A stretch of 64,000 bases of DNA from Fibrobacteria bacterium (GCA_043745805.1 JAYTSD010000028.1:32001-96000); one strand, 5' to 3'. Positions 1 to 64,000 are shown, counted from the first letter of the stretch. Numbers and translations: made by a program. Notes: generated by a model not told the origin, from the sequence alone.

Positions 1-32
1 ATTCACATGTATCAACTTTCAAAATCGAAAGA

Positions 33-2360
33 ATGGATGGATTTACTTTCACCAATATTTCGGATGAAAAAGTTTATTTAGGAACACTTGGCGGTAATAG
101 TGCTTATATGAGCTTTGCATCTAATCGGGAAGGAAGCTTGGAGATATTCATCTATCAAGGTGAACAACTTATGGCTCGATTAGATAGGCCTTTGGTGTCT
201 GGATATAATTACACTGAAATCAAAGCAATGGTGGGTTCTACACTTCTGCCTTTAGGTACTTTTAGGACGGCAATTCGGGCTCAAAGTTTTGATGGAAGTC
301 AAATTTCCATCGATGGACCACAACTTATTGTTGATGGCGCAGCACCCGAAGCTTTATTGAGCGCATCATTGATGGGTACACCGGAAAATCTAACAGCGCA
401 AATAAAAGGTCTAATGCGTGATTATGGCGGATTGGATTATGGCGAATTACAAGTACGCTTAGGTGCGGATATTTTGGATTGGCAATACTTTTTTGATAAA
501 ACATTTGAACTGAATTCTGCAATCCCCCTAGCAAGTCTTCAAGCACATTGTGGTAGTCCATTGCAGATAACACTTTCTGTACATGATTTTGCCGGAAATA
601 TCACTAAGAAAATAGTGACCCTCGATTTAACGGATATGACAAAGTCTTATTGCTCTAATTATCTGGCGGTAACCCCTATTTTGGAGAAAACAGTCAGGAA
701 TTGCGATGGAACCTTTACCGCTTATTTCGCATATAATAATCCTAATCCCTCTTACACGGAAATACCCGTTGGTGATCGAAATTACTTCCTTTATCAAGGG
801 AATAGCCAAGTAGAGTTAGGTCAGGGTACGGTGTACTTAGCAGGAGCGCATAGCGGAAACTTCTCGGTTACCTTTGATGGCGGAGATTTAATTTGGCATC
901 TTGATGGCAATACCGTTACGGCTTCAGGACGTAATTTGAATCAATCCTGCAATCTCAAAGATATTGCCCCCATTTTGGAAAAGGTTACTCGTGATTGTAG
1001 TGGTATCTATCATGCCATATTCGGTTATGATAATTGCAATAGGTCCGTGATCACTTTAGCACCTGGCTTGGATAATGGATTTAAATATAATGGTCAAACA
1101 AACGCTGATTTGGGCCAAATCACTCGTTTCTTACCCGGCCATCATTCTGCGGCTTTTTCTATAGCCTTTGATGGTACAGATTTGATATGGACATTAATGG
1201 GGAAAACCTCAAAAGCCAATAAATCAAGGGCTGTCGAACAATGCTCAGCATTGCCTATTCGGCCTTTCCTTGTAAAAGTGGAAAAGAATTGTAAGGGTGA
1301 TTATCTAGCAACCTTTGGATATTCGAATCCAAATGCTATGGCTATATCCATACCTGCAGGAAACAAGAATGGCATTAATTATAATGGACATTGCAATGCC
1401 AATCTTGGACAGCCAATAGTTTTTCAACCCGGTCGTATTGATAGTGCCTTTACGGTAACATTTAATGGCGGTGATTTGGTATGGGAAGTAGACTGCCGTG
1501 GTGCAACGGCTGCTATTCGTAACGCTTATGAATCTTGTCCGACTAGACAAAATGTGCAACCTATAATCACTCGCGTGGACATTGTTCAAGCCGGTGTTTT
1601 TCGAGCTTGGTTTGGCTATAATAATCCAGGCCAATTGAAGGAACAGTTCAACAAAGGCACCTTAAATCAATTCACCTATCGTGGGGAAACGGTGATGGAT
1701 TTTGGCCAACCAGAATCTTTCGATCCGGGATTAAAGACAGCCGTATTCTCAATAGACTATGATGGCTCACCATTAACATGGAATCTACATGGAAAATCAA
1801 TAACCGCGACAATACCCGCTATTAATGGAACGGATTTAGGAAATCCTACAAGCAAGGGTTCCTATAGTTTTATCGGTGATACATTGAAACTCATAGGTGC
1901 TGGAACCGGATTTAAAGGGAGCTCCGATCAGGGATATTATGCCAATATTCCCTTTCACGGTGATGGTGAAGTATCCTTTCGTTTGGGAACTGTAACTGGA
2001 TCAACAACTGCAGATATAGGTATAATGTTAAGAGAAAATCTTACGGCTTCTGGAAAGGCATTATATTTAGGCGTGAATGCAGCTGGAAAGGCTTTTTTAT
2101 ATGCTCGTTCAGCAGCTTCAACCTCACCAAAGGTGACTCAAGGAACGCTTCCTGCACTTGGGGGGAAATGGTTAAAGTTGCGCAAGAGTGGAACAACTTT
2201 TACAGCTTATGAATCTGTTGATGGGGATGAATGGAAATTGGTAGGTAGCGCAACAGTTACCTTGCCTGTGGATTTCATAGCCGGTTTTGCTATCAGTTCG
2301 GGATCCACTACCACTTTGGCCACAGGAAAAGTTTCTAGCTTGACATTAACTACCAAGTAA
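33..2360 (+). CDS. Large surface/secreted repeat protein (5'-truncated by the window edge): four ~98-aa tandem beta-rich repeats plus a C-terminal ConA-like/DUF1349-like domain
   Basis: The frame is open from position 3. Four repeats have consensus PILxxVxxxCxGxYxAxFGYxN..GQ..FxPG..FSVxFDGxDLxW. The C-terminal GIMLRE..WLKLRKSGTTFTAYESVDGDEW motif is typical of ConA-like domains. Confidence 0.7.
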   Translation: MDGFTFTNISDEKVYLGTLGGNSAYMSFASNREGSLEIFIYQGEQLMARLDRPLVSGYNYTEIKAMVGSTLLPLGTFRTAIRAQSFDGSQISIDGPQLIVDGAAPEALLSASLMGTPENLTAQIKGLMRDYGGLDYGELQVRLGADILDWQYFFDKTFELNSAIPLASLQAHCGSPLQITLSVHDFAGNITKKIVTLDLTDMTKSYCSNYLAVTPILEKTVRNCDGTFTAYFAYNNPNPSYTEIPVGDRNYFLYQGNSQVELGQGTVYLAGAHSGNFSVTFDGGDLIWHLDGNTVTASGRNLNQSCNLKDIAPILEKVTRDCSGIYHAIFGYDNCNRSVITLAPGLDNGFKYNGQTNADLGQITRFLPGHHSAAFSIAFDGTDLIWTLMGKTSKANKSRAVEQCSALPIRPFLVKVEKNCKGDYLATFGYSNPNAMAISIPAGNKNGINYNGHCNANLGQPIVFQPGRIDSAFTVTFNGGDLVWEVDCRGATAAIRNAYESCPTRQNVQPIITRVDIVQAGVFRAWFGYNNPGQLKEQFNKGTLNQFTYRGETVMDFGQPESFDPGLKTAVFSIDYDGSPLTWNLHGKSITATIPAINGTDLGNPTSKGSYSFIGDTLKLIGAGTGFKGSSDQGYYANIPFHGDGEVSFRLGTVTGSTTADIGIMLRENLTASGKALYLGVNAAGKAFLYARSAASTSPKVTQGTLPALGGKWLKLRKSGTTFTAYESVDGDEWKLVGSATVTLPVDFIAGFAISSGSTTTLATGKVSSLTLTTK
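669..1812 (+). repeat. Four intragenic protein-level tandem repeats (period about 294-297 bp)
   Basis: Repeat starts VTPILE (~669), IAPILE (~963), IRPFLV (~1257), VQPIIT (~1554). Confidence 0.85.
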
Positions 2361-2369
2361 GGAGTTGAG

Positions 2370-2822
2370 ATGGTCGGTTTGTTTAGAGGTATGGTTCTGT
2401 GTTCTGTAATAGCAACTCTTTTTGGATGCGGTAAAGAAACTGAACCAGAACCCTTACCCCCCTTAGTAGTCTCCGAGCTAAAAGCGTGTTGGTATATCGT
2501 TGAAAGTAAATCTGGTTGTGTTGAGATGTGCTTCGGGGGGGGGGGCACTTATTATACCCGTTCAAATAATGCTTCATCTAAAGGTGGTGAAGGACTAGGA
2601 AAGTTCAAAGTAACGGGAAATTTAGTACAAATTCGATTCCAATCTAGGTCACTCGTGAATTCGTATATTGACTCTGTGTTTATCCAATGGAACTTTTTTA
2701 TTCAAAGCGATTCGCTTAAAGATTCTAACGGGGATAATATGTACATGCGTTCAGATTCCACCCACAATTGCGGCCCGCACTGGCTGATATTTTCAAAGCC
2801 TGCTGATTGGGATAGTGTTTAA
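2370..2822 (+). CDS. Predicted lipoprotein, unknown function
   Basis: RBS AAGGAG upstream, hydrophobic signal with lipobox LFGC, G11 tract at 2535-2545. Confidence 0.7.
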   Translation: MVGLFRGMVLCSVIATLFGCGKETEPEPLPPLVVSELKACWYIVESKSGCVEMCFGGGGTYYTRSNNASSKGGEGLGKFKVTGNLVQIRFQSRSLVNSYIDSVFIQWNFFIQSDSLKDSNGDNMYMRSDSTHNCGPHWLIFSKPADWDSV

Positions 2823-2848
2823 GTCTTCATAAAAACAAAAGGGAAATA

Positions 2849-3577
2849 GTGCAAACATTTTTACTTCTTACATTGTTCTTTGGAATTCCATTTAACCCCT
2901 TTATTTTGCAAAATAAACAAACACCCTCAATGATTATTCAAGAATATGCCGGAGTCCAATGGGAGACGACTTTTGATTGGATAAATGATACTGTTATGAT
3001 TAAAAAATACAGTCGGCCAGCAAAAAATATAACTATAAGCGTTACCTATATAATGAACAAAAAAGGTTATGTCCAAAGATTAGAAGGGGTGAATTCAACT
3101 ATTCAAACAATATCTTATGCGTATGATAGCAGTAATAATTTGTCATCGGTTCAAAAGGACGAGTTTGTTTTTTATAAAAACTCAGAAATTGATTCTGTTC
3201 GCCAAAACATCGGGCAAGATTTGGAAATGTTTAAGATTAGACGTGCAAATGACATGATTCAATCCATAGTTAAATACACTAAAAATTTTGCGACCACAGA
3301 TACATATAAAGATTCGATTTCATATACTTATCAATCCGACAAATATATTTTTGCAAAAAATGAAAGTTCTAAAAAAATTGATACTGCCTTTTTTGAAAAT
3401 GGATTGCTTGTGAAATTGTCCTTCCCAAATGATTTTGACGGTGGTTCCATTTATACTTTTACTTACCCTAAAAGCGTAAATATATTGTCTAAGGAATATC
3501 ATAAAAAAAATAAAAGGATCTCATTACAATCGATTATTAAATCAATTCAAGGGCGCAATCCGATCATGCTTGATTGA
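2849..3577 (+). CDS. Hypothetical secreted protein with Tyr/Asp/Ser-rich beta-strands and a basic C-terminal tail
   Basis: 242-aa ORF with GTG start, N-terminal hydrophobic segment, YAYDSSNNLSS/YTY motifs and a Lys-rich tail ending SIQGRNPIMLD. Confidence 0.6.
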   Translation: MQTFLLLTLFFGIPFNPFILQNKQTPSMIIQEYAGVQWETTFDWINDTVMIKKYSRPAKNITISVTYIMNKKGYVQRLEGVNSTIQTISYAYDSSNNLSSVQKDEFVFYKNSEIDSVRQNIGQDLEMFKIRRANDMIQSIVKYTKNFATTDTYKDSISYTYQSDKYIFAKNESSKKIDTAFFENGLLVKLSFPNDFDGGSIYTFTYPKSVNILSKEYHKKNKRISLQSIIKSIQGRNPIMLD

Positions 3578-3895
3578 GTGAAGTGCTGTGACCTACATTC
3601 CGACACCCTCCTGACCACTTTTTGGGTTAAGCCCATACATCCCACTGTAATCCCCACATTTGTGGCTGTTGATTTAAGCAGAGGTTAATGGGTCATCAAC
3701 ATTTTTCCGGGTAGTTCTCGTATTGATTTTGGATGCATTTTTCAATTCGAAAAAACAAGACAGGTCAAAAATCAAACCGTAATTCTTTTTTAACTCGAAT
3801 TAATCTTGTATTTAATCATTATTTAACTCAAAAACCCAAACTCAATAAATAATTCTTAAAAAATACAGCAACCGAAGTGGTTTTGCTTTAATTAA

Positions 3896-3915
3896 AATAG
3901 TATTTAAATACTATT
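3896..3915. promoter_or_regulatory. Perfect 20-bp palindrome, candidate operator of the T4SS-like operon
   Basis: AATAGTATTTAAATACTATT, 16 bp upstream of the ATG at 3932. Confidence 0.5.
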
Positions 3916-3931
3916 AATATAAAGTGAAATT

Positions 3932-4870
3932 ATGTTTTACCTCGGCTCGACACTCAATCACCAATCTCACAAAAAAGCAATAATCATTTCAGCATTTTTA
4001 ATTGGAAGCATCCTAGCTATGCCAGTAATAGCTGATCCAGGAGTAAATGGTTCATTCAGCTTAAACGAAACAGTGAACACAAAAAAATCCATTCGTAAAA
4101 TATGGAGCAACTTCTTAGCAGGCTATCAACAAGCCCGTAATGCTGCACAGTCCATGGTTCGCCAGATGCAGCTCACAGCGAGCTTGGCTAATTCCATGGA
4201 GCAAAATCTAATAGCCTGGGAAAGCGTCGCAAAACGCACGGAAGCACTTTTACATGCTGATATCTGGGATGAAAATCCAATCACAGAAATAGAAAAACTA
4301 GAAGAGAATCTTTTTCAAAAATCCGATGACTTGCTTTATAACCGAATTCCCAATGCCCGCCAAAGTTCTAAGAACTTAAATAAAGTCCGTCGTGATTGGG
4401 TTAATGGTCTTGGTTGGGGAGATGACCCTGTGCCTGGTACAGTAGATAAATCACTTCGTGAAGCACTTGGTTTCATAGCATTAAGCCCAGGGCAAAGACC
4501 ACAGCAATCAAGAGATAAAACCACTTTCGATATTCGTAATGGTGCAATAGCCAAATCAGGAGCAAGACAAGATCAAATGGTTTATATGGCAGACAATACC
4601 GATGCGCATTTATCCGCATTAGGTACTTCGCTCGCCAAATTAGAAACTTCCGATCAAAAAACCATCTCTGATATGAATGTGCAACTTTCCGAAAATGATT
4701 TTGTGCAAGGACAAATGGAGGTGAGGCAGAATATGGATAAACTTGAACTCTATACGCATATCCTCTTAACAAAAGCTTCTGATTATAACCGTATGGGTCT
4801 TGCCGCTTATGCAACTCTTCAACCCCTTTTGCTTTTATCTGATGAATTAGAAAGACAGAGGGGCAGATGA
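3932..4870 (+). CDS. Secreted helical protein, VirB5/TrbJ-like position (paralog of 15167-16114)
   Basis: Signal peptide, Gln/Asn-rich helical composition, first gene before the VirB6-like genes. Shares NLxxWxxVxKR..WD..LE..FxKxDxLL with 15167-16114. Confidence 0.5.
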   Translation: MFYLGSTLNHQSHKKAIIISAFLIGSILAMPVIADPGVNGSFSLNETVNTKKSIRKIWSNFLAGYQQARNAAQSMVRQMQLTASLANSMEQNLIAWESVAKRTEALLHADIWDENPITEIEKLEENLFQKSDDLLYNRIPNARQSSKNLNKVRRDWVNGLGWGDDPVPGTVDKSLREALGFIALSPGQRPQQSRDKTTFDIRNGAIAKSGARQDQMVYMADNTDAHLSALGTSLAKLETSDQKTISDMNVQLSENDFVQGQMEVRQNMDKLELYTHILLTKASDYNRMGLAAYATLQPLLLLSDELERQRGR

Positions 4871-5946
4871 AAAAGTTATTGCATGTCACTCTTTCATTTT
4901 TAAAAAAGTTTTCAATAATCATTCTCTTAAATTACGGATTTGGATTTTCAGAAACCGATCAAACCACTGCGCCCCTTGGTCAATTTTTCGATCCTGACAA
5001 TGCGGAAAATATCAATAAAGTTCAATCAGGAGCGCAAACGGCTAAGGATGCAAAAAAGGGGAAAGACCTTGTGAGCCAAGGGAAATATAAAGACTTAGCT
5101 GCGGATTTATTTCTGAAATACCAGAACTCAAAAGTGGGGCTGATGACGCTTATCCGCAAAGTTCAACAAAAGACTTCGGATGTCATTCAAAAGGCTTCGG
5201 AGCGCGTAGATAAATGGCGTACAACTGTTCCAAAAATAAAATCATATACACAGAAAACCATTCGCTATACGGATGACACCTATAATTTCGCCAAGACTTT
5301 TGAAATGTCCGACCTATGGGATATAGACAGAAACTTTTCCAAAGAAATGGAATGGAGACTCAAGCAAGGCCGTCGACTGGGGCTTTCCATTTGGGATTTT
5401 CTGATTTCACGTATTCAAAGAGATGATTTTTTAAAAGGTATAGAGAAAATCCTTTATCCAGATTATACGGTTGAGTTAAACAAATCCGCATTACATGGTT
5501 TTCAATACGATGATAAACCTTCGGAAAGTGAAAAGGTTCCCATTTTCATTATCCATGAATGCCTTGATGTTTTAAACACTGTACAGCAAATGGCAGAAGC
5601 CGAACTTTCTCCTTCTGAATTATCACCGACTCTCACTAAAGAACAATTTGATACCCATCGTATTCGCGAAGCGCTATTCGATCCAAAATCAGGTTACACC
5701 GACCAGGTGGCACTTCGGCAAGACATACTCAATAAGCAATATGAGCTTTCAACACGCTTATCCATTGTTCAAGATAAAATTGCACGCTTAGAAATTCTTT
5801 GGGGAAAACTGGCAGTGCAAAGACTTGAATCTAAAGAGAGAAATACCTCAGCCATTGCAGGAGAAATAAACAAACTCACCGGAGTGGAATTAAACCCCGA
5901 TGCCTGGTTACTTGAAAAATTTGGATTAAAGGACCAAACACCATGA
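4867..5946 (+). CDS. Secreted helical/coiled-coil protein, possibly a distant VirB5/TrbJ-like paralog
   Basis: Signal peptide, ATGA overlaps on both sides, helical. LEILWGKL resembles MEIVWAHL of 15167-16114. Confidence 0.45.
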   Translation: MKKLLHVTLSFLKKFSIIILLNYGFGFSETDQTTAPLGQFFDPDNAENINKVQSGAQTAKDAKKGKDLVSQGKYKDLAADLFLKYQNSKVGLMTLIRKVQQKTSDVIQKASERVDKWRTTVPKIKSYTQKTIRYTDDTYNFAKTFEMSDLWDIDRNFSKEMEWRLKQGRRLGLSIWDFLISRIQRDDFLKGIEKILYPDYTVELNKSALHGFQYDDKPSESEKVPIFIIHECLDVLNTVQQMAEAELSPSELSPTLTKEQFDTHRIREALFDPKSGYTDQVALRQDILNKQYELSTRLSIVQDKIARLEILWGKLAVQRLESKERNTSAIAGEINKLTGVELNPDAWLLEKFGLKDQTP

Positions 5947-6809
5947 CACCTCTCGAAGCTGTAAATGAATTAGCTGCAATGAGTATAAAAGGAAGCTTTT
6001 GGAATCCCTATCGCTTCCTCAATGAAAATGTTTTTCTCTTTAATGATTTCTTAAATAAAATTATTCCGCTCACTGCGGGTCTACTCATTTTCTTTTTTGT
6101 TTTGGAAATGCTTCGGCATCAGAAAGCTTTCTTAGAGGGAGGAAGCACTTCTTCTTTGAATGGGTATTTCTTTTGGTCTGCGGTACTCGCTACATTTTTA
6201 ACAGCCCCTACACTTTATTTTTATGGTGTTCGCCTCGTCATAGAATTAGCGGCTTCTATTGCATCAGCTATTCATAATGCCGATGTAGATGCAATGGATA
6301 TGGATATTCAAAACCTCATGAAAGCGGTTTTGTTATCCACTGAAAATCCTATTTCACTCTTCACAGCATTTTTAGAACTACTTACACCGGTGGGATTTTT
6401 AACAGTCGTGGCCTATTACTTGGTGATAGCGGTGCTTTATCTGTTACCCTATGTTCAAGCCATGTTCATCGCTGTCTTTGTGATGCTAGGTCCCATTTTG
6501 CTTCCCTTTGCATTATGGTCTCCAACACGTAGTGTTGCTAAAAAATGGTTTTTGTCGCTACTTAGCGCGGCTTTTATTTCCGTATTTGGCATGATTGCTT
6601 ATACGGCAATTTCTGTCTCAGGTTTATTATCCAATATGGCAATGGCGGGGGAGAAACATATCCCATCGTTGGTTTACAGCTTTACCACTTTGGCATTTCT
6701 CTTAACCATTGTATGGTCATCCTATCGTTTATTCGGAGCGCTTACAATATCGGTTAATCATGGCTTTGGATATGTTATGCGTCCTTTAAGAAAATTCGGA
6801 GTTTTCTAA
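5943..6809 (+). CDS. VirB6/TrbL-like polytopic membrane protein (paralog 1)
   Basis: Multiple TM segments. QAMFIAVFVMLGPILLPFALWSPTRSVAKKWFLSLL matches the VirB6/TrbL/TraJ core pattern. Confidence 0.7.
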   Translation: MTPLEAVNELAAMSIKGSFWNPYRFLNENVFLFNDFLNKIIPLTAGLLIFFFVLEMLRHQKAFLEGGSTSSLNGYFFWSAVLATFLTAPTLYFYGVRLVIELAASIASAIHNADVDAMDMDIQNLMKAVLLSTENPISLFTAFLELLTPVGFLTVVAYYLVIAVLYLLPYVQAMFIAVFVMLGPILLPFALWSPTRSVAKKWFLSLLSAAFISVFGMIAYTAISVSGLLSNMAMAGEKHIPSLVYSFTTLAFLLTIVWSSYRLFGALTISVNHGFGYVMRPLRKFGVF

Positions 6810-7822
6810 TGGCTGCATTACAAGACGCATTTCAAGAATCTGTTTCCGAACTTGGCAAAATGTCCAGTCTATGGAATCCCTTTGCTGTAATTGATCTTAA
6901 GGGTATTGAGGGGCATACTGTATTTTCTGCAATACTACCTCGCATCATAGTCATAGGCATGGGGATAATGCTTCTCATGGTTTTATTACGCATTCTTTTG
7001 TTTTTAACGAGAACCATTTCCGGTCAAGATAGTGGACAAAGTGTTTTAGGAACGGCTACGGAAATATCCATAATCGCAGCATTACTTGTGAGTTACCCCG
7101 ATTGGATAAGGTTAATTCCACAAATATTTACTTCCATTGGTAAAGGGATTTTAGAATCATCAGTATCGGATCTCACAGCTCAAATATCCGGGGCCTTGGT
7201 GCAGATGGGGAATGAATCGGCATCCGATTTTCCATTCTGGTCAGCAGAGGCTATTTCTATAACGGTTATCAGTCTCTTGGCTTCACTATTGTCGACGATA
7301 GCATTGGTACTCATTTGGGTTATAGCCAAGCTACAAGCTTATCTATTCACTTTCTGGTATCTCTTAGGACCTATTGCACTTCCGACTTTGATTTTTCCTC
7401 CACTTAGCCATATATGCCGTATTTGGTTTTCCACTTTACTGGGTGTGTCTTTTATGAGCGTAACCGGACCGCTACTCTATGTCATTTTGCTTCGCACGCA
7501 TTGGATGGTCAATGCCTTTGCCGCAGGAGGGGAGATGGATGCAATAACCTGCTTAGTTTTTGCATTGCTTTGTCTTTTGACTTTGGTCTCAGTACCAGTT
7601 TTATCCATGAAGATATGGAACGGCATTGAAAGCCGTGTCTTTGCCGGAGGAGCAGGTGCAAGCGATGGTATAGGTAAAACTGTTTCAATATTGCAATCAG
7701 TCGCTACGACAGCCAAATCCACTTATCAAAATTTGAGGGGTGGAAATAAAGACGTTTCGATCCCTAGCACAGAAAAATCAAGTGAACGAAGTATTAGCTC
7801 TGATTTAAGAGGAAGGGGTTGA
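6809..7822 (+). CDS. VirB6/TrbL-like polytopic membrane protein (paralog 2)
   Basis: QAYLFTFWYLLGPIALPTLIFPPLSHICRIWFSTLL core, multiple TMs, TAATG overlap with the previous gene. Confidence 0.7.
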   Translation: MAALQDAFQESVSELGKMSSLWNPFAVIDLKGIEGHTVFSAILPRIIVIGMGIMLLMVLLRILLFLTRTISGQDSGQSVLGTATEISIIAALLVSYPDWIRLIPQIFTSIGKGILESSVSDLTAQISGALVQMGNESASDFPFWSAEAISITVISLLASLLSTIALVLIWVIAKLQAYLFTFWYLLGPIALPTLIFPPLSHICRIWFSTLLGVSFMSVTGPLLYVILLRTHWMVNAFAAGGEMDAITCLVFALLCLLTLVSVPVLSMKIWNGIESRVFAGGAGASDGIGKTVSILQSVATTAKSTYQNLRGGNKDVSIPSTEKSSERSISSDLRGRG

Positions 7823-7824
7823 TT

Positions 7825-9783
7825 ATGGCTTACACACCTATGAATGCCTACACAGATGCAGTAGCAGAACTCTCTTCAGTGCAAGCGATTTGGAATCCAT
7901 TTCAACTGATTTATATACCCTCCGAAGGAGGTGATATCAACCAATGGGAAATATTGCTTCATTCTATGCAGTCGATAGGTATAGCCCTTCTTGTCCTTAT
8001 GGCGGCTCTTAAATTCGTAAAAGTCTATCTCGATGAATTAAATCATATTCCCGCGATTACCACGATATTTGGAATAACTGTGGAAATGATTTTGGTAACG
8101 GTTTTTCTCCTTAATTATACCTGGTTTGCAGAAATATTCCCGATGCTCTTTCATCGCATAACTACGCAAATTCTAAATGCTTATGACGCGAGCTTAATGG
8201 ATCAAGTGATAGCGTCTTTACAATCGGTGGGAGCTGAGAAATCGCAGGAAACCAAATGGTTTTCCCTCAATGCACTCGCAGCTTCCATCCCCAATATTTT
8301 ATCTACTGCCGCCGCAGGATTAGCCCTTGCATTGTATTGGGTGATGTCCAAGTATCAAGCCCTCTTATACACATTCTGGTATCTCATCGGTCCGATATTA
8401 TTGCCCTTTTATCTCTTTCCACCCTTTCGCGGTGTAGCTGAAAGATGGTTTTCTTCATTGCTCGGTGCTTCTTTCATGGGTGTTGTGGGCAGTCTCATGT
8501 TTGTCTTAATGGCTAAAGCGCAATGGCTAACCAAAGCTTTTAGTGCAGGAGCCAATACCAGTTATATCACCGCATTAGTTTTTTCGCTTCTCACCTTATT
8601 ACTTATGGTCAGCATACCCAGATTATCCAATTCCATTTGGGATGGCATATCTTCATCGCTTACACAAGCTATGGCAACAGGTAGCATGTTGGGCGGTGCT
8701 GCAACGGCAGTCACGTTGGGTGTGGCTGGTGGCGCTACTCAAGCTGCGGGTTCAACTATTCGCGGAGGTACTGGCATGGCGGGAATTATTCACCGCTATG
8801 GCAATACCCAAAACTCCGGCCTATCCCAAGGAAAACGAGTGCTTGATGCAATCCGTAACCGTAATAGTTTTGCGCAGGAAGGAAAAGAAAAAACACGCGG
8901 AGAAAAAATGTTATCAGGACTTTATGAAGCTGGGTCAGGGCTTAAGGAAATGGGACATGGCGTGCTTATGTCACAAATGCCTTCTTCAATTCAAAGGGCT
9001 GAAAGAGCCGTGAATCAAGCTTTAAAAGCGAAAGAACCTTTAAAGCAAAGACGTAAAGAAGAAGAGGCGGTCAGAACTCATGTTGAGAACGCTTTAGGAA
9101 AAGACATAGCCAAGAGCATGCTCTTTCCTGAAAAATGGAGACTCTCACAAAGAGTAGGACAAAGTTTTGAAGAGTCCGTTGCAAAGACAGCCGAGGGCTT
9201 TATTCGCACTCGAAAAATTCAGGACATGGATAAAAATCTTAGGCAAGCAGCTACAAATTTAGCAGGCCCCGAAAAAGCCGCAGCACTTGATATTCCAAAA
9301 AACTTTCGCTTAAAACCAAAACGTGGGCAAAGCGAAGAAGAAGCATTAAAGTCGGCAGCCCTTGGTCTATTGCGTAAACAAGGTGGCATTGATACTGGAC
9401 TAAAAAAGAAATTGGATCGTGAAGCCATTGGCAAAGAAGCGATTCGAATATTAGGTGCACAAAGAGCCAAACAAGTTCAAATACCATCGGACTGGGGAAT
9501 TGTCGCTCGTAAAGGACAAACAGCACAGCAAGCTCTAGAAGGCTCTACTCGTGCTTTATTGCAAAAGCAAGGACTCATCGATAAAAAAGAAGAGAATACC
9601 ATTGCGCTTAAGTATCGCTATGCATTGGCTAGAAAACGTGTCGCAATTGGATCTAAAGGCTCTGCTAGCTCTAACACGGCTACGGGTGCCAATGGTGTGA
9701 AAAATCCCAGCACTTTAAACAATTCAAAAAGTAAACGTAACTCACAAAGTAAATCCAAAAATCATGGAGGAAAAAAATTATGA
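7825..9783 (+). CDS. Extended VirB6/TrbL-like protein (paralog 3) with a Gly/Ala-rich linker and a basic three-repeat C-terminal extension
   Basis: QALLYTFWYLIGPILLPFYLFPPFRGVAERWFSSLL core, then a TrbL-like GGAATAVTLGVAGGA stretch. ATG at 7825 preferred over TTG at 7819. Confidence 0.7.
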   Translation: MAYTPMNAYTDAVAELSSVQAIWNPFQLIYIPSEGGDINQWEILLHSMQSIGIALLVLMAALKFVKVYLDELNHIPAITTIFGITVEMILVTVFLLNYTWFAEIFPMLFHRITTQILNAYDASLMDQVIASLQSVGAEKSQETKWFSLNALAASIPNILSTAAAGLALALYWVMSKYQALLYTFWYLIGPILLPFYLFPPFRGVAERWFSSLLGASFMGVVGSLMFVLMAKAQWLTKAFSAGANTSYITALVFSLLTLLLMVSIPRLSNSIWDGISSSLTQAMATGSMLGGAATAVTLGVAGGATQAAGSTIRGGTGMAGIIHRYGNTQNSGLSQGKRVLDAIRNRNSFAQEGKEKTRGEKMLSGLYEAGSGLKEMGHGVLMSQMPSSIQRAERAVNQALKAKEPLKQRRKEEEAVRTHVENALGKDIAKSMLFPEKWRLSQRVGQSFEESVAKTAEGFIRTRKIQDMDKNLRQAATNLAGPEKAAALDIPKNFRLKPKRGQSEEEALKSAALGLLRKQGGIDTGLKKKLDREAIGKEAIRILGAQRAKQVQIPSDWGIVARKGQTAQQALEGSTRALLQKQGLIDKKEENTIALKYRYALARKRVAIGSKGSASSNTATGANGVKNPSTLNNSKSKRNSQSKSKNHGGKKL

Positions 9784-10436
9784 TAAGCAAAGAGCGTTAT
9801 CGCACCGACCTGCCTTGGTTTGCAGGACTTTTAAAAGAAAATCAAGCTTATAAACTAGCTTTAGCCGTATTTCTGATTTCCAATCTTTGTTTGGTTGGTA
9901 TGCTCTTTTGGGAAATAAAAAAGGGCAAAGAAGTATATGCTTTTGATTCAAGTTCCGGTCGCACTTATGTTACGGGGCGCATTACTCCAAAACACTTTGA
10001 AAATATGGTGCTATATGCTACAAAGACTTTTACAACTGATTTCTTGAACTATGACTATCTCTATTTAGAACAAGCGAGACTTTCAGCCTTTAGACGTTTA
10101 TCCCCTGCGCTTCGTCAAAAATTTAAAGAACAATTAAGTGCGGAAGATCCTATTAAAGAAGCCATATCCGGTAAGACAAAATATGAATTGTCTTTTTTAA
10201 CGGAGCCAGCTCTCATTGCAAGAGCGCATCCCAATTATCGAACATTCTGCAAAGTCAAAAGAACCATTCATTTTGCAGATGGCAAAAACTCGGAGTCGGA
10301 GCATAACCTAAGGATTACCTGGAAAATGTTGGAGTCAACACCAGATAGACCAGACGGGCTTTATGTAACGGATATCGAGCGTATTAGTCCGAATGATAAA
10401 GAAACATTAAATGCCATTTTAAACCAAATACAATGA
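9780..10436 (+). CDS. VirB8/TraK(Bacteroidetes)/TraE-like bitopic T4SS protein
   Basis: Single N-terminal TM, EVYAFDSSSG after the TM, FTTDFLNYD helix, C-terminal STPDRPDGLYVTDI matching the VirB8 NPxGLxV pattern. Confidence 0.7.
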   Translation: MISKERYRTDLPWFAGLLKENQAYKLALAVFLISNLCLVGMLFWEIKKGKEVYAFDSSSGRTYVTGRITPKHFENMVLYATKTFTTDFLNYDYLYLEQARLSAFRRLSPALRQKFKEQLSAEDPIKEAISGKTKYELSFLTEPALIARAHPNYRTFCKVKRTIHFADGKNSESEHNLRITWKMLESTPDRPDGLYVTDIERISPNDKETLNAILNQIQ

Positions 10437-11281
10437 GGTGTATCATGAACTTATTTTTTTTCTTCTCTGTAATTTTATTCAATACTCTTTGGGCCGAAAA
10501 AGTCTTTACCATCAAAGCGGCCAAGGACGAATACCCGCTTAATTGGGAAACCATATACAAAGTCAATATTTGCAATGCGTATAGCACTGTCATAGAACCT
10601 CCACAAGGATATGTTCTTTCAGATATGATACTTGGCGACTCCAAACTATTTAAAGCAGAGCGCAGCGAGAATCGCGGAATTATTAAAAGGCTTGCGCCAG
10701 ATAATGCGAGAACTAATCTCGTGATGATACTCGAAGGGCCTGATAAGGTAAGTCATAGCTTAACCTTTGAATTAACAGGTGAAGAAAATCCCAAGATTGC
10801 GAATGTGCAATTTGTAATCGCGCAAGATAAAGGGAAGGATAAAGCTTTAGAAGCCGCAAGAACCCTTTATGAAAATCAATTGCAAATGACTTTAATAGCA
10901 CAGGAGAAAAGACTGGGAAATCTCATTCGCGATAAAACTCTAGAAAACATGGAGCCTTTTCACCTTATCACTTCCGAGTTTACTATGGAAAAACTTGGAG
11001 CCAAGTTTACTTTGGAAACGGTGACCAATAGCGGAGGCTTTGGATATGTCTATGTCTTCACAACAGCTGTAGAGCCTGATTTTCAAGTGGTGCATTTAAC
11101 CGGCATTCAAGGAAAAGATATAGCAAAGACTGTAAGGCTATTCAGAGCTATGCCAAGGCGCGACGGAATGCTTTATATCTATGAAACCACACCCTTTATT
11201 AAAAGTCCCGAAGGACATAAATACACCTTTAATTTTCGTGTGTATAAAGAAACCACATCCATCAAAGCCACCGTTGAATAA
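10433..11281 (+). CDS. VirB9/TrbG-like T4SS outer-core protein
   Basis: Signal peptide; STVIEPPQGY..DMILGDS..ENRGIIK..TNLVM pattern; sits between the VirB8- and VirB10-like genes. Alternative start at 10445. Confidence 0.6.
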   Translation: MRCIMNLFFFFSVILFNTLWAEKVFTIKAAKDEYPLNWETIYKVNICNAYSTVIEPPQGYVLSDMILGDSKLFKAERSENRGIIKRLAPDNARTNLVMILEGPDKVSHSLTFELTGEENPKIANVQFVIAQDKGKDKALEAARTLYENQLQMTLIAQEKRLGNLIRDKTLENMEPFHLITSEFTMEKLGAKFTLETVTNSGGFGYVYVFTTAVEPDFQVVHLTGIQGKDIAKTVRLFRAMPRRDGMLYIYETTPFIKSPEGHKYTFNFRVYKETTSIKATVE

Positions 11282-11295
11282 AGAAGGAGAATATC

Positions 11296-12573
11296 ATGGA
11301 ACCGTTATTGCCAAATCAAGAACCTAATCAAGAATATGAAAATGAAATGGAACGCAAAATGCGAAGTATGGAAGGCTTGCCACCAGAAGAAAATGGCCTT
11401 AGTAAAAAAAGAAAAATCCAAATCGTAATAGTCGCCATTGTGCTAATGCTGATAATGGCTATAGTTCTTTTTTTGATGGGAAGTAAAAATTCACAAAAGC
11501 CGGATGAAAAAGTCTCAGCCGCCAATCGTGGTCTAATGCAAGCGGAGTCCATTCGTAGGCAAAAAGAATTATTCGATGAAAAGTCAAATCGTAAAAATAT
11601 GGGGGAAGAGGGCTTTACCCATAAACTGCCCATGAATAATGAAAACTTAAATCCTATGGATTCATCGGGAGTCGTTCTCGATGCAATAGAGCCTGTTTTG
11701 GAGAATAATAAATTTTCTGAAAATCTTGAAACTATTAAACCTTCGCCAACGCATAGCAATGGTTTAATCAGCAAATTAAATCATGTGAAGAGCAATAAGA
11801 AATCTTCATCATTGATTTCAAGTAATGCGGATCCAAGTTTCGAAAACAATAATGAATTACTCCCTATAGAAAAACCAAAGGAGTATAAAAACAAACCCGA
11901 ATTAGCATCGAGATTATCCGAAGAATATCAAAAGGCCGTAGCCTATAATGCTTCCGAACAATTGGTATTTACAAAGGATAGAGGAAGCGATGGACAAAAA
12001 GATAAAGTGACTATGGTAAACGCTACAGCAAAAATGGGTTCAAGCAATAAGGTTATTGTATCCGCGGGTCAAGAGATGACCGCAGTTTTAAATGAATCTT
12101 TAGATTCGGATTATCCTTCCGTAGCCAAAGCCACTTTAACTTCACCTTCTGAGCTTGTGGGTACTACCGTACTTTTATCCTATAGCTTAGGTAATGAGCG
12201 GGTTACTGCACAAATCATGAAAATGGTATTGCCTCCTAAGGATGGAGAGAAAGCAAAAGAAATAACTTTATCTGCCGTGGTGAAAAGTGGTTTGCCTGGT
12301 TTATCGGGAGATGTCAGTCATCATTGGACTTCCCAAATTGCTGCGGGTGTAGCTAGTGCAGGACTTACGGCTGGTGCTTTAGCTTATGCTGCACAGAACG
12401 GTAGTAAAGACTTAGGTACGGCAGTATTAGTTGCTCCCATGGTAGAACAAAGCGTACAAGGTGTATTAAAGCCTATTAATTATTTAGGACGAGATAGACC
12501 TGTAACGGTAACCGTACCTGCAGGAACGGAGTTCACGATTTTAGTCACCGAAGGTTTTGAGGTAAACCTATGA
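11296..12573 (+). CDS. virB10: VirB10/TrbI-family T4SS core protein
   Basis: N-terminal TM, disordered linker, then AGQEMTAVLNESLDSDYP..GLPGLSGDVSHHW..PVTVTVPAGTEFTILV, typical of the TrbI/VirB10 domain. RBS AAGGAG. Confidence 0.8.
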   Translation: MEPLLPNQEPNQEYENEMERKMRSMEGLPPEENGLSKKRKIQIVIVAIVLMLIMAIVLFLMGSKNSQKPDEKVSAANRGLMQAESIRRQKELFDEKSNRKNMGEEGFTHKLPMNNENLNPMDSSGVVLDAIEPVLENNKFSENLETIKPSPTHSNGLISKLNHVKSNKKSSSLISSNADPSFENNNELLPIEKPKEYKNKPELASRLSEEYQKAVAYNASEQLVFTKDRGSDGQKDKVTMVNATAKMGSSNKVIVSAGQEMTAVLNESLDSDYPSVAKATLTSPSELVGTTVLLSYSLGNERVTAQIMKMVLPPKDGEKAKEITLSAVVKSGLPGLSGDVSHHWTSQIAAGVASAGLTAGALAYAAQNGSKDLGTAVLVAPMVEQSVQGVLKPINYLGRDRPVTVTVPAGTEFTILVTEGFEVNL

Positions 12574-13019
12574 AAACTTTATCCCTATTAGTTTTGCTTT
12601 TGGTTTTAACTCTTCACGCGAATCCTGCTCCCATGCAATGCGAAGAGTTGGCTAAAAGAACCGATGAAACATTTAAAAAAATGGATAATGCCTTAAAGCT
12701 TAAAGCAGGATTGCTACTAGGTGAAATGGAAATGGCTAAAGGGGCTTTGGAAGGATGTATTGGGCAGAACAAACAGGTGAGTATTCATTTAGCTTTGATG
12801 TGGTTCTTAACTGACTTGGGTTTACTGGCAACAAGCATTTTAATCTTATTGCATCAAAAGCGTATGAAACGAGCTATCAGGGTATTATCAGAAATCCTGT
12901 ATTCAAAAGATCCAGCACATTCCTATAAATATGTCCCTTCTCAAACTTTATATCGATTTGCATGGGGATTATTAGGGTTAACCTTTCTCATAGTAAATGG
13001 GATAGCGCTTTTATTATGA
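12570..13019 (+). CDS. Small membrane protein (signal peptide, two Cys, two TM helices), unknown function
   Basis: 149-aa ORF with ATGA overlaps on both sides within the operon. Confidence 0.6.
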   Translation: MKTLSLLVLLLVLTLHANPAPMQCEELAKRTDETFKKMDNALKLKAGLLLGEMEMAKGALEGCIGQNKQVSIHLALMWFLTDLGLLATSILILLHQKRMKRAIRVLSEILYSKDPAHSYKYVPSQTLYRFAWGLLGLTFLIVNGIALLL

Positions 13020-13498
13020 AAACTCTTGGCATAACAATATTGCTTATGATAAGTTTGCTCCTTCATTCAAGCGAAGCTTTTTCTGGATTGGAATTAACCG
13101 TATCAAAACCTTATCCTGGCACAGCACTAGATAATAAAGGGATATACTCCTTATCCTATTTTACCACAGGCTTTTCATTTTGGCCGGGTTTTTCGGAATG
13201 GGGAATAACGGGTATGCCTTCCTGGGGCGGCATTGCCTCTTCTAATGATAAGTCTCAAACCAAAAGTTTTGTTGGGTTATATGGGGGCCATTTATTTCTT
13301 TTGCGAGGTGGCTTTATTCGCCCTGGATTTGAATTGGGTTCGGTGTGGGAAGAAACACAGATGTTACAGGGTCATTCAAACTCAATTGTGAATCAATCCC
13401 AACTTGCGCTCTATTATGCTTTTAAAGTTCAAGTGCTTTGTTTGAGTTTTCTTGTTTCCAATATGGGTTATGGAATAGGTCTTAATTTCAGTCTATAG
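13016..13498 (+). CDS. Putative small outer-membrane beta-barrel protein
   Basis: Likely start ATG 13016 (ATGA overlap), signal peptide, alternating aromatic/Gly strands, ends GYGIGLNFSL. Confidence 0.5.
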   Translation: MKTLGITILLMISLLLHSSEAFSGLELTVSKPYPGTALDNKGIYSLSYFTTGFSFWPGFSEWGITGMPSWGGIASSNDKSQTKSFVGLYGGHLFLLRGGFIRPGFELGSVWEETQMLQGHSNSIVNQSQLALYYAFKVQVLCLSFLVSNMGYGIGLNFSL

Positions 13499-13506
13499 GA
13501 TGAGAT

Positions 13507-15165
13507 ATGAAAAATACAGTTTCGATTTCTCGCCAATCACTTAGGTGTTACTTTAAAGTATTTCTTTTCATATTTTGGTCTTCATTTACACCCCAAATAT
13601 TTTCACAAGATTTTCCATTAAAGGGACAGACATGGGTATTTGTGAATGGACCCAATGAAGAAACCCATATTGTTAAATCAGTTTCTGACTTTGCTCCATC
13701 CTCCGTTATCGTTGCAAAGTTCAATGAAGATGCAACTGCTGATATTCATTACGCGAATTTATCTGGACGTTTTTGTCGTTCAACAGCGGAAGCTATTGAT
13801 ACCATAATCTCTGAGCTAAGAAAAAATGTTCTTCTTCATTCAAAATTGTTTCAAGCCAGTAAACGAAATTTTCCTGACACGGCTTATAGCTGTGATGCGG
13901 AATTGGTTCGCTTAGCAGGAATGCTTCGTTATAATCGTTATGTAGTTAATGGAAATGAAGTAAAGCCCAACTCTAACCCATCCTCATGGCAATGGCTATT
14001 TGACCCACCAGAATGCTATGCCACAAGGCCAGCTAGAGAGCAAGATAAACAAGAAAAAGATTTATGCGAAAATCATTGGTGTGTCGATCCCACGCCAGAC
14101 CCAACCATCCCTTTTCAAGAAACTTGTAATGACACCTATACTGAATGTCATCAAGTGATAGAAGAGTCAGCACTTAAAACTCGCGCTTCCATGCGTACTT
14201 TTTGGAATCTGCATCTTTTCCCCAATATCATATTACATCCCAGGCATCCAGCCACCGAACGTATCATAAAAGAAATCAGTTTGTCAGAACAAGAAGCAGA
14301 AAACTTTAGGCAACAAGCAATTGAAAATCCAAATAATCAAGATTTAAAGATTTATCTGAATCCAGTTATGGATGATTCCGCTTCGGTGTATTTCTCAGGA
14401 CAATTTCTTACTCCCGCATTGAATCCCTATCAAATAGGGTCACTTAGTTTAGATATACAGCCTGAAGGTGAGGGGGCATCGGGATATACCCATGACCCAC
14501 CCATGGCTTTACGTATTGCTTCCGTTGATGATTGGACAGGTTTGCAAAAAGCTTTGTTATTGCCTTTTAGTCGGGATGAAAATGAAAAACAGTTTTTGGA
14601 AAATATTGATACTCGCTGCCCTGGTTGGGTAACAGCAGATAGGCTTATTGGACAAAAAGCGTTTGAAGTTAAAAGTGGCTTGGACGTTACTCTTCCAGAT
14701 GTGCTCCCTACTGAAACACAAGATCCTAGTTGGAAAAAAGTTAGGCAAGAAAGAGTTCTTGTCAATGGAGGCTTTGAAGTTAAAACCATTGTCGATGATG
14801 ATAGAATGATAACGGGGCAAATGGCTTTAGTTAAAAATCTGGATTTTCCATATGGAGACCATTTTTGGAAAGGCTGTCCTGATTTACCTGATACTTTTTT
14901 TAAACTCACTAAATCACAAGCAGCACGTTTATTAAACTTTCCAGTTCCAACCTGTAATTTATCCACCTTGAGTATTTCGGCAGATTTTCATCGCAATTTG
15001 AAAAGTCGTTTTAATAGTGTCGATGACGCAAAAGAAATAGAAATGGCTAATCAAAGAGCTTTGGAGGCAGAGTTTCAATTTGACCGAACGAAAAACAAGG
15101 AAAGACCCGCAGATATTATTTGTCCGGACACACCCTTAGACATCATTATACGCGAGATGCAATAA
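13507..15165 (+). CDS. Cys-rich secreted hypothetical protein (possible adhesin or mating-pair stabilisation analogue)
   Basis: 552 aa, signal peptide, about 11 Cys in the mature part, inside the T4SS-like operon. Confidence 0.55.
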   Translation: MKNTVSISRQSLRCYFKVFLFIFWSSFTPQIFSQDFPLKGQTWVFVNGPNEETHIVKSVSDFAPSSVIVAKFNEDATADIHYANLSGRFCRSTAEAIDTIISELRKNVLLHSKLFQASKRNFPDTAYSCDAELVRLAGMLRYNRYVVNGNEVKPNSNPSSWQWLFDPPECYATRPAREQDKQEKDLCENHWCVDPTPDPTIPFQETCNDTYTECHQVIEESALKTRASMRTFWNLHLFPNIILHPRHPATERIIKEISLSEQEAENFRQQAIENPNNQDLKIYLNPVMDDSASVYFSGQFLTPALNPYQIGSLSLDIQPEGEGASGYTHDPPMALRIASVDDWTGLQKALLLPFSRDENEKQFLENIDTRCPGWVTADRLIGQKAFEVKSGLDVTLPDVLPTETQDPSWKKVRQERVLVNGGFEVKTIVDDDRMITGQMALVKNLDFPYGDHFWKGCPDLPDTFFKLTKSQAARLLNFPVPTCNLSTLSISADFHRNLKSRFNSVDDAKEIEMANQRALEAEFQFDRTKNKERPADIICPDTPLDIIIREMQ

Positions 15166-15166
15166 C

Positions 15167-16114
15167 ATGAAACGCCTTTTAATGTTAATCATTTTTATCC
15201 TAACCTTAACAAGTGCCGATGATTTGCTGCAACCGACAACCACACAGCCAGGGAGCAAAGAAGAAAATGGCGTGGTCACAACCTTAGCTTTAACCTATGT
15301 GAAAATCAGAAACACAGTTCGAGATGCTTACATGTCCATTCAATACACAAGAGCTATGGTGCAAACATTAGATGATCAAAAAGAATGGGTGAAACGAAAT
15401 TTGAAAAGTTGGGATTTAGTGGGAAAGAGGGTTGTAAAGCTAGTCAATGAACCAGGGCGTTGGGATCAGAAGCTGCAAGATTTAGAAGGCATTTTTGATA
15501 AAACCGATTATTTGCTTTGGGAAGAAAGCAAAAACTTTGATGACTTAATGTATAGGCAAGAGCGTTATGCAGAGAAAATTGGTGGACATCTTTCACCTTA
15601 TCTTCCTTTGAATCATCCTTCCTTAACTGAGTTTTACAAATTCAATAGCAGTCTGTATAGAGCGGATCCAGCATGGGTTGCACCCATAGCAGGAGCTTCC
15701 AAAGATGAAAATACGATTCATGCCGAAAGAGAAAAATCGCGTTTACATGGAGCATATACAGCTATGCAAAATATGAGCGAAGGTAAAGTCCGTGATGCAA
15801 CGATATTAGCTGCCTCAAGAGCGCAAGCACAAATAGCTGCTATTCGAAGAATACAGAAAGAAAGAATGCAAAAGTATGGCGAAACCCTAGAGGCTTTGAA
15901 GAATGCTAAAAATGTGAATGCTCAAGAGTTAGGTAAAACCCTTTCTGATTTAAAAGGGATGGAAAATGTTTTGGATGAGCTGGCATTGAATAAGTTGGAA
16001 ATGGAAATTGTCTGGGCGCACTTAGGTACAATGATTTTTGATTTATCGAATACTAGGGCAGGGGAGTTAAGAACCTCAGCTGCCTTTGATGATTTGGCGA
16101 ATAAGTTGAAGTAA
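15167..16114 (+). CDS. Secreted helical protein, VirB5/TrbJ-like (paralog of 3932-4870)
   Basis: Signal peptide. NLKSWDLVGKR..WDQKLQDLEGIFDKTDYLLW aligns with NLIAWESVAKR..WDEN..LEENLFQKSDDLLY. Confidence 0.55.
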   Translation: MKRLLMLIIFILTLTSADDLLQPTTTQPGSKEENGVVTTLALTYVKIRNTVRDAYMSIQYTRAMVQTLDDQKEWVKRNLKSWDLVGKRVVKLVNEPGRWDQKLQDLEGIFDKTDYLLWEESKNFDDLMYRQERYAEKIGGHLSPYLPLNHPSLTEFYKFNSSLYRADPAWVAPIAGASKDENTIHAEREKSRLHGAYTAMQNMSEGKVRDATILAASRAQAQIAAIRRIQKERMQKYGETLEALKNAKNVNAQELGKTLSDLKGMENVLDELALNKLEMEIVWAHLGTMIFDLSNTRAGELRTSAAFDDLANKLK

Positions 16115-16154
16115 TGAGACGTAACACTTTTTTGTTTATGGAGTTGGTGGTAAA

Positions 16155-16379
16155 ATGGAATCGCTTGACCCAGAATACCTTTCCCCAAAGCAACTGGCTG
16201 ATAAACTTAATATGTCCTTAAAATGGGTTGAAAAGCATACCCAAGAACATAGAATTCCTGGCCAAGTTAAAATGGGTCGCGTCTGGCGTTACCATTGGAT
16301 TGAAATCCAGAAACACCTTATTTCAGGGCAATTGTTATTGGAAAAACTCAAATCAAAATTGCGCCAAAAATGGAAATAA
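16155..16379 (+). CDS. Excisionase/AlpA-like helix-turn-helix protein (recombination directionality factor candidate)
   Basis: YLSPKQLADKLNMSLKWV..IPGQVKMGRVWRY is a typical HTH_17/Xis pattern; directly upstream of the integrase. Confidence 0.8.
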   Translation: MESLDPEYLSPKQLADKLNMSLKWVEKHTQEHRIPGQVKMGRVWRYHWIEIQKHLISGQLLLEKLKSKLRQKWK

Positions 16380-16431
16380 ATAAATTACTTTTAGACTTCC
16401 TGCTTAGAGCGCCCATCACCTGAAAGGTATT

Positions 16432-17526
16432 GTGATGGGACTTAATATTAAAAAAATCGGACCCAATAAATATTTCCTAGATGTTCGAGTTAGAGCTATT
16501 TCTGGCCGCCTTCGAGAGCGAGAAACTTTTCTCGGAACAAAACAGGAAGCCGAAGAAAGATTTCTTCAACTTCGAGAAGAGTTAAAGGCCGGAAAGACTT
16601 TAATATGCGCGTTAAAAACATTTGCGGATGTTCTCAATCTCTATAAGGAAAAACGTTTAACCTTACCTGGTAAAGAAATCAGTATCTATGCAAGACTAAT
16701 GCGTGATCTTGGTGCAATAGATCTGAAATCAATATCCCAACGGTTAGATGCTTATATCATGCTTTTGCGTAGATCATCATCAAAAAGGACAGGGAAGCCA
16801 CTTTCCAATGGAAGTATAAATCGACTTCTAACCTTTATTCGCGCTGCTTTTAACTTGGCTGTATCGTTAGAGTATTTGGAAAAAAGCCCAATTAGCAAAG
16901 CCCGATTTCCACGATTAAAGGAGACTCCACGGGACACAATTTTATCTCCACTTGCATTAGAAAATCTTTTTAATGCTATGGAAAAATATGCTCCACATCT
17001 GATATCCATTACTCAGTATGCCTTACAGGTTCCTTCACGAAAATCAGAATTAATCAATATGCGTTGCGAAGACTTAGATATGTTTCACCATGCAATAAGG
17101 GTTAGGAATGGGACTACTAAAAATAATGATGGAATATGGAAGCCAATTCCACCAAATATGCTTTCTTATTTTCGTTCGATTCCCGCAGGTAGCACTTTTA
17201 TCTTCTTCCGAGAAGAGAAAGGTGAATTTTTCCCTTTAGGAGATTTTAAAAAAGCCTGGGCCACTTGTCTCAAACACGCGGATATAAAAGATTTTCATTT
17301 TCACGATACCCGACATATGTCAGCTACCGATTTAGTCAATAATGGTACCCCAGAACAAACTGTTATGCAGATAGCTGGATGGCGTTCTAATATGCTTAGA
17401 AATTATTTTCATCGTGATGGCAAAGTTGCCCTGTCCCTTGTTAAATTTTCTCCGGGGTGGGTACACTCTGGGTACACTTTTGACGATCAAGGGGAAAAAG
17501 CGGAAGTAAATCAAAAATTACGGTGA
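16432..17526 (+). CDS. Tyrosine recombinase / phage-type integrase
   Basis: Catalytic set visible: R (PSRKSEL), K (TTKN), HxxR (FHDTRH), W (AGW), Y (LRNY). Adjacent to the tRNA 3' end. Confidence 0.92.
   Translation: MMGLNIKKIGPNKYFLDVRVRAISGRLRERETFLGTKQEAEERFLQLREELKAGKTLICALKTFADVLNLYKEKRLTLPGKEISIYARLMRDLGAIDLKSISQRLDAYIMLLRRSSSKRTGKPLSNGSINRLLTFIRAAFNLAVSLEYLEKSPISKARFPRLKETPRDTILSPLALENLFNAMEKYAPHLISITQYALQVPSRKSELINMRCEDLDMFHHAIRVRNGTTKNNDGIWKPIPPNMLSYFRSIPAGSTFIFFREEKGEFFPLGDFKKAWATCLKHADIKDFHFHDTRHMSATDLVNNGTPEQTVMQIAGWRSNMLRNYFHRDGKVALSLVKFSPGWVHSGYTFDDQGEKAEVNQKLR
17458..17478 (+). repeat. Tandem 10-bp direct repeat TGGGTACACT, candidate integrase arm-binding sites
   Basis: Copies at 17458-17467 and 17469-17478, about 125 bp from the tRNA 3' end. 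Confidence 0.5.
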
Positions 17527-17570
17527 ATGAGAAATTGAGGTAAATATGGCGAATTTATGTGAATTAAAGC

Positions 17571-17600
17571 AAAAAAAGCCCCTCATTTCTGAGGAGCTTT
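17571..17600 (-). terminator. Rho-independent terminator downstream of tRNA-Gly
   Basis: Minus strand AAAGCTCCTCA-GAAA-TGAGGGGCTTT followed by a T-run. Confidence 0.75.
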
Positions 17601-17676
17601 TGGAGCGGGTTAAGCGACTCGAACGCTCGACCTTCTCCTTGGCAAGGAGATGCTCTACCAACTGAGCTAAACCCGC
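17601..17676 (-). tRNA. tRNA-Gly(GCC)
   Basis: Reverse complement GCGGGTTTAGCTCAGTTGGTAGAGCATCTCCTTGCCAAGGAGAAGGTCGAGCGTTCGAGTCGCTTAACCCGCTCCA: 76 nt cloverleaf, anticodon GCC, encoded CCA. Confidence 0.97.
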
Positions 17677-17730
17677 AAGTCAGTTTTCACTGAATTGAGG
17701 CAACAATTTTAAAATTTATTTGCAAAACGG

Positions 17731-18165
17731 TCAACCCTTTACCGGCTTTTTTTTGCCATTTGCAGCTAAAACTAAGATAGTCGCTCCTGAATTATGCGGT
17801 TCCTGATAATATGCTTTGAGTTTACCTTTCCAAACCGTTTTAGCACACCAATAAATACGTCCCCTAATGGTATCACGAGAATGTCCGCTACGACCATGCA
17901 CGACCCGCAAACGTGCCCCTGGAAGGTGTGAGAACTGTTCCAGCCATAATTCCACTTGGGCAATCGCCTCGTCAATCGTAAGTCCATGTAAATCCATTTC
18001 TTCATCCACCGCTTCTTCAATACGATGGCGAATTTTGGTCACAATTCTTTTTTTGGAACGCGCCCCATTTTTACCCTTCAATAAATTTGGATCGAGCAAA
18101 TCTTTTTTAGGGATCGGATTACGACTCATCCACTCCAATTGTTGTTTTCTTTTTTCTTCTGACAT
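17731..18165 (-). CDS. Smr (small MutS-related) domain protein
   Basis: EMDLHGLTIDEAI..LRVVHGRSGH..NSGATILVL Smr motifs. Confidence 0.85.
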   Translation of the reverse strand: MSEEKRKQQLEWMSRNPIPKKDLLDPNLLKGKNGARSKKRIVTKIRHRIEEAVDEEMDLHGLTIDEAIAQVELWLEQFSHLPGARLRVVHGRSGHSRDTIRGRIYWCAKTVWKGKLKAYYQEPHNSGATILVLAANGKKKPVKG

Positions 18166-18185
18166 GCTACGATTTCATTTATCGA

Positions 18186-19241
18186 TTAAGGCAAAACCAA
18201 ATCAGGATGAGATTGCATTACACTCTCTACAATAGAAAAAAAAGGATGACTATCATTCCATGTTTCCCCATGTTTTCGATATCCATATTTTCCGCCGCTA
18301 TTTTGCAATTTAAATTTCTCTCCCATTTTTCTTAAGAATAGCACGGTTCTTTGTTGGCTTTCCACTTGTTGCAAATGCTGGCGAGTGAGTTTTAGCTCCT
18401 GCGACAGATAACCTGGAATGTCCACGGCTTCGCCGGTTTTACGTAAATACATAATATCACCGAGTAAATTTAATCGAGTATCTTGTGATAAAGTTAAAGC
18501 TAATTGGGTGAGTATTTCTGCATCCATTTCTCGTGTGAAGCCTTTCGCATGTGTCATCTCATGACATATCCCAATTAATCGCCAATAATGGGGTTCCGGA
18601 TGTTGGGCATTGGAGACCATAGCAATTTCACCAAAAAAAGGATCATGAAATGCTGGGCCACCATAAGCAAGGCCTAAAGTAGTGGTGAAGGGTCCCATGG
18701 TTTTAATGCGTTTAACTTTTCGGCCAGGCATAAGATCGAGTTTTAAAAGTAAACTGTCGAGCGCATTATTACAGCGGAATAACATTTCCTCCTCGCTTAG
18801 TGATTCATAAAAACTTGGGCTAAAATTTTCATTCAAATGTTTTTCATGTTGATTTTTTTGTGCTAAAAAACGGTCATAGACAAGGGGTTTGCCTTTAAGG
18901 ACCTTTGCCAAAGGCGCGCGCCAAGCTGTGGGAGCCATACATAAAGGAAATGCGCCTTGTCCCAAACTTAAAATGAACAAAAATAAGGGTCCGCAATAAA
19001 AGCAAAAATTGCGAATACTTTTTAAGGGATGCTGTTTTTGTTTTCGAAAAATCAACCAAAGCGCCAACCAAAATAGGGTAGAAGCAAGCCCAAGCCAAAT
19101 GCCCAATTCAACCATAGAAAATGGTGCTTTGTCTACTAAACTCCCTTTCAAACAGGATAATGGGTAACCCAAAAAAGTCCAATAAATCGCAAACAAAGGA
19201 ATAGGCCATGACATAGCTGAAAAGTAAAAATTAAAAGCCAC
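18186..19241 (-). CDS. DUF3810-like membrane-anchored putative metallopeptidase
   Basis: N-terminal TMs, PFSMVEL, DPFFGE, and CHEMTHAKGFTREMDAE (HExxH plus downstream E). Confidence 0.7.
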   Translation of the reverse strand: MAFNFYFSAMSWPIPLFAIYWTFLGYPLSCLKGSLVDKAPFSMVELGIWLGLASTLFWLALWLIFRKQKQHPLKSIRNFCFYCGPLFLFILSLGQGAFPLCMAPTAWRAPLAKVLKGKPLVYDRFLAQKNQHEKHLNENFSPSFYESLSEEEMLFRCNNALDSLLLKLDLMPGRKVKRIKTMGPFTTTLGLAYGGPAFHDPFFGEIAMVSNAQHPEPHYWRLIGICHEMTHAKGFTREMDAEILTQLALTLSQDTRLNLLGDIMYLRKTGEAVDIPGYLSQELKLTRQHLQQVESQQRTVLFLRKMGEKFKLQNSGGKYGYRKHGETWNDSHPFFSIVESVMQSHPDLVLP

Positions 19242-19360
19242 GCAAACTAAAAGGATGTTTTATTGGCATCTTTATGGAAGACAAAATGGAGGATTAAAAT
19301 AAAATAACCCGACGCAGACAGACGCTTTGCAATCACAGGGCGAATACTTAACTTTAGCGC

Positions 19361-20128
19361 ATGTTGATTTTACCTCTAGGATTATTCTTAAGTGGACTCT
19401 TTGGTTTTTGGCTGGGCAGTCCGCATTTTTTAAATCGTCGTAGCGAATTTCAAAATTGGCTGGATTACTTATATCCTATCGCTATCGCTTTCTTTTTAGG
19501 CTTTGTTTTCGCGACTTTAGTACCGCATGTATTTTTTCATCAGCCGCGCGCCATTCCTGCCTTTGCTTTGGGTGTACTTTGCATGTGGTTTTTGAATCGT
19601 AAAGTTTTTCATCAAGATCCTTGCTGCGAAGGTGGACATAATGCCAAGGGTTTTGGCATCGTATCTGCTGCGGCGATGAGTATCTGTTCATTAAATGATG
19701 GTCTACTTTTAGGCTTATTGGTTCCGCCGGTTTGGTCTAGCTTAAATTTGGGAATGACTATTCATAAAATCACTTCCACTTTTGCCGTAGCGCAAATTTT
19801 ACAACGCAGTCGTTACAAAGGTTTTAGTCTGTGGATATTCGGCATACTGTATAATCTAGTGAGTCCTGCGGCTTATTATATGGGCATCATGGGCTTGGTC
19901 GGTGGCGAGCGTTATCAAATTTGGGCATTGGGATTTTCCACGGGATTATTATCGTATATGGCCATTGCGAATATGTTACCCCATGCGAAAACTATTTTTC
20001 AAACCAAACCTAAAAGCCGTTATGTATTCGCGGTGGTTTTGCTTTTCTCTTTAGGCTTAGGGCTTTTGCATCAATCCTATCATGAGGCATTAGAAGAACG
20101 TTTTTTAAATGTGATTCATGTTCCCTAA
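19361..20128 (+). CDS. ZIP-family (ZupT-like) metal transporter
   Basis: About 8 TMs, LVPH, SLNDGLLLG, IHKITSTFA, GLLSYMAIANMLP motifs. Confidence 0.65.
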   Translation: MLILPLGLFLSGLFGFWLGSPHFLNRRSEFQNWLDYLYPIAIAFFLGFVFATLVPHVFFHQPRAIPAFALGVLCMWFLNRKVFHQDPCCEGGHNAKGFGIVSAAAMSICSLNDGLLLGLLVPPVWSSLNLGMTIHKITSTFAVAQILQRSRYKGFSLWIFGILYNLVSPAAYYMGIMGLVGGERYQIWALGFSTGLLSYMAIANMLPHAKTIFQTKPKSRYVFAVVLLFSLGLGLLHQSYHEALEERFLNVIHVP

Positions 20129-20137
20129 TTGATTTAA

Positions 20138-20230
20138 AGGGAGAGGTCTCTCCCTGGCTTCGGCCTCACAATTTCATTTGGACATTTCGATAGGCTCAAT
20201 GTCCAAATGAAATTGCGGGGTCCTCAGCCA
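20138..20230. repeat. Nested inverted-repeat element between convergent genes (REP-like or bidirectional terminator)
   Basis: 8-bp IR AGGGAGAG/CTCTCCCT (20138-20155) and a perfect 18-bp IR 20169-20186/20198-20215 around an 11-nt loop. Confidence 0.65.
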
Positions 20231-20237
20231 CCCACTC

Positions 20238-21215
20238 TTACCAGCCCAGAGGCTGGAATTCATTTTGCAAATAGGGGAGAAAGTCAGCTATGCCTTCTTC
20301 CAAGGAATACGATTTACCCTTAAATCCCACACTATGAATTTTATCCAACTTCGCTTCAGTGAAGTACTGGTATTTTTCTCTTAAACCTTCGGGCATGGGA
20401 ATAAAATCAATGCATGGATTTTTCCCTAAACATTTAAAAATGGCATTCATCATATCCACCCAACTTCGAGCTTGGCCGGTGCCTACATTATATAAACCAC
20501 CGGGAATTTTTTTATCGAGAAAAAATAAAGTCATTTCCACAGCCGATTTGATATACACAAAATCACGTAATTGCTCGCCGTCTTTATAATCGGGACGATG
20601 CGATTTAAATAGTTGTACTTTGCCTTGCGCTTGAATTTGTTGAAAGGCTTTGACCACCATACTTTTCATATCGCCTTTATGATATTCATTCGGGCCATAG
20701 ACATTAAAATATTTTAGTCCCACGCAATCTTTTAGATATTTTTTTTCTTGCAGCCACAAATCAAAAATTTGCTTGGAATAGCCATACATATTTAAAGGGC
20801 GAAGTTTTCCGATTTGACTTTCATCATCGGTATAGTGATTTTCTCCATTGCCATAGGTAGCGGCGGAAGAGGCATAAATAAAGCGAGCTTTATGGTCCAT
20901 ACACCACTGTGTTAAAACTTTGCTGTATTCAAAATTATTTTTGATTAAATAACTACCATCTTTTTCCGTAGTGGCAGAGCAAGCCCCCAAATGCAATATG
21001 GCTTCCACTGAAGAATTGTTAAACTGTCCATTTTGCAAAGCGAGGAGAAAATCGTTTTTTTCCATATAATCTTGAAAACGTAAAGGTACTAGATTTTTCC
21101 ATTTTTCGGAAATGCCGATTTCGTCAACCAGTAATAAATCGGTACGTCCCATGTCATTGAGTTTCCATGCTAATGCACTGCCGATAAATCCTGAGGCGCC
21201 TGTGATGATGATCAT
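20238..21215 (-). CDS. hldD: ADP-L-glycero-D-manno-heptose-6-epimerase
   Basis: IITGASGFIGS, HLGACSATTE, YASSAATYG, PLNMYGYSK, YFNVYGPNEYHKG, YQYFTEA. Confidence 0.95.
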   Translation of the reverse strand: MIIITGASGFIGSALAWKLNDMGRTDLLLVDEIGISEKWKNLVPLRFQDYMEKNDFLLALQNGQFNNSSVEAILHLGACSATTEKDGSYLIKNNFEYSKVLTQWCMDHKARFIYASSAATYGNGENHYTDDESQIGKLRPLNMYGYSKQIFDLWLQEKKYLKDCVGLKYFNVYGPNEYHKGDMKSMVVKAFQQIQAQGKVQLFKSHRPDYKDGEQLRDFVYIKSAVEMTLFFLDKKIPGGLYNVGTGQARSWVDMMNAIFKCLGKNPCIDFIPMPEGLREKYQYFTEAKLDKIHSVGFKGKSYSLEEGIADFLPYLQNEFQPLGW

Positions 21216-21293
21216 TTAATATCACTTTCCCAATCTGTTTGCTGTAAATGTAATTTTTATCCAACAAACTTTTTATGTAAGCGAAAGGCTTTT

Positions 21294-21950
21294 GTGAAAA
21301 AGTCGATCAAAGCGTTGGAAATATTGAATATCTTGGAAGAATACTATCCTAATCCACCTATTCCTTTAATTCATTATAGTCCTTTTACTTTATGCATTGC
21401 AGTATTGCTTTCGGCACAAACGACGGATAAAGCAGTGAACTTGGCTACACCAGCTCTATTTGCCTTAGCCGACAATCCCAAGGATATGCTTAAGCTATCC
21501 ATTCCCAAAATTCAAAGTTTAATTAAAACCATTGGCTTAGCACCAACTAAAGCCAAGGCCATTTGGAATCTCTCCCAACTAGTGATCAATAAATTCGGTG
21601 GGGAAATGCCACGCACTTTTGAAGAATTAGAAACCCTGCCCGGTGTGGGGCATAAAACCGCATCGGTGGTCATGTCGCAGGCTTTTGGTTTTGCAGCATT
21701 TCCGGTGGATACACATATACATCGCTTAGCGCATCGTTGGGGATTATCTAACGGAAAAAATGTGGAGCAAACGGAAAAAGATTTGAAGGCTTTGTTTCCC
21801 GAAAAGCATTGGAATAAATTGCATTTACAAATTATTTATTATGGTCGTGAATATTGCCCAGCGCGAAATCATGACTTAATGAAGTGTAAAATTTGTGTGC
21901 AATATGGTGTAGCTTCGGTGTTACGTGCAGAGGCTTCTAAATCCAAATAG
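21294..21950 (+). CDS. nth: Endonuclease III
   Basis: LLSAQTTD, HhH motif LPGVGHKTASVV, PVDTH, C-terminal Cys cluster. Confidence 0.95.
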   Translation: MKKSIKALEILNILEEYYPNPPIPLIHYSPFTLCIAVLLSAQTTDKAVNLATPALFALADNPKDMLKLSIPKIQSLIKTIGLAPTKAKAIWNLSQLVINKFGGEMPRTFEELETLPGVGHKTASVVMSQAFGFAAFPVDTHIHRLAHRWGLSNGKNVEQTEKDLKALFPEKHWNKLHLQIIYYGREYCPARNHDLMKCKICVQYGVASVLRAEASKSK

Positions 21951-22360
21951 ACCAAGCTCCAAAATATACGAAGCCTCTTTTTATTTAAATGGGGGTACGG
22001 ATAAGGTTTTTTTAAATTCACTTGGGCGAGGATTTGTAACATTTCTGTATTTGGAAGCATATTTGGTGACTTGTCCCATAATTTTTTGCGTTTTTTAGGG
22101 TAAAATATTAGTCAACAGTCATAGTTTAATGTTTTGTAAATACTTTTAAAATGTATTTTTGTAGTGTAAAATAAATATTTTAATATAGCTATATTCTTTT
22201 ATTATTCAATAAAATAATATAATTAAAGACTTATTTGTAGTGTATTATTTTGTTAAATTATCTTTTAAATTGGAAATTTGAATTTGAAATGAGTTTGTCA
22301 CTTAAACGAAAAAAAGTGTAATGCCCTTGTAAATATTTGTGAGGTTTAATTATCTTATTA

Positions 22361-22445
22361 GTTCCTCGATTAGCTTCCGTTGCGCGGGTAATAACGGGCT
22401 AGTCATTTATGCGGCGACTCTTCGGAGTCGCCGTCCTCGTTTTAA
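22361..22445 (+). ncRNA. Candidate small structured RNA or leader (two hairpins, the second with a C(UUCG)G loop)
   Basis: GC-rich island in an AT-rich spacer. Hairpin GCGGCGACTC-TTCG-GAGTCGCCGT (22411-22434). Sigma70-like TTGTAA-N18-TATCTT at 22327-22356. Confidence 0.35.
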
Positions 22446-22526
22446 GAATTATTTTAGCGAACTTTTTTTCGACTAAAGCAATGAACGGTTGCCGCTTAAA
22501 CCCAAAAAATCCATTTTCTGAATTCG

Positions 22527-25500
22527 ATGATGAATCTTAAGTCAAACTATCTTCCCTTGGTAATTTTACTCACATTATTATACGGCATTGGAATAAGCGG
22601 ACAGGTTTATACCATTGACAATACCCATACGCTTTCTTCTGTGGCAACCACGATAGCCTCACTTGCCCCCACGGATACATCAACTCAACAAATTCGTTTT
22701 AAAGAATATTCCAATGTGAGCCAAAGCTCCTTCAAATTGATTTCTGCTTTTCAAGGCAATATTGTTTTTGAACGTGAGTCTGAAAGCGATTCGCTGATCA
22801 CTATTCCACAAGACTCAATTCTTTTTGAATTTAAACGCATTAAGGGGACGGTAACCTTAAGGGGACTAGCCTTTAAATTGAATGGGGATAATAGTGTGCT
22901 CATTGCAGGTTCGGAAACAGGTAAGGAAAATGCCAAACTCATTTTGGATTCGTGCATTATCATGGGTGACGACATCAAATCCACTTTTATTTCATGGTTG
23001 GGTAAAGTGGATAGTCGCATTGAAATACGCCGCTCCTATTTCGTGGCAAAAAATGGAACAAGTTTAATCAATTTAAATGCTGGTACGATTGTATTAGAAA
23101 ATAATGCAATTAATTTTAGTGGCCGAATTATTTCCAGCGCGAATGAATTATTACATGTTGAATATAATACTGTGATACGAACTCAATTGGATTGTCGTGA
23201 TGGAAATAATGCGGTGGCGACTTTTTTAAATAATTGGTTTCCTTTAAGAGGTAGAGATTATTCTAAGCCACCTAATACGGTAGGCTATTTCCCCATTTAT
23301 TTTGCAGGTTTTTTTTCAGTGAATGATACGATTAAAAATAATTTGATTTCCAATGGGGAATGGAAAGGTTTTGATTTTCCCGACGGCACTTCAAAATTTA
23401 GCGATATCTCCAATAAACATAATGCACGCCCATCCTCGCGCGACACCACAGAATTATGGAATTGGTATTTTTTGGATTCAACGAATGTCGGTTTTGGTGC
23501 TGGCCCACATAGAAAAAAAACAGCGTATAATGTTTTTCCTGACTCCAATGAATTTAGTACTTCATTTGATAATCGGTTTTTGCGTTTAAGTTTTATGTCT
23601 TCCGCAATTCCCCGCACATTAGTTCCCGAGTATAGTTCGGTGCTGCTTTCAGATACATCCTTGTATAATGATTTGCGTTTGGTTTGGCCACAAAAAGGGG
23701 GATTACATTTCGGCGCATTTAAAATATTTAGTATCATACTGGATACGGTAACAAATTTTGGTACGCCGATATTATTAGCTAATCAAGGCGCAACGGGATT
23801 ATATAAAAGACAAAGTTCAGGGTCTGCAAATGAAAATGATAAAGTTATTCTTTTTAGTAATGAATGGCTCTCGGCAAAATATTTTCATCCTGCCTTCAGC
23901 GCAAATACATCAAAAGGCATTAACATCACTCCTGATTCGCAAAACTTAGGCGTAGGTGACAGTATTCTTTTTACTCAAGTTACTTTACCGGGTAGAACTA
24001 TTTTTGTGGGTTCAAGCGCACCGCCAATGCCTAGCAACTATCGTGATTTAAATGTGAGTGTGGGTTATAGTACCAATGCCGTATTAAATGGAAATATTGA
24101 TTTTGGAACCAATGTCAAAACACAAATCCCCTATGAGGCGAATAAGGTTTATTGGTGGATTCCTTCTGGTGATACACTATTGTCTACCACAAGCAAGAAT
24201 GGACGCTTTATGTCGAAATATAAGGCCGTAAATGCCTTACAGGCCTATCTCGTCGAAGTAGTAAATACCCCCAAAGGTAAAAGCAGCTTATCCTCTTCTA
24301 CATGGGGACAAATTCAATTTCAATCTGAAAATGGTTTTCAATTTTATTTGGATAGCACTTCTTTTACTGCGGATAGCAATAAATATGGGAGCAGTAGTAA
24401 ACCTTTAAAGTTTGATTGGGCGGGGCGAGGAATTAATGATAGTGTGATTTGGAGTGGGAATTTTAAAACACCCGATCATGAACTTTGGAAAAATGTCAAT
24501 GGAGTATATTCGCCGGTGCTGGTTAAAGCAGATAGTTCGCATTTTGAATTTGCATTGTCGGCAGGCGATAGTAATGCTTATTTCTTTCAAGCCATTCCTT
24601 TTAATGTGTTTAAAAACCAACTATTTACAGCTACCCTAGGTGATGTTTCCGTTGCGAATTTATTGTCTTCGAATTCCGGTAAAATAAGTTTTGCGAATGC
24701 CGATCCAGATCCGCTCGATCCTTTATTTCTGAATACTAAATGGCTCGGTGGTAAATCGATAAAAACTTTACGCATCAATTTAACACAAGCTTATCAAATC
24801 ATTTTGGACCAAGTGAAAGCCCATGCCCCCAGTGATAAGGTTAAGCTATTGGGATATGATGGCAGTAATTGGATGGCCATGGATTCCGGCAATTTTGTGC
24901 TGGGCTCGCCGAGTAAATATCAATTTAATTTGCCCTTACTGCCTTCGTTACCATTAAGTGGAATTAGTAAATTTGCTATTCTAGAAGTATTACCTCCGGC
25001 AGAAAATATAGTGACCTTTACGGAGCCAGTTGTAAAAGGGGAAACCGCGGTAACCTTTTTGGCTGTAACTAAACCTGGTTTTGATTCTTCGGTTATAAAA
25101 AAATATGGAGTACAAATGTTTTCGCTCAATGCTCAAGGGCAATTTGTGGCCGAATCTCCACCCGATTCTTTAAGCGCTAAGCCAATAGGCACCGCATTGA
25201 CCAAGACTTTATCACCGGGGAAAATTTATTGGTATCAATTACAATATTTGGAAAAAGATTATCAAGTTTATGGAAATCAATTGGTGAATAATTTGGAGGG
25301 GCCTAAAATTAAATATGGTGATTTGCCGCTGATTTCACCCACTGCAAAAAATCATTGGCAAATTATTGGTTTTCCGTTTGATGGATTGGGTAAACATTTT
25401 ATTAAAAATTCAAATTTGGAATTGGATGTCTTGAAATTTAAAGATGTATCGGAATTTTATGATGGTATCGCGAAGGTTACAAATAATGGAGCAAAGGACA

Positions 25501-26657
25501 GTTCTTATTTTAATAAGGTTGCCTTTCCACAAACCTTAAAAAGAGCGAGTGCCTATTTGTTTGCCGCTTCCCGCCCCTTTAACTTCGCTCTAGATAGCAC
25601 GGCTAAGTTTCCTGACGGCAAAGTTTATACCACGGCTGCATCGTCTGCGGGTTGGAAGTTTATTGGAAACCCATTTCCTTTTCCTTTTGCGGTGAACGCG
25701 ATTCATTCCAATCAGGATCAAAACTTTGTTTTTCAAAATTTAACTTTTAAGGACACTCTGGAAACCTATCAGTGGGATACGGTTACTGTTCTGCAACCCT
25801 TTAAAGGCTATGCGGTTTATTTACAGGCTGGTGAAATGTTAAGCTTTGATCCCTTTAAATTAGGTAATAATGCCCTTGCCAAAAAAAGCAGAATGGCTAA
25901 TTTGCAAGCCGTAAACCCATGGGCCACGTTAAAGATTGGTGAGGATGTCAATGCGCTCTCAGGCATGACTTTTTTTGCTGGAAATAAATACCGCTCTATT
26001 CCGAATTTGCCTGCACTGCAACAAAAGCTTAGACTTAAAATAGGTGGCGGCGAGGGCTATTTATACAAAGCCGTGACACTGTCGGATAAAGCCATGTCGC
26101 TGTCAAAAAAAGCCATGACGGTCATGGAAATAAATGAAAGCTTGAATATTTTTAGCGATAAAACAAAATCGGCTTTATTGAAATTCACTTCGGAGGCGGA
26201 TAAGGATTTAGAGACTTTTGCATTATGGAACAAAAATTCTGGGGAAACTATTCAGGCTAATCATGAGGTAACTTTGCAGTTAATAGCAGGAAATAATGCT
26301 TATCAATTTATTGCAGGCGATTCTGATTTTGTAAAGCAAACTTTAAGTGCTTTGCAGGCAAATATTAAAGACCTGCAATTAACTTTGCAAAATTATCCGA
26401 ATCCATTTAATGCGCAAACTCAAATCAACTTTACTTTACCGGCGGGTTTAGGGCATTATGAAAAATTAGCTTTGGAAATAATTAATTTGCAAGGTATTCG
26501 CATTTGGAATAAGTCCCTAAATGATTTTACCTTGGGTTCACATTTTATTGCGATCGAGCCTTTACATTGGGCGCCCGGAGTTTATGTGGCAAAATTAAGA
26601 GTGCAAACCGACAAAAAAACTTTTACCATTAAACGGAAGATGATGAGGGTACCTTGA
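22527..26657 (+). CDS. Large secreted protein with an N-terminal beta-helix-like region and a C-terminal T9SS/Por-type sorting (FlgD-Ig-like) domain
   Basis: Signal peptide, WQIIGFPF and GWKFIGNPFPFP motifs, C-terminal LQNYPNPFNAQTQINFTL..IINLQG..APGVYVAKL. Confidence 0.75.
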   Translation: MMNLKSNYLPLVILLTLLYGIGISGQVYTIDNTHTLSSVATTIASLAPTDTSTQQIRFKEYSNVSQSSFKLISAFQGNIVFERESESDSLITIPQDSILFEFKRIKGTVTLRGLAFKLNGDNSVLIAGSETGKENAKLILDSCIIMGDDIKSTFISWLGKVDSRIEIRRSYFVAKNGTSLINLNAGTIVLENNAINFSGRIISSANELLHVEYNTVIRTQLDCRDGNNAVATFLNNWFPLRGRDYSKPPNTVGYFPIYFAGFFSVNDTIKNNLISNGEWKGFDFPDGTSKFSDISNKHNARPSSRDTTELWNWYFLDSTNVGFGAGPHRKKTAYNVFPDSNEFSTSFDNRFLRLSFMSSAIPRTLVPEYSSVLLSDTSLYNDLRLVWPQKGGLHFGAFKIFSIILDTVTNFGTPILLANQGATGLYKRQSSGSANENDKVILFSNEWLSAKYFHPAFSANTSKGINITPDSQNLGVGDSILFTQVTLPGRTIFVGSSAPPMPSNYRDLNVSVGYSTNAVLNGNIDFGTNVKTQIPYEANKVYWWIPSGDTLLSTTSKNGRFMSKYKAVNALQAYLVEVVNTPKGKSSLSSSTWGQIQFQSENGFQFYLDSTSFTADSNKYGSSSKPLKFDWAGRGINDSVIWSGNFKTPDHELWKNVNGVYSPVLVKADSSHFEFALSAGDSNAYFFQAIPFNVFKNQLFTATLGDVSVANLLSSNSGKISFANADPDPLDPLFLNTKWLGGKSIKTLRINLTQAYQIILDQVKAHAPSDKVKLLGYDGSNWMAMDSGNFVLGSPSKYQFNLPLLPSLPLSGISKFAILEVLPPAENIVTFTEPVVKGETAVTFLAVTKPGFDSSVIKKYGVQMFSLNAQGQFVAESPPDSLSAKPIGTALTKTLSPGKIYWYQLQYLEKDYQVYGNQLVNNLEGPKIKYGDLPLISPTAKNHWQIIGFPFDGLGKHFIKNSNLELDVLKFKDVSEFYDGIAKVTNNGAKDSSYFNKVAFPQTLKRASAYLFAASRPFNFALDSTAKFPDGKVYTTAASSAGWKFIGNPFPFPFAVNAIHSNQDQNFVFQNLTFKDTLETYQWDTVTVLQPFKGYAVYLQAGEMLSFDPFKLGNNALAKKSRMANLQAVNPWATLKIGEDVNALSGMTFFAGNKYRSIPNLPALQQKLRLKIGGGEGYLYKAVTLSDKAMSLSKKAMTVMEINESLNIFSDKTKSALLKFTSEADKDLETFALWNKNSGETIQANHEVTLQLIAGNNAYQFIAGDSDFVKQTLSALQANIKDLQLTLQNYPNPFNAQTQINFTLPAGLGHYEKLALEIINLQGIRIWNKSLNDFTLGSHFIAIEPLHWAPGVYVAKLRVQTDKKTFTIKRKMMRVP

Positions 26658-27499
26658 AGTTATATCTTAACGGAATCTTCCTAATTTTGTTTTTCGCCTG
26701 TAAATTAACTTTGGCTTTTCATTGTGATGACTCTCGTGGAGCCAGCCAAAATTTGCCTTTAGATATAGGTCCAAGCGATACTTTGGCGAAGCTTCCATAT
26801 ACTATGCATTGTGACACAATGTGGGTTCCTAAGGGCCAAATTACCCGTATTCATGCGGGTAGCCATTTATTTTTTGCGAAAAGTATTGCCGACGGCTGGA
26901 TAAAAGTTGAGGGTGTTTTAAAAATTGAAGGCAGTAAAGATAATTATGTATTCATTTCCGGGGCGGTAGAAAATATAAAGGGAAATTTACAACCCACAGC
27001 AAAAAAATGGAATGGAATAGAAGTTACCCCTAATGGTGAATTGGAAATGAAATTCGTTGGGGTGACTAATGCACCCAATGCGATTACCGCTTTTTCAAAC
27101 AAAGTAAAAATCACTAATTCTTGGTTTAAAGGATCTTCGGGATTGTATTTCCCTGATGGAAGCTTGTATAAAATGGAACCTAAATGGGAAGCTATTAATG
27201 CCATTGATTTTGCACAAGGTAACACCAATGTTTTACCTATTGCGACAACACCCAAGGCTGCAAACTCAGCACCCAAAGAAGATAAACTTTCTGCTAATGA
27301 AAAATCGTCCTTATTTAAAAACCCAAACCCATGGAGTATGGGAAAAAAAATAGGGGCGGCTTCTGCATTAGGTGTGGTAGGGATTGTAGGCGGTTACTGG
27401 ATTTTTCATGGGAAGAGTTCAGGATCGGGAAATACCGATCCTGACAATGCTAAACTCTCGCCTTTGGATCCACTGGGTGATATCCCTTTTCCGAAGTAA
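26654..27499 (+). CDS. Hypothetical exported protein with a beta-helix-like segment and a C-terminal TM anchor
   Basis: Signal peptide, IKVEGVLKIEGSKDNYVFIS..WNGI pattern, C-terminal hydrophobic helix, overlaps the upstream stop. Confidence 0.6.
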   Translation: MKLYLNGIFLILFFACKLTLAFHCDDSRGASQNLPLDIGPSDTLAKLPYTMHCDTMWVPKGQITRIHAGSHLFFAKSIADGWIKVEGVLKIEGSKDNYVFISGAVENIKGNLQPTAKKWNGIEVTPNGELEMKFVGVTNAPNAITAFSNKVKITNSWFKGSSGLYFPDGSLYKMEPKWEAINAIDFAQGNTNVLPIATTPKAANSAPKEDKLSANEKSSLFKNPNPWSMGKKIGAASALGVVGIVGGYWIFHGKSSGSGNTDPDNAKLSPLDPLGDIPFPK

Positions 27500-27572
27500 T
27501 TGTTTTTCCACAAACCAAAAACAAACGCATTTTATTTTAAAAATGAATAAATGAGCATTTAAACCACAATTT

Positions 27573-27740
27573 GTACCTAACTTATTTATAATATAAAGTA
27601 AAATATTAGGTACTTTTATATAGTGTCCGCAAAATTTTGAGTTCAAATAGCTTTAATTATCTAAAAAACCTTAAAAAATGATTAAAAAAATGATTTTATA
27701 CCTAATAAAATTGTATTAAACTTAATAAGTTAGGTATAAA
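27573..27740. promoter_or_regulatory. Twin inverted-repeat operators upstream of the small protein/NTase pair
   Basis: GTACCTAA-N25-TTAGGTAC (27573-27613) and TTTATACCTAA-N24-TTAGGTATAAA (27695-27740). The two sites are inverted copies of each other. Confidence 0.65.
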
Positions 27741-27742
27741 TT

Positions 27743-28063
27743 ATGAGTATTATCTTTGGCATTTTAAAAGAAGAAAACGAGCGACTTAAAGAAGCTATGA
27801 AGCTTTATGCAGAACGTGTGGAAAAATTACCGCGCGGAACTCCATGGGTAAAAAAACGTGGCGAGCGAAAATATGCTTACCTGGCTTATCACGAAGAAGG
27901 AACGGTGCATTTTGATTATGTAGCGCCCATACCTTCGATTAAATATGATACCATGTTGCAAATGGTGAAGGAGCGTAACCTATTAGTTACTAGTCTAAAG
28001 AACATGCGCAAGGATTTAATGATAATCGAAAGGACATTGCGCAATGTCAGTCGAGCGAAGTGA
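27743..28063 (+). CDS. Small basic protein, putative antitoxin/DNA-binding partner
   Basis: LPRGTPWVKKRGERKYAYLAY..FDYV beta-hairpin between coiled coils; overlaps the downstream NTase-fold gene. Confidence 0.65.
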   Translation: MSIIFGILKEENERLKEAMKLYAERVEKLPRGTPWVKKRGERKYAYLAYHEEGTVHFDYVAPIPSIKYDTMLQMVKERNLLVTSLKNMRKDLMIIERTLRNVSRAK

Positions 28064-28742
28064 ACCTCATAATGATATATTTCTCTTAGTTCTCAAAGCT
28101 TTGAATGAAGCGGGGGCCTTAAACGAACTTGTGCTTATAGGGAGTTGGTGTCTCTTGCTTTATCGGCAGCATTTTAACAATAACGATCTTATACCAGCGG
28201 TACGCACAACCGATATCGATCTTTTGGTACCTCGACCAAGCAAACCTATGCGGGAAGTGGATATACCGAAAGTCTTAGCGAGCGTGGGATTTTTGGAACA
28301 AGTTGCTTGGATAACAGGCTACTGTAAGTTTAATCGCGAAGGTTTTGTAGTAGAATTTCTAACTCCATTGCGGGGAAGCGTAGAAGAGCAGGTAACATTG
28401 GTGAAACCTCTTAAGATAACTGCACAAGGTTTACGACACTTGAATTATCAAGAAGATGAGCTTATGACTTTATATTATCATGGTTTTGCGGTGCGAGTAC
28501 CACGCCCGGAACTTTATACTCTGTTTAAGTTCATTGTGCATGAAGAACGAAAAAATCCTGCGAAGAAAGAAAAAGATTTGGATACAGCACAACAGTTGGC
28601 GCGTTTCTTGATGGAGAGTGAAAGTGGACGTGCGGGCCTACTGTGGGCTTTTTCACGTTTGACTAAAAAAGAGCGACAAGCGGTTTTGCGAATAGTAATA
28701 GACAAGGCCCCTTTACTGGGGGCTTTGTTCCAAAGTGTATAG
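28044..28742 (+). CDS. Nucleotidyltransferase-fold protein (GSU2403/AbiEii-like), putative toxin
   Basis: LVLIGSWC..YR..RTTDIDLLV, VEFLTP, VRVPRPE..K..KKEKDL pattern of Pol-beta superfamily AbiEii-like NTases. Confidence 0.75.
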   Translation: MSVERSEPHNDIFLLVLKALNEAGALNELVLIGSWCLLLYRQHFNNNDLIPAVRTTDIDLLVPRPSKPMREVDIPKVLASVGFLEQVAWITGYCKFNREGFVVEFLTPLRGSVEEQVTLVKPLKITAQGLRHLNYQEDELMTLYYHGFAVRVPRPELYTLFKFIVHEERKNPAKKEKDLDTAQQLARFLMESESGRAGLLWAFSRLTKKERQAVLRIVIDKAPLLGALFQSV

Positions 28743-28804
28743 AGATAGGTATCACCTGAGTTATATGAGTATTTGACAATACCCATCATTACACAATAAG
28801 TTTC

Positions 28805-29917
28805 TCACACATTCGACAAGAAATGCACGATGTCGCCATCTTGCATGACATATTCTTTCCCTTCAGTACGTACTACACCCTTTTCTTTAGCGGCTGGCCA
28901 ATTGCCAAACTTTATAAAATCAACAAAGCCAAGTACTTCGGCGCGAATAAATCCCCGTTCCAAATCGCTATGAATAACCCCTGCAGCGGCGGGAGCTTTC
29001 CAACCTTTATGAATAGTCCAAGCGCGGGTTTCTTGTGGACCGGCAGTTAAATAAGTTTGTAGGCCTAGCATATCAAAGCCTTTGCGAATCACTTGATCTA
29101 AGCCACTTTCTTTTAAACCCATTTCATGCAGAAAAGTTTCTTTTTCATCTTCACTTAATTCTGCAATTTCACTTTCAATTTTTCCACTTATAGAAAGGAC
29201 GTCACAATTTTGGTCTTTGGCATAAGTTTGAAGAGCAGTTAAATGCGCATTGCCCGTTTGAATTTCGTCTTCACGCATATTGGCGCAATAGAACATGGGT
29301 TTGGTGGTTAATAAACCTAAATCTTTAATGCTAAAGGATTCTTCTTCGGTTAAATCCGCGTTCCGACCGGGTTTAGTATTGTTGAATACTTCCATTAACT
29401 TTTCCATAGCCGAAACACGAAGTTTAACCTCTTTGGCTTCCTTTGGATCGCTGATGGCTGTGGGTGATAGCTTTTTATCACGACCTAGTTTTTTACTCAC
29501 GGTGTCCATATCGCGCAGGATTAATTCCATGTTTACAATATCCGCATCAAAAACAGGATCTATCTTGCCTACTACATGGGTAACATCAATGTCTTCAAAA
29601 CAACGAACCACATGCATAATGGCATCGGTTTCTCGAATATGCGAAAGAAATTGATTGCCTAAGCCTTCCCCTTGCGAGGCGCCCTTAACTAATCCTGCGA
29701 TGTCAACGAATTGCATTATCGCGGGAATTTCCTTCTTGGATTTGTAAACCGTGGATAATTGGCGAATCCGTTTATCAGGAATATTAACCATACCCACATT
29801 GGGTTCTTTAGTGCAGAAAGGAAAATTGGCAGCTTCTGCTCCTGCGCTTGTTAAAGCATTGAAAATTGTGGATTTTCCAACATTAGGTAAACCGACTATT
29901 CCACATTTAAATCCCAT
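28805..29917 (-). CDS. ychF: Redox-regulated ATPase YchF
   Basis: GIVGLPNVGKST, ANFPFCT, FVDIAGLVKGASQGEGLGNQFL, TGS tail EGKEYVMQDGD. Start at MGFKCG (29917). Confidence 0.96.
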   Translation of the reverse strand: MGFKCGIVGLPNVGKSTIFNALTSAGAEAANFPFCTKEPNVGMVNIPDKRIRQLSTVYKSKKEIPAIMQFVDIAGLVKGASQGEGLGNQFLSHIRETDAIMHVVRCFEDIDVTHVVGKIDPVFDADIVNMELILRDMDTVSKKLGRDKKLSPTAISDPKEAKEVKLRVSAMEKLMEVFNNTKPGRNADLTEEESFSIKDLGLLTTKPMFYCANMREDEIQTGNAHLTALQTYAKDQNCDVLSISGKIESEIAELSEDEKETFLHEMGLKESGLDQVIRKGFDMLGLQTYLTAGPQETRAWTIHKGWKAPAAAGVIHSDLERGFIRAEVLGFVDFIKFGNWPAAKEKGVVRTEGKEYVMQDGDIVHFLSNV

Positions 29918-30064
29918 TAAAAAGCTCCTGAAACAATTTTTGAACAGGGGAAAGTTAATCTGGCAGGGCAGAGGTTGCAATAAAAAGCCGAAAAATGCTT
30001 AAAAAAGCTAAATCTGGATAAATTTGCCAGATTTGCGAGATGCCTTTTTTATGAGATAATAAAA

Positions 30065-31828
30065 ATGCATGTTTCATTTTGGGTTTTAGAGAGACAAAGG
30101 GTTATGGCCAAAGCCGCAAACCGGAGTAATTTACGAAAGCAATTGCTGCGCATTCAGCGTGAGCATTATGAACGCAATGCCCGTTTGGTGAAACAAAGTT
30201 TAACACCTAATAAAGCCGTTTCAAAATATGGTCGAGAATATGCGCGTTACCTAAAAAATTACGAAGCGATAGCCTCTAAAGCGGAATTAATAAAAAATGT
30301 TTTAGCGAGCGATATAGTGTATCACGGCGATTATCATCCATTGCGACATTCGCAAAGAGCTATTCTGGCTGTGCTCGAACAAATTGCCGATAAGCGAAAA
30401 ATAATTTTGTGTTTAGAAATGTTTCATGCGACGGATCAAAATCGTTTGGATCAATATTTACGCGGTGAATTAGATGAAAAAACTTTTTTACAAAAAATCG
30501 ATTATGCGGGTAAATGGGCTTATAATTTTAATCCTTGGCGGCACATTTTAAATTTTTGTCGCGCTAATAATATTGCGGTATTGGGAATTAATCGGGCAGT
30601 GGAGAATGGAGAAGATTCTTTATTGCAACGCGATATTTTTTCCGCACAAATCATCGGTAAAGCTTGTATCGCGAATCCAGAGGCTTTAGTTTATGTGATA
30701 GATGGCGATTATCATATTTCCCCTAATCATTTGCCCTTACAAGTGGAGTCGCGTGTAGCGCCCTTAGGAGTCACTTTAAAGCGCACTATCATTTATCAAA
30801 ATGCCGAAAATCTTTTTTGGAAATTGGCGGAAGAAGGATTAGAAGAAGCTGATGTTTTGCAAATTCGCGCCGATGCTTTTTGTTTAATGAATACTATGCC
30901 GGCAAATAAATCCCAATCGTATTTGCATTGGTTAGAATATGCCGAAGAAGGTTATTATCCTGTTAAGGGGCATTGGGCAGAACTTTCCGGAGAAAATTAT
31001 TTTTTAGTTTTGCAAAGTTTAATTCAAGATTTGGATAGTATTTTTACTTTGAATTTTCCCATGTCCGCTTTGGATCGTCTAACGGTTTATTCCTCACGCA
31101 ACCTAGACTTTATGGAAATTATTCAGGACACTCCTGAGTTACGTAAAAGTTTGCGTCAGGTAAAGTCAAAAATAAAATTAGACGAAGGTTTTTTACTGGA
31201 TTATTTACGCGGCAAATCCCATTCCTATATTATTTATTTGCCTAATTCGAGTATTAATATGGCCGCCGAAGAAGCGACGCATTTTATCCATGCTGTATTG
31301 CGTGGACCCAATAAAACCGTATCGGGCTTTGATTATTTTTATCGCAATCTTTTAACGGAAGCTCTGGGATTTTTCGGTTCCAAGCTTATTAATGAAAAGC
31401 GCAAAGCGCCTTCGGAAACGGCTTTGAAAGTGTGGTTGGGTCGTTTACGTAAAGGCGTAGATTTTATTTCCAAAAAAGAAGCGACGCGTTTTGAAAATAC
31501 AGCTCGTTTGATGTTGCAACATTTTCATTTGGAGCGTCGCCAAGCAACGGAAATAGATTTCCGCAAAAAATTTATGGAAATCTATTCCGAAAAAAATCCG
31601 CAAGCACAAATTTTAAGTACGCAAATGGGTTATGCTTTAGGTAATAAACTTTATGAAGCGGTTAAAAAAGGACTCATTCCACTTAAAGAAATACGCCAAT
31701 TATTTTTTGAGAAAATGGATGTTTCAGGACATGCATTTACACGTTACCTAGAGTTTAATGAAAAATTGAAGCCTAAACGCTCATCCTCTAAAGAAAACTT
31801 GCCCAGCTTACCCAAAAAAGCCGCTTAA
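30065..31828 (+). CDS. ChaN/EreA-like fold protein with a long C-terminal extension
   Basis: IVYHGDYH..LCLEMF..DQNRLDQYLRGELDE..F motifs of the ChaN family; C-terminal AEEATHFIH..EALGFFGSK. Alternative start at 30104. Confidence 0.65.
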   Translation: MHVSFWVLERQRVMAKAANRSNLRKQLLRIQREHYERNARLVKQSLTPNKAVSKYGREYARYLKNYEAIASKAELIKNVLASDIVYHGDYHPLRHSQRAILAVLEQIADKRKIILCLEMFHATDQNRLDQYLRGELDEKTFLQKIDYAGKWAYNFNPWRHILNFCRANNIAVLGINRAVENGEDSLLQRDIFSAQIIGKACIANPEALVYVIDGDYHISPNHLPLQVESRVAPLGVTLKRTIIYQNAENLFWKLAEEGLEEADVLQIRADAFCLMNTMPANKSQSYLHWLEYAEEGYYPVKGHWAELSGENYFLVLQSLIQDLDSIFTLNFPMSALDRLTVYSSRNLDFMEIIQDTPELRKSLRQVKSKIKLDEGFLLDYLRGKSHSYIIYLPNSSINMAAEEATHFIHAVLRGPNKTVSGFDYFYRNLLTEALGFFGSKLINEKRKAPSETALKVWLGRLRKGVDFISKKEATRFENTARLMLQHFHLERRQATEIDFRKKFMEIYSEKNPQAQILSTQMGYALGNKLYEAVKKGLIPLKEIRQLFFEKMDVSGHAFTRYLEFNEKLKPKRSSSKENLPSLPKKAA

Positions 31829-31888
31829 ACTCGATTAATTCATAAGCCACGGGGACAAATTAATGAGTTCCCTTTTTACCTTTACAAT

Positions 31889-32650
31889 ATGTTGAAAATT
31901 ATGAGTTTCCTATTTTTGGTGATGACATTTTCCCTTTTTGCGGAAACAAAAAATTATATAGCGGTTTTTTCCGAACAACAAACTCTTTGGCCTGCATTGA
32001 CCCATAAAAAAAATGCGTTGATGGAAGACTCTTTACAAATAGGAATAATGCCGCTACAAATTAAAGATTATCAAGAGAGTAAACCTTGCGATTCTTGCCA
32101 TCGACTTTCTGCCAATGGATTAGAATTTTTTTTAGAAAATTATTGGTTAAACAAAATGCAAAGCTTATTGCCTAAATCACAAGTTCAGCTTATTGCCCCA
32201 CAGAATTATTTATTACAAAGTAAGGCCGGATTTTCTCTCGATACATTATTAGACAGTTTAAATTTCCCAGTAGAAAAATGGTTTTATGGGTTTCAAGAAG
32301 ATTTTATTTATCGCTCACATGATGCCATAACACCCATGCTATTGAAAGAAAAACTAAATCGCATAGGTGGTGCTTTAGGGTTAACGCATTTGTTACTCCC
32401 TTTTAAAGCGTGGGTACGAGTATATCCTTTGATTTCGGATGGCCATACCGGTGGATTGTCTTATGCCTATTTTGTTTTATTGTGGAATGTGCGCGAAGGA
32501 CATTTGGAATGGGTATTTAAGGTTAATGAAAATATCTCTTTAATGGATTTGGATACGGATCTAACGAATCGAATGGATCAAAACGTTTTACCTTATTTTA
32601 AAAGTATTCCTAAAAAACTGGTGGATTTATGGTCACAAGAAGCGCATTAA
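31889..32650 (+). CDS. Exported hypothetical protein with a single CxxCH motif
   Basis: Signal peptide; PCDSCHR. Confidence 0.6.
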   Translation: MLKIMSFLFLVMTFSLFAETKNYIAVFSEQQTLWPALTHKKNALMEDSLQIGIMPLQIKDYQESKPCDSCHRLSANGLEFFLENYWLNKMQSLLPKSQVQLIAPQNYLLQSKAGFSLDTLLDSLNFPVEKWFYGFQEDFIYRSHDAITPMLLKEKLNRIGGALGLTHLLLPFKAWVRVYPLISDGHTGGLSYAYFVLLWNVREGHLEWVFKVNENISLMDLDTDLTNRMDQNVLPYFKSIPKKLVDLWSQEAH

Positions 32651-33543
32651 TATTATTCCTAAGCTCCTGTTTATTTTGGAATTGCAGCAAAAAAAACGAT
32701 GAGACGAATTTATCAAATATCGATTCCTTGCAACCTGTTTTAGCCATCACTTCTGCTAATACCTATAGAGAATGGCCTTTACAGGACACCGCTAATCATT
32801 TTCTATGGAAAAATATTTCCATAGAATCCGGCAAAAGTTTGCCAGCGACTTGGAATGCCTCATTTGATTCCATCCAAGGTATTTTCTTTGCAAAGGAGGA
32901 TTCCATGGGTTTTGGAAATGTGCTACAAATCGCCGAGCATAAAGGATTGCCATTAATAAGTTTATTATATGAAGGCCATAGTCCAAGTTTAAAAAGTGTT
33001 ATACAAAATGATTACAAATTGGCCGGACAAATGGCAGCGGAATATTTAAGTAAGCATTTACCTAGTGAAGGTAAAATTGCGATTCTAAGGCATTCCCCCC
33101 ATGATTTGCAAGCGGGTGAATCGGAAAAAGGGTTTTGGGAAGCAGGGCAAAAAATAATTTCGCATTTAGAAATTCTTCCTGAACTCATTTATGCGGGTGA
33201 TTCCGTAAATACCGCCTTTCATGCTGCGGAGAATTTGTTTTTGCGTAACCCCGATGTTTCGGTAATTTTTAGCTCAACGGCAATAGGAACACAAGGTTTA
33301 TTAAAAGCCTTGCATGATATTGATAAAGCTGGAAAAGTTTTGGTGCTCAGTGTGGAAGGAAATGCTGCGGTGTATGAAGCTGTAAATGCCGGCGAAGTAC
33401 ACGGTTTATGGGAAGCGGATTATGCAATGCTGATTACTAAAGGACAGCAAGCTTTAAGTAATACCTTATTTGGTAATACTCCACCCAGAACTATTATGAT
33501 TCCCATGAAATTTATGGAATCACAAGTAAAAGCTGGAAATTAA
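32629..33543 (+). CDS. Periplasmic sugar-binding-like lipoprotein (RbsB/Peripla_BP_4 fold)
   Basis: Lipoprotein-type signal, DYKLAGQMAAEYL..GKIAIL..NPDVSVIF..KAGKVLV pattern. Confidence 0.7.
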   Translation: MVTRSALILFLSSCLFWNCSKKNDETNLSNIDSLQPVLAITSANTYREWPLQDTANHFLWKNISIESGKSLPATWNASFDSIQGIFFAKEDSMGFGNVLQIAEHKGLPLISLLYEGHSPSLKSVIQNDYKLAGQMAAEYLSKHLPSEGKIAILRHSPHDLQAGESEKGFWEAGQKIISHLEILPELIYAGDSVNTAFHAAENLFLRNPDVSVIFSSTAIGTQGLLKALHDIDKAGKVLVLSVEGNAAVYEAVNAGEVHGLWEADYAMLITKGQQALSNTLFGNTPPRTIMIPMKFMESQVKAGN

Positions 33544-33551
33544 TGAAGCTT

Positions 33552-35441
33552 TTATTCCAAGGATTTTAAATAATTTCTCCATCCCCCAAAGTGAGTTAGA
33601 TTTTCTCGACCTGCGATGGCATAAGGTTCACAAATAAAACCTTTAATCCACTCACGAGATTTCAATTCAATATTTCCTAGCCCTAAGGGTGGACGAATGA
33701 GAGTTAAAAAATTTCCGGCCGCTTCAGCATTTAAGCTCCATATTTCTAAAGCAATGGAGGAACCGTAATTATTTACGCGTATTAAGCCCGGCAACAGCCC
33801 CTTAAGGCCTTGCACAGCATACATAGTATAATTTGCGGAGGTCAAATCTTCGCGGACAAATTCAGCGTTTAAATCAGTAAGCTGATTATTTAAAGCAAGG
33901 CCACGTAAATGTAAACCAAAAACCGCAATGAGAATTTTTTCATCGGGTTTTTCCGGTTTAGCAAATGGGTAGATGGGGTAGGTGGATTTGTTGGATTTAT
34001 CATTAATGGGTAGAAAATTATATCCCCAAGGCAAATTTGCTTTTGCATGTAATGATTCTGCTAACTTTAACAATAAGCTTTCATGTAAAGCTGGAGCTAA
34101 TAAAGTAAGGCCAAAGGGTAAGCCTTTAGCGTCAAAAGCTTGTGGTACAGTGATTCCGCATAAATCGAGTAGATTTACAAAGTTGGTATATATACCCAAA
34201 TTAGAATTCAACTTTATTGGACTCGCTTCAATTTCTGCAATAGTATAGATGGTTCCTGTTGTAGGGAATAATATTACATCCAAATTTTTAAAAAGCTGTG
34301 CGCATTCTTTGCGTAATGCTTGCATGCGATACATACCTTGAAATGTATCTGAGGCAGAAAAATGTTTTCCATTTTCAATAATATTTAAAGTTACGGGTAA
34401 TATTGAGTTTGCATGATCCTTTATAAATGATTTTAAACCTGTATAACGTTCGGCTACCCAAGGGCCATCATATAATAATTTCCCAGCCTCTTTAAAAAGA
34501 GTAAAGGGAATAGAGATGAGTTCACAGTCAATAAGCGATAAATTTTTCGAGGCATTTTGATAAAGGCGAGCATAATCGCTATTGTCAAAAAAATCTAAAT
34601 CTTCATTTTGAATAATGCCTATGCGTATTTTTGCGGAGGACTTTATTTCCGTTGTTTGAATTTCCGCTATTAAGTGTTGCCATTCTTTAACAGGTTTTTG
34701 CCAAGGATCTTTTACATCTTCTTTTAAACATTGTTGCAGTATAAAATTTGCATCTAAAGAATTTAAAGTAAATATGCTGACACAATCTAAGGACTGACAA
34801 GCTGGAACCACTCCGCGTACGCTTAATAATCCTCGACTAGGTTTAAGTCCAATGATATTTCCAAAAGCGGCGGGAACCCTTCCGGAGCCTGCTGTATCGG
34901 TTCCTAGAGAAAATGCAACTAAGCCCGCGGTAACAGCAACTGCCGATCCTGAACTTGACCCACCGGATATATAAGCAGGATTAAAAATATTTTTCACTAC
35001 TCCATAAGGAGAACGCGTTCCTACCAAGCCGGTGGCAAATTGATCTAAATTAGTTTTACCAATAAAAAGTGCACCCGCATTTAATAAGCATTCCACCACA
35101 AAAGCATTTTCGCTTGGGGTATAGGAATAATCCGAGCAAGCCGCCGTGGTGGGAAATCCGGCTACATCGATATTATCCTTAACGGCAAAGGGAATGCCGT
35201 ATAAAGGAAGTTGAGTATAATCGCCATTCACATTTTCTAAACGTTTTTTTAAAGCGGTAGTTTGTGATTTTAATTCGGAGTCATTCAGTAAATAGATCCA
35301 AATAGCATTGTCTTTATAGGCTTTATTGCGCTCTAGAATTATGGGTACCAACTGTTCAGGAGTCAATAGGCCTTGAACATAGAGCTGTTGTAGAGTGCTT
35401 ATATCTAAAGCCCCTTTTTCTCGATTCCAATTCATTTGCAT
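33552..35441 (-). CDS. atzF: Allophanate hydrolase
   Basis: Amidase signature VKDNIDVAG, GKTNLDQFATGLVGTRSPYG, GGSSSGSA, GTDTAGSGRVPA, YTNFVNLLDL, plus the C-terminal GLHLRGLALN..GFICE..FGGWRNY domain. Confidence 0.95.
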   Translation of the reverse strand: MQMNWNREKGALDISTLQQLYVQGLLTPEQLVPIILERNKAYKDNAIWIYLLNDSELKSQTTALKKRLENVNGDYTQLPLYGIPFAVKDNIDVAGFPTTAACSDYSYTPSENAFVVECLLNAGALFIGKTNLDQFATGLVGTRSPYGVVKNIFNPAYISGGSSSGSAVAVTAGLVAFSLGTDTAGSGRVPAAFGNIIGLKPSRGLLSVRGVVPACQSLDCVSIFTLNSLDANFILQQCLKEDVKDPWQKPVKEWQHLIAEIQTTEIKSSAKIRIGIIQNEDLDFFDNSDYARLYQNASKNLSLIDCELISIPFTLFKEAGKLLYDGPWVAERYTGLKSFIKDHANSILPVTLNIIENGKHFSASDTFQGMYRMQALRKECAQLFKNLDVILFPTTGTIYTIAEIEASPIKLNSNLGIYTNFVNLLDLCGITVPQAFDAKGLPFGLTLLAPALHESLLLKLAESLHAKANLPWGYNFLPINDKSNKSTYPIYPFAKPEKPDEKILIAVFGLHLRGLALNNQLTDLNAEFVREDLTSANYTMYAVQGLKGLLPGLIRVNNYGSSIALEIWSLNAEAAGNFLTLIRPPLGLGNIELKSREWIKGFICEPYAIAGRENLTHFGGWRNYLKSLE

Positions 35442-35480
35442 TCCTGCCTAATTCCAAAATGTTTATCACTCATAAAGAAA

Positions 35481-35495
35481 GCAAATTTCTGACCA
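35481..35495 (-). promoter_or_regulatory. Sigma54-type -24/-12 promoter for atzF
   Basis: Minus strand TGGTCAGAAATTTGC (GG-N10-GC), about 40 bp upstream of the atzF start. Confidence 0.55.
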
Positions 35496-35685
35496 AACCC
35501 AAAGGCGTAAAATCCCCCTTTTGGGGGATAGGGGATAAACATGGAAATAGCGATTATTTCATATGTGAAATGGACTGAAGTGATGGGGGCAAGGCTCCTT
35601 ACGATTCATTTCGCTTTAGTATTTTACTTTTTGTATGCGTAGCATGCCGCCTTTCATCCGTATTTTGGTTGCGAATAATTATTGG

Positions 35686-35743
35686 GTAACATATATGTTA
35701 ACATGGTTATTTGTGGATTAATTATGCGTAACATAAATGTTAC
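35686..35743. promoter_or_regulatory. Two palindromic sites GTAACATAWATGTTA(C), 42 bp apart, candidate enhancer/operator
   Basis: GTAACATATATGTTA at 35686 and GTAACATAAATGTTAC at 35728. Confidence 0.65.
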
Positions 35744-35854
35744 AATAGGAAAATTCTGGCAAATATTGTCTAACAAAAAATTACAGTTATTGAAATAAAT
35801 GCGGAAAATATTTTTCTAAAGGTTAAATAGCAATAATATCACAACAATAATCTT

Positions 35855-35869
35855 TGGCATATTATTCGC
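35855..35869 (+). promoter_or_regulatory. Sigma54-type -24/-12 promoter for the porin-ABC-biuH operon
   Basis: TGGCATATTATTCGC (GG-N10-GC), about 50 bp upstream of the ATG at 35919. Confidence 0.55.
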
Positions 35870-35918
35870 GTGGCTACTTAGGGTAGGAATTAAACTTCAC
35901 TCTCAAAAAGGGGTAACC

Positions 35919-36671
35919 ATGAAATACTTTAAAACAAACACCTTACTTATGCTTATGGCAGTTGGATTTTTTTTACAACCTGCATACTCCGCTATTTGGA
36001 GCAGTACCAATGTGGAATATTTATATGGATGGAATTGGAATAAAGACATGGGGAAAGAAGAGAAGGCTGTAATTACTATTGAGCATGCCAGCGGATTTAA
36101 ATACGGGGATAACTTTTTCTTTGTCGATATAACGCATCCCCTAGGAGATACTGCCAATCACGAAGAAGTGTATGGGCAATGGGATCCGCGTTTTAGCTTA
36201 GGAAAAATTTCTGGTTCCAGTTTAGCATTTGGACCCATAGGTGACGTATTAGTTACTGGCGAATTAGGCTACGGTGCTAATCCATTGGGCTTTTATCAAA
36301 GGGAATATAATTATGGTATCGGCCTTGATATCAAGGCTCCTTGGTTCGCTTATTTGGCAATTAATTTTTGGGTTCATGATACTCCTTATAATGATGGCAT
36401 GACTTTCCAAATCAGTCCGTATTGGGGTTTGCCATTTAAGATTAGTAATGTCGGATTTATGTTCGAAGGATTTTTGGACTTCATAGGTGATGAAGGAAAA
36501 ACCGCACCATCAATGATCACGCAGCCTCGCTTACTTTTGGATTTAGGTAGTCTTTGGAAAGCGGAAGGAAATTTATTCGTCGGAACTGAAGTGGATTTTT
36601 GGTGGAATGAATTTGGCTTCCGCCATAAACATGAAGCTGTTCCACAGTTAATGGTCAAATGGGTGTTTTAA
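35919..36671 (+). CDS. Tsx-like (nucleoside-specific channel family) outer-membrane protein
   Basis: Signal peptide, WSSTNVEYLYG, ITIEHASGFKYGDNFFFVD, PRFSLGKI, FEGFLDF, QPRLLLDLG, ends VKWVF. Confidence 0.8.
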   Translation: MKYFKTNTLLMLMAVGFFLQPAYSAIWSSTNVEYLYGWNWNKDMGKEEKAVITIEHASGFKYGDNFFFVDITHPLGDTANHEEVYGQWDPRFSLGKISGSSLAFGPIGDVLVTGELGYGANPLGFYQREYNYGIGLDIKAPWFAYLAINFWVHDTPYNDGMTFQISPYWGLPFKISNVGFMFEGFLDFIGDEGKTAPSMITQPRLLLDLGSLWKAEGNLFVGTEVDFWWNEFGFRHKHEAVPQLMVKWVF

Positions 36672-36721
36672 TTCTTAACGATAAATAAAAGAATTAAAAA
36701 AAATTAATCAGAGATTCTCCT

Positions 36722-38242
36722 GTGCATGTGAAATTAAAAGGTATCACTAAACAATTCGGGTCCATGTTGGCTAATGACAATGTGGACTTGGAAATTTTGC
36801 CCGGTGAAGTGCTTGCCTTATTAGGCGAAAATGGTGCAGGCAAAAGCACCTTGATGAAAATGCTTTATGGTTTTTATTCCGTAACCTCGGGTGAGATTTT
36901 TGTAGACGGAAAGTTAATGCAAATGGATTCTCCTAAAACCGCTATGGCAGTGGGTATAGGCATGGTCTTTCAGCAGTTTAGTTTAGTTCCCGCTTTAAGC
37001 GTAAAAGAAAATCTCATGCTAGCTTATCCTAAAGCGCCTTGGTGGCAGCCTCGCAAATCAAAAATTTGGGAAAATGTTTTAAAAAATTTACAAAGGCTTG
37101 CGCCGGATATTTCGCCAAATGCTTTAGTACGTGATTTAGCAGTAGGTGAGAAGCAATTATTGGAATTGGTAAAAGTATTAAATCTCAATGCGCAATTAGT
37201 CATCTTGGATGAACCTTCTTCCGTGCTTACTCCCATGGAAGTGCAAAGATTATGGGCTATGGTTAAACAATTAGTTTCACAAGGGCATAGCGTAGTATTT
37301 ATTACCCATAAGTTTGAAGATGTTACTGCTTGCGCGGATAGGGTAGCCGTCATGCGACGGGGTAAATTGATGCAAACTTGCCTTGCAAAAGGTAAAAGTA
37401 TTCAAGATTTAGTGCAATTGATGATGGGTGAAGAAACCCTTAAGCATGCGCAAGCTGTACAAGCTCCCGAAAAAACTACGCCCCAAGTTTGGGTTAAAAA
37501 TATATCCGCAGAGTTTGGAACTATGTCCATTCATCAAATTGAATTGGAAGTGGCGGCGGGAGAAATACTCGGCATAGCTGGGGTAACCGGAAATGGACAA
37601 TTTGTTTTAGCCGAAGCACTGGCAGGTGTTTTACCCCTTACCGAAGGGGAAATTATTTTGGAAGGCGAAATAGTAAGTCGTCTGGATGGGCATGCTACCG
37701 GGAATGATAAAATCTCCTATATCCCGGAACAACCCTTTTATAATGGCATAGCTGGCGAATTGGATTTGGTGGTGAATTTATTTTTGAAAAAAATTCGTTC
37801 TATGCCTTGGATTCCAAAATGGAAACAATATAAAACCAAAGCCATTGAATTAATTAATCAATATGATGTACGTCCGCCTGAGCCGAGTAAATTGGCCGAA
37901 GAATTATCCGGTGGCAATGTGCAAAAATTAGTGATAGCGCGTGAATTATCGGAATCTCCTAAATTTATCATTGCTTGTTACCCTACCATGGGGTTAGATA
38001 TTTCCGCCACTAGCGCGGTTTATGATAGGCTATTTCGGCATGCTGAAAAGGGCGCGAGCATTATTTGGATATCCGAAGATTTAGAACATCTTTTACAATA
38101 TTCGCATCGTATTGCCGTGCTTGCCCATGGACGCATAGCTGGCATAGTAAAAACTACTGAAGCCACACGGCAACAAGTAGGGTTATGGATGACGGGTTCG
38201 ATTCCTTCGGAAGAAAAACCCTTAGCGGAAGCTCTAGTCTAG
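36722..38242 (+). CDS. CUT2/nucleoside-type ABC transporter ATP-binding protein (two NBDs)
   Basis: LLGENGAGKSTL, ILDEP, LSGGNVQK, PTMGLD. Confidence 0.92.
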   Translation: MHVKLKGITKQFGSMLANDNVDLEILPGEVLALLGENGAGKSTLMKMLYGFYSVTSGEIFVDGKLMQMDSPKTAMAVGIGMVFQQFSLVPALSVKENLMLAYPKAPWWQPRKSKIWENVLKNLQRLAPDISPNALVRDLAVGEKQLLELVKVLNLNAQLVILDEPSSVLTPMEVQRLWAMVKQLVSQGHSVVFITHKFEDVTACADRVAVMRRGKLMQTCLAKGKSIQDLVQLMMGEETLKHAQAVQAPEKTTPQVWVKNISAEFGTMSIHQIELEVAAGEILGIAGVTGNGQFVLAEALAGVLPLTEGEIILEGEIVSRLDGHATGNDKISYIPEQPFYNGIAGELDLVVNLFLKKIRSMPWIPKWKQYKTKAIELINQYDVRPPEPSKLAEELSGGNVQKLVIARELSESPKFIIACYPTMGLDISATSAVYDRLFRHAEKGASIIWISEDLEHLLQYSHRIAVLAHGRIAGIVKTTEATRQQVGLWMTGSIPSEEKPLAEALV

Positions 38243-38244
38243 GA

Positions 38245-39318
38245 ATGAATATGCTAGTCGTCGCTCAATCCGCCAATATTCCTAAAAAAATATTGGATAA
38301 AAAAAATCTCTACTCCGGTCCGGGTACCGTGGTACTTTGTGCTTTGGCTTTTGTTTTTTTCAGCAGTATTTTTTTCTTTTGCATTGGACATCAACCATTT
38401 GGATTGCTTTGGGCTATGCTCAAAGGAGCTTTTGGGGATGGTTATTCAATTTCCGAAACCTTAGTTAAAACCGCTCCCATTTTATTATGTGCTTTAGCGA
38501 CGGCCATTCCCGCACGCTTAGGTTTAATTTCGGTAGGAGCAGAAGGACAACTTTATATTGGCGCCTTATTTGGATCCGGCTTGGTATTGCATATGATGAA
38601 TGCTTCCAAAGCGACCATGTTACCTGCTATGCTATTGGTAGCGGGAGTAGGAGGTGCTTTATGGGCATTAATACCGGCTTTATTAAAAGCCAAACTTCGC
38701 GTCAATGAAACCATTAGCACTTTATTATTGAATTATGTGGCTTCGCTTTGCGTCGACTATTTGGTTTATGGTCCTTGGAAAGATCCAAATAATTTAGGTT
38801 GGCCCGCCACTGTTTATTTTCCCGATGCGGCGAAGTTACCTACTTATTTTGGGACGCGTATGCATTTTGGTTTATTCATCGGCATTGCGGCCACCTTGCT
38901 TTTTCATTGGTTGGTTACGGCGACTCGCTGGGGAATTTCCTTAAGGGTAATGAAAAGTAATCAGCATGTTGCGGAGGGCGCAGGCTTACGCTATATACCC
39001 AATGTGCTTTTAGTCATGGCCTTGGGTGGAATGTTGGCTGGATTTGCGGGCATAGCTGAAACATCCGTGATACAAGGTCGTTTACAATCGGGTATATCCA
39101 ATGGCTTAGGCTTTAGCGGATTTTTGGTGGCTTGGTTAGCCGGAAAAAGCTTATTGCGTTTAATCCCTTTATCCATTATGTTAGGAGGCTTATTAGCATC
39201 CGGCGATGCCCTACAATTAATCGCAGATTTGCCTTCATCCATTGCCTTGGTATTACAGGGCTTACTGTTTGCCAGTGCTCTTTTAGTAATGGGTTGGGTT
39301 AGAAAGCAAAAGGCATAA
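38245..39318 (+). CDS. ABC transporter permease (BPD_transp_2)
   Basis: ETLVKTAPILL, SVGAEGQLYIGA, VNETISTLLLNY. Start placed at ATG 38245. Confidence 0.9.
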   Translation: MNMLVVAQSANIPKKILDKKNLYSGPGTVVLCALAFVFFSSIFFFCIGHQPFGLLWAMLKGAFGDGYSISETLVKTAPILLCALATAIPARLGLISVGAEGQLYIGALFGSGLVLHMMNASKATMLPAMLLVAGVGGALWALIPALLKAKLRVNETISTLLLNYVASLCVDYLVYGPWKDPNNLGWPATVYFPDAAKLPTYFGTRMHFGLFIGIAATLLFHWLVTATRWGISLRVMKSNQHVAEGAGLRYIPNVLLVMALGGMLAGFAGIAETSVIQGRLQSGISNGLGFSGFLVAWLAGKSLLRLIPLSIMLGGLLASGDALQLIADLPSSIALVLQGLLFASALLVMGWVRKQKA

Positions 39319-39320
39319 AT

Positions 39321-40244
39321 ATGTGGGATATTCTTTTCAATGGTTTTTTGATTTCTGCCTTGCGTAGTTCCTCTCCTTTGCTTTGGGTACTCATGGGAGA
39401 AACCATTACCCAACGTGTAGCTATTGTGAATTTAGGCGTAGAAGGACAAATGTTAGTGGGCGCATTAGCCGGCTTTGCCGCAACGGTAGTAACCGGTAAT
39501 CCCTGGTTAGGTTTATGTGCCGGAGCAGCTGCAGGTATGACTTTGTCGGGTTTACACGCATTACTATGCATAGGTTTTAATGCCAATGCTTTTGCCAGTG
39601 GTTTAGCCGTATGGATGTTTGGATTCGGACTTTCTGCTTTTTATGGTATACCTTATGTCGGGCAAAAAATTGATGGTTTTAAAGCTTTCAATATTCCTGC
39701 ATTAAGCAATGTACCGATTTTGGGAAATTTGATTTCTCAAATCACGCCTACTGTGGTACTCGCTTTGTTACTGGCTCCTTTATTAGGTATTTGGTTATAT
39801 CGCACTCGCACCGGATTAATTTGGCGAGCAGTGGGCGAATCTTCGCAATCAGCCTTAGCCATGGGTGTTAAACCTAAATGGGTACAAGTACAAGGAATAT
39901 TATTGGGGGGTATCTTGTCAGGCATCGGTGGTGCGGCGCTTTCGGTGGATTATACCCGCAACTGGGTGGAAGGCATGAGCGCCGGTCGCGGTTTAGTGGC
40001 GGTAGGCTTGGTTATTGTTGCCCGCTGGAATCCATTTTTAACTATTCCTGCGGCTTTGCTTTTTGGAGGTACGGAAACTTTAACGTTACGCTTACAAACA
40101 GCAGGTGTTCCTATTTCTTCGCACTTGCTGCATACTTTGCCTTATATTGTTTCACTGCTGGTGTTAATCCTCAGCTTCTTTAGTGCTAATAAGGAAGGTG
40201 GCACACCTAATGGACTCAAAGCTGTTTTTGGAAGTGGCAATTAG
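39321..40244 (+). CDS. ABC transporter permease (BPD_transp_2)
   Basis: GETITQRVAIVNLGVEGQMLVGA, GMSAGRGLVAVGLVIVARWNP, LPY. Confidence 0.9.
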   Translation: MWDILFNGFLISALRSSSPLLWVLMGETITQRVAIVNLGVEGQMLVGALAGFAATVVTGNPWLGLCAGAAAGMTLSGLHALLCIGFNANAFASGLAVWMFGFGLSAFYGIPYVGQKIDGFKAFNIPALSNVPILGNLISQITPTVVLALLLAPLLGIWLYRTRTGLIWRAVGESSQSALAMGVKPKWVQVQGILLGGILSGIGGAALSVDYTRNWVEGMSAGRGLVAVGLVIVARWNPFLTIPAALLFGGTETLTLRLQTAGVPISSHLLHTLPYIVSLLVLILSFFSANKEGGTPNGLKAVFGSGN

Positions 40245-40306
40245 TAATAATAAATATTTTAGTCATTTAAATTTTATTTCACTCACTCATTCAAAAGGAA
40301 AATCAT

Positions 40307-41365
40307 ATGCTTAAGAAAAAAATTGTAAGCACTTTACTTTCGGCCTCCCTTGCCATAGGCGCTTGGGCAGAAACAAAAGTGGGGTATATTTATGTTGGAC
40401 CAAAAAATGATTATGGTTATAACTATGCCATGGATCAAGGCCGTTTATATGTGGAAAAAAATATGCCTGGTGTGAAAACGGTCAGCTTTGAAAATGTTCC
40501 TGAAAATGCTGAAGTAGAACGCGTGATGGAACGTATGATTAAAAGCGGATGTACTATTATTTTTCCTACTAGTTATGGTTATCTCGATCCAGCTTTAAAT
40601 GTCGCTAAAAAATATCCCAATGTGACTTTTATGCATGCGGGTGGTTTTAAAACTGCCCCTAATTTGGGAACTTTTTTTGCAGGCATTGATGATGCCATGT
40701 ATTTAGCTGGTATGGCTGCGGGCGGTACTACTAAAACTGGTAAATTAGGTTTTATTGCCGCCCATCCCATTCCCCAAGTATTACGTAATATCAATGCCTT
40801 TACCCGAGGTGCACAAAGTGTTAACCCCAAGGTTACTACAACGGTAATATGGACTGGCACTTGGTCGGATCCGGCTAAAGAAGCGGAAGCCGCTAATTCA
40901 TTAGTGGATGCGGGAGTAGATGTATTAACTGGCCATGTGGACTGTCCTATTACCTATACACAAACGGCTGAGAAGCGCGGTGTATTTGTAGTTGGCTATC
41001 ATGCCGATGCCAGCAAATTTGCACCTAAAGGCTGGTTGGTTGGTGCCGCTTGGAATTGGGGTCCGATGATGGGAAAAATTATTAAAAGTGTAGGCGATAA
41101 AACTTGGAAGCCAGAACATATTCGTGGAGATTTAATGGCGGGTGATGCCGGTATAACCAAATTTGGATCCGCTGTTTCGGCCAAAACCAAGGAATTAGTA
41201 CTCGCTAAAGAAAAAGAGTTTAAAGCCGGAAAAGCTTCTTTATGGATGGGCCCTATTTTAAAACAAGATGGTTCGAGTGTAGCGCCGAAAGATTCATTGG
41301 TCCCGATGGCGACTTTAGAATCTATGGATTTTTTTGTAAAAGGCGTTATTGGTACAGTGAAATAA
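40307..41365 (+). CDS. BMP-family ABC substrate-binding protein
   Basis: VGYIYVGPKNDYGYN, ENVPE, TSYGY, YLAGMAAG..KLGFIAAHPIPQVLRNINAFTRGA, WSDPAKE. Confidence 0.92.
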   Translation: MLKKKIVSTLLSASLAIGAWAETKVGYIYVGPKNDYGYNYAMDQGRLYVEKNMPGVKTVSFENVPENAEVERVMERMIKSGCTIIFPTSYGYLDPALNVAKKYPNVTFMHAGGFKTAPNLGTFFAGIDDAMYLAGMAAGGTTKTGKLGFIAAHPIPQVLRNINAFTRGAQSVNPKVTTTVIWTGTWSDPAKEAEAANSLVDAGVDVLTGHVDCPITYTQTAEKRGVFVVGYHADASKFAPKGWLVGAAWNWGPMMGKIIKSVGDKTWKPEHIRGDLMAGDAGITKFGSAVSAKTKELVLAKEKEFKAGKASLWMGPILKQDGSSVAPKDSLVPMATLESMDFFVKGVIGTVK

Positions 41366-41526
41366 TTTCCTAAGCTATTATTTTGGGAATAAGGATGAAA
41401 TGGACAAACTCAAATATGTTTGTTAATTCATCCTTATACTTTTTTCCTAAAGGGAATGCAGGAAATAAAGTAGGAGTTACCAAAATATTACCAACGCTTA
41501 ATAATAAGCGATTAGGAGTTAAAAGC

Positions 41527-41892
41527 GTGAGTGACATTAAATCTTTTCGTTTAAAGACGAATATGCAAGGGCCTGAAGATGGCGATACAGCTTGGACGGA
41601 ATTGAGACCGGGTGTACATATTCGCACTTTATTTGAAGGAGTAGATAAAAGTTATAAAGTAGCTTTAATTCATTATCTCCCTAACACTTCGGTGCCTATG
41701 CATGAACATATTGGAGGAGAGCATCTTTTTGTTTTGCAAGGTAGTCAAGAAGATGAGAATGGCATTTATGGTCCGGGTACTTATGTATATAATCCCCCGG
41801 GAACTTATCATGATGTACAAAGTTCGGAAGGATGTTTAGTCCTAGTCCATTGGCAAGCTCCGGTTCGGTTTGTAAATCCGCTGGACGATTGA
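41527..41892 (+). CDS. ChrR-like cupin domain protein
   Basis: PMHEHIGGEHLFVLQG..DENG.YGPGTYVYNPPGTYH cupin motifs. GTG start at 41527 with AGGAG RBS. Confidence 0.85.
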   Translation: MSDIKSFRLKTNMQGPEDGDTAWTELRPGVHIRTLFEGVDKSYKVALIHYLPNTSVPMHEHIGGEHLFVLQGSQEDENGIYGPGTYVYNPPGTYHDVQSSEGCLVLVHWQAPVRFVNPLDD

Positions 41893-41928
41893 TAATAAAT
41901 CCACACCCTAAATTTAGGAGAAGCAAAC

Positions 41929-42624
41929 ATGGCGAAGTTTTCCGTTAAATCAGATCCTTATGTTTGGCCCTTTGATGGCGGTGTTTCGCCAGATAAAGTA
42001 GCTTTGATTGTGATTGATATGCAAATCGATTTTTGCGGCCCGGGCGGTTATGTAGAAGCGATGGGATATGATATTAGTCTCACACGCAACGCCATTGATC
42101 CCATTAAAAATACCTTAGACATCATGCGGAAAATACCAGGGTTTTTAATTATCCACACTCGCGAAGGACATCGACCTGAATTAGTAGACTTGCCGGCAAA
42201 TAAATCATGGCGTAGTAAAACAGTTTGTCCGGGTATTGGTGAGCCTGGCCCTTGTGGTAAAATTTTAGTTAGGGGTGAATTAGGTTGGGATATTATTCCC
42301 GAGCTTAAACCTATTGCGGGAGAAATTATTATTGATAAACCAGGCAAGGGTAGCTTCTATGCTACGGACTTGGAACATATTTTACACACCACGGGAAAAA
42401 CCTATATTATTCTTTGTGGTATTACTACCGACGTTTGCGTGCATACGACTATGCGCGAAGCGAATGATAGAGGTTTTGAATGCCTTATGCTTACCGATGC
42501 TACAGGTGCTACCGTAAAAAGCAATCATGAGGCTGCCATTAACATGATTAGTATGCAGGGCGGAGTATTTGGCGCAACAGTTGCTTCTCCATTATTGATT
42601 GAGGCTTTATTGCCTTTAGTGTAA
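41929..42624 (+). CDS. biuH: Biuret amidohydrolase (cysteine hydrolase, isochorismatase superfamily)
   Basis: DPYVWP, IDMQIDFC, HTREGHRP.L.DLPANK.WRS, DKPGKGSF, GITTDVCV.TTMREANDRG, MQGGVFG: the D-K-C triad and BiuH-type signatures as recalled. atzF is in the same locus. Confidence 0.88.
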   Translation: MAKFSVKSDPYVWPFDGGVSPDKVALIVIDMQIDFCGPGGYVEAMGYDISLTRNAIDPIKNTLDIMRKIPGFLIIHTREGHRPELVDLPANKSWRSKTVCPGIGEPGPCGKILVRGELGWDIIPELKPIAGEIIIDKPGKGSFYATDLEHILHTTGKTYIILCGITTDVCVHTTMREANDRGFECLMLTDATGATVKSNHEAAINMISMQGGVFGATVASPLLIEALLPLV

Positions 42625-42813
42625 CAAAAGTTGTAAAAAACTGTTATAAATTGTTGTGAACTGCTTTACGTCGAAATTTTAAAAAAGCATACAATTACTT
42701 CTTACCAATTCAGTAAATCTCGAATATTCATATTATTTTTATTTCATGGAATGTAGTTGTCTTTATTCTGCATTTTTAAAGCAAGGTAGCCTGAAGGTTT
42801 ATACGAGTTACTA

Positions 42814-45045
42814 ATGCTACATATTAAAAGCAAATTATTTATTCCGCCTTTACGCTCCCAAGTGGTTTTACGTAGTAGGCTTTGCGATAAATTGCAATCG
42901 GGTTGGGAAAGTGGTTTAGCAATTATTTCTGCTCCGGCAGGTTCCGGTAAAACCACCTTGGTACTTAGCTTTATTCATACTTGCCAACAAAAAAAAGCTT
43001 GGATCGCTTTGGAAGAAAGCGACAATCATCCCGATAGATTTCTCACCTTATTTGCTTTAGCCCTACAAGAGGCACATCCCCAGCTTTTTCCAGATTGGAA
43101 AGGGATGTTACAAAACTCACGTTTTTTACCGGCTTCGGTGTTGCTGCCCCGCATTGTAGAGGAAACTTTAAAACTACCTGAAAAAATTTTGTTGGTTTTG
43201 GATGATTATCATTTTATTCGCGAGAATAAAGTGCATCAGTATTTGTTGGAGTTGATTGAAACCTTAAGCAATAAACTGTATATCATTATTTCCAGCCGTA
43301 TGGATCCACCTTGGCCTTTGGGTATATTAAGGGCAAAAAATAAATTAATAGAAATTCGCAATGTTGATTTAGAATTTAATGAAAGTGAAAGCCATCTTTT
43401 CCTCTGTGAAAAAATGGCTTTGAATTTAAAAACCCATGAAGTGGAAAGTTTAAAGCAAAAAACCGAAGGCTGGATTTCAGGTTTGCAATTGGCGGCCTTG
43501 TCTATGCAAGGTAAAAGTGACGCGTCAGATTTTGTACGCGAATTTGCCGGACATAATCGTTTTGTTGTTGATTATTTAGTGGAAGAAGTTCTGCACGCGC
43601 AGACTGCAGAAATGCAAAAATTCCTTTTGAGTATTTCCATACTCGATCGTTTTTGCGTATCCCTTTGTGATGCCCTCTTCCAAAAAAATGCTTCGGAAAC
43701 TTATAGCCTTAGCCATTTACAAATGCTGGAGCAGAATAATTTATTTATTGTAGCCTTGGATGATAATCGCCATTGGTATCGCTTGCATCATTTGTTTGTA
43801 CAATTATTGCGGCGTCGCTTAGAAGAGCGAGAGCCCGATTTAGCGCGTCGCCTACACAGTAATGCGGCCCGTTGGTTATCCAAAGCGAATCATGTTTCGG
43901 AAGCGGCTAAGCATGCGTTATCCTGTTCGGATTGGGATTTTCTGGAAGAGCTGGCGGAACAAGCTATTGAAAATATGGTGAAGAATAGCGATTTCGTTAC
44001 CCTATGGGATTGTGTGCAAAATTTATCGGAAGCCATAATTAAGACCAAGCCTTATGTATGTCTTTTTTATACTTGGGTTTTATTGCATACCGGAAGAGAA
44101 AATGAAGCGGAAAATTTTATTAATTATGCAAGTGTTTTAAGGGTACAAGAAAAAGAAGCTTTAAGAGCGCAGATTCTTTATTTGCAATCTTTATTATCCT
44201 CTTCTCGCGGGCGTATTGATCAGGCTTTGGCCTTTGGTTTAAAAAGTTTAGGAACCGCGCCTTTGGCGAATTTGTTTTTACAGAGTTCTATTCGTATTCA
44301 CTTAGGCATGATCTATTGTCAAAAATTAGCTTGGAAAGATGCAGAAGAGAATTTATTGCAAGCAAAAAAATATGCTAGTCGTTGCAATCATTATTTGGCT
44401 TATTTCGGAGCCCTCTATACTTTAGGGGAAATTTATTGCAAGCTAGGTCAAGTAAAGACATTAGAAGCCATTTCTCAAGAAGCTATGCAAAGTCTGGAAG
44501 CTTTGGAAAGTCGCGCGGGACCGGCTGTGGGGTATGCCTTATTAAGTCAGGCTCGTTGTTTATTTTTAAAAAATCAATGGGAAGAATGCCGTGAAGTTTT
44601 ATTGGAGGCCATACGCTGGGGCAAATTGGGAAATAATATTCGCATTTTAGGTTATGCTTTCCAAACCTTCGCACAATGCCTGATTAAAGAAAAAAAATAT
44701 GTGGAAGCCATAAAATATTTGGATCATGCTGAGGAAATTTCCCGCCGCAATCGCATGCATTGGGGTTACTCGCCTGTTACTATACTGGAAATCCGTTTGC
44801 AAATACCCAGTCACCAAGAAATACTGGAGCATATTGTGCATTTAAATAATCCAGAATTATTAAGCGAAAGAGAATTGGCTGTTTTGCGGCATTTGGCTGA
44901 TGGTTATTCCAATAAAGAAATCGGTGAGAAGCTTTATGTGGCTTCGAGTACGGTCAAAACCCATGTCAAAAAAATATTCCATAAACTCGATGTGAATAAT
45001 CGTTTAAGGGCTATATCTAAAGGCCGCGAATATAATTTGATTTAA
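42814..45045 (+). CDS. MalT-like large ATP-binding LuxR-family transcriptional regulator
   Basis: KLFIPP, SAPAGSGKTT, LVLDDYH, TEGWISGLQLAAL, DYLVEEVL, WYRLHHLF, C-terminal LSERELAVL..SNKEIG..TVKTHV HTH. Confidence 0.92.
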   Translation: MLHIKSKLFIPPLRSQVVLRSRLCDKLQSGWESGLAIISAPAGSGKTTLVLSFIHTCQQKKAWIALEESDNHPDRFLTLFALALQEAHPQLFPDWKGMLQNSRFLPASVLLPRIVEETLKLPEKILLVLDDYHFIRENKVHQYLLELIETLSNKLYIIISSRMDPPWPLGILRAKNKLIEIRNVDLEFNESESHLFLCEKMALNLKTHEVESLKQKTEGWISGLQLAALSMQGKSDASDFVREFAGHNRFVVDYLVEEVLHAQTAEMQKFLLSISILDRFCVSLCDALFQKNASETYSLSHLQMLEQNNLFIVALDDNRHWYRLHHLFVQLLRRRLEEREPDLARRLHSNAARWLSKANHVSEAAKHALSCSDWDFLEELAEQAIENMVKNSDFVTLWDCVQNLSEAIIKTKPYVCLFYTWVLLHTGRENEAENFINYASVLRVQEKEALRAQILYLQSLLSSSRGRIDQALAFGLKSLGTAPLANLFLQSSIRIHLGMIYCQKLAWKDAEENLLQAKKYASRCNHYLAYFGALYTLGEIYCKLGQVKTLEAISQEAMQSLEALESRAGPAVGYALLSQARCLFLKNQWEECREVLLEAIRWGKLGNNIRILGYAFQTFAQCLIKEKKYVEAIKYLDHAEEISRRNRMHWGYSPVTILEIRLQIPSHQEILEHIVHLNNPELLSERELAVLRHLADGYSNKEIGEKLYVASSTVKTHVKKIFHKLDVNNRLRAISKGREYNLI

Positions 45046-45248
45046 GATTTGAGTATAATCATTAAAGGTTTATTGATATAGAGATTTTCTTTCCCCACGC
45101 GAGTTTTGGCTAAAAGTCCTATGGCCGTTAATTGATCTAAATAGCGAGCTGCCGCTTTCCATAATGAAATTGATGAATAATGCTCTTCTTTTGGGGGAAT
45201 TAATGGAAGATCATTAAAAGGCTTTTCTGGTACACATTGGGTATTCAT
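45042..45248 (-). pseudogene. Internally deleted Fic-family gene remnant (N-terminal tip fused in frame to the C-terminal wHTH tip)
   Basis: PEKPFNDLPLIPP matches the start of Fic_N-type proteins and ARYLDQLTAIGLL..GKENLYINKPLMIIL matches their C-terminus. No HPFxDGNGR motif. Confidence 0.7.
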
Positions 45249-45403
45249 GTACCAAAATTTCTATTTAGGGTACATATTAATTCGAGTTTTTTTAGAATTA
45301 TTATGTGTTCGAGTATTGTTTACAAAGGAAATCGTATTTCGGCAGCCTTTTCATTTCCTAGTCCATCGGCAGAACCTGTAATGAATATTCGTGCCATATA
45401 GCT

Positions 45404-45781
45404 TCAAATTAAATCTTTGAATAAAATAAATCCAATTATCACTGCACCTACCGAACAAATCAAAACTGCTGCCGCAGCAACATCTTTAGCTTTTTCTATG
45501 AGAGGATGGTATTGATTCGTAACGAAATCTGCAAGAAACTCAATAACCGTATTCATCGCTTCGGCAGAAATTACTATTACAATAGTGAGCAAAAGAATAG
45601 CCCATTGTGTGGCAGAAAGTTTTGCAAAAAAACCAAGACAAATGGCCAGCGAGCCAATAATCAAATGTATTCTTGCGTTAATTTGCGTAGAGAATAAAAT
45701 TTTTATTCCATTAAAAGCAAATTTAAAACTATCAATACGTTTTTTTAATTGAGAGCGTTTAGGTGTCACATTGAAATCCAT
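45404..45781 (-). CDS. dgkA: Diacylglycerol/undecaprenol kinase family protein
   Basis: SFKFAFNGI, NARIH, AEAMNTVIEFLAD, AKDVAAAAVL. Confidence 0.9.
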   Translation of the reverse strand: MDFNVTPKRSQLKKRIDSFKFAFNGIKILFSTQINARIHLIIGSLAICLGFFAKLSATQWAILLLTIVIVISAEAMNTVIEFLADFVTNQYHPLIEKAKDVAAAAVLICSVGAVIIGFILFKDLI

Positions 45782-45900
45782 ATATTATTTCCTTAAATAA
45801 TATAAAACGAAACATGAGTGAACCGTAACTGTGCACAAATTCAATTCCAGAAAATTGAATTAGGGGTGGACGAGGATCCCGTGTTTTAGTGTTTTGCATT

Positions 45901-45934
45901 TTTGTAGGGGCACAAAATTTTGTGCCCCTACAAA
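45901..45934. repeat. GTAG-type REP palindrome (copy 1)
   Basis: Perfect 34-bp palindrome TTTGTAGGGGCACAAAATTTTGTGCCCCTACAAA; 32-bp core identical to 58840-58871. Confidence 0.85.
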
Positions 45935-46002
45935 TCACGGAAATATTACAAAACATTAATATGCGAGGCCGAGGCCAGGGGCAGACATGCCCCTATAGAT
46001 AA

Positions 46003-46806
46003 TTAAATAAAATCGCGTTTATTAAACCATGCGCAGGTCACAAATAAAAGCAGAGCTATATAAAAAAGCCCATAGGCACTAGTCCATAGCACATAATGTT
46101 GCGGAATGGGCAAATCATAAACCACGCGGCCTTTAATGTTAAAGTTCTCCAAGTTGGGCATAAAATAATAAGCCCCTTTAATAAATTTTAACACCCATGT
46201 AGGATAAGTTGGATTTCCGGGTAACATGCCTGCATGTTTTTGCGCAAAAGTAAAATGATTTAATATATCTCCTGATAAATGTCCTGCAACATAAACTCCC
46301 AGAGTAAAAATGGCTCCTAATGTAGGGGTGGAAAAAGAAGAAAATAAAAGTGCTACGGCTACAATCAAAGCCATTTCTAAATAAATCAAGTAGATGGCCG
46401 AGAACAAGGACCAATATGGATGACTATCAGTAAACCATAAAACAAAATAAAAACATAAACTCATCACGGATAAATTGACTGCGAGCACCATAAGTAAACC
46501 GACATATTTGCCTAAAATAAAATGCCATCGGGGCATGGGTTTGGCTAAAAGGGTAAGGACCGTTTTACGTTGTAATTCTTTTTGAATGAGACCTATACCC
46601 AAAAAAATAGCCATTAATAAACCACTAATAGACATGATAGCCAAGGTGAAATCTTGAATCACTTTTTCACGCGCGAATACCGACCATTCACCCAACATAA
46701 TGGAAAATAAAATCATGCCCAATCCGAGTAATACTAAATTGTAGAGAATTTTATCGCGTATTGATTCACGAAATGCATTGAGTGCTATAATCCATAAATT
46801 ACGCAT
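46003..46806 (-). CDS. ABC-2 type exporter permease
   Basis: IALNAFRESIRDKILY, ELQRKTVLTLLAKPMPRWHFILGKYVG, ends FNKRDFI. Confidence 0.85.
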   Translation of the reverse strand: MRNLWIIALNAFRESIRDKILYNLVLLGLGMILFSIMLGEWSVFAREKVIQDFTLAIMSISGLLMAIFLGIGLIQKELQRKTVLTLLAKPMPRWHFILGKYVGLLMVLAVNLSVMSLCFYFVLWFTDSHPYWSLFSAIYLIYLEMALIVAVALLFSSFSTPTLGAIFTLGVYVAGHLSGDILNHFTFAQKHAGMLPGNPTYPTWVLKFIKGAYYFMPNLENFNIKGRVVYDLPIPQHYVLWTSAYGLFYIALLLFVTCAWFNKRDFI

Positions 46807-46818
46807 AGCTTTTATTCC

Positions 46819-47718
46819 TCAATCCTTGGCCACTTCTTCGGCCAAAGCATCTTCTAATGTGGGCCTTATTTTATCGACCGCGGTAATATCCAATTTATTA
46901 TTAATAGCCCATTGCAGAGTTTGCATCTTTTGCAGGTCAGTAGCACATATAATAATTTTAGTATCGAATACTTTACCCAATTCAAGTGGAAATTCATTCA
47001 CCGGATTTTGAAAATGAATTTGATGCGATATTTCTTCTTTACCTAAAACATCATCCACACTGCCTTGGCGACGAATTTCGCCTTTAACAATCATGGCTAC
47101 GCCAGTGCATATGGCTTCGACATCACTTAAGACATGACTGGAATAAAAAATGGTGGTGCCTTGTGCATGTAAATATTTCAACAAGTTACGGATTTCTCGG
47201 CGACCCATAGGATCAAGACCCGACATGGGTTCATCGAGTATGGCCAATTTAGGTTTGGATAATAAAGCTTGAGCAATGCCTACGCGTTGTAACATGCCTT
47301 TGCTATAAGTTCTTAAATTACGTTTTAACCAATCGGGTTTGGCATTCACTAATTCTGCGGCTTCATCAATGCGCTTTTGTAATTCGGCACCGCTTAAATG
47401 ATGGAGATGGCCATAAAAATTCAGTAATTCATAGCCGGTTAAATAATCATAAAAATAAGACTGCTCAGGCAAATAGCCTACTTCTAAGCGCGCGCGATAG
47501 TCACTTGCAGGTTTCCCCATCAATTGGACTTTGGCATCGGAGTAGCGAAGTAATCCTAATAAAATTTTAATGGTAGTGCTTTTGCCTGCACCATTGGGAC
47601 CTACAAAGCCATATAAGGCGCCAGGTTCTACATTTAAATGAACATTTTTAAGCGCCTGTACCGACTTCATCCAGAAGCCGATTTTAAAAGTTTTATTGAG
47701 GTTTGCTATTTCTATCAT
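46819..47718 (-). CDS. ABC exporter ATP-binding protein
   Basis: GPNGAGKSTT, YSKGMLQRVG, ILDEPMSGLDPMGR, SSHVLSD. Confidence 0.92.
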   Translation of the reverse strand: MIEIANLNKTFKIGFWMKSVQALKNVHLNVEPGALYGFVGPNGAGKSTTIKILLGLLRYSDAKVQLMGKPASDYRARLEVGYLPEQSYFYDYLTGYELLNFYGHLHHLSGAELQKRIDEAAELVNAKPDWLKRNLRTYSKGMLQRVGIAQALLSKPKLAILDEPMSGLDPMGRREIRNLLKYLHAQGTTIFYSSHVLSDVEAICTGVAMIVKGEIRRQGSVDDVLGKEEISHQIHFQNPVNEFPLELGKVFDTKIIICATDLQKMQTLQWAINNKLDITAVDKIRPTLEDALAEEVAKD

Positions 47719-47725
47719 TTAATTT

Positions 47726-48028
47726 TTAATACTCAGATTTTTTCTTAAAGCGTTGATAATAGGCAAGGCCACGACCTGCAAAATAAAAGCATACGCCAAT
47801 AACCAAAACAATTTGCCCGATGCGATTCGCATTCAAAGTGAATTCCCCATGGCTATTGCGATAATGCAAGGGAGAGAAGCGCCCCGAATAAATAAAGAAG
47901 CCTGCTAAGGGCAAGCAAAGAAAACCTATCCATAAAAGCATGCTGCTTATTTGTGCTAAGCGCGCTTGAGTTTTTTCTTGACCGCTTAAGTCTAAGAGTT
48001 TTTCGGCAATTTGATCTTTATTTTCCAT
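47726..48028 (-). CDS. Small two-TM membrane protein
   Basis: 100-aa ORF with two hydrophobic helices, in operon context. Confidence 0.6.
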   Translation of the reverse strand: MENKDQIAEKLLDLSGQEKTQARLAQISSMLLWIGFLCLPLAGFFIYSGRFSPLHYRNSHGEFTLNANRIGQIVLVIGVCFYFAGRGLAYYQRFKKKSEY

Positions 48029-48113
48029 ACTTCAAATATACTACAAATTGGAAATCGATAAATTATATAATGCCAATTCTCTTTATGCAAGCGACTTTTG
48101 GATAGTCAAATCC

Positions 48114-48758
48114 TCAGCGTAGATCTTCGGCCAGAACAGTTTTTCCCGCAAATTTTTCAAGAATAAATATGGCCTGTTCTAAGGGTGTAGGCTTTTGATG
48201 ACGAGCAAAACTTTCCGCTCCTTGCAAAATAAGGGTTAGTGTCGGCACTAAATGAATTTTCCAGCCCATCTCTTCTTTCCAAAAAATATATACCGGCACA
48301 TTTTCGGAACCGGAAAAACCTAACTCGGCTTTTTGCCCATAAATTTTAAAATGGCCTAAATTATTTTTTAAGAAACTGTTTTTAACAGTAGGATTTTGCA
48401 CTAAAAGCTTTTGCAAAATACCTTTGGGATTATCGTTGAAATCGGGATGCTCACGACGTTCGACACGCAAGGCTAAAACACTTAGTATTTCAAAAAAGGG
48501 GCGATCTTTTAAAAAAGCAATGGGTTCGGAACGCGAAGCATACCGCATATCTTCTAGCCAATGAATGGATTCAGAGGAAATATTATGCAAAGTGGAATCG
48601 GTATTGTTTTGCTGCAAGTTTTGGCGAAAGCGCAAAAAAAACTTTTCTAAGGCTATTTGTTCCTGTGAATTTTTTTCCGAACTATCAGGCGGCGGCGGTC
48701 CACTACAAGCGCCAAGTAATAGTGCGAACCCCATAAAATATTTGAGCCAAAGTGTCAT
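48114..48758 (-). CDS. Predicted lipoprotein
   Basis: Lipobox LGAC; ATGA overlap with the upstream gene. Confidence 0.7.
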   Translation of the reverse strand: MTLWLKYFMGFALLLGACSGPPPPDSSEKNSQEQIALEKFFLRFRQNLQQNNTDSTLHNISSESIHWLEDMRYASRSEPIAFLKDRPFFEILSVLALRVERREHPDFNDNPKGILQKLLVQNPTVKNSFLKNNLGHFKIYGQKAELGFSGSENVPVYIFWKEEMGWKIHLVPTLTLILQGAESFARHQKPTPLEQAIFILEKFAGKTVLAEDLR

Positions 48759-51097
48759 AATGAATGGGTCAATGTGGCTAAACGATTTTCAAAAATACGA
48801 ATTTTTTTAGCCCAAATTTGCGCATTCAATTCGTCACCCGCCCGGAATTTTTTTAAGGGGAAACTTTTTAATAGTAAGGATAAGGCTTGGCTATCATAGG
48901 CATTCCAACGGTTGATATAATCTTCAATGGTTGTTAAGGATTCATCGATATTACGGAAATCGATTTCGGTATTTTGCGCCCAAATTTTAAAAGCAAAAGC
49001 GGCGTCTTCGCCTTGGCCATCTTCTTCGGATGCGAGTATTTTTTGCGCAATACGTTTGGCTAATTCCGCATCGGTTTGAATATCTTTCTCATGTAATAAA
49101 AAAGATAGCTCCGCAATTTTTTGTTCTTCTATTTCACCCGCATTTAATATGGTTTCCACGGCTTCAGACTTTAATCCAAGACGCATTTGGCAACCTGCCA
49201 AAAGGGATGCTAATTCAATTGATAATTTGTTTTCTAGGCGGTAACTTTCAAAAAAGGCAAATACAGTTTGGTATTTATGTTGTTGGATGAGATAGTGTAT
49301 ATAATCCACAATTTGACTTTCAAAAACATCATGCTGTAAAAGAAAATCAAATACCACGGAATCTTTAACCGAAGGTGTGGGGTCAATGCCGCTATTTAGT
49401 AGGTATTCCCAGTCAGAAAAATAATGCCCATTGCCGGCTGCTTTTTTCAAATGGGCTTGGCTTTCATTGGGCTTATCATTTTTTATTTCTGCAAATAGAA
49501 AATGCAAATAGGCCTCATTCTGAGGTTCAATATTTTTGCCCAAGATTTTTTGTAATTCAGGGATTTTGTTTTCAGGCGCAATGACTGCAAGGGTATTATA
49601 CATGTGACACCAATCCTTGGTGAATTCACTCCAACGTTGATCAACCCAAATATCATAGGTATTTACATCATAGGTCACAAAGGTTTGTAATAAGGAGTCA
49701 TAGCCAAAAATGGCGAGCACATGACCTGGAATAAAAGTTAATACAGGGTAACCGGCATCAATGAGTTTAAAAATATCTTGCAGATTTCTTAAGGGTAATA
49801 TGAAATTACTGAAGCCTCGGCTTTCCGAAAAAAAGCTTTCATCAGTAATTAAGCTGCCATGATCCAATTGGGTAATTTCTGCACCAATTTTTTTTGCACC
49901 GGTTCTATCACCCCAATAATTAAGTACTAGGCCCATGGAATTAGGGACGCAATAAGCGCTTTTATATTCGGTTTTGGTTTCTACGCCAGGAATTACAACT
50001 CGCTTTAAGGCGGAATCTGATTTTTTTTCTAAGCGATCATTAAATTCATGGGCCTCTAAAAGTAAACGCGAGTTTTGATAATACTTTAAGAGTACTCTTA
50101 AAAAAGCTTCTTTCGATTCCGTCATTTTGCCATTTTTACGATACAATAAGGCGACACGAAATTGTAAATAAGATTTAAGTGGGGAAGAGTTACTCCATTC
50201 CAAAGCTTTATAATACCACGGGATAGCCGCTTGGGTGACCGCAAATTTTTCATAGCGTTGTCCAATGAGTAGGGCATAATGAATAGGCAATCCACTACTC
50301 CAACTAAAAGCAATGAGCGCTAAAGTAAAAGCTATGATTCCCTGAAGATAAACTTTTACAAAAGGTTGTTTTTTTAAAAAGAATTTGTGCGTGATTTGTA
50401 ATAAAGCTGGAATAGCAATAAAACAAATAATAAAAAAAACGATGAGACGAATTTTATCTACCCAGTCCGGGAAAATTTGTAATTCGGTTAATTGCCAAAG
50501 CGGAATAGTCACCAACACTAAATAAAGTTGGCTAGCGAGCAGATGGGAAACAAAAACACCTAAGATGACAAAACTAAGATGACCTAAGGAAATTGATTTA
50601 TGATCGGGTAATACTTGTAAGGCAGAGAAAAAAAACAATAAAGCAAAATTAAGCCAAACCGATCCAAGGTCTAAATACAAAGTATTTAAGGAGGCATTGA
50701 TGGGATAATAATTACTCCATAAGGCATCCGCCAACCATTGCTCCATGCTTACACATAATACGGCTATAGGCAAGCTGGCTAAGGCCATTGCCAGCGCTAA
50801 GCGTAGTCGCGAAGAGATATTTAAAGGACTAAGCTCGGAACGTGCAAAGGAAAATCTCCACACTAAAACGATAGTAACAATAATATTACTCAATGAAATC
50901 ACAATAAAAAGGAATAACCAATTAAAGGAGGTTAAAGCAGGAACTAAAAAAGGAAATAGTCCGGCAATGAGAATAATTAAGCGGGATGTCCGTGTGGGAA
51001 AGTTTTTTAAAAAAGGCCATAAAGCAATGGGGCCACCTAGAAGAGCAAGGATATAAATAAATCCGGGTAAGCGTTTATGCTCTTGAACAGAACTCAT
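48755..51097 (-). CDS. Multi-TM membrane protein with TPR-like repeats and a C39-like cysteine peptidase domain (triad intact)
   Basis: N-terminal TM bundle, TPR-like helices, SAYCVPNSMGLVLNYWG (Cys), GYPVL..GHVLAIFGYD (His), FVTYDVN (Asp). Confidence 0.7.
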   Translation of the reverse strand: MSSVQEHKRLPGFIYILALLGGPIALWPFLKNFPTRTSRLIILIAGLFPFLVPALTSFNWLFLFIVISLSNIIVTIVLVWRFSFARSELSPLNISSRLRLALAMALASLPIAVLCVSMEQWLADALWSNYYPINASLNTLYLDLGSVWLNFALLFFFSALQVLPDHKSISLGHLSFVILGVFVSHLLASQLYLVLVTIPLWQLTELQIFPDWVDKIRLIVFFIICFIAIPALLQITHKFFLKKQPFVKVYLQGIIAFTLALIAFSWSSGLPIHYALLIGQRYEKFAVTQAAIPWYYKALEWSNSSPLKSYLQFRVALLYRKNGKMTESKEAFLRVLLKYYQNSRLLLEAHEFNDRLEKKSDSALKRVVIPGVETKTEYKSAYCVPNSMGLVLNYWGDRTGAKKIGAEITQLDHGSLITDESFFSESRGFSNFILPLRNLQDIFKLIDAGYPVLTFIPGHVLAIFGYDSLLQTFVTYDVNTYDIWVDQRWSEFTKDWCHMYNTLAVIAPENKIPELQKILGKNIEPQNEAYLHFLFAEIKNDKPNESQAHLKKAAGNGHYFSDWEYLLNSGIDPTPSVKDSVVFDFLLQHDVFESQIVDYIHYLIQQHKYQTVFAFFESYRLENKLSIELASLLAGCQMRLGLKSEAVETILNAGEIEEQKIAELSFLLHEKDIQTDAELAKRIAQKILASEEDGQGEDAAFAFKIWAQNTEIDFRNIDESLTTIEDYINRWNAYDSQALSLLLKSFPLKKFRAGDELNAQIWAKKIRIFENRLATLTHSL

Positions 51098-53625
51098 GAT
51101 TGACTACGCTTTTGCCAAAGTTGATGTAATTTGACGGCACTGCTATCGCCTTTGTAAGTGTAATATTGCATTAATAAATTATGAGTTTCCGGTGAGGCTT
51201 TATTGAGTTTTAAACTTTTCGAAAGGGCGGCATAAGCTTTAGTATAAGCTTTGGTATTTAAAGCACAGTAACCTTGTAAGGTTAAAAAATCGGCTTCTTC
51301 AGAATAGCTGGGCGCATGGGCAAGATATACATTTACAGAATCCGGCTGTTGAAGTTTATAGGCGGACCATGCTAAGCGAAAAGATATATTTTCATTACCA
51401 AAGGGATATAATCCTAAAGCCGCTTTCCACAGGGTAGAGGCGTCCTCCCATTTGTTTTGTATGGATTTAAAAGTGGCGAGTGAATCCAGATAGCTTGGTT
51501 CATCGGGTTCTAATCGATGCAATTGAGAGAAAATTTGAATACTCGTATCCAGACGGGCTTCATTATTCATAGGTGCGGCTAATTTTAATGAGGAGTATTC
51601 ATTGAGTAACATGTAAATACCCATAGAACCGGATAATACTTTATCCATCCAATATTTTTCTTGGTTAGCATTTAAACCGATATTTTTCAACCAAGCAGGG
51701 AAAATTGTGGGGCGATAAAGATTTTCTTCACGACGTGCATCGAGAGCCATTCTTAAATAACGTTTTTGTAAATAGAAAATCCGGCTTTCAACATATTCGG
51801 AAGGCCATAAAAAACGTGATTTTGCATAAGCTGTGGCTGCGGCAGAATCATTTTCCTGTTCCTGATAAAGTAAGTCGCCTTGTTCAGCCCAAAAAGCACC
51901 TTGTGTTTCATTCGCTACAACAAATGTATTGCTTCCTAAAACTAATCCCACACCACCAATATCATGAATATGTTTTTGCAATTTTTCGCTATTGATAAAT
52001 TTTTGAATGCTGTATTTAAAGTCATAGTCATTTTTTTTTGTGGAGTCGGTGATTGATTTTGTTGTTTGCTGATAAAATAAATCAATATCCTCATTCTTAA
52101 ATAAACTGGATTTATTGCGTGCATTTTGATAGGCATAAAAATAAAAGCCATCACGTCCGGCATCATATCCAGAAATCACGGCCCAGCCTCCAGGCATAAA
52201 AATATAAGGCACTAAATGTTGCCTTAAAGCATTTTTGATTTTTAAGGTATCGATATAACAAACCACATGCGGAACATTTAATTGTTTTAGTACCGGTACA
52301 ATTTGCGGTGCGGAATGAATATCGGGTAATTGAATTTGAATAGTTTCTGATAAGGTCAGTAATTTCTTTTTGAGATCAATATCTGCTAGCTTGGGTTCCA
52401 AATAACTCACGGCGCTTAATAAGGCATACCAATCCGCTGTTAAATAAGTGGCAGGTTTTATAATGGGCAGTTCTAAGCTAACGGAGTTTTCATTTTGCTG
52501 GGTATGCTGTTGTTGTAAATGATTAAGCTGCCAAGTTATATTTCGCAGCAGCGGCGCATAATAAGTTTTTTTCTCAGCTATTTTTTGAGCTTGTTGTAAA
52601 TAGGTTTTGGCTTTTTCCTTAGCGCCGGTTTGATAAGCTAATTCAGCGAGTTGACCCCATAAATAGGGCGCGGTATAACTATTGGGGATTCTTTTTAATT
52701 CTGTATTACCGAGTAAGTGATAAACGGTATAGTGATGATTTTGATACTGATTTTCTCTTAATCCTGCTAGATAATAATTCCAATCTCCAGTGAGAAAAAG
52801 TAATTGCGAATAAAAAACCAGTGAGGGAAGGCTAAGAAAGCTGGAACGACGAATAAATACGGCGCTTGATCGAGAAGGCAATAAATAAAGCGAACCCATA
52901 AAAAAACCAAGAAATAAAATACCGTCACGCAGGAGCATTCGGAGTTTTTCTTCAACGGGGAAACTAAAAAATAAAGGATGCTTTTCTTGGGGAGCAATTA
53001 AATGCAATAGAAATTCATCGGATTTGCCCCAAATACCAATCCATAGGGACAAAACCATTAAGCCGGCATAGAAAAACAGTAATTGGCGTAGTCCAAAGCG
53101 AAGTTGAAAAAAACGTAAAGCTAAAGCAAATAATAAAACGGCTGGCGTAGCATAGGCCATCCAAATTAAACTACTAGTATAAACATCACTAGGTAAATGA
53201 ATGGAAAAGGCTTGGAGATCGCGAATATAATGCACTAATCCCACCAAATAAACCAATGGATAAATAGCGTAAGCGGCGGCTAAAAGTTGCGGTAGAAAAT
53301 GCTTATTGCCATCAGTGCTTTTTTCAAAAGGAATACACAGTTGTTGTGCCGAGGGATTATTAAAAAATATGCGGATACTAAAAACACAAAGCGCTATGTA
53401 CAGCAGCAGTACAACAAGCCAATGCACAGGCAAAAAAAACAAAATACTTTGTAATGTCATCCAAAAAATCAGTAACAAAAAGGGATTTTGCCATAAAGCC
53501 AGTGGAAGTTGTCTGCGGATTTTTTTTCCCGATAAAATAAACCAAGGGGCTAAAGGGCCAAATAAAAAGGCCAAGACCAAAAACCAAAGTTTACGAAAAA
53601 AGATTGGTGAAAAAGTGTTCGGCAT
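51094..53625 (-). CDS. Multi-TM membrane protein with TPR-like repeats and a degenerate C39-like domain (catalytic residues missing)
   Basis: Same architecture as 48755-51097. LVPYIFMPGGWAVISGYDAGRDGFYFYAY aligns with YPVLTFIPGHVLAIFGYDSLLQTFVTYDV but lacks His and Asp; no Cys at the equivalent helix. Confidence 0.6.
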   Translation of the reverse strand: MPNTFSPIFFRKLWFLVLAFLFGPLAPWFILSGKKIRRQLPLALWQNPFLLLIFWMTLQSILFFLPVHWLVVLLLYIALCVFSIRIFFNNPSAQQLCIPFEKSTDGNKHFLPQLLAAAYAIYPLVYLVGLVHYIRDLQAFSIHLPSDVYTSSLIWMAYATPAVLLFALALRFFQLRFGLRQLLFFYAGLMVLSLWIGIWGKSDEFLLHLIAPQEKHPLFFSFPVEEKLRMLLRDGILFLGFFMGSLYLLPSRSSAVFIRRSSFLSLPSLVFYSQLLFLTGDWNYYLAGLRENQYQNHHYTVYHLLGNTELKRIPNSYTAPYLWGQLAELAYQTGAKEKAKTYLQQAQKIAEKKTYYAPLLRNITWQLNHLQQQHTQQNENSVSLELPIIKPATYLTADWYALLSAVSYLEPKLADIDLKKKLLTLSETIQIQLPDIHSAPQIVPVLKQLNVPHVVCYIDTLKIKNALRQHLVPYIFMPGGWAVISGYDAGRDGFYFYAYQNARNKSSLFKNEDIDLFYQQTTKSITDSTKKNDYDFKYSIQKFINSEKLQKHIHDIGGVGLVLGSNTFVVANETQGAFWAEQGDLLYQEQENDSAAATAYAKSRFLWPSEYVESRIFYLQKRYLRMALDARREENLYRPTIFPAWLKNIGLNANQEKYWMDKVLSGSMGIYMLLNEYSSLKLAAPMNNEARLDTSIQIFSQLHRLEPDEPSYLDSLATFKSIQNKWEDASTLWKAALGLYPFGNENISFRLAWSAYKLQQPDSVNVYLAHAPSYSEEADFLTLQGYCALNTKAYTKAYAALSKSLKLNKASPETHNLLMQYYTYKGDSSAVKLHQLWQKRSQS

Positions 53626-53645
53626 AGCGGTCGTGTGCGACTTAA

Positions 53646-55508
53646 TTAAATGGATGGGTTTGAAGGTCTTTGTTGCAAATGAAAAATCAATCCCGAAATA
53701 TCGGCAGGAGTAACTCCTGAGATACGCTGGGCCAAACCAACCGTGGCAGGGCGTTTCACCGCTAATTTTTGCCTTGCTTCTGTGGATAAAGCATGGGCCT
53801 TAATATAATCAAAGCTGGGTGGTATTATTAAGGTCGATAATTTTTTGTTACGCTCAATTTCTTTTAATTGTCTTTCCCAAAAACCGCGATAGCGTTCCGA
53901 GGATTCTAATTCCAAATGTTCTTTCAAGGTTAAATCGGATTTGATTTCGAGAATTTCTAAAAGCTTAATTAAATCCACATTCGGTCTCTTCAAAAGTCCT
54001 AAACCGTCTACGGCTTCATGTAAGCGAGAGGAGCCAAGGGATTCGAGATAATCATTTAAGGGTTCGGATTGTGAGCGTGTATGTAAAAGTGTTTCACGCA
54101 TTTTTTCCATACGCGTACGCGAAGCTATAAATTTTTCCCAAGTACTTTCTTCAATAAGACCCAAGCGATGTCCGGTAGCAAGCAAACGTTCTTCGGCATT
54201 GTCTTGACGCAAATGTAAACGATACTCGGCACGCGAAGTAAACATCCGATAGGGTTCTTCCAGATCAAGTGAAATCAAATCGTCCGTCATCACTCCGATA
54301 TACGATTCCGCACGGGTTAACCATAAAGGTTCTTCCCCTTTAATTTTTAAAGCCGCATTGAGGCCCGCCAATAAGCCTTGCGCAGCCGCTTCTTCATAGC
54401 CTGAAGTGCCATTCACTTGTCCAGCGAAATACAAACCGGAAAAGTCTTTGCATTCATAAGTGGGTAACAGTTGGGTGGCGTCCACGGAATCGTATTCTAC
54501 GGCATAACCATAACGCAGCACTTGGCAATTTTGTAAGCCAGGAATGGTACGCAAGGCGGCATCTTGTATTTTGGCTGGTAGGCTAGAGGAAAAGCCATTT
54601 ACATAAATTCGATTATTATTCAGTCCCTCGGGTTCTAAAAATAAATGATGGGAATCTTTATCCGCAAAGCGGCCAATTTTATCTTCAATGGAAGGGCAAT
54701 AACGTGGGCCAATACCCTCTATCATCCCTGTAAACATAGGGCTTTCGTCAAAGCCGGTGCGTAAAATTTCATGCGTGTCTTTATTCGTATGCGTAATCCA
54801 ACAGGTGGCATGATTTTTAACTTGAAAGTCGGTGCGAAAAGAAAATGCCGTGGGAATTTCATCGCCATATTGAATTTCCGTTTGCGCATAATCAATGGAG
54901 GTTTTTTCTAAACGTGCGGGAGTGCCGGTTTTTAAACGGCGAGTTTTTATGCCTAAATCTTTTAAGGTTTGCGATAATTCATTAGAGGCCGCTTCGCCAA
55001 TGCGTCCGCCCACCGTAGATTTTAATCCAGTAAACATTTTAGCGCCTAAAAATGTGCCTGAAGTAATGATCAAGGCTTTGCAATAAATGGGTTCTGCACC
55101 GATATCTAACTTGTAGCGACCATCGCTTTGAATTTCAAAATGTTTTAATTCGCCGTCTACAAAGTTTAAATGGGGTAAGCGCTTGAGTAACGATTGCATG
55201 GTTTCGGCATAGAGTTCCATATCCATTTGCGCGCGAGGCCCCCAAACCGCTGGGCCTTTACTCAAATTAAGCATACGAAATTGAATGCCCGCTATATCTG
55301 CAGCGACGCCCATCAGTCCACCTAAGGCATCAATATCGCGCACCAATTGGCCTTTGGCCACTCCGCCAATAGCAGGGTTGCAAGACATGCGCCCGATAGC
55401 GCGGCTGTCCATGGATAAAAGTAGGGTAGATAAACCAGATAGGGCAGCGGCATTTGCGGCTTCAATACCGGCATGGCCACCGCCGACCACGACTATATCA
55501 GCTTGCAA
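53646..55508 (-). CDS. mnmG: tRNA uridine-5-carboxymethylaminomethyl(34) synthesis enzyme MnmG (GidA)
   Basis: VVGGGHAGIEAA, MSCNPAIGG, SKGPAV, RLKTGTP, GPRYCPSIEDK, AGQVNGTSGYEEAAAQG, EPYRMFTSRAEYRL. Confidence 0.97.
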   Translation of the reverse strand: MQADIVVVGGGHAGIEAANAAALSGLSTLLLSMDSRAIGRMSCNPAIGGVAKGQLVRDIDALGGLMGVAADIAGIQFRMLNLSKGPAVWGPRAQMDMELYAETMQSLLKRLPHLNFVDGELKHFEIQSDGRYKLDIGAEPIYCKALIITSGTFLGAKMFTGLKSTVGGRIGEAASNELSQTLKDLGIKTRRLKTGTPARLEKTSIDYAQTEIQYGDEIPTAFSFRTDFQVKNHATCWITHTNKDTHEILRTGFDESPMFTGMIEGIGPRYCPSIEDKIGRFADKDSHHLFLEPEGLNNNRIYVNGFSSSLPAKIQDAALRTIPGLQNCQVLRYGYAVEYDSVDATQLLPTYECKDFSGLYFAGQVNGTSGYEEAAAQGLLAGLNAALKIKGEEPLWLTRAESYIGVMTDDLISLDLEEPYRMFTSRAEYRLHLRQDNAEERLLATGHRLGLIEESTWEKFIASRTRMEKMRETLLHTRSQSEPLNDYLESLGSSRLHEAVDGLGLLKRPNVDLIKLLEILEIKSDLTLKEHLELESSERYRGFWERQLKEIERNKKLSTLIIPPSFDYIKAHALSTEARQKLAVKRPATVGLAQRISGVTPADISGLIFHLQQRPSNPSI

Positions 55509-55913
55509 AATCTATCCTTGGTTTAACAAAATGGTAAAGTATAAAAAAATCCCCATTTTATGAAACAGGGATTCTACAGAGATAATGGATTTACGTTGTT
55601 TGCGTGAGTTTTTATCGAGTTAAACGGACGCGTCCACCTAATAAATGCAGGGTTGGAGCGGCTTTTTCTTTAACTTTCTTGCCTTTTTCCAAAACCCCTG
55701 GAAGTATCCAAATTACAAATAGCATTGATAAAAAAAGTAGCAGGATTTGAATGGAAAAGCTGCTGTTTAGAATACCCATAAGAAGCTCCCTTGTTAGTAC
55801 CGTTATAAGTCGTTAATTCGATTCTATCACCTATGTATACGAATGTCTAGTGTAATAGACTATTCTTTTTAAAAGTTTATCCGCGATTTTTTGTACTTTT
55901 ATGCGCTCATCCC

Positions 55914-56678
55914 ATGGAAGGAATTATGTTGAAAAGCTTTTTTGCTCTTATAAGTATGCTTGGAATAGTTCAATTGGCTGTTGCTCAGGCCGTTATTTCA
56001 CCAGCCGCTAAAGATTCTCTCCCAGTTGTATCGTCTACACCATCTGATAGTGCGCAAACTAATTTAACAGGGGCGGACGCTGCAGCCAAGCAAATGGGCA
56101 GCACTAAACAACAGCCCTTAAAACTATTTAATGACCCTAAGTTAATTGCGCAAGAATATGTTTTTGGTGGCATGGGTTCATATGTGTTGGGTGGCTTAGG
56201 TTTTTTTATTGGGAAAGGTTTTGAATCCGTTTTTTATACTAATCCCAAAAAAGGAACCTTAGAATTTTCTGGTGTTCGCTATGATAATTTTCATGGCGCT
56301 TTTTATGGTGCAGCAACAGGTATGGCTTTGGGAACCGCAATGACAGTTTATTTTATCGGCCAAAGCGATGAAGAAGAAGGCGGCTTTTGGCTCACTACTT
56401 TAGGTTCCTTAGCGGGAACGGCTGCCGGTATGTTTTTGGCGACTCAACTTGATGTAAATAAAGATGTGCATTGGCTTCCTTTTTTACCTTTAGTGGCCTT
56501 ACCACCAGTAGGTGCGGTATTAGGATTTAATACTTCACGTTATTTCAGTGACAAAAAACGTAGAGCCATTACTGGGCATGCGCAAGCCCCTCATTTTGAG
56601 GCACCAACTTTAAGTTTAGCTTCAACCACAAATGGGAGTATGCTTTATACTCTTAATGTGCTAAACTTTAAATTTTAA
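55914..56678 (+). CDS. Hypothetical membrane protein with Gly-rich helices
   Basis: Signal peptide and several Gly-zipper-like hydrophobic segments. Confidence 0.65.
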   Translation: MEGIMLKSFFALISMLGIVQLAVAQAVISPAAKDSLPVVSSTPSDSAQTNLTGADAAAKQMGSTKQQPLKLFNDPKLIAQEYVFGGMGSYVLGGLGFFIGKGFESVFYTNPKKGTLEFSGVRYDNFHGAFYGAATGMALGTAMTVYFIGQSDEEEGGFWLTTLGSLAGTAAGMFLATQLDVNKDVHWLPFLPLVALPPVGAVLGFNTSRYFSDKKRRAITGHAQAPHFEAPTLSLASTTNGSMLYTLNVLNFKF

Positions 56679-56697
56679 AACCTGAATTTGGGGTATT

Positions 56698-58830
56698 ATG
56701 AATTTGTATAAAGCGGTAGCTTTAATCTTAAGTACTTTTTTTCTGTTCACCATTTCTTTGGCCGCCGCGGCAGCACCGACTAAAGAAGAATTATTGGATA
56801 AATTACTTTTAAAAAGTTTATCTACTTGGCATTATAGTCCACAAAAAATTGATGATGCCTTTTCTAAAAAGGCTTTTACCCTTTATTTAAAACGTTTAGA
56901 TCCACAAAAGCGTTTTTTGATTCAAGCGGATGTCGATAGTTTAAAAAAATTTGAAACTAGTTTCGATGATGATTTTCGCGAAGGCGATTTTAATGCGCAG
57001 GGCTTTGCACAAAAACGTTTGCGCATGCGCATTTTAGAAACACAGAGTTTTGTTCAGGAAATGCTGAAAACGCCTTTTCAATATAGCAAGCCCGATTCAT
57101 TACAATTAGATGCACAAAAAGAATCCTTTGCAGTAACTCAAGACGCGTTGAAATTACGTTGGGAAAAAATTCTCCGCTATCAAACTTTATTGCGTATTCG
57201 TGAAGTACAAGAAGATCAGAATAAGCAACAAAAATTAAAAACCGAAGCGCAAAAAAAAGAGAAGAGCAAAGATAAAGAAACAGTCACGGTTAAGCCAAAG
57301 TCTTTTGATCAATTAGAAGATGAGGCGCGTAAATTAGTGGGCCGTAATGTTAAAAGACTTTTTGATCGCATGCTTAGAGAAGAAAATTTAGAGCAAGCGG
57401 CATCCTATTTAAACACCTTGAGTAATGTTTATGATCCGCATACGGAATATTTTAAACCGGAAGCCAAAGAAGAATTTGAATTGAGTATGACGGGCACTTT
57501 GGAAGGCATTGGCGCGGTATTGCGCGAAGACGATGGCTATATCAAAGTGGTCAGTATTGTACCTGGCAGTGCCGCATGGAGACAAAAGGAATTAAAAGCG
57601 GAAGATAAAATTTTAAAAGTGGCGCAAGGGAGTGAAGAGCCTGTTGATGTGGTGGAGGCTAGTGTAAATGAAGCCGTAAAAATGATTCGTGGAAAAAAAG
57701 GGACTGAAGTACGTTTAAGTGTGCAAAAGCCTTCCGGTCAAATAACCATTATCCCTATTATTCGTGATATTGTTATCGTAGAAGATACCTATGCGAAAAG
57801 TGCCGTGATTGAATCCGAAAAAAATCATAAGCATTTTGGATATATTGATTTACCTGCTTTTTATCATGATTTCAATAATTCCAAAGGCCGTAATGCTACT
57901 GATGATATTCGTAAAGAATTAGTAAAACTTAAAGCGGAAAAAGTAGATGGCATTATTCTTGACCTGCGCAATAATGGTGGCGGGGCTTTGGAAGATGCAG
58001 TGAAAATGGCGGGCTTATTTATTCGCAGCGGGCCGATTGTACAAGTACGTGATCAAAAAGGCAATGGTCAAGTATTAAGTGATGTCGATACATCCATTAC
58101 TTTTGGTGGGCCTTTAGTGGTGATGGTTAATTCATTTAGTGCTTCGGCTTCGGAAATTGTGGCTGCTGCTTTGCAAGACTATGGTCGCGCTACAATTGTA
58201 GGTACAGACACTTCCTTTGGTAAAGGTACGGTGCAAAGCATGATGGACTTGGATAATTATGTGCCGCCTGCATTTGCCAGTATGCGCCCCTTAGGTTCAC
58301 TAAAACTAACCATTCAAAAATTTTACCGTATCAATGGTGGATCTACGCAGTATAAGGGAGTGGTTCCCGAAATTTTAATGCCCGATGCCTATAGTCACAT
58401 GGAGATCGGCGAACGTAATTTGGAATATGCTTTGCCTTGGGATACCGTTAGTGCATTGCGTTATGAAAAATGGAATAAAAAAATTGATCTCGCAGGGTTG
58501 AAATTAAAATATGATAGGCGCTTTAAAACTGATCCTACCTATGGATCCTTAAAAAACTTCTTGTCCCAAATTGAAAAGCAAAAAGCAAAAACCATTGTAA
58601 GCCTTAAGAAAGAAGACTTTCAAAAGGATCAATTGGAAATTACCAAGCAAAATGAAAAATTTGAAGAATGGTTGAAATCGAAAAAACCTTTAGCCGTAAA
58701 AAGTCTGGAAAAAAATAATGGTTTGACTTTGGGTGACTCGGTGGAAATCGAGAAGAATAAAAAATGGACTGAAGGTTTAGGCAAAGATCTTTATTTGCAT
58801 GAATCCGTGAATGTTATTGATGATATGTAA
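56698..58830 (+). CDS. prc: Carboxy-terminal processing (tail-specific) protease, S41A
   Basis: YDPHTEY, LEGIGAVL, PDZ, ILDLRNNGGG, SASASEIVAAALQDYGRA, FGKGTVQ, KFYRINGGSTQ. Confidence 0.92.
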   Translation: MNLYKAVALILSTFFLFTISLAAAAAPTKEELLDKLLLKSLSTWHYSPQKIDDAFSKKAFTLYLKRLDPQKRFLIQADVDSLKKFETSFDDDFREGDFNAQGFAQKRLRMRILETQSFVQEMLKTPFQYSKPDSLQLDAQKESFAVTQDALKLRWEKILRYQTLLRIREVQEDQNKQQKLKTEAQKKEKSKDKETVTVKPKSFDQLEDEARKLVGRNVKRLFDRMLREENLEQAASYLNTLSNVYDPHTEYFKPEAKEEFELSMTGTLEGIGAVLREDDGYIKVVSIVPGSAAWRQKELKAEDKILKVAQGSEEPVDVVEASVNEAVKMIRGKKGTEVRLSVQKPSGQITIIPIIRDIVIVEDTYAKSAVIESEKNHKHFGYIDLPAFYHDFNNSKGRNATDDIRKELVKLKAEKVDGIILDLRNNGGGALEDAVKMAGLFIRSGPIVQVRDQKGNGQVLSDVDTSITFGGPLVVMVNSFSASASEIVAAALQDYGRATIVGTDTSFGKGTVQSMMDLDNYVPPAFASMRPLGSLKLTIQKFYRINGGSTQYKGVVPEILMPDAYSHMEIGERNLEYALPWDTVSALRYEKWNKKIDLAGLKLKYDRRFKTDPTYGSLKNFLSQIEKQKAKTIVSLKKEDFQKDQLEITKQNEKFEEWLKSKKPLAVKSLEKNNGLTLGDSVEIEKNKKWTEGLGKDLYLHESVNVIDDM

Positions 58831-58833
58831 ATA

Positions 58834-58877
58834 TTGATATTGTAGGGGCACAAAATTTTGTGCCCCTACAATATCAA
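58834..58877. repeat. GTAG-type REP palindrome (copy 2), just downstream of prc
   Basis: Perfect 44-bp palindrome TTGATATTGTAGGGGCACAAAATTTTGTGCCCCTACAATATCAA. Confidence 0.85.
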
Positions 58878-58921
58878 ATGGCAAACAACATCCATACCCA
58901 TTGATAGTAAATACTTTATTT

Positions 58922-58939
58922 TGTACAATTAAACGTACA
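58922..58939. promoter_or_regulatory. Candidate Phd/YefM autoregulatory operator
   Basis: TGTACA (58922) and CGTACA (58934), 12 bp apart, just upstream of the antitoxin RBS. Confidence 0.55.
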
Positions 58940-58953
58940 CTTTGGAGGTAAAA

Positions 58954-59235
58954 ATGGCTCGTATCGAATTAGATAAAGATGTCCGCCCACTCTCAGAATT
59001 TCGAGCAAATGCTACTTCCTTTATTGATCAAGTGCATAAAACGAAGCGCCCTTTAGTTATCACTCAACATGGAAAAAGTGCAGCCGTGCTCTTGGACGTA
59101 ATTGAATATCAACTGTTAATGGAAAAAATTGAACTGTTGAATGATATTTATGTTGCCGAAAAAGACATTAAAACAAATAAAGTAATGTCGCATGCTAAAG
59201 CTTTGGAGGCAGTTAAAAAGCGAATTACTCGATGA
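58954..59235 (+). CDS. Phd/YefM-family antitoxin
   Basis: PLSEFRAN..V..TKRPLVITQHGKSAAVLL..EY. ATG at 58954 with GGAGG RBS. Confidence 0.9.
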   Translation: MARIELDKDVRPLSEFRANATSFIDQVHKTKRPLVITQHGKSAAVLLDVIEYQLLMEKIELLNDIYVAEKDIKTNKVMSHAKALEAVKKRITR

Positions 59236-59525
59236 AAATAGTTTGGACGCATTTTGCCATTCAAAGAGTGGGTGAAATTGCTGAATATATAGCGCTGGAC
59301 AATGTTTCAGCGGCGGAAAAATGGGTTGATAAGATTTTCAAAAGGGTAGAAGATTTAAGTTCTTTTGGAAAAAGTGATCGTAAAGTATCAGAGACAAACG
59401 ATCAAAAACTAAGGGAAATTATATTCGGAAACTACCGCATAATTTACCGAATTCAAAAAGAGACAATTTTTATTCTTACCGTTCGAAATTTCAAACAGAT
59501 GTTGCCTATAGAAGATTTGATATAG
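59232..59525 (+). CDS. RelE/ParE-family toxin
   Basis: MKIVWT..A..EIAEYIALDN..AA..W..LREIIFGNYRIIYRI. ATGA overlap with the antitoxin. Confidence 0.9.
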   Translation: MKIVWTHFAIQRVGEIAEYIALDNVSAAEKWVDKIFKRVEDLSSFGKSDRKVSETNDQKLREIIFGNYRIIYRIQKETIFILTVRNFKQMLPIEDLI

Positions 59526-59566
59526 AAATGGCATTTAATGCATGCTAAAGAATGCAAATTTTGAGG

Positions 59567-62500
59567 TTACGTTAATTCAAACAATAAATCGCCGGGTTGA
59601 ACCTGTTCACCCTTATTAGCGAGTATGCGTTTGATAGTTCCGGCCTTAGGTGCAATAATCACATTCATCATTTTCATAGCTTCCGTAGTCATTAGCTTAT
59701 GGCCTGCTTCTACCTTTTCACCCACAGTTACATTGATTTCCACGGCTTTGCCAGACATTGGTGCAGAGATATGATTGACATTGTCGGGATCAGCTTTTTC
59801 TTTACTTAATACTTTGACGCCAGAGGATCTATCATTCACTACCGCATTGCGACGCCGACCATTCATTTCAAAAAAGATGACACGCGTGCCATCACTTTGT
59901 AATTCGCCTATGGCCAATAATTTTACGATAAGGGTTTTACCTTCTTGAATAGTAATAGCCTGTTCTTGACCTACTTTTAAGCCGTAAAAGAAGGTCGGGG
60001 TATCAAGTACCGATACATCACCAAACTCATCCTGAAAGCGACAATAATCCATAAATACTTGTGGGTAAAGCGCATAACTCATTAAATCTTCATCGGAAAA
60101 AGAACGCAAAAACTTGGCCTTCAAAGTTTTTTGGGCGGTTTCGAAATTATAATCTTCGAGTAATTCGCCGGGCCTACAAGTAATGGGCATTTCATCTTTT
60201 AAAACTGCAATTTGTAAATCTTTAGGAAAACCACCAGGAGGTTGACCCATCATACCTTTCATCAAGCTGATATACGAATCAGGAAATGCTAATTCTTTAC
60301 CGCGTGCAAGCACGCTGGCATAGTTCAAATTATTCTGCACCATAAATAAAGCCATATCACCTACGGCTTTAGATGAAGGAGTCACTTTGACTAAATCGCC
60401 GGACATATCGTTAACCGCGCGATACATATCTTTAACTTCTTCCCAACGATCACCAAGGCCCAAGCTAATGGCTTGCGAACGATAATTGGAATATTGTCCA
60501 CCGGGTATTTCATGACGATATACATCAGCCGTACCGGCTTTTAATCCGCATTCAAAAGGAGCATAGGGTTCGCGAGCAATTTCCCAATATTCCGAAAGTC
60601 TTTGTATAGCTATGCCATCCACACCCGTATCACGCGCATTACCCTGCAAAGCAAATACTAAAGCATTAAGAGAGGGTTGTGAAGTCACACCCGACATGGA
60701 ACTTAAAGCGGCATCGACAATATCTACGCCTGCTTTGGAAGCTTCTAATAAGGCGGCTATGCCATTGCCGCTGGTATCATGGGTATGCAAATGAATGGGA
60801 ATCGAAACGGCATTTTTCAATTCAGTAATCAAAATACGTGCGGCTTCCGGTTTAATTAAACCGGCCATATCTTTAATGCCCAAAATATGGGTACCGGCTT
60901 TTTCTAATTCCTTGGCTAAGTTCACATAATAGGCGAGCGTGTATTTTAAACGTTTGCCATCGGTAATATCACCACTATAACAAATGGCGGCTTCGGCAAT
61001 TTTTCCGGTTTTTAAAACCGCTTCAATGGAAGGTTTAAGGCCTTCTATCCAATTAAGGCAATCGAAAATGCGAAAAACATCCACGCCATTGCGGGCTGAA
61101 AGTTCAATGCAACGATTCACCACATTATCCGGATAATTGGTATAGCCTACGGCATTACCGGAACGAAAGAGCATTTGCAATAAAGTGCCTGGCATTAGGC
61201 GACGTAGCTTGCGTAAACGCTCCCAAGGATCTTCATGTAAAAAACGCAAGGCTACATCAAAGGTTGCACCGCCCCATATTTCTTGTGAGAAAAAAGGGCT
61301 TGTCGCTTGGGCTGTAGCTTGTGCGATGCGGAATAAATCATCGCCCCGCATACGTGTTGCGATAAGCGATTGATGGGCATCGCGAAAAGTGGTGTCGGTT
61401 AAGAGTAAAGCTTTTTGATCCAGTACCCATTTGGCTAAAGCCTTGGGACCTTTTTCGGCAAATACCCGAAAGGCAGGAGAAAGCGGAGTAGTACCCGTAA
61501 CTTGTGGAACCACTGGGACATTGAGCTTCAGCGGTTTTAAGCGTGGATCAATTTCTTTGGAACCATTGACGACAATATCCGATAAATAATTCAATACCTT
61601 ATTGGCGCGGTCGAGACGCGGTTTGAAATCAAAAAGCTCGGGATGATTTTCAATAAAACCAGTATTGCAATCTCCACTTAAAAATACGGGATGCTTTAAA
61701 ACATTTTCCAGAAAAGGAATATTGGTTTTTACGCCACGAATACGGAATTCGCGAATAGCTCTTAAAGCTTTTTTGGCAGCCTGATCAAAATCTAATGACC
61801 AAGCGCAAACTTTAATCAGCAAAGAATCGTAATAAGGGGAAATAACTGCACCATCAAAACCTGAACCGGCATCCAAGCGAATGCCAAAGCCTTCGCCAGC
61901 GCGGAACGCCGTAATTTTCCCTAGATCGGGTGCAAAATTATTGGCGGGATCTTCGGTGGTTAAACGAAGTTGAATGCAGTAGCCACTTTTTTTGATGTGC
62001 TTTTGTGATTCAATGCGAATGAAATCATGGGCGAGAGGATAGCCTTCAGCTATGCGTATTTGACATTGGACGATATCGCGTCCAGTAATAACTTCAGTAA
62101 TAGTATGTTCTACTTGAATGCGGGGATTTACTTCGATAAAATAATGCTGCCCTGCTTTATCGACTAAAAATTCCACGGTTCCGGCATTGAAGTATTTTAC
62201 TTCTTTACCGATTTTAAGCGCGTCTTCGTATAAGCTCTCACGCAATTTGCTGCTGAGATACAAAGAAGGTGCAATTTCTACAACCTTTTGATGACGACGT
62301 TGAATAGAGCAATCGCGCTCGAACAAATGTACTAAATGGCCTTGTTGGTCTCCCAAAATTTGCACTTCAATATGCTTGGGGCCTTCCAAATAGCGTTCAA
62401 TAAAAATCTTAGGATTGCCGAATGCGGCTTCCGCTTCAGCGCGGGAGCGAGTAATGGCATTTAATAATTCTCCACGATCATGCACTATAGTCATGCCGCG

Positions 62501-63019
62501 TCCACCGCCACCTAGGGCTGCTTTAATAATTAAGGGATAGCCAAATTCTTTGGCGAAGAGTAATGCGTCTTGTTCATTATCAATGGCCTCAGGTGTGCCA
62601 GGAATAATAGGCACGCCAGCTTTTTCAGCAATGGCGCGCGCTAGTACCTTATCTCCCAAAGCTTCTAAAGCATAAACCGATGGCCCAATGAAAACAATAT
62701 TGTTTTCCGCGCAGGCCTTAGCAAATGCTGCATTCTCTGCTAAAAAACCATAGCCGGGATGAATGGCATCAACTTGTTTTTCTATTGCGAGTTTAATAAT
62801 CTCATCAATATTTAAATAAGCTTCCACCGGACTTTTACCTAAGCCAATGAGATATGCCTCATCCGCTTTGTACCGATGTAAATGCAATCGATCTTCTTGG
62901 GAATAAATAGCAACGGTACTTATTCCCAATTCCGTGCAAGCACGGAAAATTCGAATCGCGATTTCTCCGCGATTCGCCACCATAATCTTTTTAAAAGTTT
63001 TGGGAGCGAATTTATACAT
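59567..63019 (-). CDS. pyc: Pyruvate carboxylase
   Basis: Biotin carboxylase (ANRGEIA, HPGYGF, ERDCSIQRRHQK), carboxyltransferase (DTTFRDAHQSL, HTHDTSG, HEIPGGQ) and biotinyl domain (EAMKM). Confidence 0.96.
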   Translation of the reverse strand: MYKFAPKTFKKIMVANRGEIAIRIFRACTELGISTVAIYSQEDRLHLHRYKADEAYLIGLGKSPVEAYLNIDEIIKLAIEKQVDAIHPGYGFLAENAAFAKACAENNIVFIGPSVYALEALGDKVLARAIAEKAGVPIIPGTPEAIDNEQDALLFAKEFGYPLIIKAALGGGGRGMTIVHDRGELLNAITRSRAEAEAAFGNPKIFIERYLEGPKHIEVQILGDQQGHLVHLFERDCSIQRRHQKVVEIAPSLYLSSKLRESLYEDALKIGKEVKYFNAGTVEFLVDKAGQHYFIEVNPRIQVEHTITEVITGRDIVQCQIRIAEGYPLAHDFIRIESQKHIKKSGYCIQLRLTTEDPANNFAPDLGKITAFRAGEGFGIRLDAGSGFDGAVISPYYDSLLIKVCAWSLDFDQAAKKALRAIREFRIRGVKTNIPFLENVLKHPVFLSGDCNTGFIENHPELFDFKPRLDRANKVLNYLSDIVVNGSKEIDPRLKPLKLNVPVVPQVTGTTPLSPAFRVFAEKGPKALAKWVLDQKALLLTDTTFRDAHQSLIATRMRGDDLFRIAQATAQATSPFFSQEIWGGATFDVALRFLHEDPWERLRKLRRLMPGTLLQMLFRSGNAVGYTNYPDNVVNRCIELSARNGVDVFRIFDCLNWIEGLKPSIEAVLKTGKIAEAAICYSGDITDGKRLKYTLAYYVNLAKELEKAGTHILGIKDMAGLIKPEAARILITELKNAVSIPIHLHTHDTSGNGIAALLEASKAGVDIVDAALSSMSGVTSQPSLNALVFALQGNARDTGVDGIAIQRLSEYWEIAREPYAPFECGLKAGTADVYRHEIPGGQYSNYRSQAISLGLGDRWEEVKDMYRAVNDMSGDLVKVTPSSKAVGDMALFMVQNNLNYASVLARGKELAFPDSYISLMKGMMGQPPGGFPKDLQIAVLKDEMPITCRPGELLEDYNFETAQKTLKAKFLRSFSDEDLMSYALYPQVFMDYCRFQDEFGDVSVLDTPTFFYGLKVGQEQAITIQEGKTLIVKLLAIGELQSDGTRVIFFEMNGRRRNAVVNDRSSGVKVLSKEKADPDNVNHISAPMSGKAVEINVTVGEKVEAGHKLMTTEAMKMMNVIIAPKAGTIKRILANKGEQVQPGDLLFELT

Positions 63020-63028
63020 AAATAAAAA

Positions 63029-63790
63029 TTATTTATGCGCCTTGGCTGGTTTTTCAGCTTTAGCAGGAGCAGCAGCAACAGCCGCTTTGATGGAAAGCAA
63101 TTCCACTTCAAAAACTAAAGTAGAACTTGGTCCAATTTGTCCACCTGCACCGCGTTCGCCATAAGCTAAGTCGGAAGGAATAAACAATTTGAACTTGTCA
63201 CCTTCATGCATTAACTGCAAGGCTTCGGTCCAACCTTTAATCACTCCGCCAACTGGGAAAGTAGCCGGTTGACCACGTTTGATGGAGCTATCGAATTCGG
63301 TACCATCAAGCAAAGTACCTACATAATTAACGGTAACGGTATCTTCAGCTTTAGGTGAATTTTTGCCAGTTCCGGTGGTGATAACTTTGTACTGTAAGCC
63401 ACTTGCGGTGGTTTTTACATCGGCTTCTTTGACATTTTTAGCTAAGAAATCGACGCCAGCCTTTTTGTTATTTTCAGCTTTGGCTTTTTGAATAGAATCT
63501 TGTTTAGCCATCATTTCTTGTTGGAATGCTTGCATAGTTGCTGTTACTTCACTATCGGATAAAAGGTGTTTGCCGCCGGCTTGTGCATCCAAAATGGCTT
63601 TGTGCAAAATATCCACATTGATATCAATGTTTTGTTGCTTAAAGCTTTTGCCGATATCAAGACCAATACTGTAGCTTACTTTTTCCTTCTGGGTAGTAAG
63701 CTTTGCCGGGATGTTTTTCGAGCTCTCTGCTTTATTGCAAGCACATAAGGCGATTGCACTTGGCAAAATGATTTTCCATAAACTTTTCAT
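63029..63790 (-). CDS. fkpA: FKBP-type peptidyl-prolyl isomerase (FkpA/Mip-like lipoprotein)
   Basis: KVSYSIG, TTASGLQY, YVGTLLDGTEFDSS, VIKGWTEALQLM, IPSDLAYG. Start at 63790 with RBS and lipobox. Confidence 0.92.
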   Translation of the reverse strand: MKSLWKIILPSAIALCACNKAESSKNIPAKLTTQKEKVSYSIGLDIGKSFKQQNIDINVDILHKAILDAQAGGKHLLSDSEVTATMQAFQQEMMAKQDSIQKAKAENNKKAGVDFLAKNVKEADVKTTASGLQYKVITTGTGKNSPKAEDTVTVNYVGTLLDGTEFDSSIKRGQPATFPVGGVIKGWTEALQLMHEGDKFKLFIPSDLAYGERGAGGQIGPSSTLVFEVELLSIKAAVAAAPAKAEKPAKAHK

Positions 63791-64000
63791 AATTCTCCTA
63801 TTTTTATTTTGTTTCTTGGTGCCATTCTTTTTTAAAAATCGAGGGCTGGCCAAATCGGGGAAAAAAGTAGCAAAAAAACTAAAGCGTTGTAGGCTATGTT
63901 GACCTTAGCGGCATGATAATTGACTTTTATTTTATATGGTGTTTAAGCCATCCACCTTGTTACAATGATATTAGCGATAAAGTTCATATGGAGGAGCTAT

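Follow-up and report, generated by a model that had tools for sequence, protein, structure and literature searches.

The DNA analysed here, a window of 64,000 nucleotides from contig C28 of a Fibrobacteria genome, carries a row of twelve genes (positions 3932-16114) that resemble parts of a type IV secretion system (T4SS), and raises the question of whether these genes encode a complete device or part of a larger machine. The first-pass annotation favoured a T4SS that has no motor, does not conjugate and serves adhesion or export; its fallback was a split integrative conjugative element (ICE), with the motor genes located to the left of the window. We consider it very likely that 3932-16114 is the distal half of the T4SS (mating-pair-formation) operon of an ICE located at tRNA-Gly(GCC) on a Fibrobacterota chromosome. 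On this reading the row forms the right-hand half of a DNA-transfer apparatus carried by a mobile genomic island, rather than a secretion device without a motor. Which genes are present, and in what order, is observed directly; the functions assigned to them below would follow from family membership, fold and position.

In agreement with the first-pass annotation, all twelve open reading frames (ORFs) are co-oriented, on the plus strand, and their ends commonly overlap. If p160 is taken to begin at the ATG at 13016, overlaps occur at 8 of the 11 junctions. Seven span 4 bases (ATGA or TTGA) and one a single base (TAATG), and the twelve genes are therefore probably co-translated. The statement that bases 1-17600 encode neither an ATPase nor a relaxase holds within the window: no NTPase or relaxase family was matched in these bases, and the Walker A pattern occurred once in all six frames, in the tail of the second VirB6. 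It does not hold for the contig, where a VirB4 ATPase gene lies upstream.

Three adjacent genes encode VirB8-, VirB9- and VirB10-like proteins. VirB10 (11296-12573; 425 aa) has one N-terminal membrane helix (residues 43-61) and a C-terminal TrbI domain that scores above the family cut-off (E = 6.8e-13; 49.3 bits versus 35), and it also matches DotG/IcmE (E = 2e-6). The VirB8 homolog (9780-10436; 218 aa) had no match by sequence to Pfam or the PDB, and its assignment is borne out by fold. It has the N-terminal membrane helix and NTF2-like periplasmic domain by which VirB8/DotI/TraE proteins are recognised, and its AF2 model (pLDDT 83.5) gave 39 Foldseek matches in the PDB at E <= 0.001, with IcmL-like, TrwG/VirB8, VirB8, DotI, CagV and TraE structures as leaders. 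The top matches (IcmL-like 5cnl, R388 TrwG/VirB8 and A. tumefaciens VirB8) had E values of 1e-5 to 2.7e-6 and TM scores of 0.70-0.75 on the target. The 282-aa protein encoded between VirB8 and VirB10 (10433-11281), which has a signal-peptide-like N-terminus, is a probable VirB9. It matches CagX/VirB9 (PF03524) with E = 6e-4, and a PDB profile search with it found nothing; four of six orthologs match this family (best E 2.6e-5), which speaks for the assignment, but all stay below the cut-off of 34.2 bits.

Immediately upstream lie the genes of three VirB6-like paralogs, a (5943-6809; 288 aa), b (6809-7822; 337 aa) and c (7819-9783; 654 aa). A VirB6/TrbL protein was defined as a polytopic membrane protein matching PF04610. 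Each of the three has 5 hydrophobic segments and all are linked by BLASTP, b and c being 34% identical (E = 5e-50) and a matching c at E = 2e-11. Paralog c alone exceeds the cut-off of 25.9 bits (E = 3e-9, 37.4 bits), a lies at it (E = 1.1e-5, 25.8 bits) and b below it (E = 3.4e-4, 20.9 bits). The TrbL matches, together with this mutual paralogy, confirm the three VirB6-like proteins first proposed. In paralog c, the hydrophobic segments all fall within residues 45-266, and the VirB6 domain is followed by a hydrophilic C-terminal tail of ~365 aa in which blastp detected no internal repeat. Paralog c is of the 'extended VirB6' type, and proteins alike in having a long hydrophilic extension are described under that name in PMC12857230. 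In a VirB6 tree, paralog a forms an orthologous group of its own (support 97/99), as does b among close relatives (L018, G000, L004 and L005; support 96/94), the G259 copy of b being placed in an open fork; the tree shows all three orthologous groups to be conserved.

A VirB5-like subunit had likewise been described as triplicated, and this claim is not supported. H1 (3932-4870; 312 aa) is all-helical and secreted or membrane-anchored, with an N-terminal hydrophobic segment at residues 16-34. Its place in the row, directly after p410 in genome G259, is the VirB5 position of VirB-type operons. Judged by profile alignment, H1 and H3 (15167-16114; 315 aa), the last gene of the operon, are paralogs (H3 family versus H1, hhalign probability 95%, E = 1.7e-8). 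The conserved H2 (4867-5946; 359 aa) has orthologs at five related loci (L004, L018, L026, L027/L039 and L038), gave only low scores in the ESM Atlas (<= 0.81) and could not be related to H1 or H3 by hhalign (E 0.66 and 0.27). Either a VirB5 family match or a three-helix-bundle-plus-appendage fold was accepted as evidence for VirB5/TraC, and H3 alone was folded among H1, H2, H3 and p410. The AF2 model of this secreted, all-helical protein consists of all-alpha long hairpins (pLDDT 77.6, pTM 0.39) and had no Foldseek match at E <= 0.001; with VIA-align, TrwJ/VirB5 (7o3v_A) ranked 25th (Z 9.3), level with unrelated helical hairpins. The H3 family is small (51 clusters among 1.84 billion representatives), and none of 35 members matched a T4SS family. 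What was taken for a triplicate is a pair of paralogs plus an unrelated protein, with no match to a VirB5 family or specific fold.

At least six conserved accessory proteins have no Pfam family match. The small membrane protein p149 (12570-13019), with a signal-like N-terminus and two C-terminal hydrophobic segments, is kept in the operon and has orthologs at five related loci (L004, L005, L018, L025 and L028); its Pfam rows are chance-level only (E 0.038-0.053, far below cut-offs). The small secreted protein p160 (13016-13498), listed as 178 aa from 12962, has a hydrophobic N-terminus and an ATG at 13016 that overlaps the preceding stop by 4 bases. It could be an outer-membrane protein, and none of three orthologs matched Pfam at E <= 0.1. 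The same was true of four orthologs of Cys552 (13507-15165), a conserved 552-aa protein with 12 Cys and without known family, whose most distant orthologs, in Chitinivibrionales, are 22% identical.

The motor genes sought in the adjacent upstream sequence are present there, which counts against the motor-less reading. The contig carries, on the same strand and shortly before the window begins, genes for a coupling protein, ArdC (2e-38), SSB (1.4e-30), a TrbC/VirB2 pilin (3e-10, above cut-off), a VirB4 ATPase and RadC. An ICE is recognised by a VirB4-family ATPase, a type IV coupling protein, a relaxase and an integrase with flanking direct repeats at a target site. The first of these, VirB4 (C28:14152-16641), matches TIGR02746 (E = 1.2e-59) and P-loop_TraG (PF19044; 7.8e-23, 81 bits versus a cut-off of 25.8), and its Walker A motif GSGSGKS is invariant in three orthologs. 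The second, a VirD4-type coupling protein (C28:2573-4669), matches TraG-D_C (1e-11), T4SS-DNA_transf (7.9e-9) and TrwB_AAD_bind, all above cut-offs. The VirB11 family, VirB1-type lytic transglycosylases and the VirB5 family were not matched among the 50 ORFs scanned, and p125 would be VirB3-like by position and topology. Since its motor is encoded in the adjacent left-hand sequence, the row very probably belongs to a conjugation system and not to a motor-less device, and the fallback of the first-pass annotation proved the better one. From left to right the machine runs from candidate relaxase p391 to the coupling protein, further on to ArdC and SSB, and then to VirB2, p125, p383, VirB4, p1016 and p410; after a 15-kb cargo block follow H1, H2, VirB6a, VirB6b, VirB6c, VirB8, VirB9, VirB10, p149, p160, Cys552, H3, xis, int and tRNA-Gly.

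Here the operon is split by the cargo block, which encodes a surface protein of 3,829 aa. In relatives, VirB4, p1016, p410, H1, H2, the VirB6 genes, VirB8, VirB9 and VirB10 are contiguous. This contiguity, from VirB4 to VirB10 and beyond, is found at two loci of G259 (L038 and L025) and one of G072 (L027, on the same contig as L039), and in G028 (L026), whose contig starts at p1016, from that gene onward. It follows that an insertion split the operon analysed here. Gene content after p410 differs in each of the four relatives compared (L004, G251, L036 and G259). The giant ORF starts at C28:22871 and is open across the window edge, its C-terminal 785 aa being encoded at 3-2360. The protein is giant surface-protein-like cargo, with Big_13 and PGAP1-like matches in its N-terminal part and no family match in its last 785 aa; a 34%-identical homolog is encoded elsewhere in L036, upstream of VirB2. 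Two small cargo ORFs (2370-3577; 150 aa with a lipoprotein-like N-terminus, and 242 aa) matched no Pfam or NCBIfam family significantly (a single NCBIfam row, E 0.0045, was chance-level and far below its cut-off), and tblastn detected neither in any of the 13 related loci compared. All relatives located are Fibrobacterota (10 of 296 genomes of the phylum, this one included), with none in the 151 genomes of the largest family and 5 in the 31 of its own. This patchy distribution fits a mobile element.

Relaxase families PF03432, PF08751, PF07514, PF03389 and PF01076 had no match in the whole 99%-complete genome (one assembly gap). Directly upstream of the coupling protein gene, and overlapping it, lies p391, a candidate MOB_C-like relaxase tied to that class by weak links. 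MOB_C relaxases (Pfam Replic_Relax, PF13814) are restriction-endonuclease-like, not HUH; PMC5357655 uses PF13814 as the family of MOB_C relaxases and pairs it with VirD4 coupling proteins, and PMC3424549 gives it a PD-(D/E)XK fold. Like MOB_C, p391 adjoins a VirD4-type gene; the ESM Atlas linked it (score 0.95) to clusters with PF13814 in 12-29% of their members, and two of four orthologs touch PF13814. Against MOB_C membership, the best of these E values is only 0.025, and no support came from hhalign with two PF13814 proteins of the same phylum.

As first described, the row is followed by xis, int and a tRNA gene. The excisionase-type HTH protein is encoded at 16155-16379 (plus strand; HTH_17 E 4.9e-6, TIGR01764 E 0.0021), the tyrosine integrase at 16432-17526 (plus strand; Phage_integrase E 8.6e-19), and ARAGORN placed tRNA-Gly(GCC), the integration target, on the minus strand at 17601-17676. 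The order H3, xis, int, tRNA-Gly(GCC) recurs in L005. The right-end attachment repeat (17598-17646) comprises the 3' 46 nt of tRNA-Gly plus 3 nt. This 49-bp repeat is 100% identical to C45:189551-189599 and 96% identical to C45:181698-181746, and ARAGORN found no tRNA at either C45 copy. On C45 the exact repeat is followed by island-type cargo (a WYL protein, an E2/ThiF/JAB protein and an HNH protein), and right of the tRNA housekeeping genes begin (YchF, MnmG and pyruvate carboxylase). An integrase with flanking direct repeats is thus present, the physical link between C45 and C28 being absent from the assembly: C45 ends in a repeat common to C22, C27 and C31, and no overlap with the start of C28 was found among the contigs. 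Xis, Int and the recurrence of the 49-bp tRNA-Gly repeat on C45 point to an integrative conjugative element that would measure at least 50 kb. Because its left end is absent from the assembly, we infer the C45-C28 junction, the element size and its intactness.

Such an element would be excised at the 49-bp repeats by Xis and Int and nicked by a relaxase, and the coupling protein would pass the DNA to a VirB4-powered channel. VirB3, VirB6 and VirB8 would form this channel in the inner membrane, VirB9 and VirB10 in the periplasm and outer membrane, and VirB2 pilin would make up a pilus. The three VirB6 paralogs with H1 and H3, and perhaps p410, would most likely build a periplasmic stalk or pilus base.

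Alternatively, the system might have lost conjugation and come to serve contact, adhesion or the export of proteins, the giant surface protein being its adhesin or its cargo. In favour of this, there are several VirB6 paralogs, as in Rickettsiales rvh, two elements carry a giant surface-protein gene along with the T4SS genes, each at its own position, a canonical relaxase was not found in the genome, and G251 (98% complete) keeps the right-hand operon while VirB4 was not found there. We nevertheless hold such a takeover to be highly improbable: the coupling protein, ArdC, SSB, xis/int and att repeats are all present and intact, the patchy distribution fits a mobile element, and the same T4SS genes are retained where a relative's operon does not contain the giant gene.

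It is also very unlikely that this is a decaying ICE, unable to transfer, whose transfer operon is intact by chance or kept for another use. Decay would agree with the unrecognised relaxase, the 15-kb insertion between the operon halves, the repeated IS-like sequence that breaks the left part at the end of C45, and the tandem partial tRNA-Gly copies with an island remnant in between. However, all T4SS ORFs are full length compared with orthologs at 55-90% identity, the 4-base overlaps are retained, the integrase and xis genes are intact, and the three VirB6 groups are kept as far out as a relative with 55% identity in VirB4. A conjugative element remains the reading that we prefer.

The gene set fits none of the profile-defined MPF types tested (MPF_T, MPF_F and MPF_B). 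The canonical VirB order is pilin, VirB3, VirB4, VirB5, VirB6, VirB8, VirB9, VirB10, and the system resembles MPF_T (R388 Trw, pKM101 Tra) in a colinear order that includes the VirB5 position, in TrbC/VirB2, TrbL/VirB6 and TrbI/VirB10 Pfam matches above cut-offs, in a VirB8 fold matching R388 TrwG and in a VirB4 that aligns to TrwK (E = 4e-6). It differs from MPF_T, to which we do not assign it, in that the VirB4 model PF03135 (CagE/TrbE/VirB4) has no match in the genome, TIGR00929 reaches 92 bits versus a cut-off of 643, the 50 ORFs scanned hold no VirB11, VirB1 or VirB5 family match, and there are three VirB6 genes instead of one and at least six extra conserved genes without known family. 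F-specific families are TraU, TraW, TraH, TraF, TraN, TrbC and TraG_N. As in MPF_F, the best VirB4 model is TraC-F-type (TIGR02746; 202 bits, far below the cut-off of 567), the nearest plasmid proteins to VirB4 are annotated TraC (22-25% identity), and the 50 ORFs hold no VirB11 match, PMC12857230 stating that F lacks VirB11. Membership of MPF_F is contradicted by that sub-threshold score, by the absence of F-specific families from the 50 ORFs at E <= 0.01 and by a pilin of TrbC/VirB2 type. MPF_B, the type of Bacteroidota conjugative transposons, was rejected, as TIGR03783 gave 61.8 bits versus a cut-off of 261.55; the other Bacteroidota Tra models had no match in the 27 proteins scanned against NCBIfam.

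Rickettsiales rvh and Bartonella Trw carry repeated VirB6 or VirB5 genes; they are encoded on the chromosome and serve effector or adhesion functions, not conjugation, and Bartonella Trw is without a coupling protein. The several tandem VirB6 paralogs found here are alike, whereas the coupling protein, xis/int, att repeats and patchy distribution are not, and the coupling protein on the same contig excludes a Bartonella Trw-like adhesion T4SS as defined by its lack. The suggestion of an undescribed subtype in an FCB-group organism gains some support, as no tested MPF type fits, the relatives found are all Fibrobacterota and a canonical relaxase was not found in the whole genome. The conjugation system is an unusual, little-described lineage, set apart by three VirB6 groups, a divergent VirB4, accessory proteins without Pfam family and relatives confined to Fibrobacterota.

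In agreement with the first-pass annotation, the ORF list places twelve genes in a single orientation between positions 3932 and 16114 of the window, in the order H1-H2-VirB6a-VirB6b-VirB6c-VirB8-VirB9-VirB10-p149-p160-Cys552-H3, where H1 and H3 are helical secreted proteins and p149 and similar names give protein length in amino acids. Of the eleven junctions, seven have 4-base overlaps and one a 1-base overlap, a count that presumes the ATG at 13016 to be the start of the 13th gene. The operon is followed by an HTH excisionase-type gene (xis), a tyrosine integrase gene (int) and, on the minus strand, a tRNA-Gly(GCC) gene, and GC content is even over the region (0.36-0.43). A sigma-70 promoter scan 5' of H1, using a model ill-suited to this phylum, returned 4 sites versus 7.3 in shuffled sequences.

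The presence of three VirB6-like proteins was confirmed by consecutive Pfam TrbL/VirB6 matches (E 1.1e-5, 3.4e-4 and 3e-9). VirB6a, VirB6b and VirB6c are true paralogs with five hydrophobic segments each, and VirB6c carries a hydrophilic tail of ~365 residues in which blastp found no internal repeat. All three are present in each of the five loci from the organism's own family that cover the region (the studied genome G000, L004, L005, G251 and G259), the L005 copy of VirB6a being truncated by a contig end and the G259 set being spread over two contigs. In a tree of the VirB6 paralogs a, b and c each form a supported group among the close relatives (97/99, 96/94 and 95/95), with no supported order among these groups or place for the b and c copies of G259; the distant two-copy forms lie on an open fork with long branches that gives them no placement relative to a, b and c. 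The maintenance of a, b and c as separate groups indicates that these paralogs are old and have been kept, and that they do not stem from a fresh duplication. We suggest that the three kept paralogs form a stalk of mixed composition or else alternative stalks.

For the VirB8-like protein Pfam and NCBIfam returned no match and the best PDB profile hit had an E-value of 0.23; it was the fold search alone that bore out this label. An AF2 model based on a 17-row alignment (pLDDT 83.5) gave 39 structure matches at E <= 0.001, the best of which belong to the VirB8 family (5cnl, 8rtd, 2cc3, 4nhf, 3wz4, 6iqt and 5wio), and non-T4SS NTF2-like folds (ARC6, CaMKII hub) ranked below these. A homolog search yielded only 22 close relatives, all at least 61% identical. 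The VirB9-like protein is a probable VirB9: PF03524 (CagX) is touched by four of six orthologs, but every score is under the cut-off, and the protein in the window has a weak CagX/VirB9 match in Pfam (E 6e-4). VirB10 has a Pfam TrbI/VirB10 match (E 6.8e-13). PDB profile searches with VirB9, VirB10, the H3 family and p391 (see below) gave no significant match. Only chance-level Pfam rows were obtained for p149, and Cys552, p160 and the upstream-encoded p1016, p125 and p383 had no Pfam match at E <= 0.1 (2-4 orthologs each).

The proposal that the operon encodes three VirB5-like proteins was not upheld. A full HMMER search with an H3 profile found 51 clusters among 1.84 billion representatives, from which a 35-row alignment of the family was built; none of these 35 members matches a T4SS Pfam family. 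Compared with this alignment, H1 is a clear H3 paralog (probability 95%, E 1.7e-8), whereas H2 (359 aa) is unrelated. The N-terminus of p410, encoded upstream, aligned with the family at a probability of 69% (E 4.5e-5), and is possibly another paralog on this profile comparison. The H3 model consists of long helical hairpins throughout, with uncertain overall packing (pTM 0.39), and had no Foldseek match at E <= 0.001. In VIA-align TrwJ/VirB5 ranked 25th (Z 9.3) amid many unrelated hairpins at Z 9-11, which is noise level for helical proteins. In view of this lack of a specific family or fold match, the label "VirB5-like" rests on position and secretion signals only. For H2 the ESM Atlas returned low scores (<= 0.81) for TraW-like and TraG_N-bearing clusters, a lead only.

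The first-pass annotation also stated that no ATPase is encoded. This is true for positions 1-17600, where the lone Walker A string is a chance occurrence in a VirB6 tail, but not for the contig (C28, of which the window is 32001-96000). The 32 kb to the left of the window contain, on the same strand as the operon, the motor genes together with others. They include p391, which runs into the beginning of a VirD4-type coupling protein gene, those for RadC, ArdC and SSB, a TrbC/VirB2 pilin, the two-helix membrane protein p125, p383, an 829-aa VirB4-type ATPase with a conserved Walker A motif (TIGR02746, E 1.2e-59), p1016, p410 and two small secreted proteins. Position and topology suggest that p125 is VirB3-like. 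A 3,829-aa ORF (C28:22871-34360, L001:10871 onward), also on this strand, continues into the window as far as base 2360 (window 3-2360). The ATPase is thus absent from the window because of the window edge and a cargo insertion.

Operon order was compared by tblastn of element proteins against related loci. In G259 (L038 and L025) the genes are contiguous, in the order p125-p383-VirB4-p1016-p410-H1-H2-VirB6a-VirB6b on one contig and VirB6c-VirB8-VirB9-VirB10-...-Cys552-H3 on a second. A Chitinivibrionales contig (L027, the contig of L039) and G028 (L026, which begins inside p1016) share this order, each with two VirB6-like genes. This contiguous order in relatives indicates that the twelve genes make up the distal half of a single transfer operon, and we consider it highly probable that they belong to the conjugation machine of an integrative conjugative element (ICE). 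In the studied genome 15 kb (p227, p275, the giant ORF, p150 and p242) separates p410 from H1. The same junction is occupied in G251 by 28 kb or more of cargo genes for metabolism (multicopper oxidase, phosphoketolase, P-type ATPases, an F-type ATPase operon and NnrS), and in L036 by a minus-strand ORF of 1,561 aa. The p410/H1 junction is thus a recurrent site of cargo insertion. The giant protein could act as an adhesin in mating or could simply be cargo; a homolog in L036 (34% identical) is encoded upstream of the pilin gene. Its N-terminal part has Big_13, FlgD_ig-like and PGAP1-like lipase matches, and four Cys-containing repeats of ~100 aa each lie close to its C-terminus.

Some related loci have features of their own. 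In G251 (98% complete; L017 and L018 on C61) the operon from H1 to Cys552 is intact behind the cargo, and VirB4 was not found in this genome with the protein and two family models as queries; this could reflect an orphan half-operon or a loss during binning. G259 has a topoisomerase III gene right after H3 (L025:10641-12713), at the position of xis and int in the window, and in G028 H2 is separated from the VirB6 genes by an inserted HipA-type toxin gene, which is preceded by a small ORF (L026:5912-7455).

Contig C45 carries two further copies of the 3' 46 nt of tRNA-Gly plus 3 nt (window 17598-17646), one identical (C45:189551-189599) and one of 96% identity (C45:181698-181746), and ARAGORN detected no tRNA at either. 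Past the exact copy lie genes for an astacin-like peptidase, a WYL protein, an E2/ThiF/JAB protein and an HNH nuclease. At this putative left end of the ICE, L003:14243-19219 encodes the WYL protein, a 391-aa unknown, the fused E2/ThiF(E1)/JAB protein (755 aa) and the HNH nuclease, and looks like a defence module of the ubiquitin-like-conjugation type. Within L003 (C45:178081-198080), partial tRNA-Gly copies at 3621-3666 and 11474-11519 flank a 7.8-kb RND efflux operon (AcrB, HlyD, OEP); L003 also contains a 22-bp remnant that matches the integrase gene's end exactly. The repeat pattern on C45 fits tandem accretion of islands at tRNA-Gly, in which case the ICE would extend from C45:189600 across a gap to C28:49600, a length of about 58 kb plus the gap, with a C45-C28 link that is inferred, not assembled. 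The terminus of C45 carries a 66-67-bp sequence common to the ends of C22, C27 and C31, and this shared repeat is the probable cause of the assembly break within the ICE; no sequence that overlaps the start of C28 was found. The C45 end reads as the start of a transposase gene. Housekeeping genes lie to the right of tRNA-Gly, and the relative L005 likewise ends in H3-xis-int-tRNA-Gly(GCC). The chromosomal ORFs at window 22527-26657 (1,376 aa), 48755-51097 (780 aa) and 51094-53625 (843 aa) had no Pfam match at E <= 1e-5.

The claim that a relaxase is lacking stands insofar as five canonical families (PF03432, PF08751, PF07514, PF03389 and PF01076) had no match anywhere in the genome; p391, beside the coupling protein, is a candidate. 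This gene adjoins that of the coupling protein in four of the five related genomes searched; the N-terminus of its product is winged-helix-like, and acidic residues are conserved. The ESM Atlas points at clusters partly carrying PF13814, which two of four p391 orthologs reach at E 0.025 or weaker. PF13814 represents the MOB_C relaxases, which go together with VirD4 coupling proteins (PMC5357655); its fold has been classed as PD-(D/E)XK (PMC3424549). An hhalign comparison of p391 with two PF13814 proteins of G042 gave no support. The alternative is a relaxase concealed in the assembly gap; the genome is in 50 contigs and 99% complete. On balance p391 is a tentative relaxase candidate, its case falling somewhat short of even.

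With VirB10 as query the system was found in 10 of 296 Fibrobacterota genomes, the studied one included (5/31 in its own family, 0/151 in the largest family). Two pattern scans of 185,579 species genomes returned 2 and 6 overlapping loci, Fibrobacterota throughout (Fibrobacteria and Chitinivibrionales); because narrow peptide patterns were used, relatives in other phyla are possible. Titles and abstract openings in the literature gave no description of a Fibrobacterota T4SS or ICE, and supplements of large ICE surveys could list such elements. Conjugation in this phylum is thus essentially undescribed in the literature searched, and the element provides a concrete parts list. Profile sets for detecting conjugative elements would overlook most of this system. 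It could also serve as a basis for developing genetic tools in Fibrobacterota, a phylum of cellulose degraders.

Judged by its profile scores, the element fits none of the profile-defined T4SS types tested. Its pilin, VirB6 and VirB10 resemble the VirB/Trb type, and the VirB/Trb-family VirB4 model had no match in the genome. TraC of the F-type is the best VirB4 model, yet scores 202 bits where the cut-off is 567, and the nearest plasmid proteins to VirB4 are TraC proteins of 22-25% identity. The TraG model of Bacteroidota scores 62 bits on VirB4 against a cut-off of 262. VirB11, VirB1, VirB5 and F-specific families had no match among 50 ORFs scanned, and for MPF_G the NCBIfam scan returned no model of the ICE PFL_4xxx type. 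The system joins an F-like ATPase to a VirB-like core, with two or three VirB6 genes and about eight private genes, so far in Fibrobacterota only. That it forms a mating-pair formation class of its own, limited to this phylum, we regard as unlikely. In such a class the periplasmic stalk or platform would consist of three distinct VirB6 paralogs, including an extended one, long helical secreted proteins that form a private family (H1, H3 and perhaps p410) would take the place of VirB5, and DNA would be processed by the non-HUH, MOB_C-like nuclease p391 with no canonical relaxase. With several VirB6 proteins in a single conjugative machine, the element offers a natural case for studying how the VirB6 stalk is constructed. 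In R388 a VirB6 pentamer is capped by a VirB5 pentamer (PMC12857230); a heteromeric VirB6 assembly, if real, would depart from this homopentamer.
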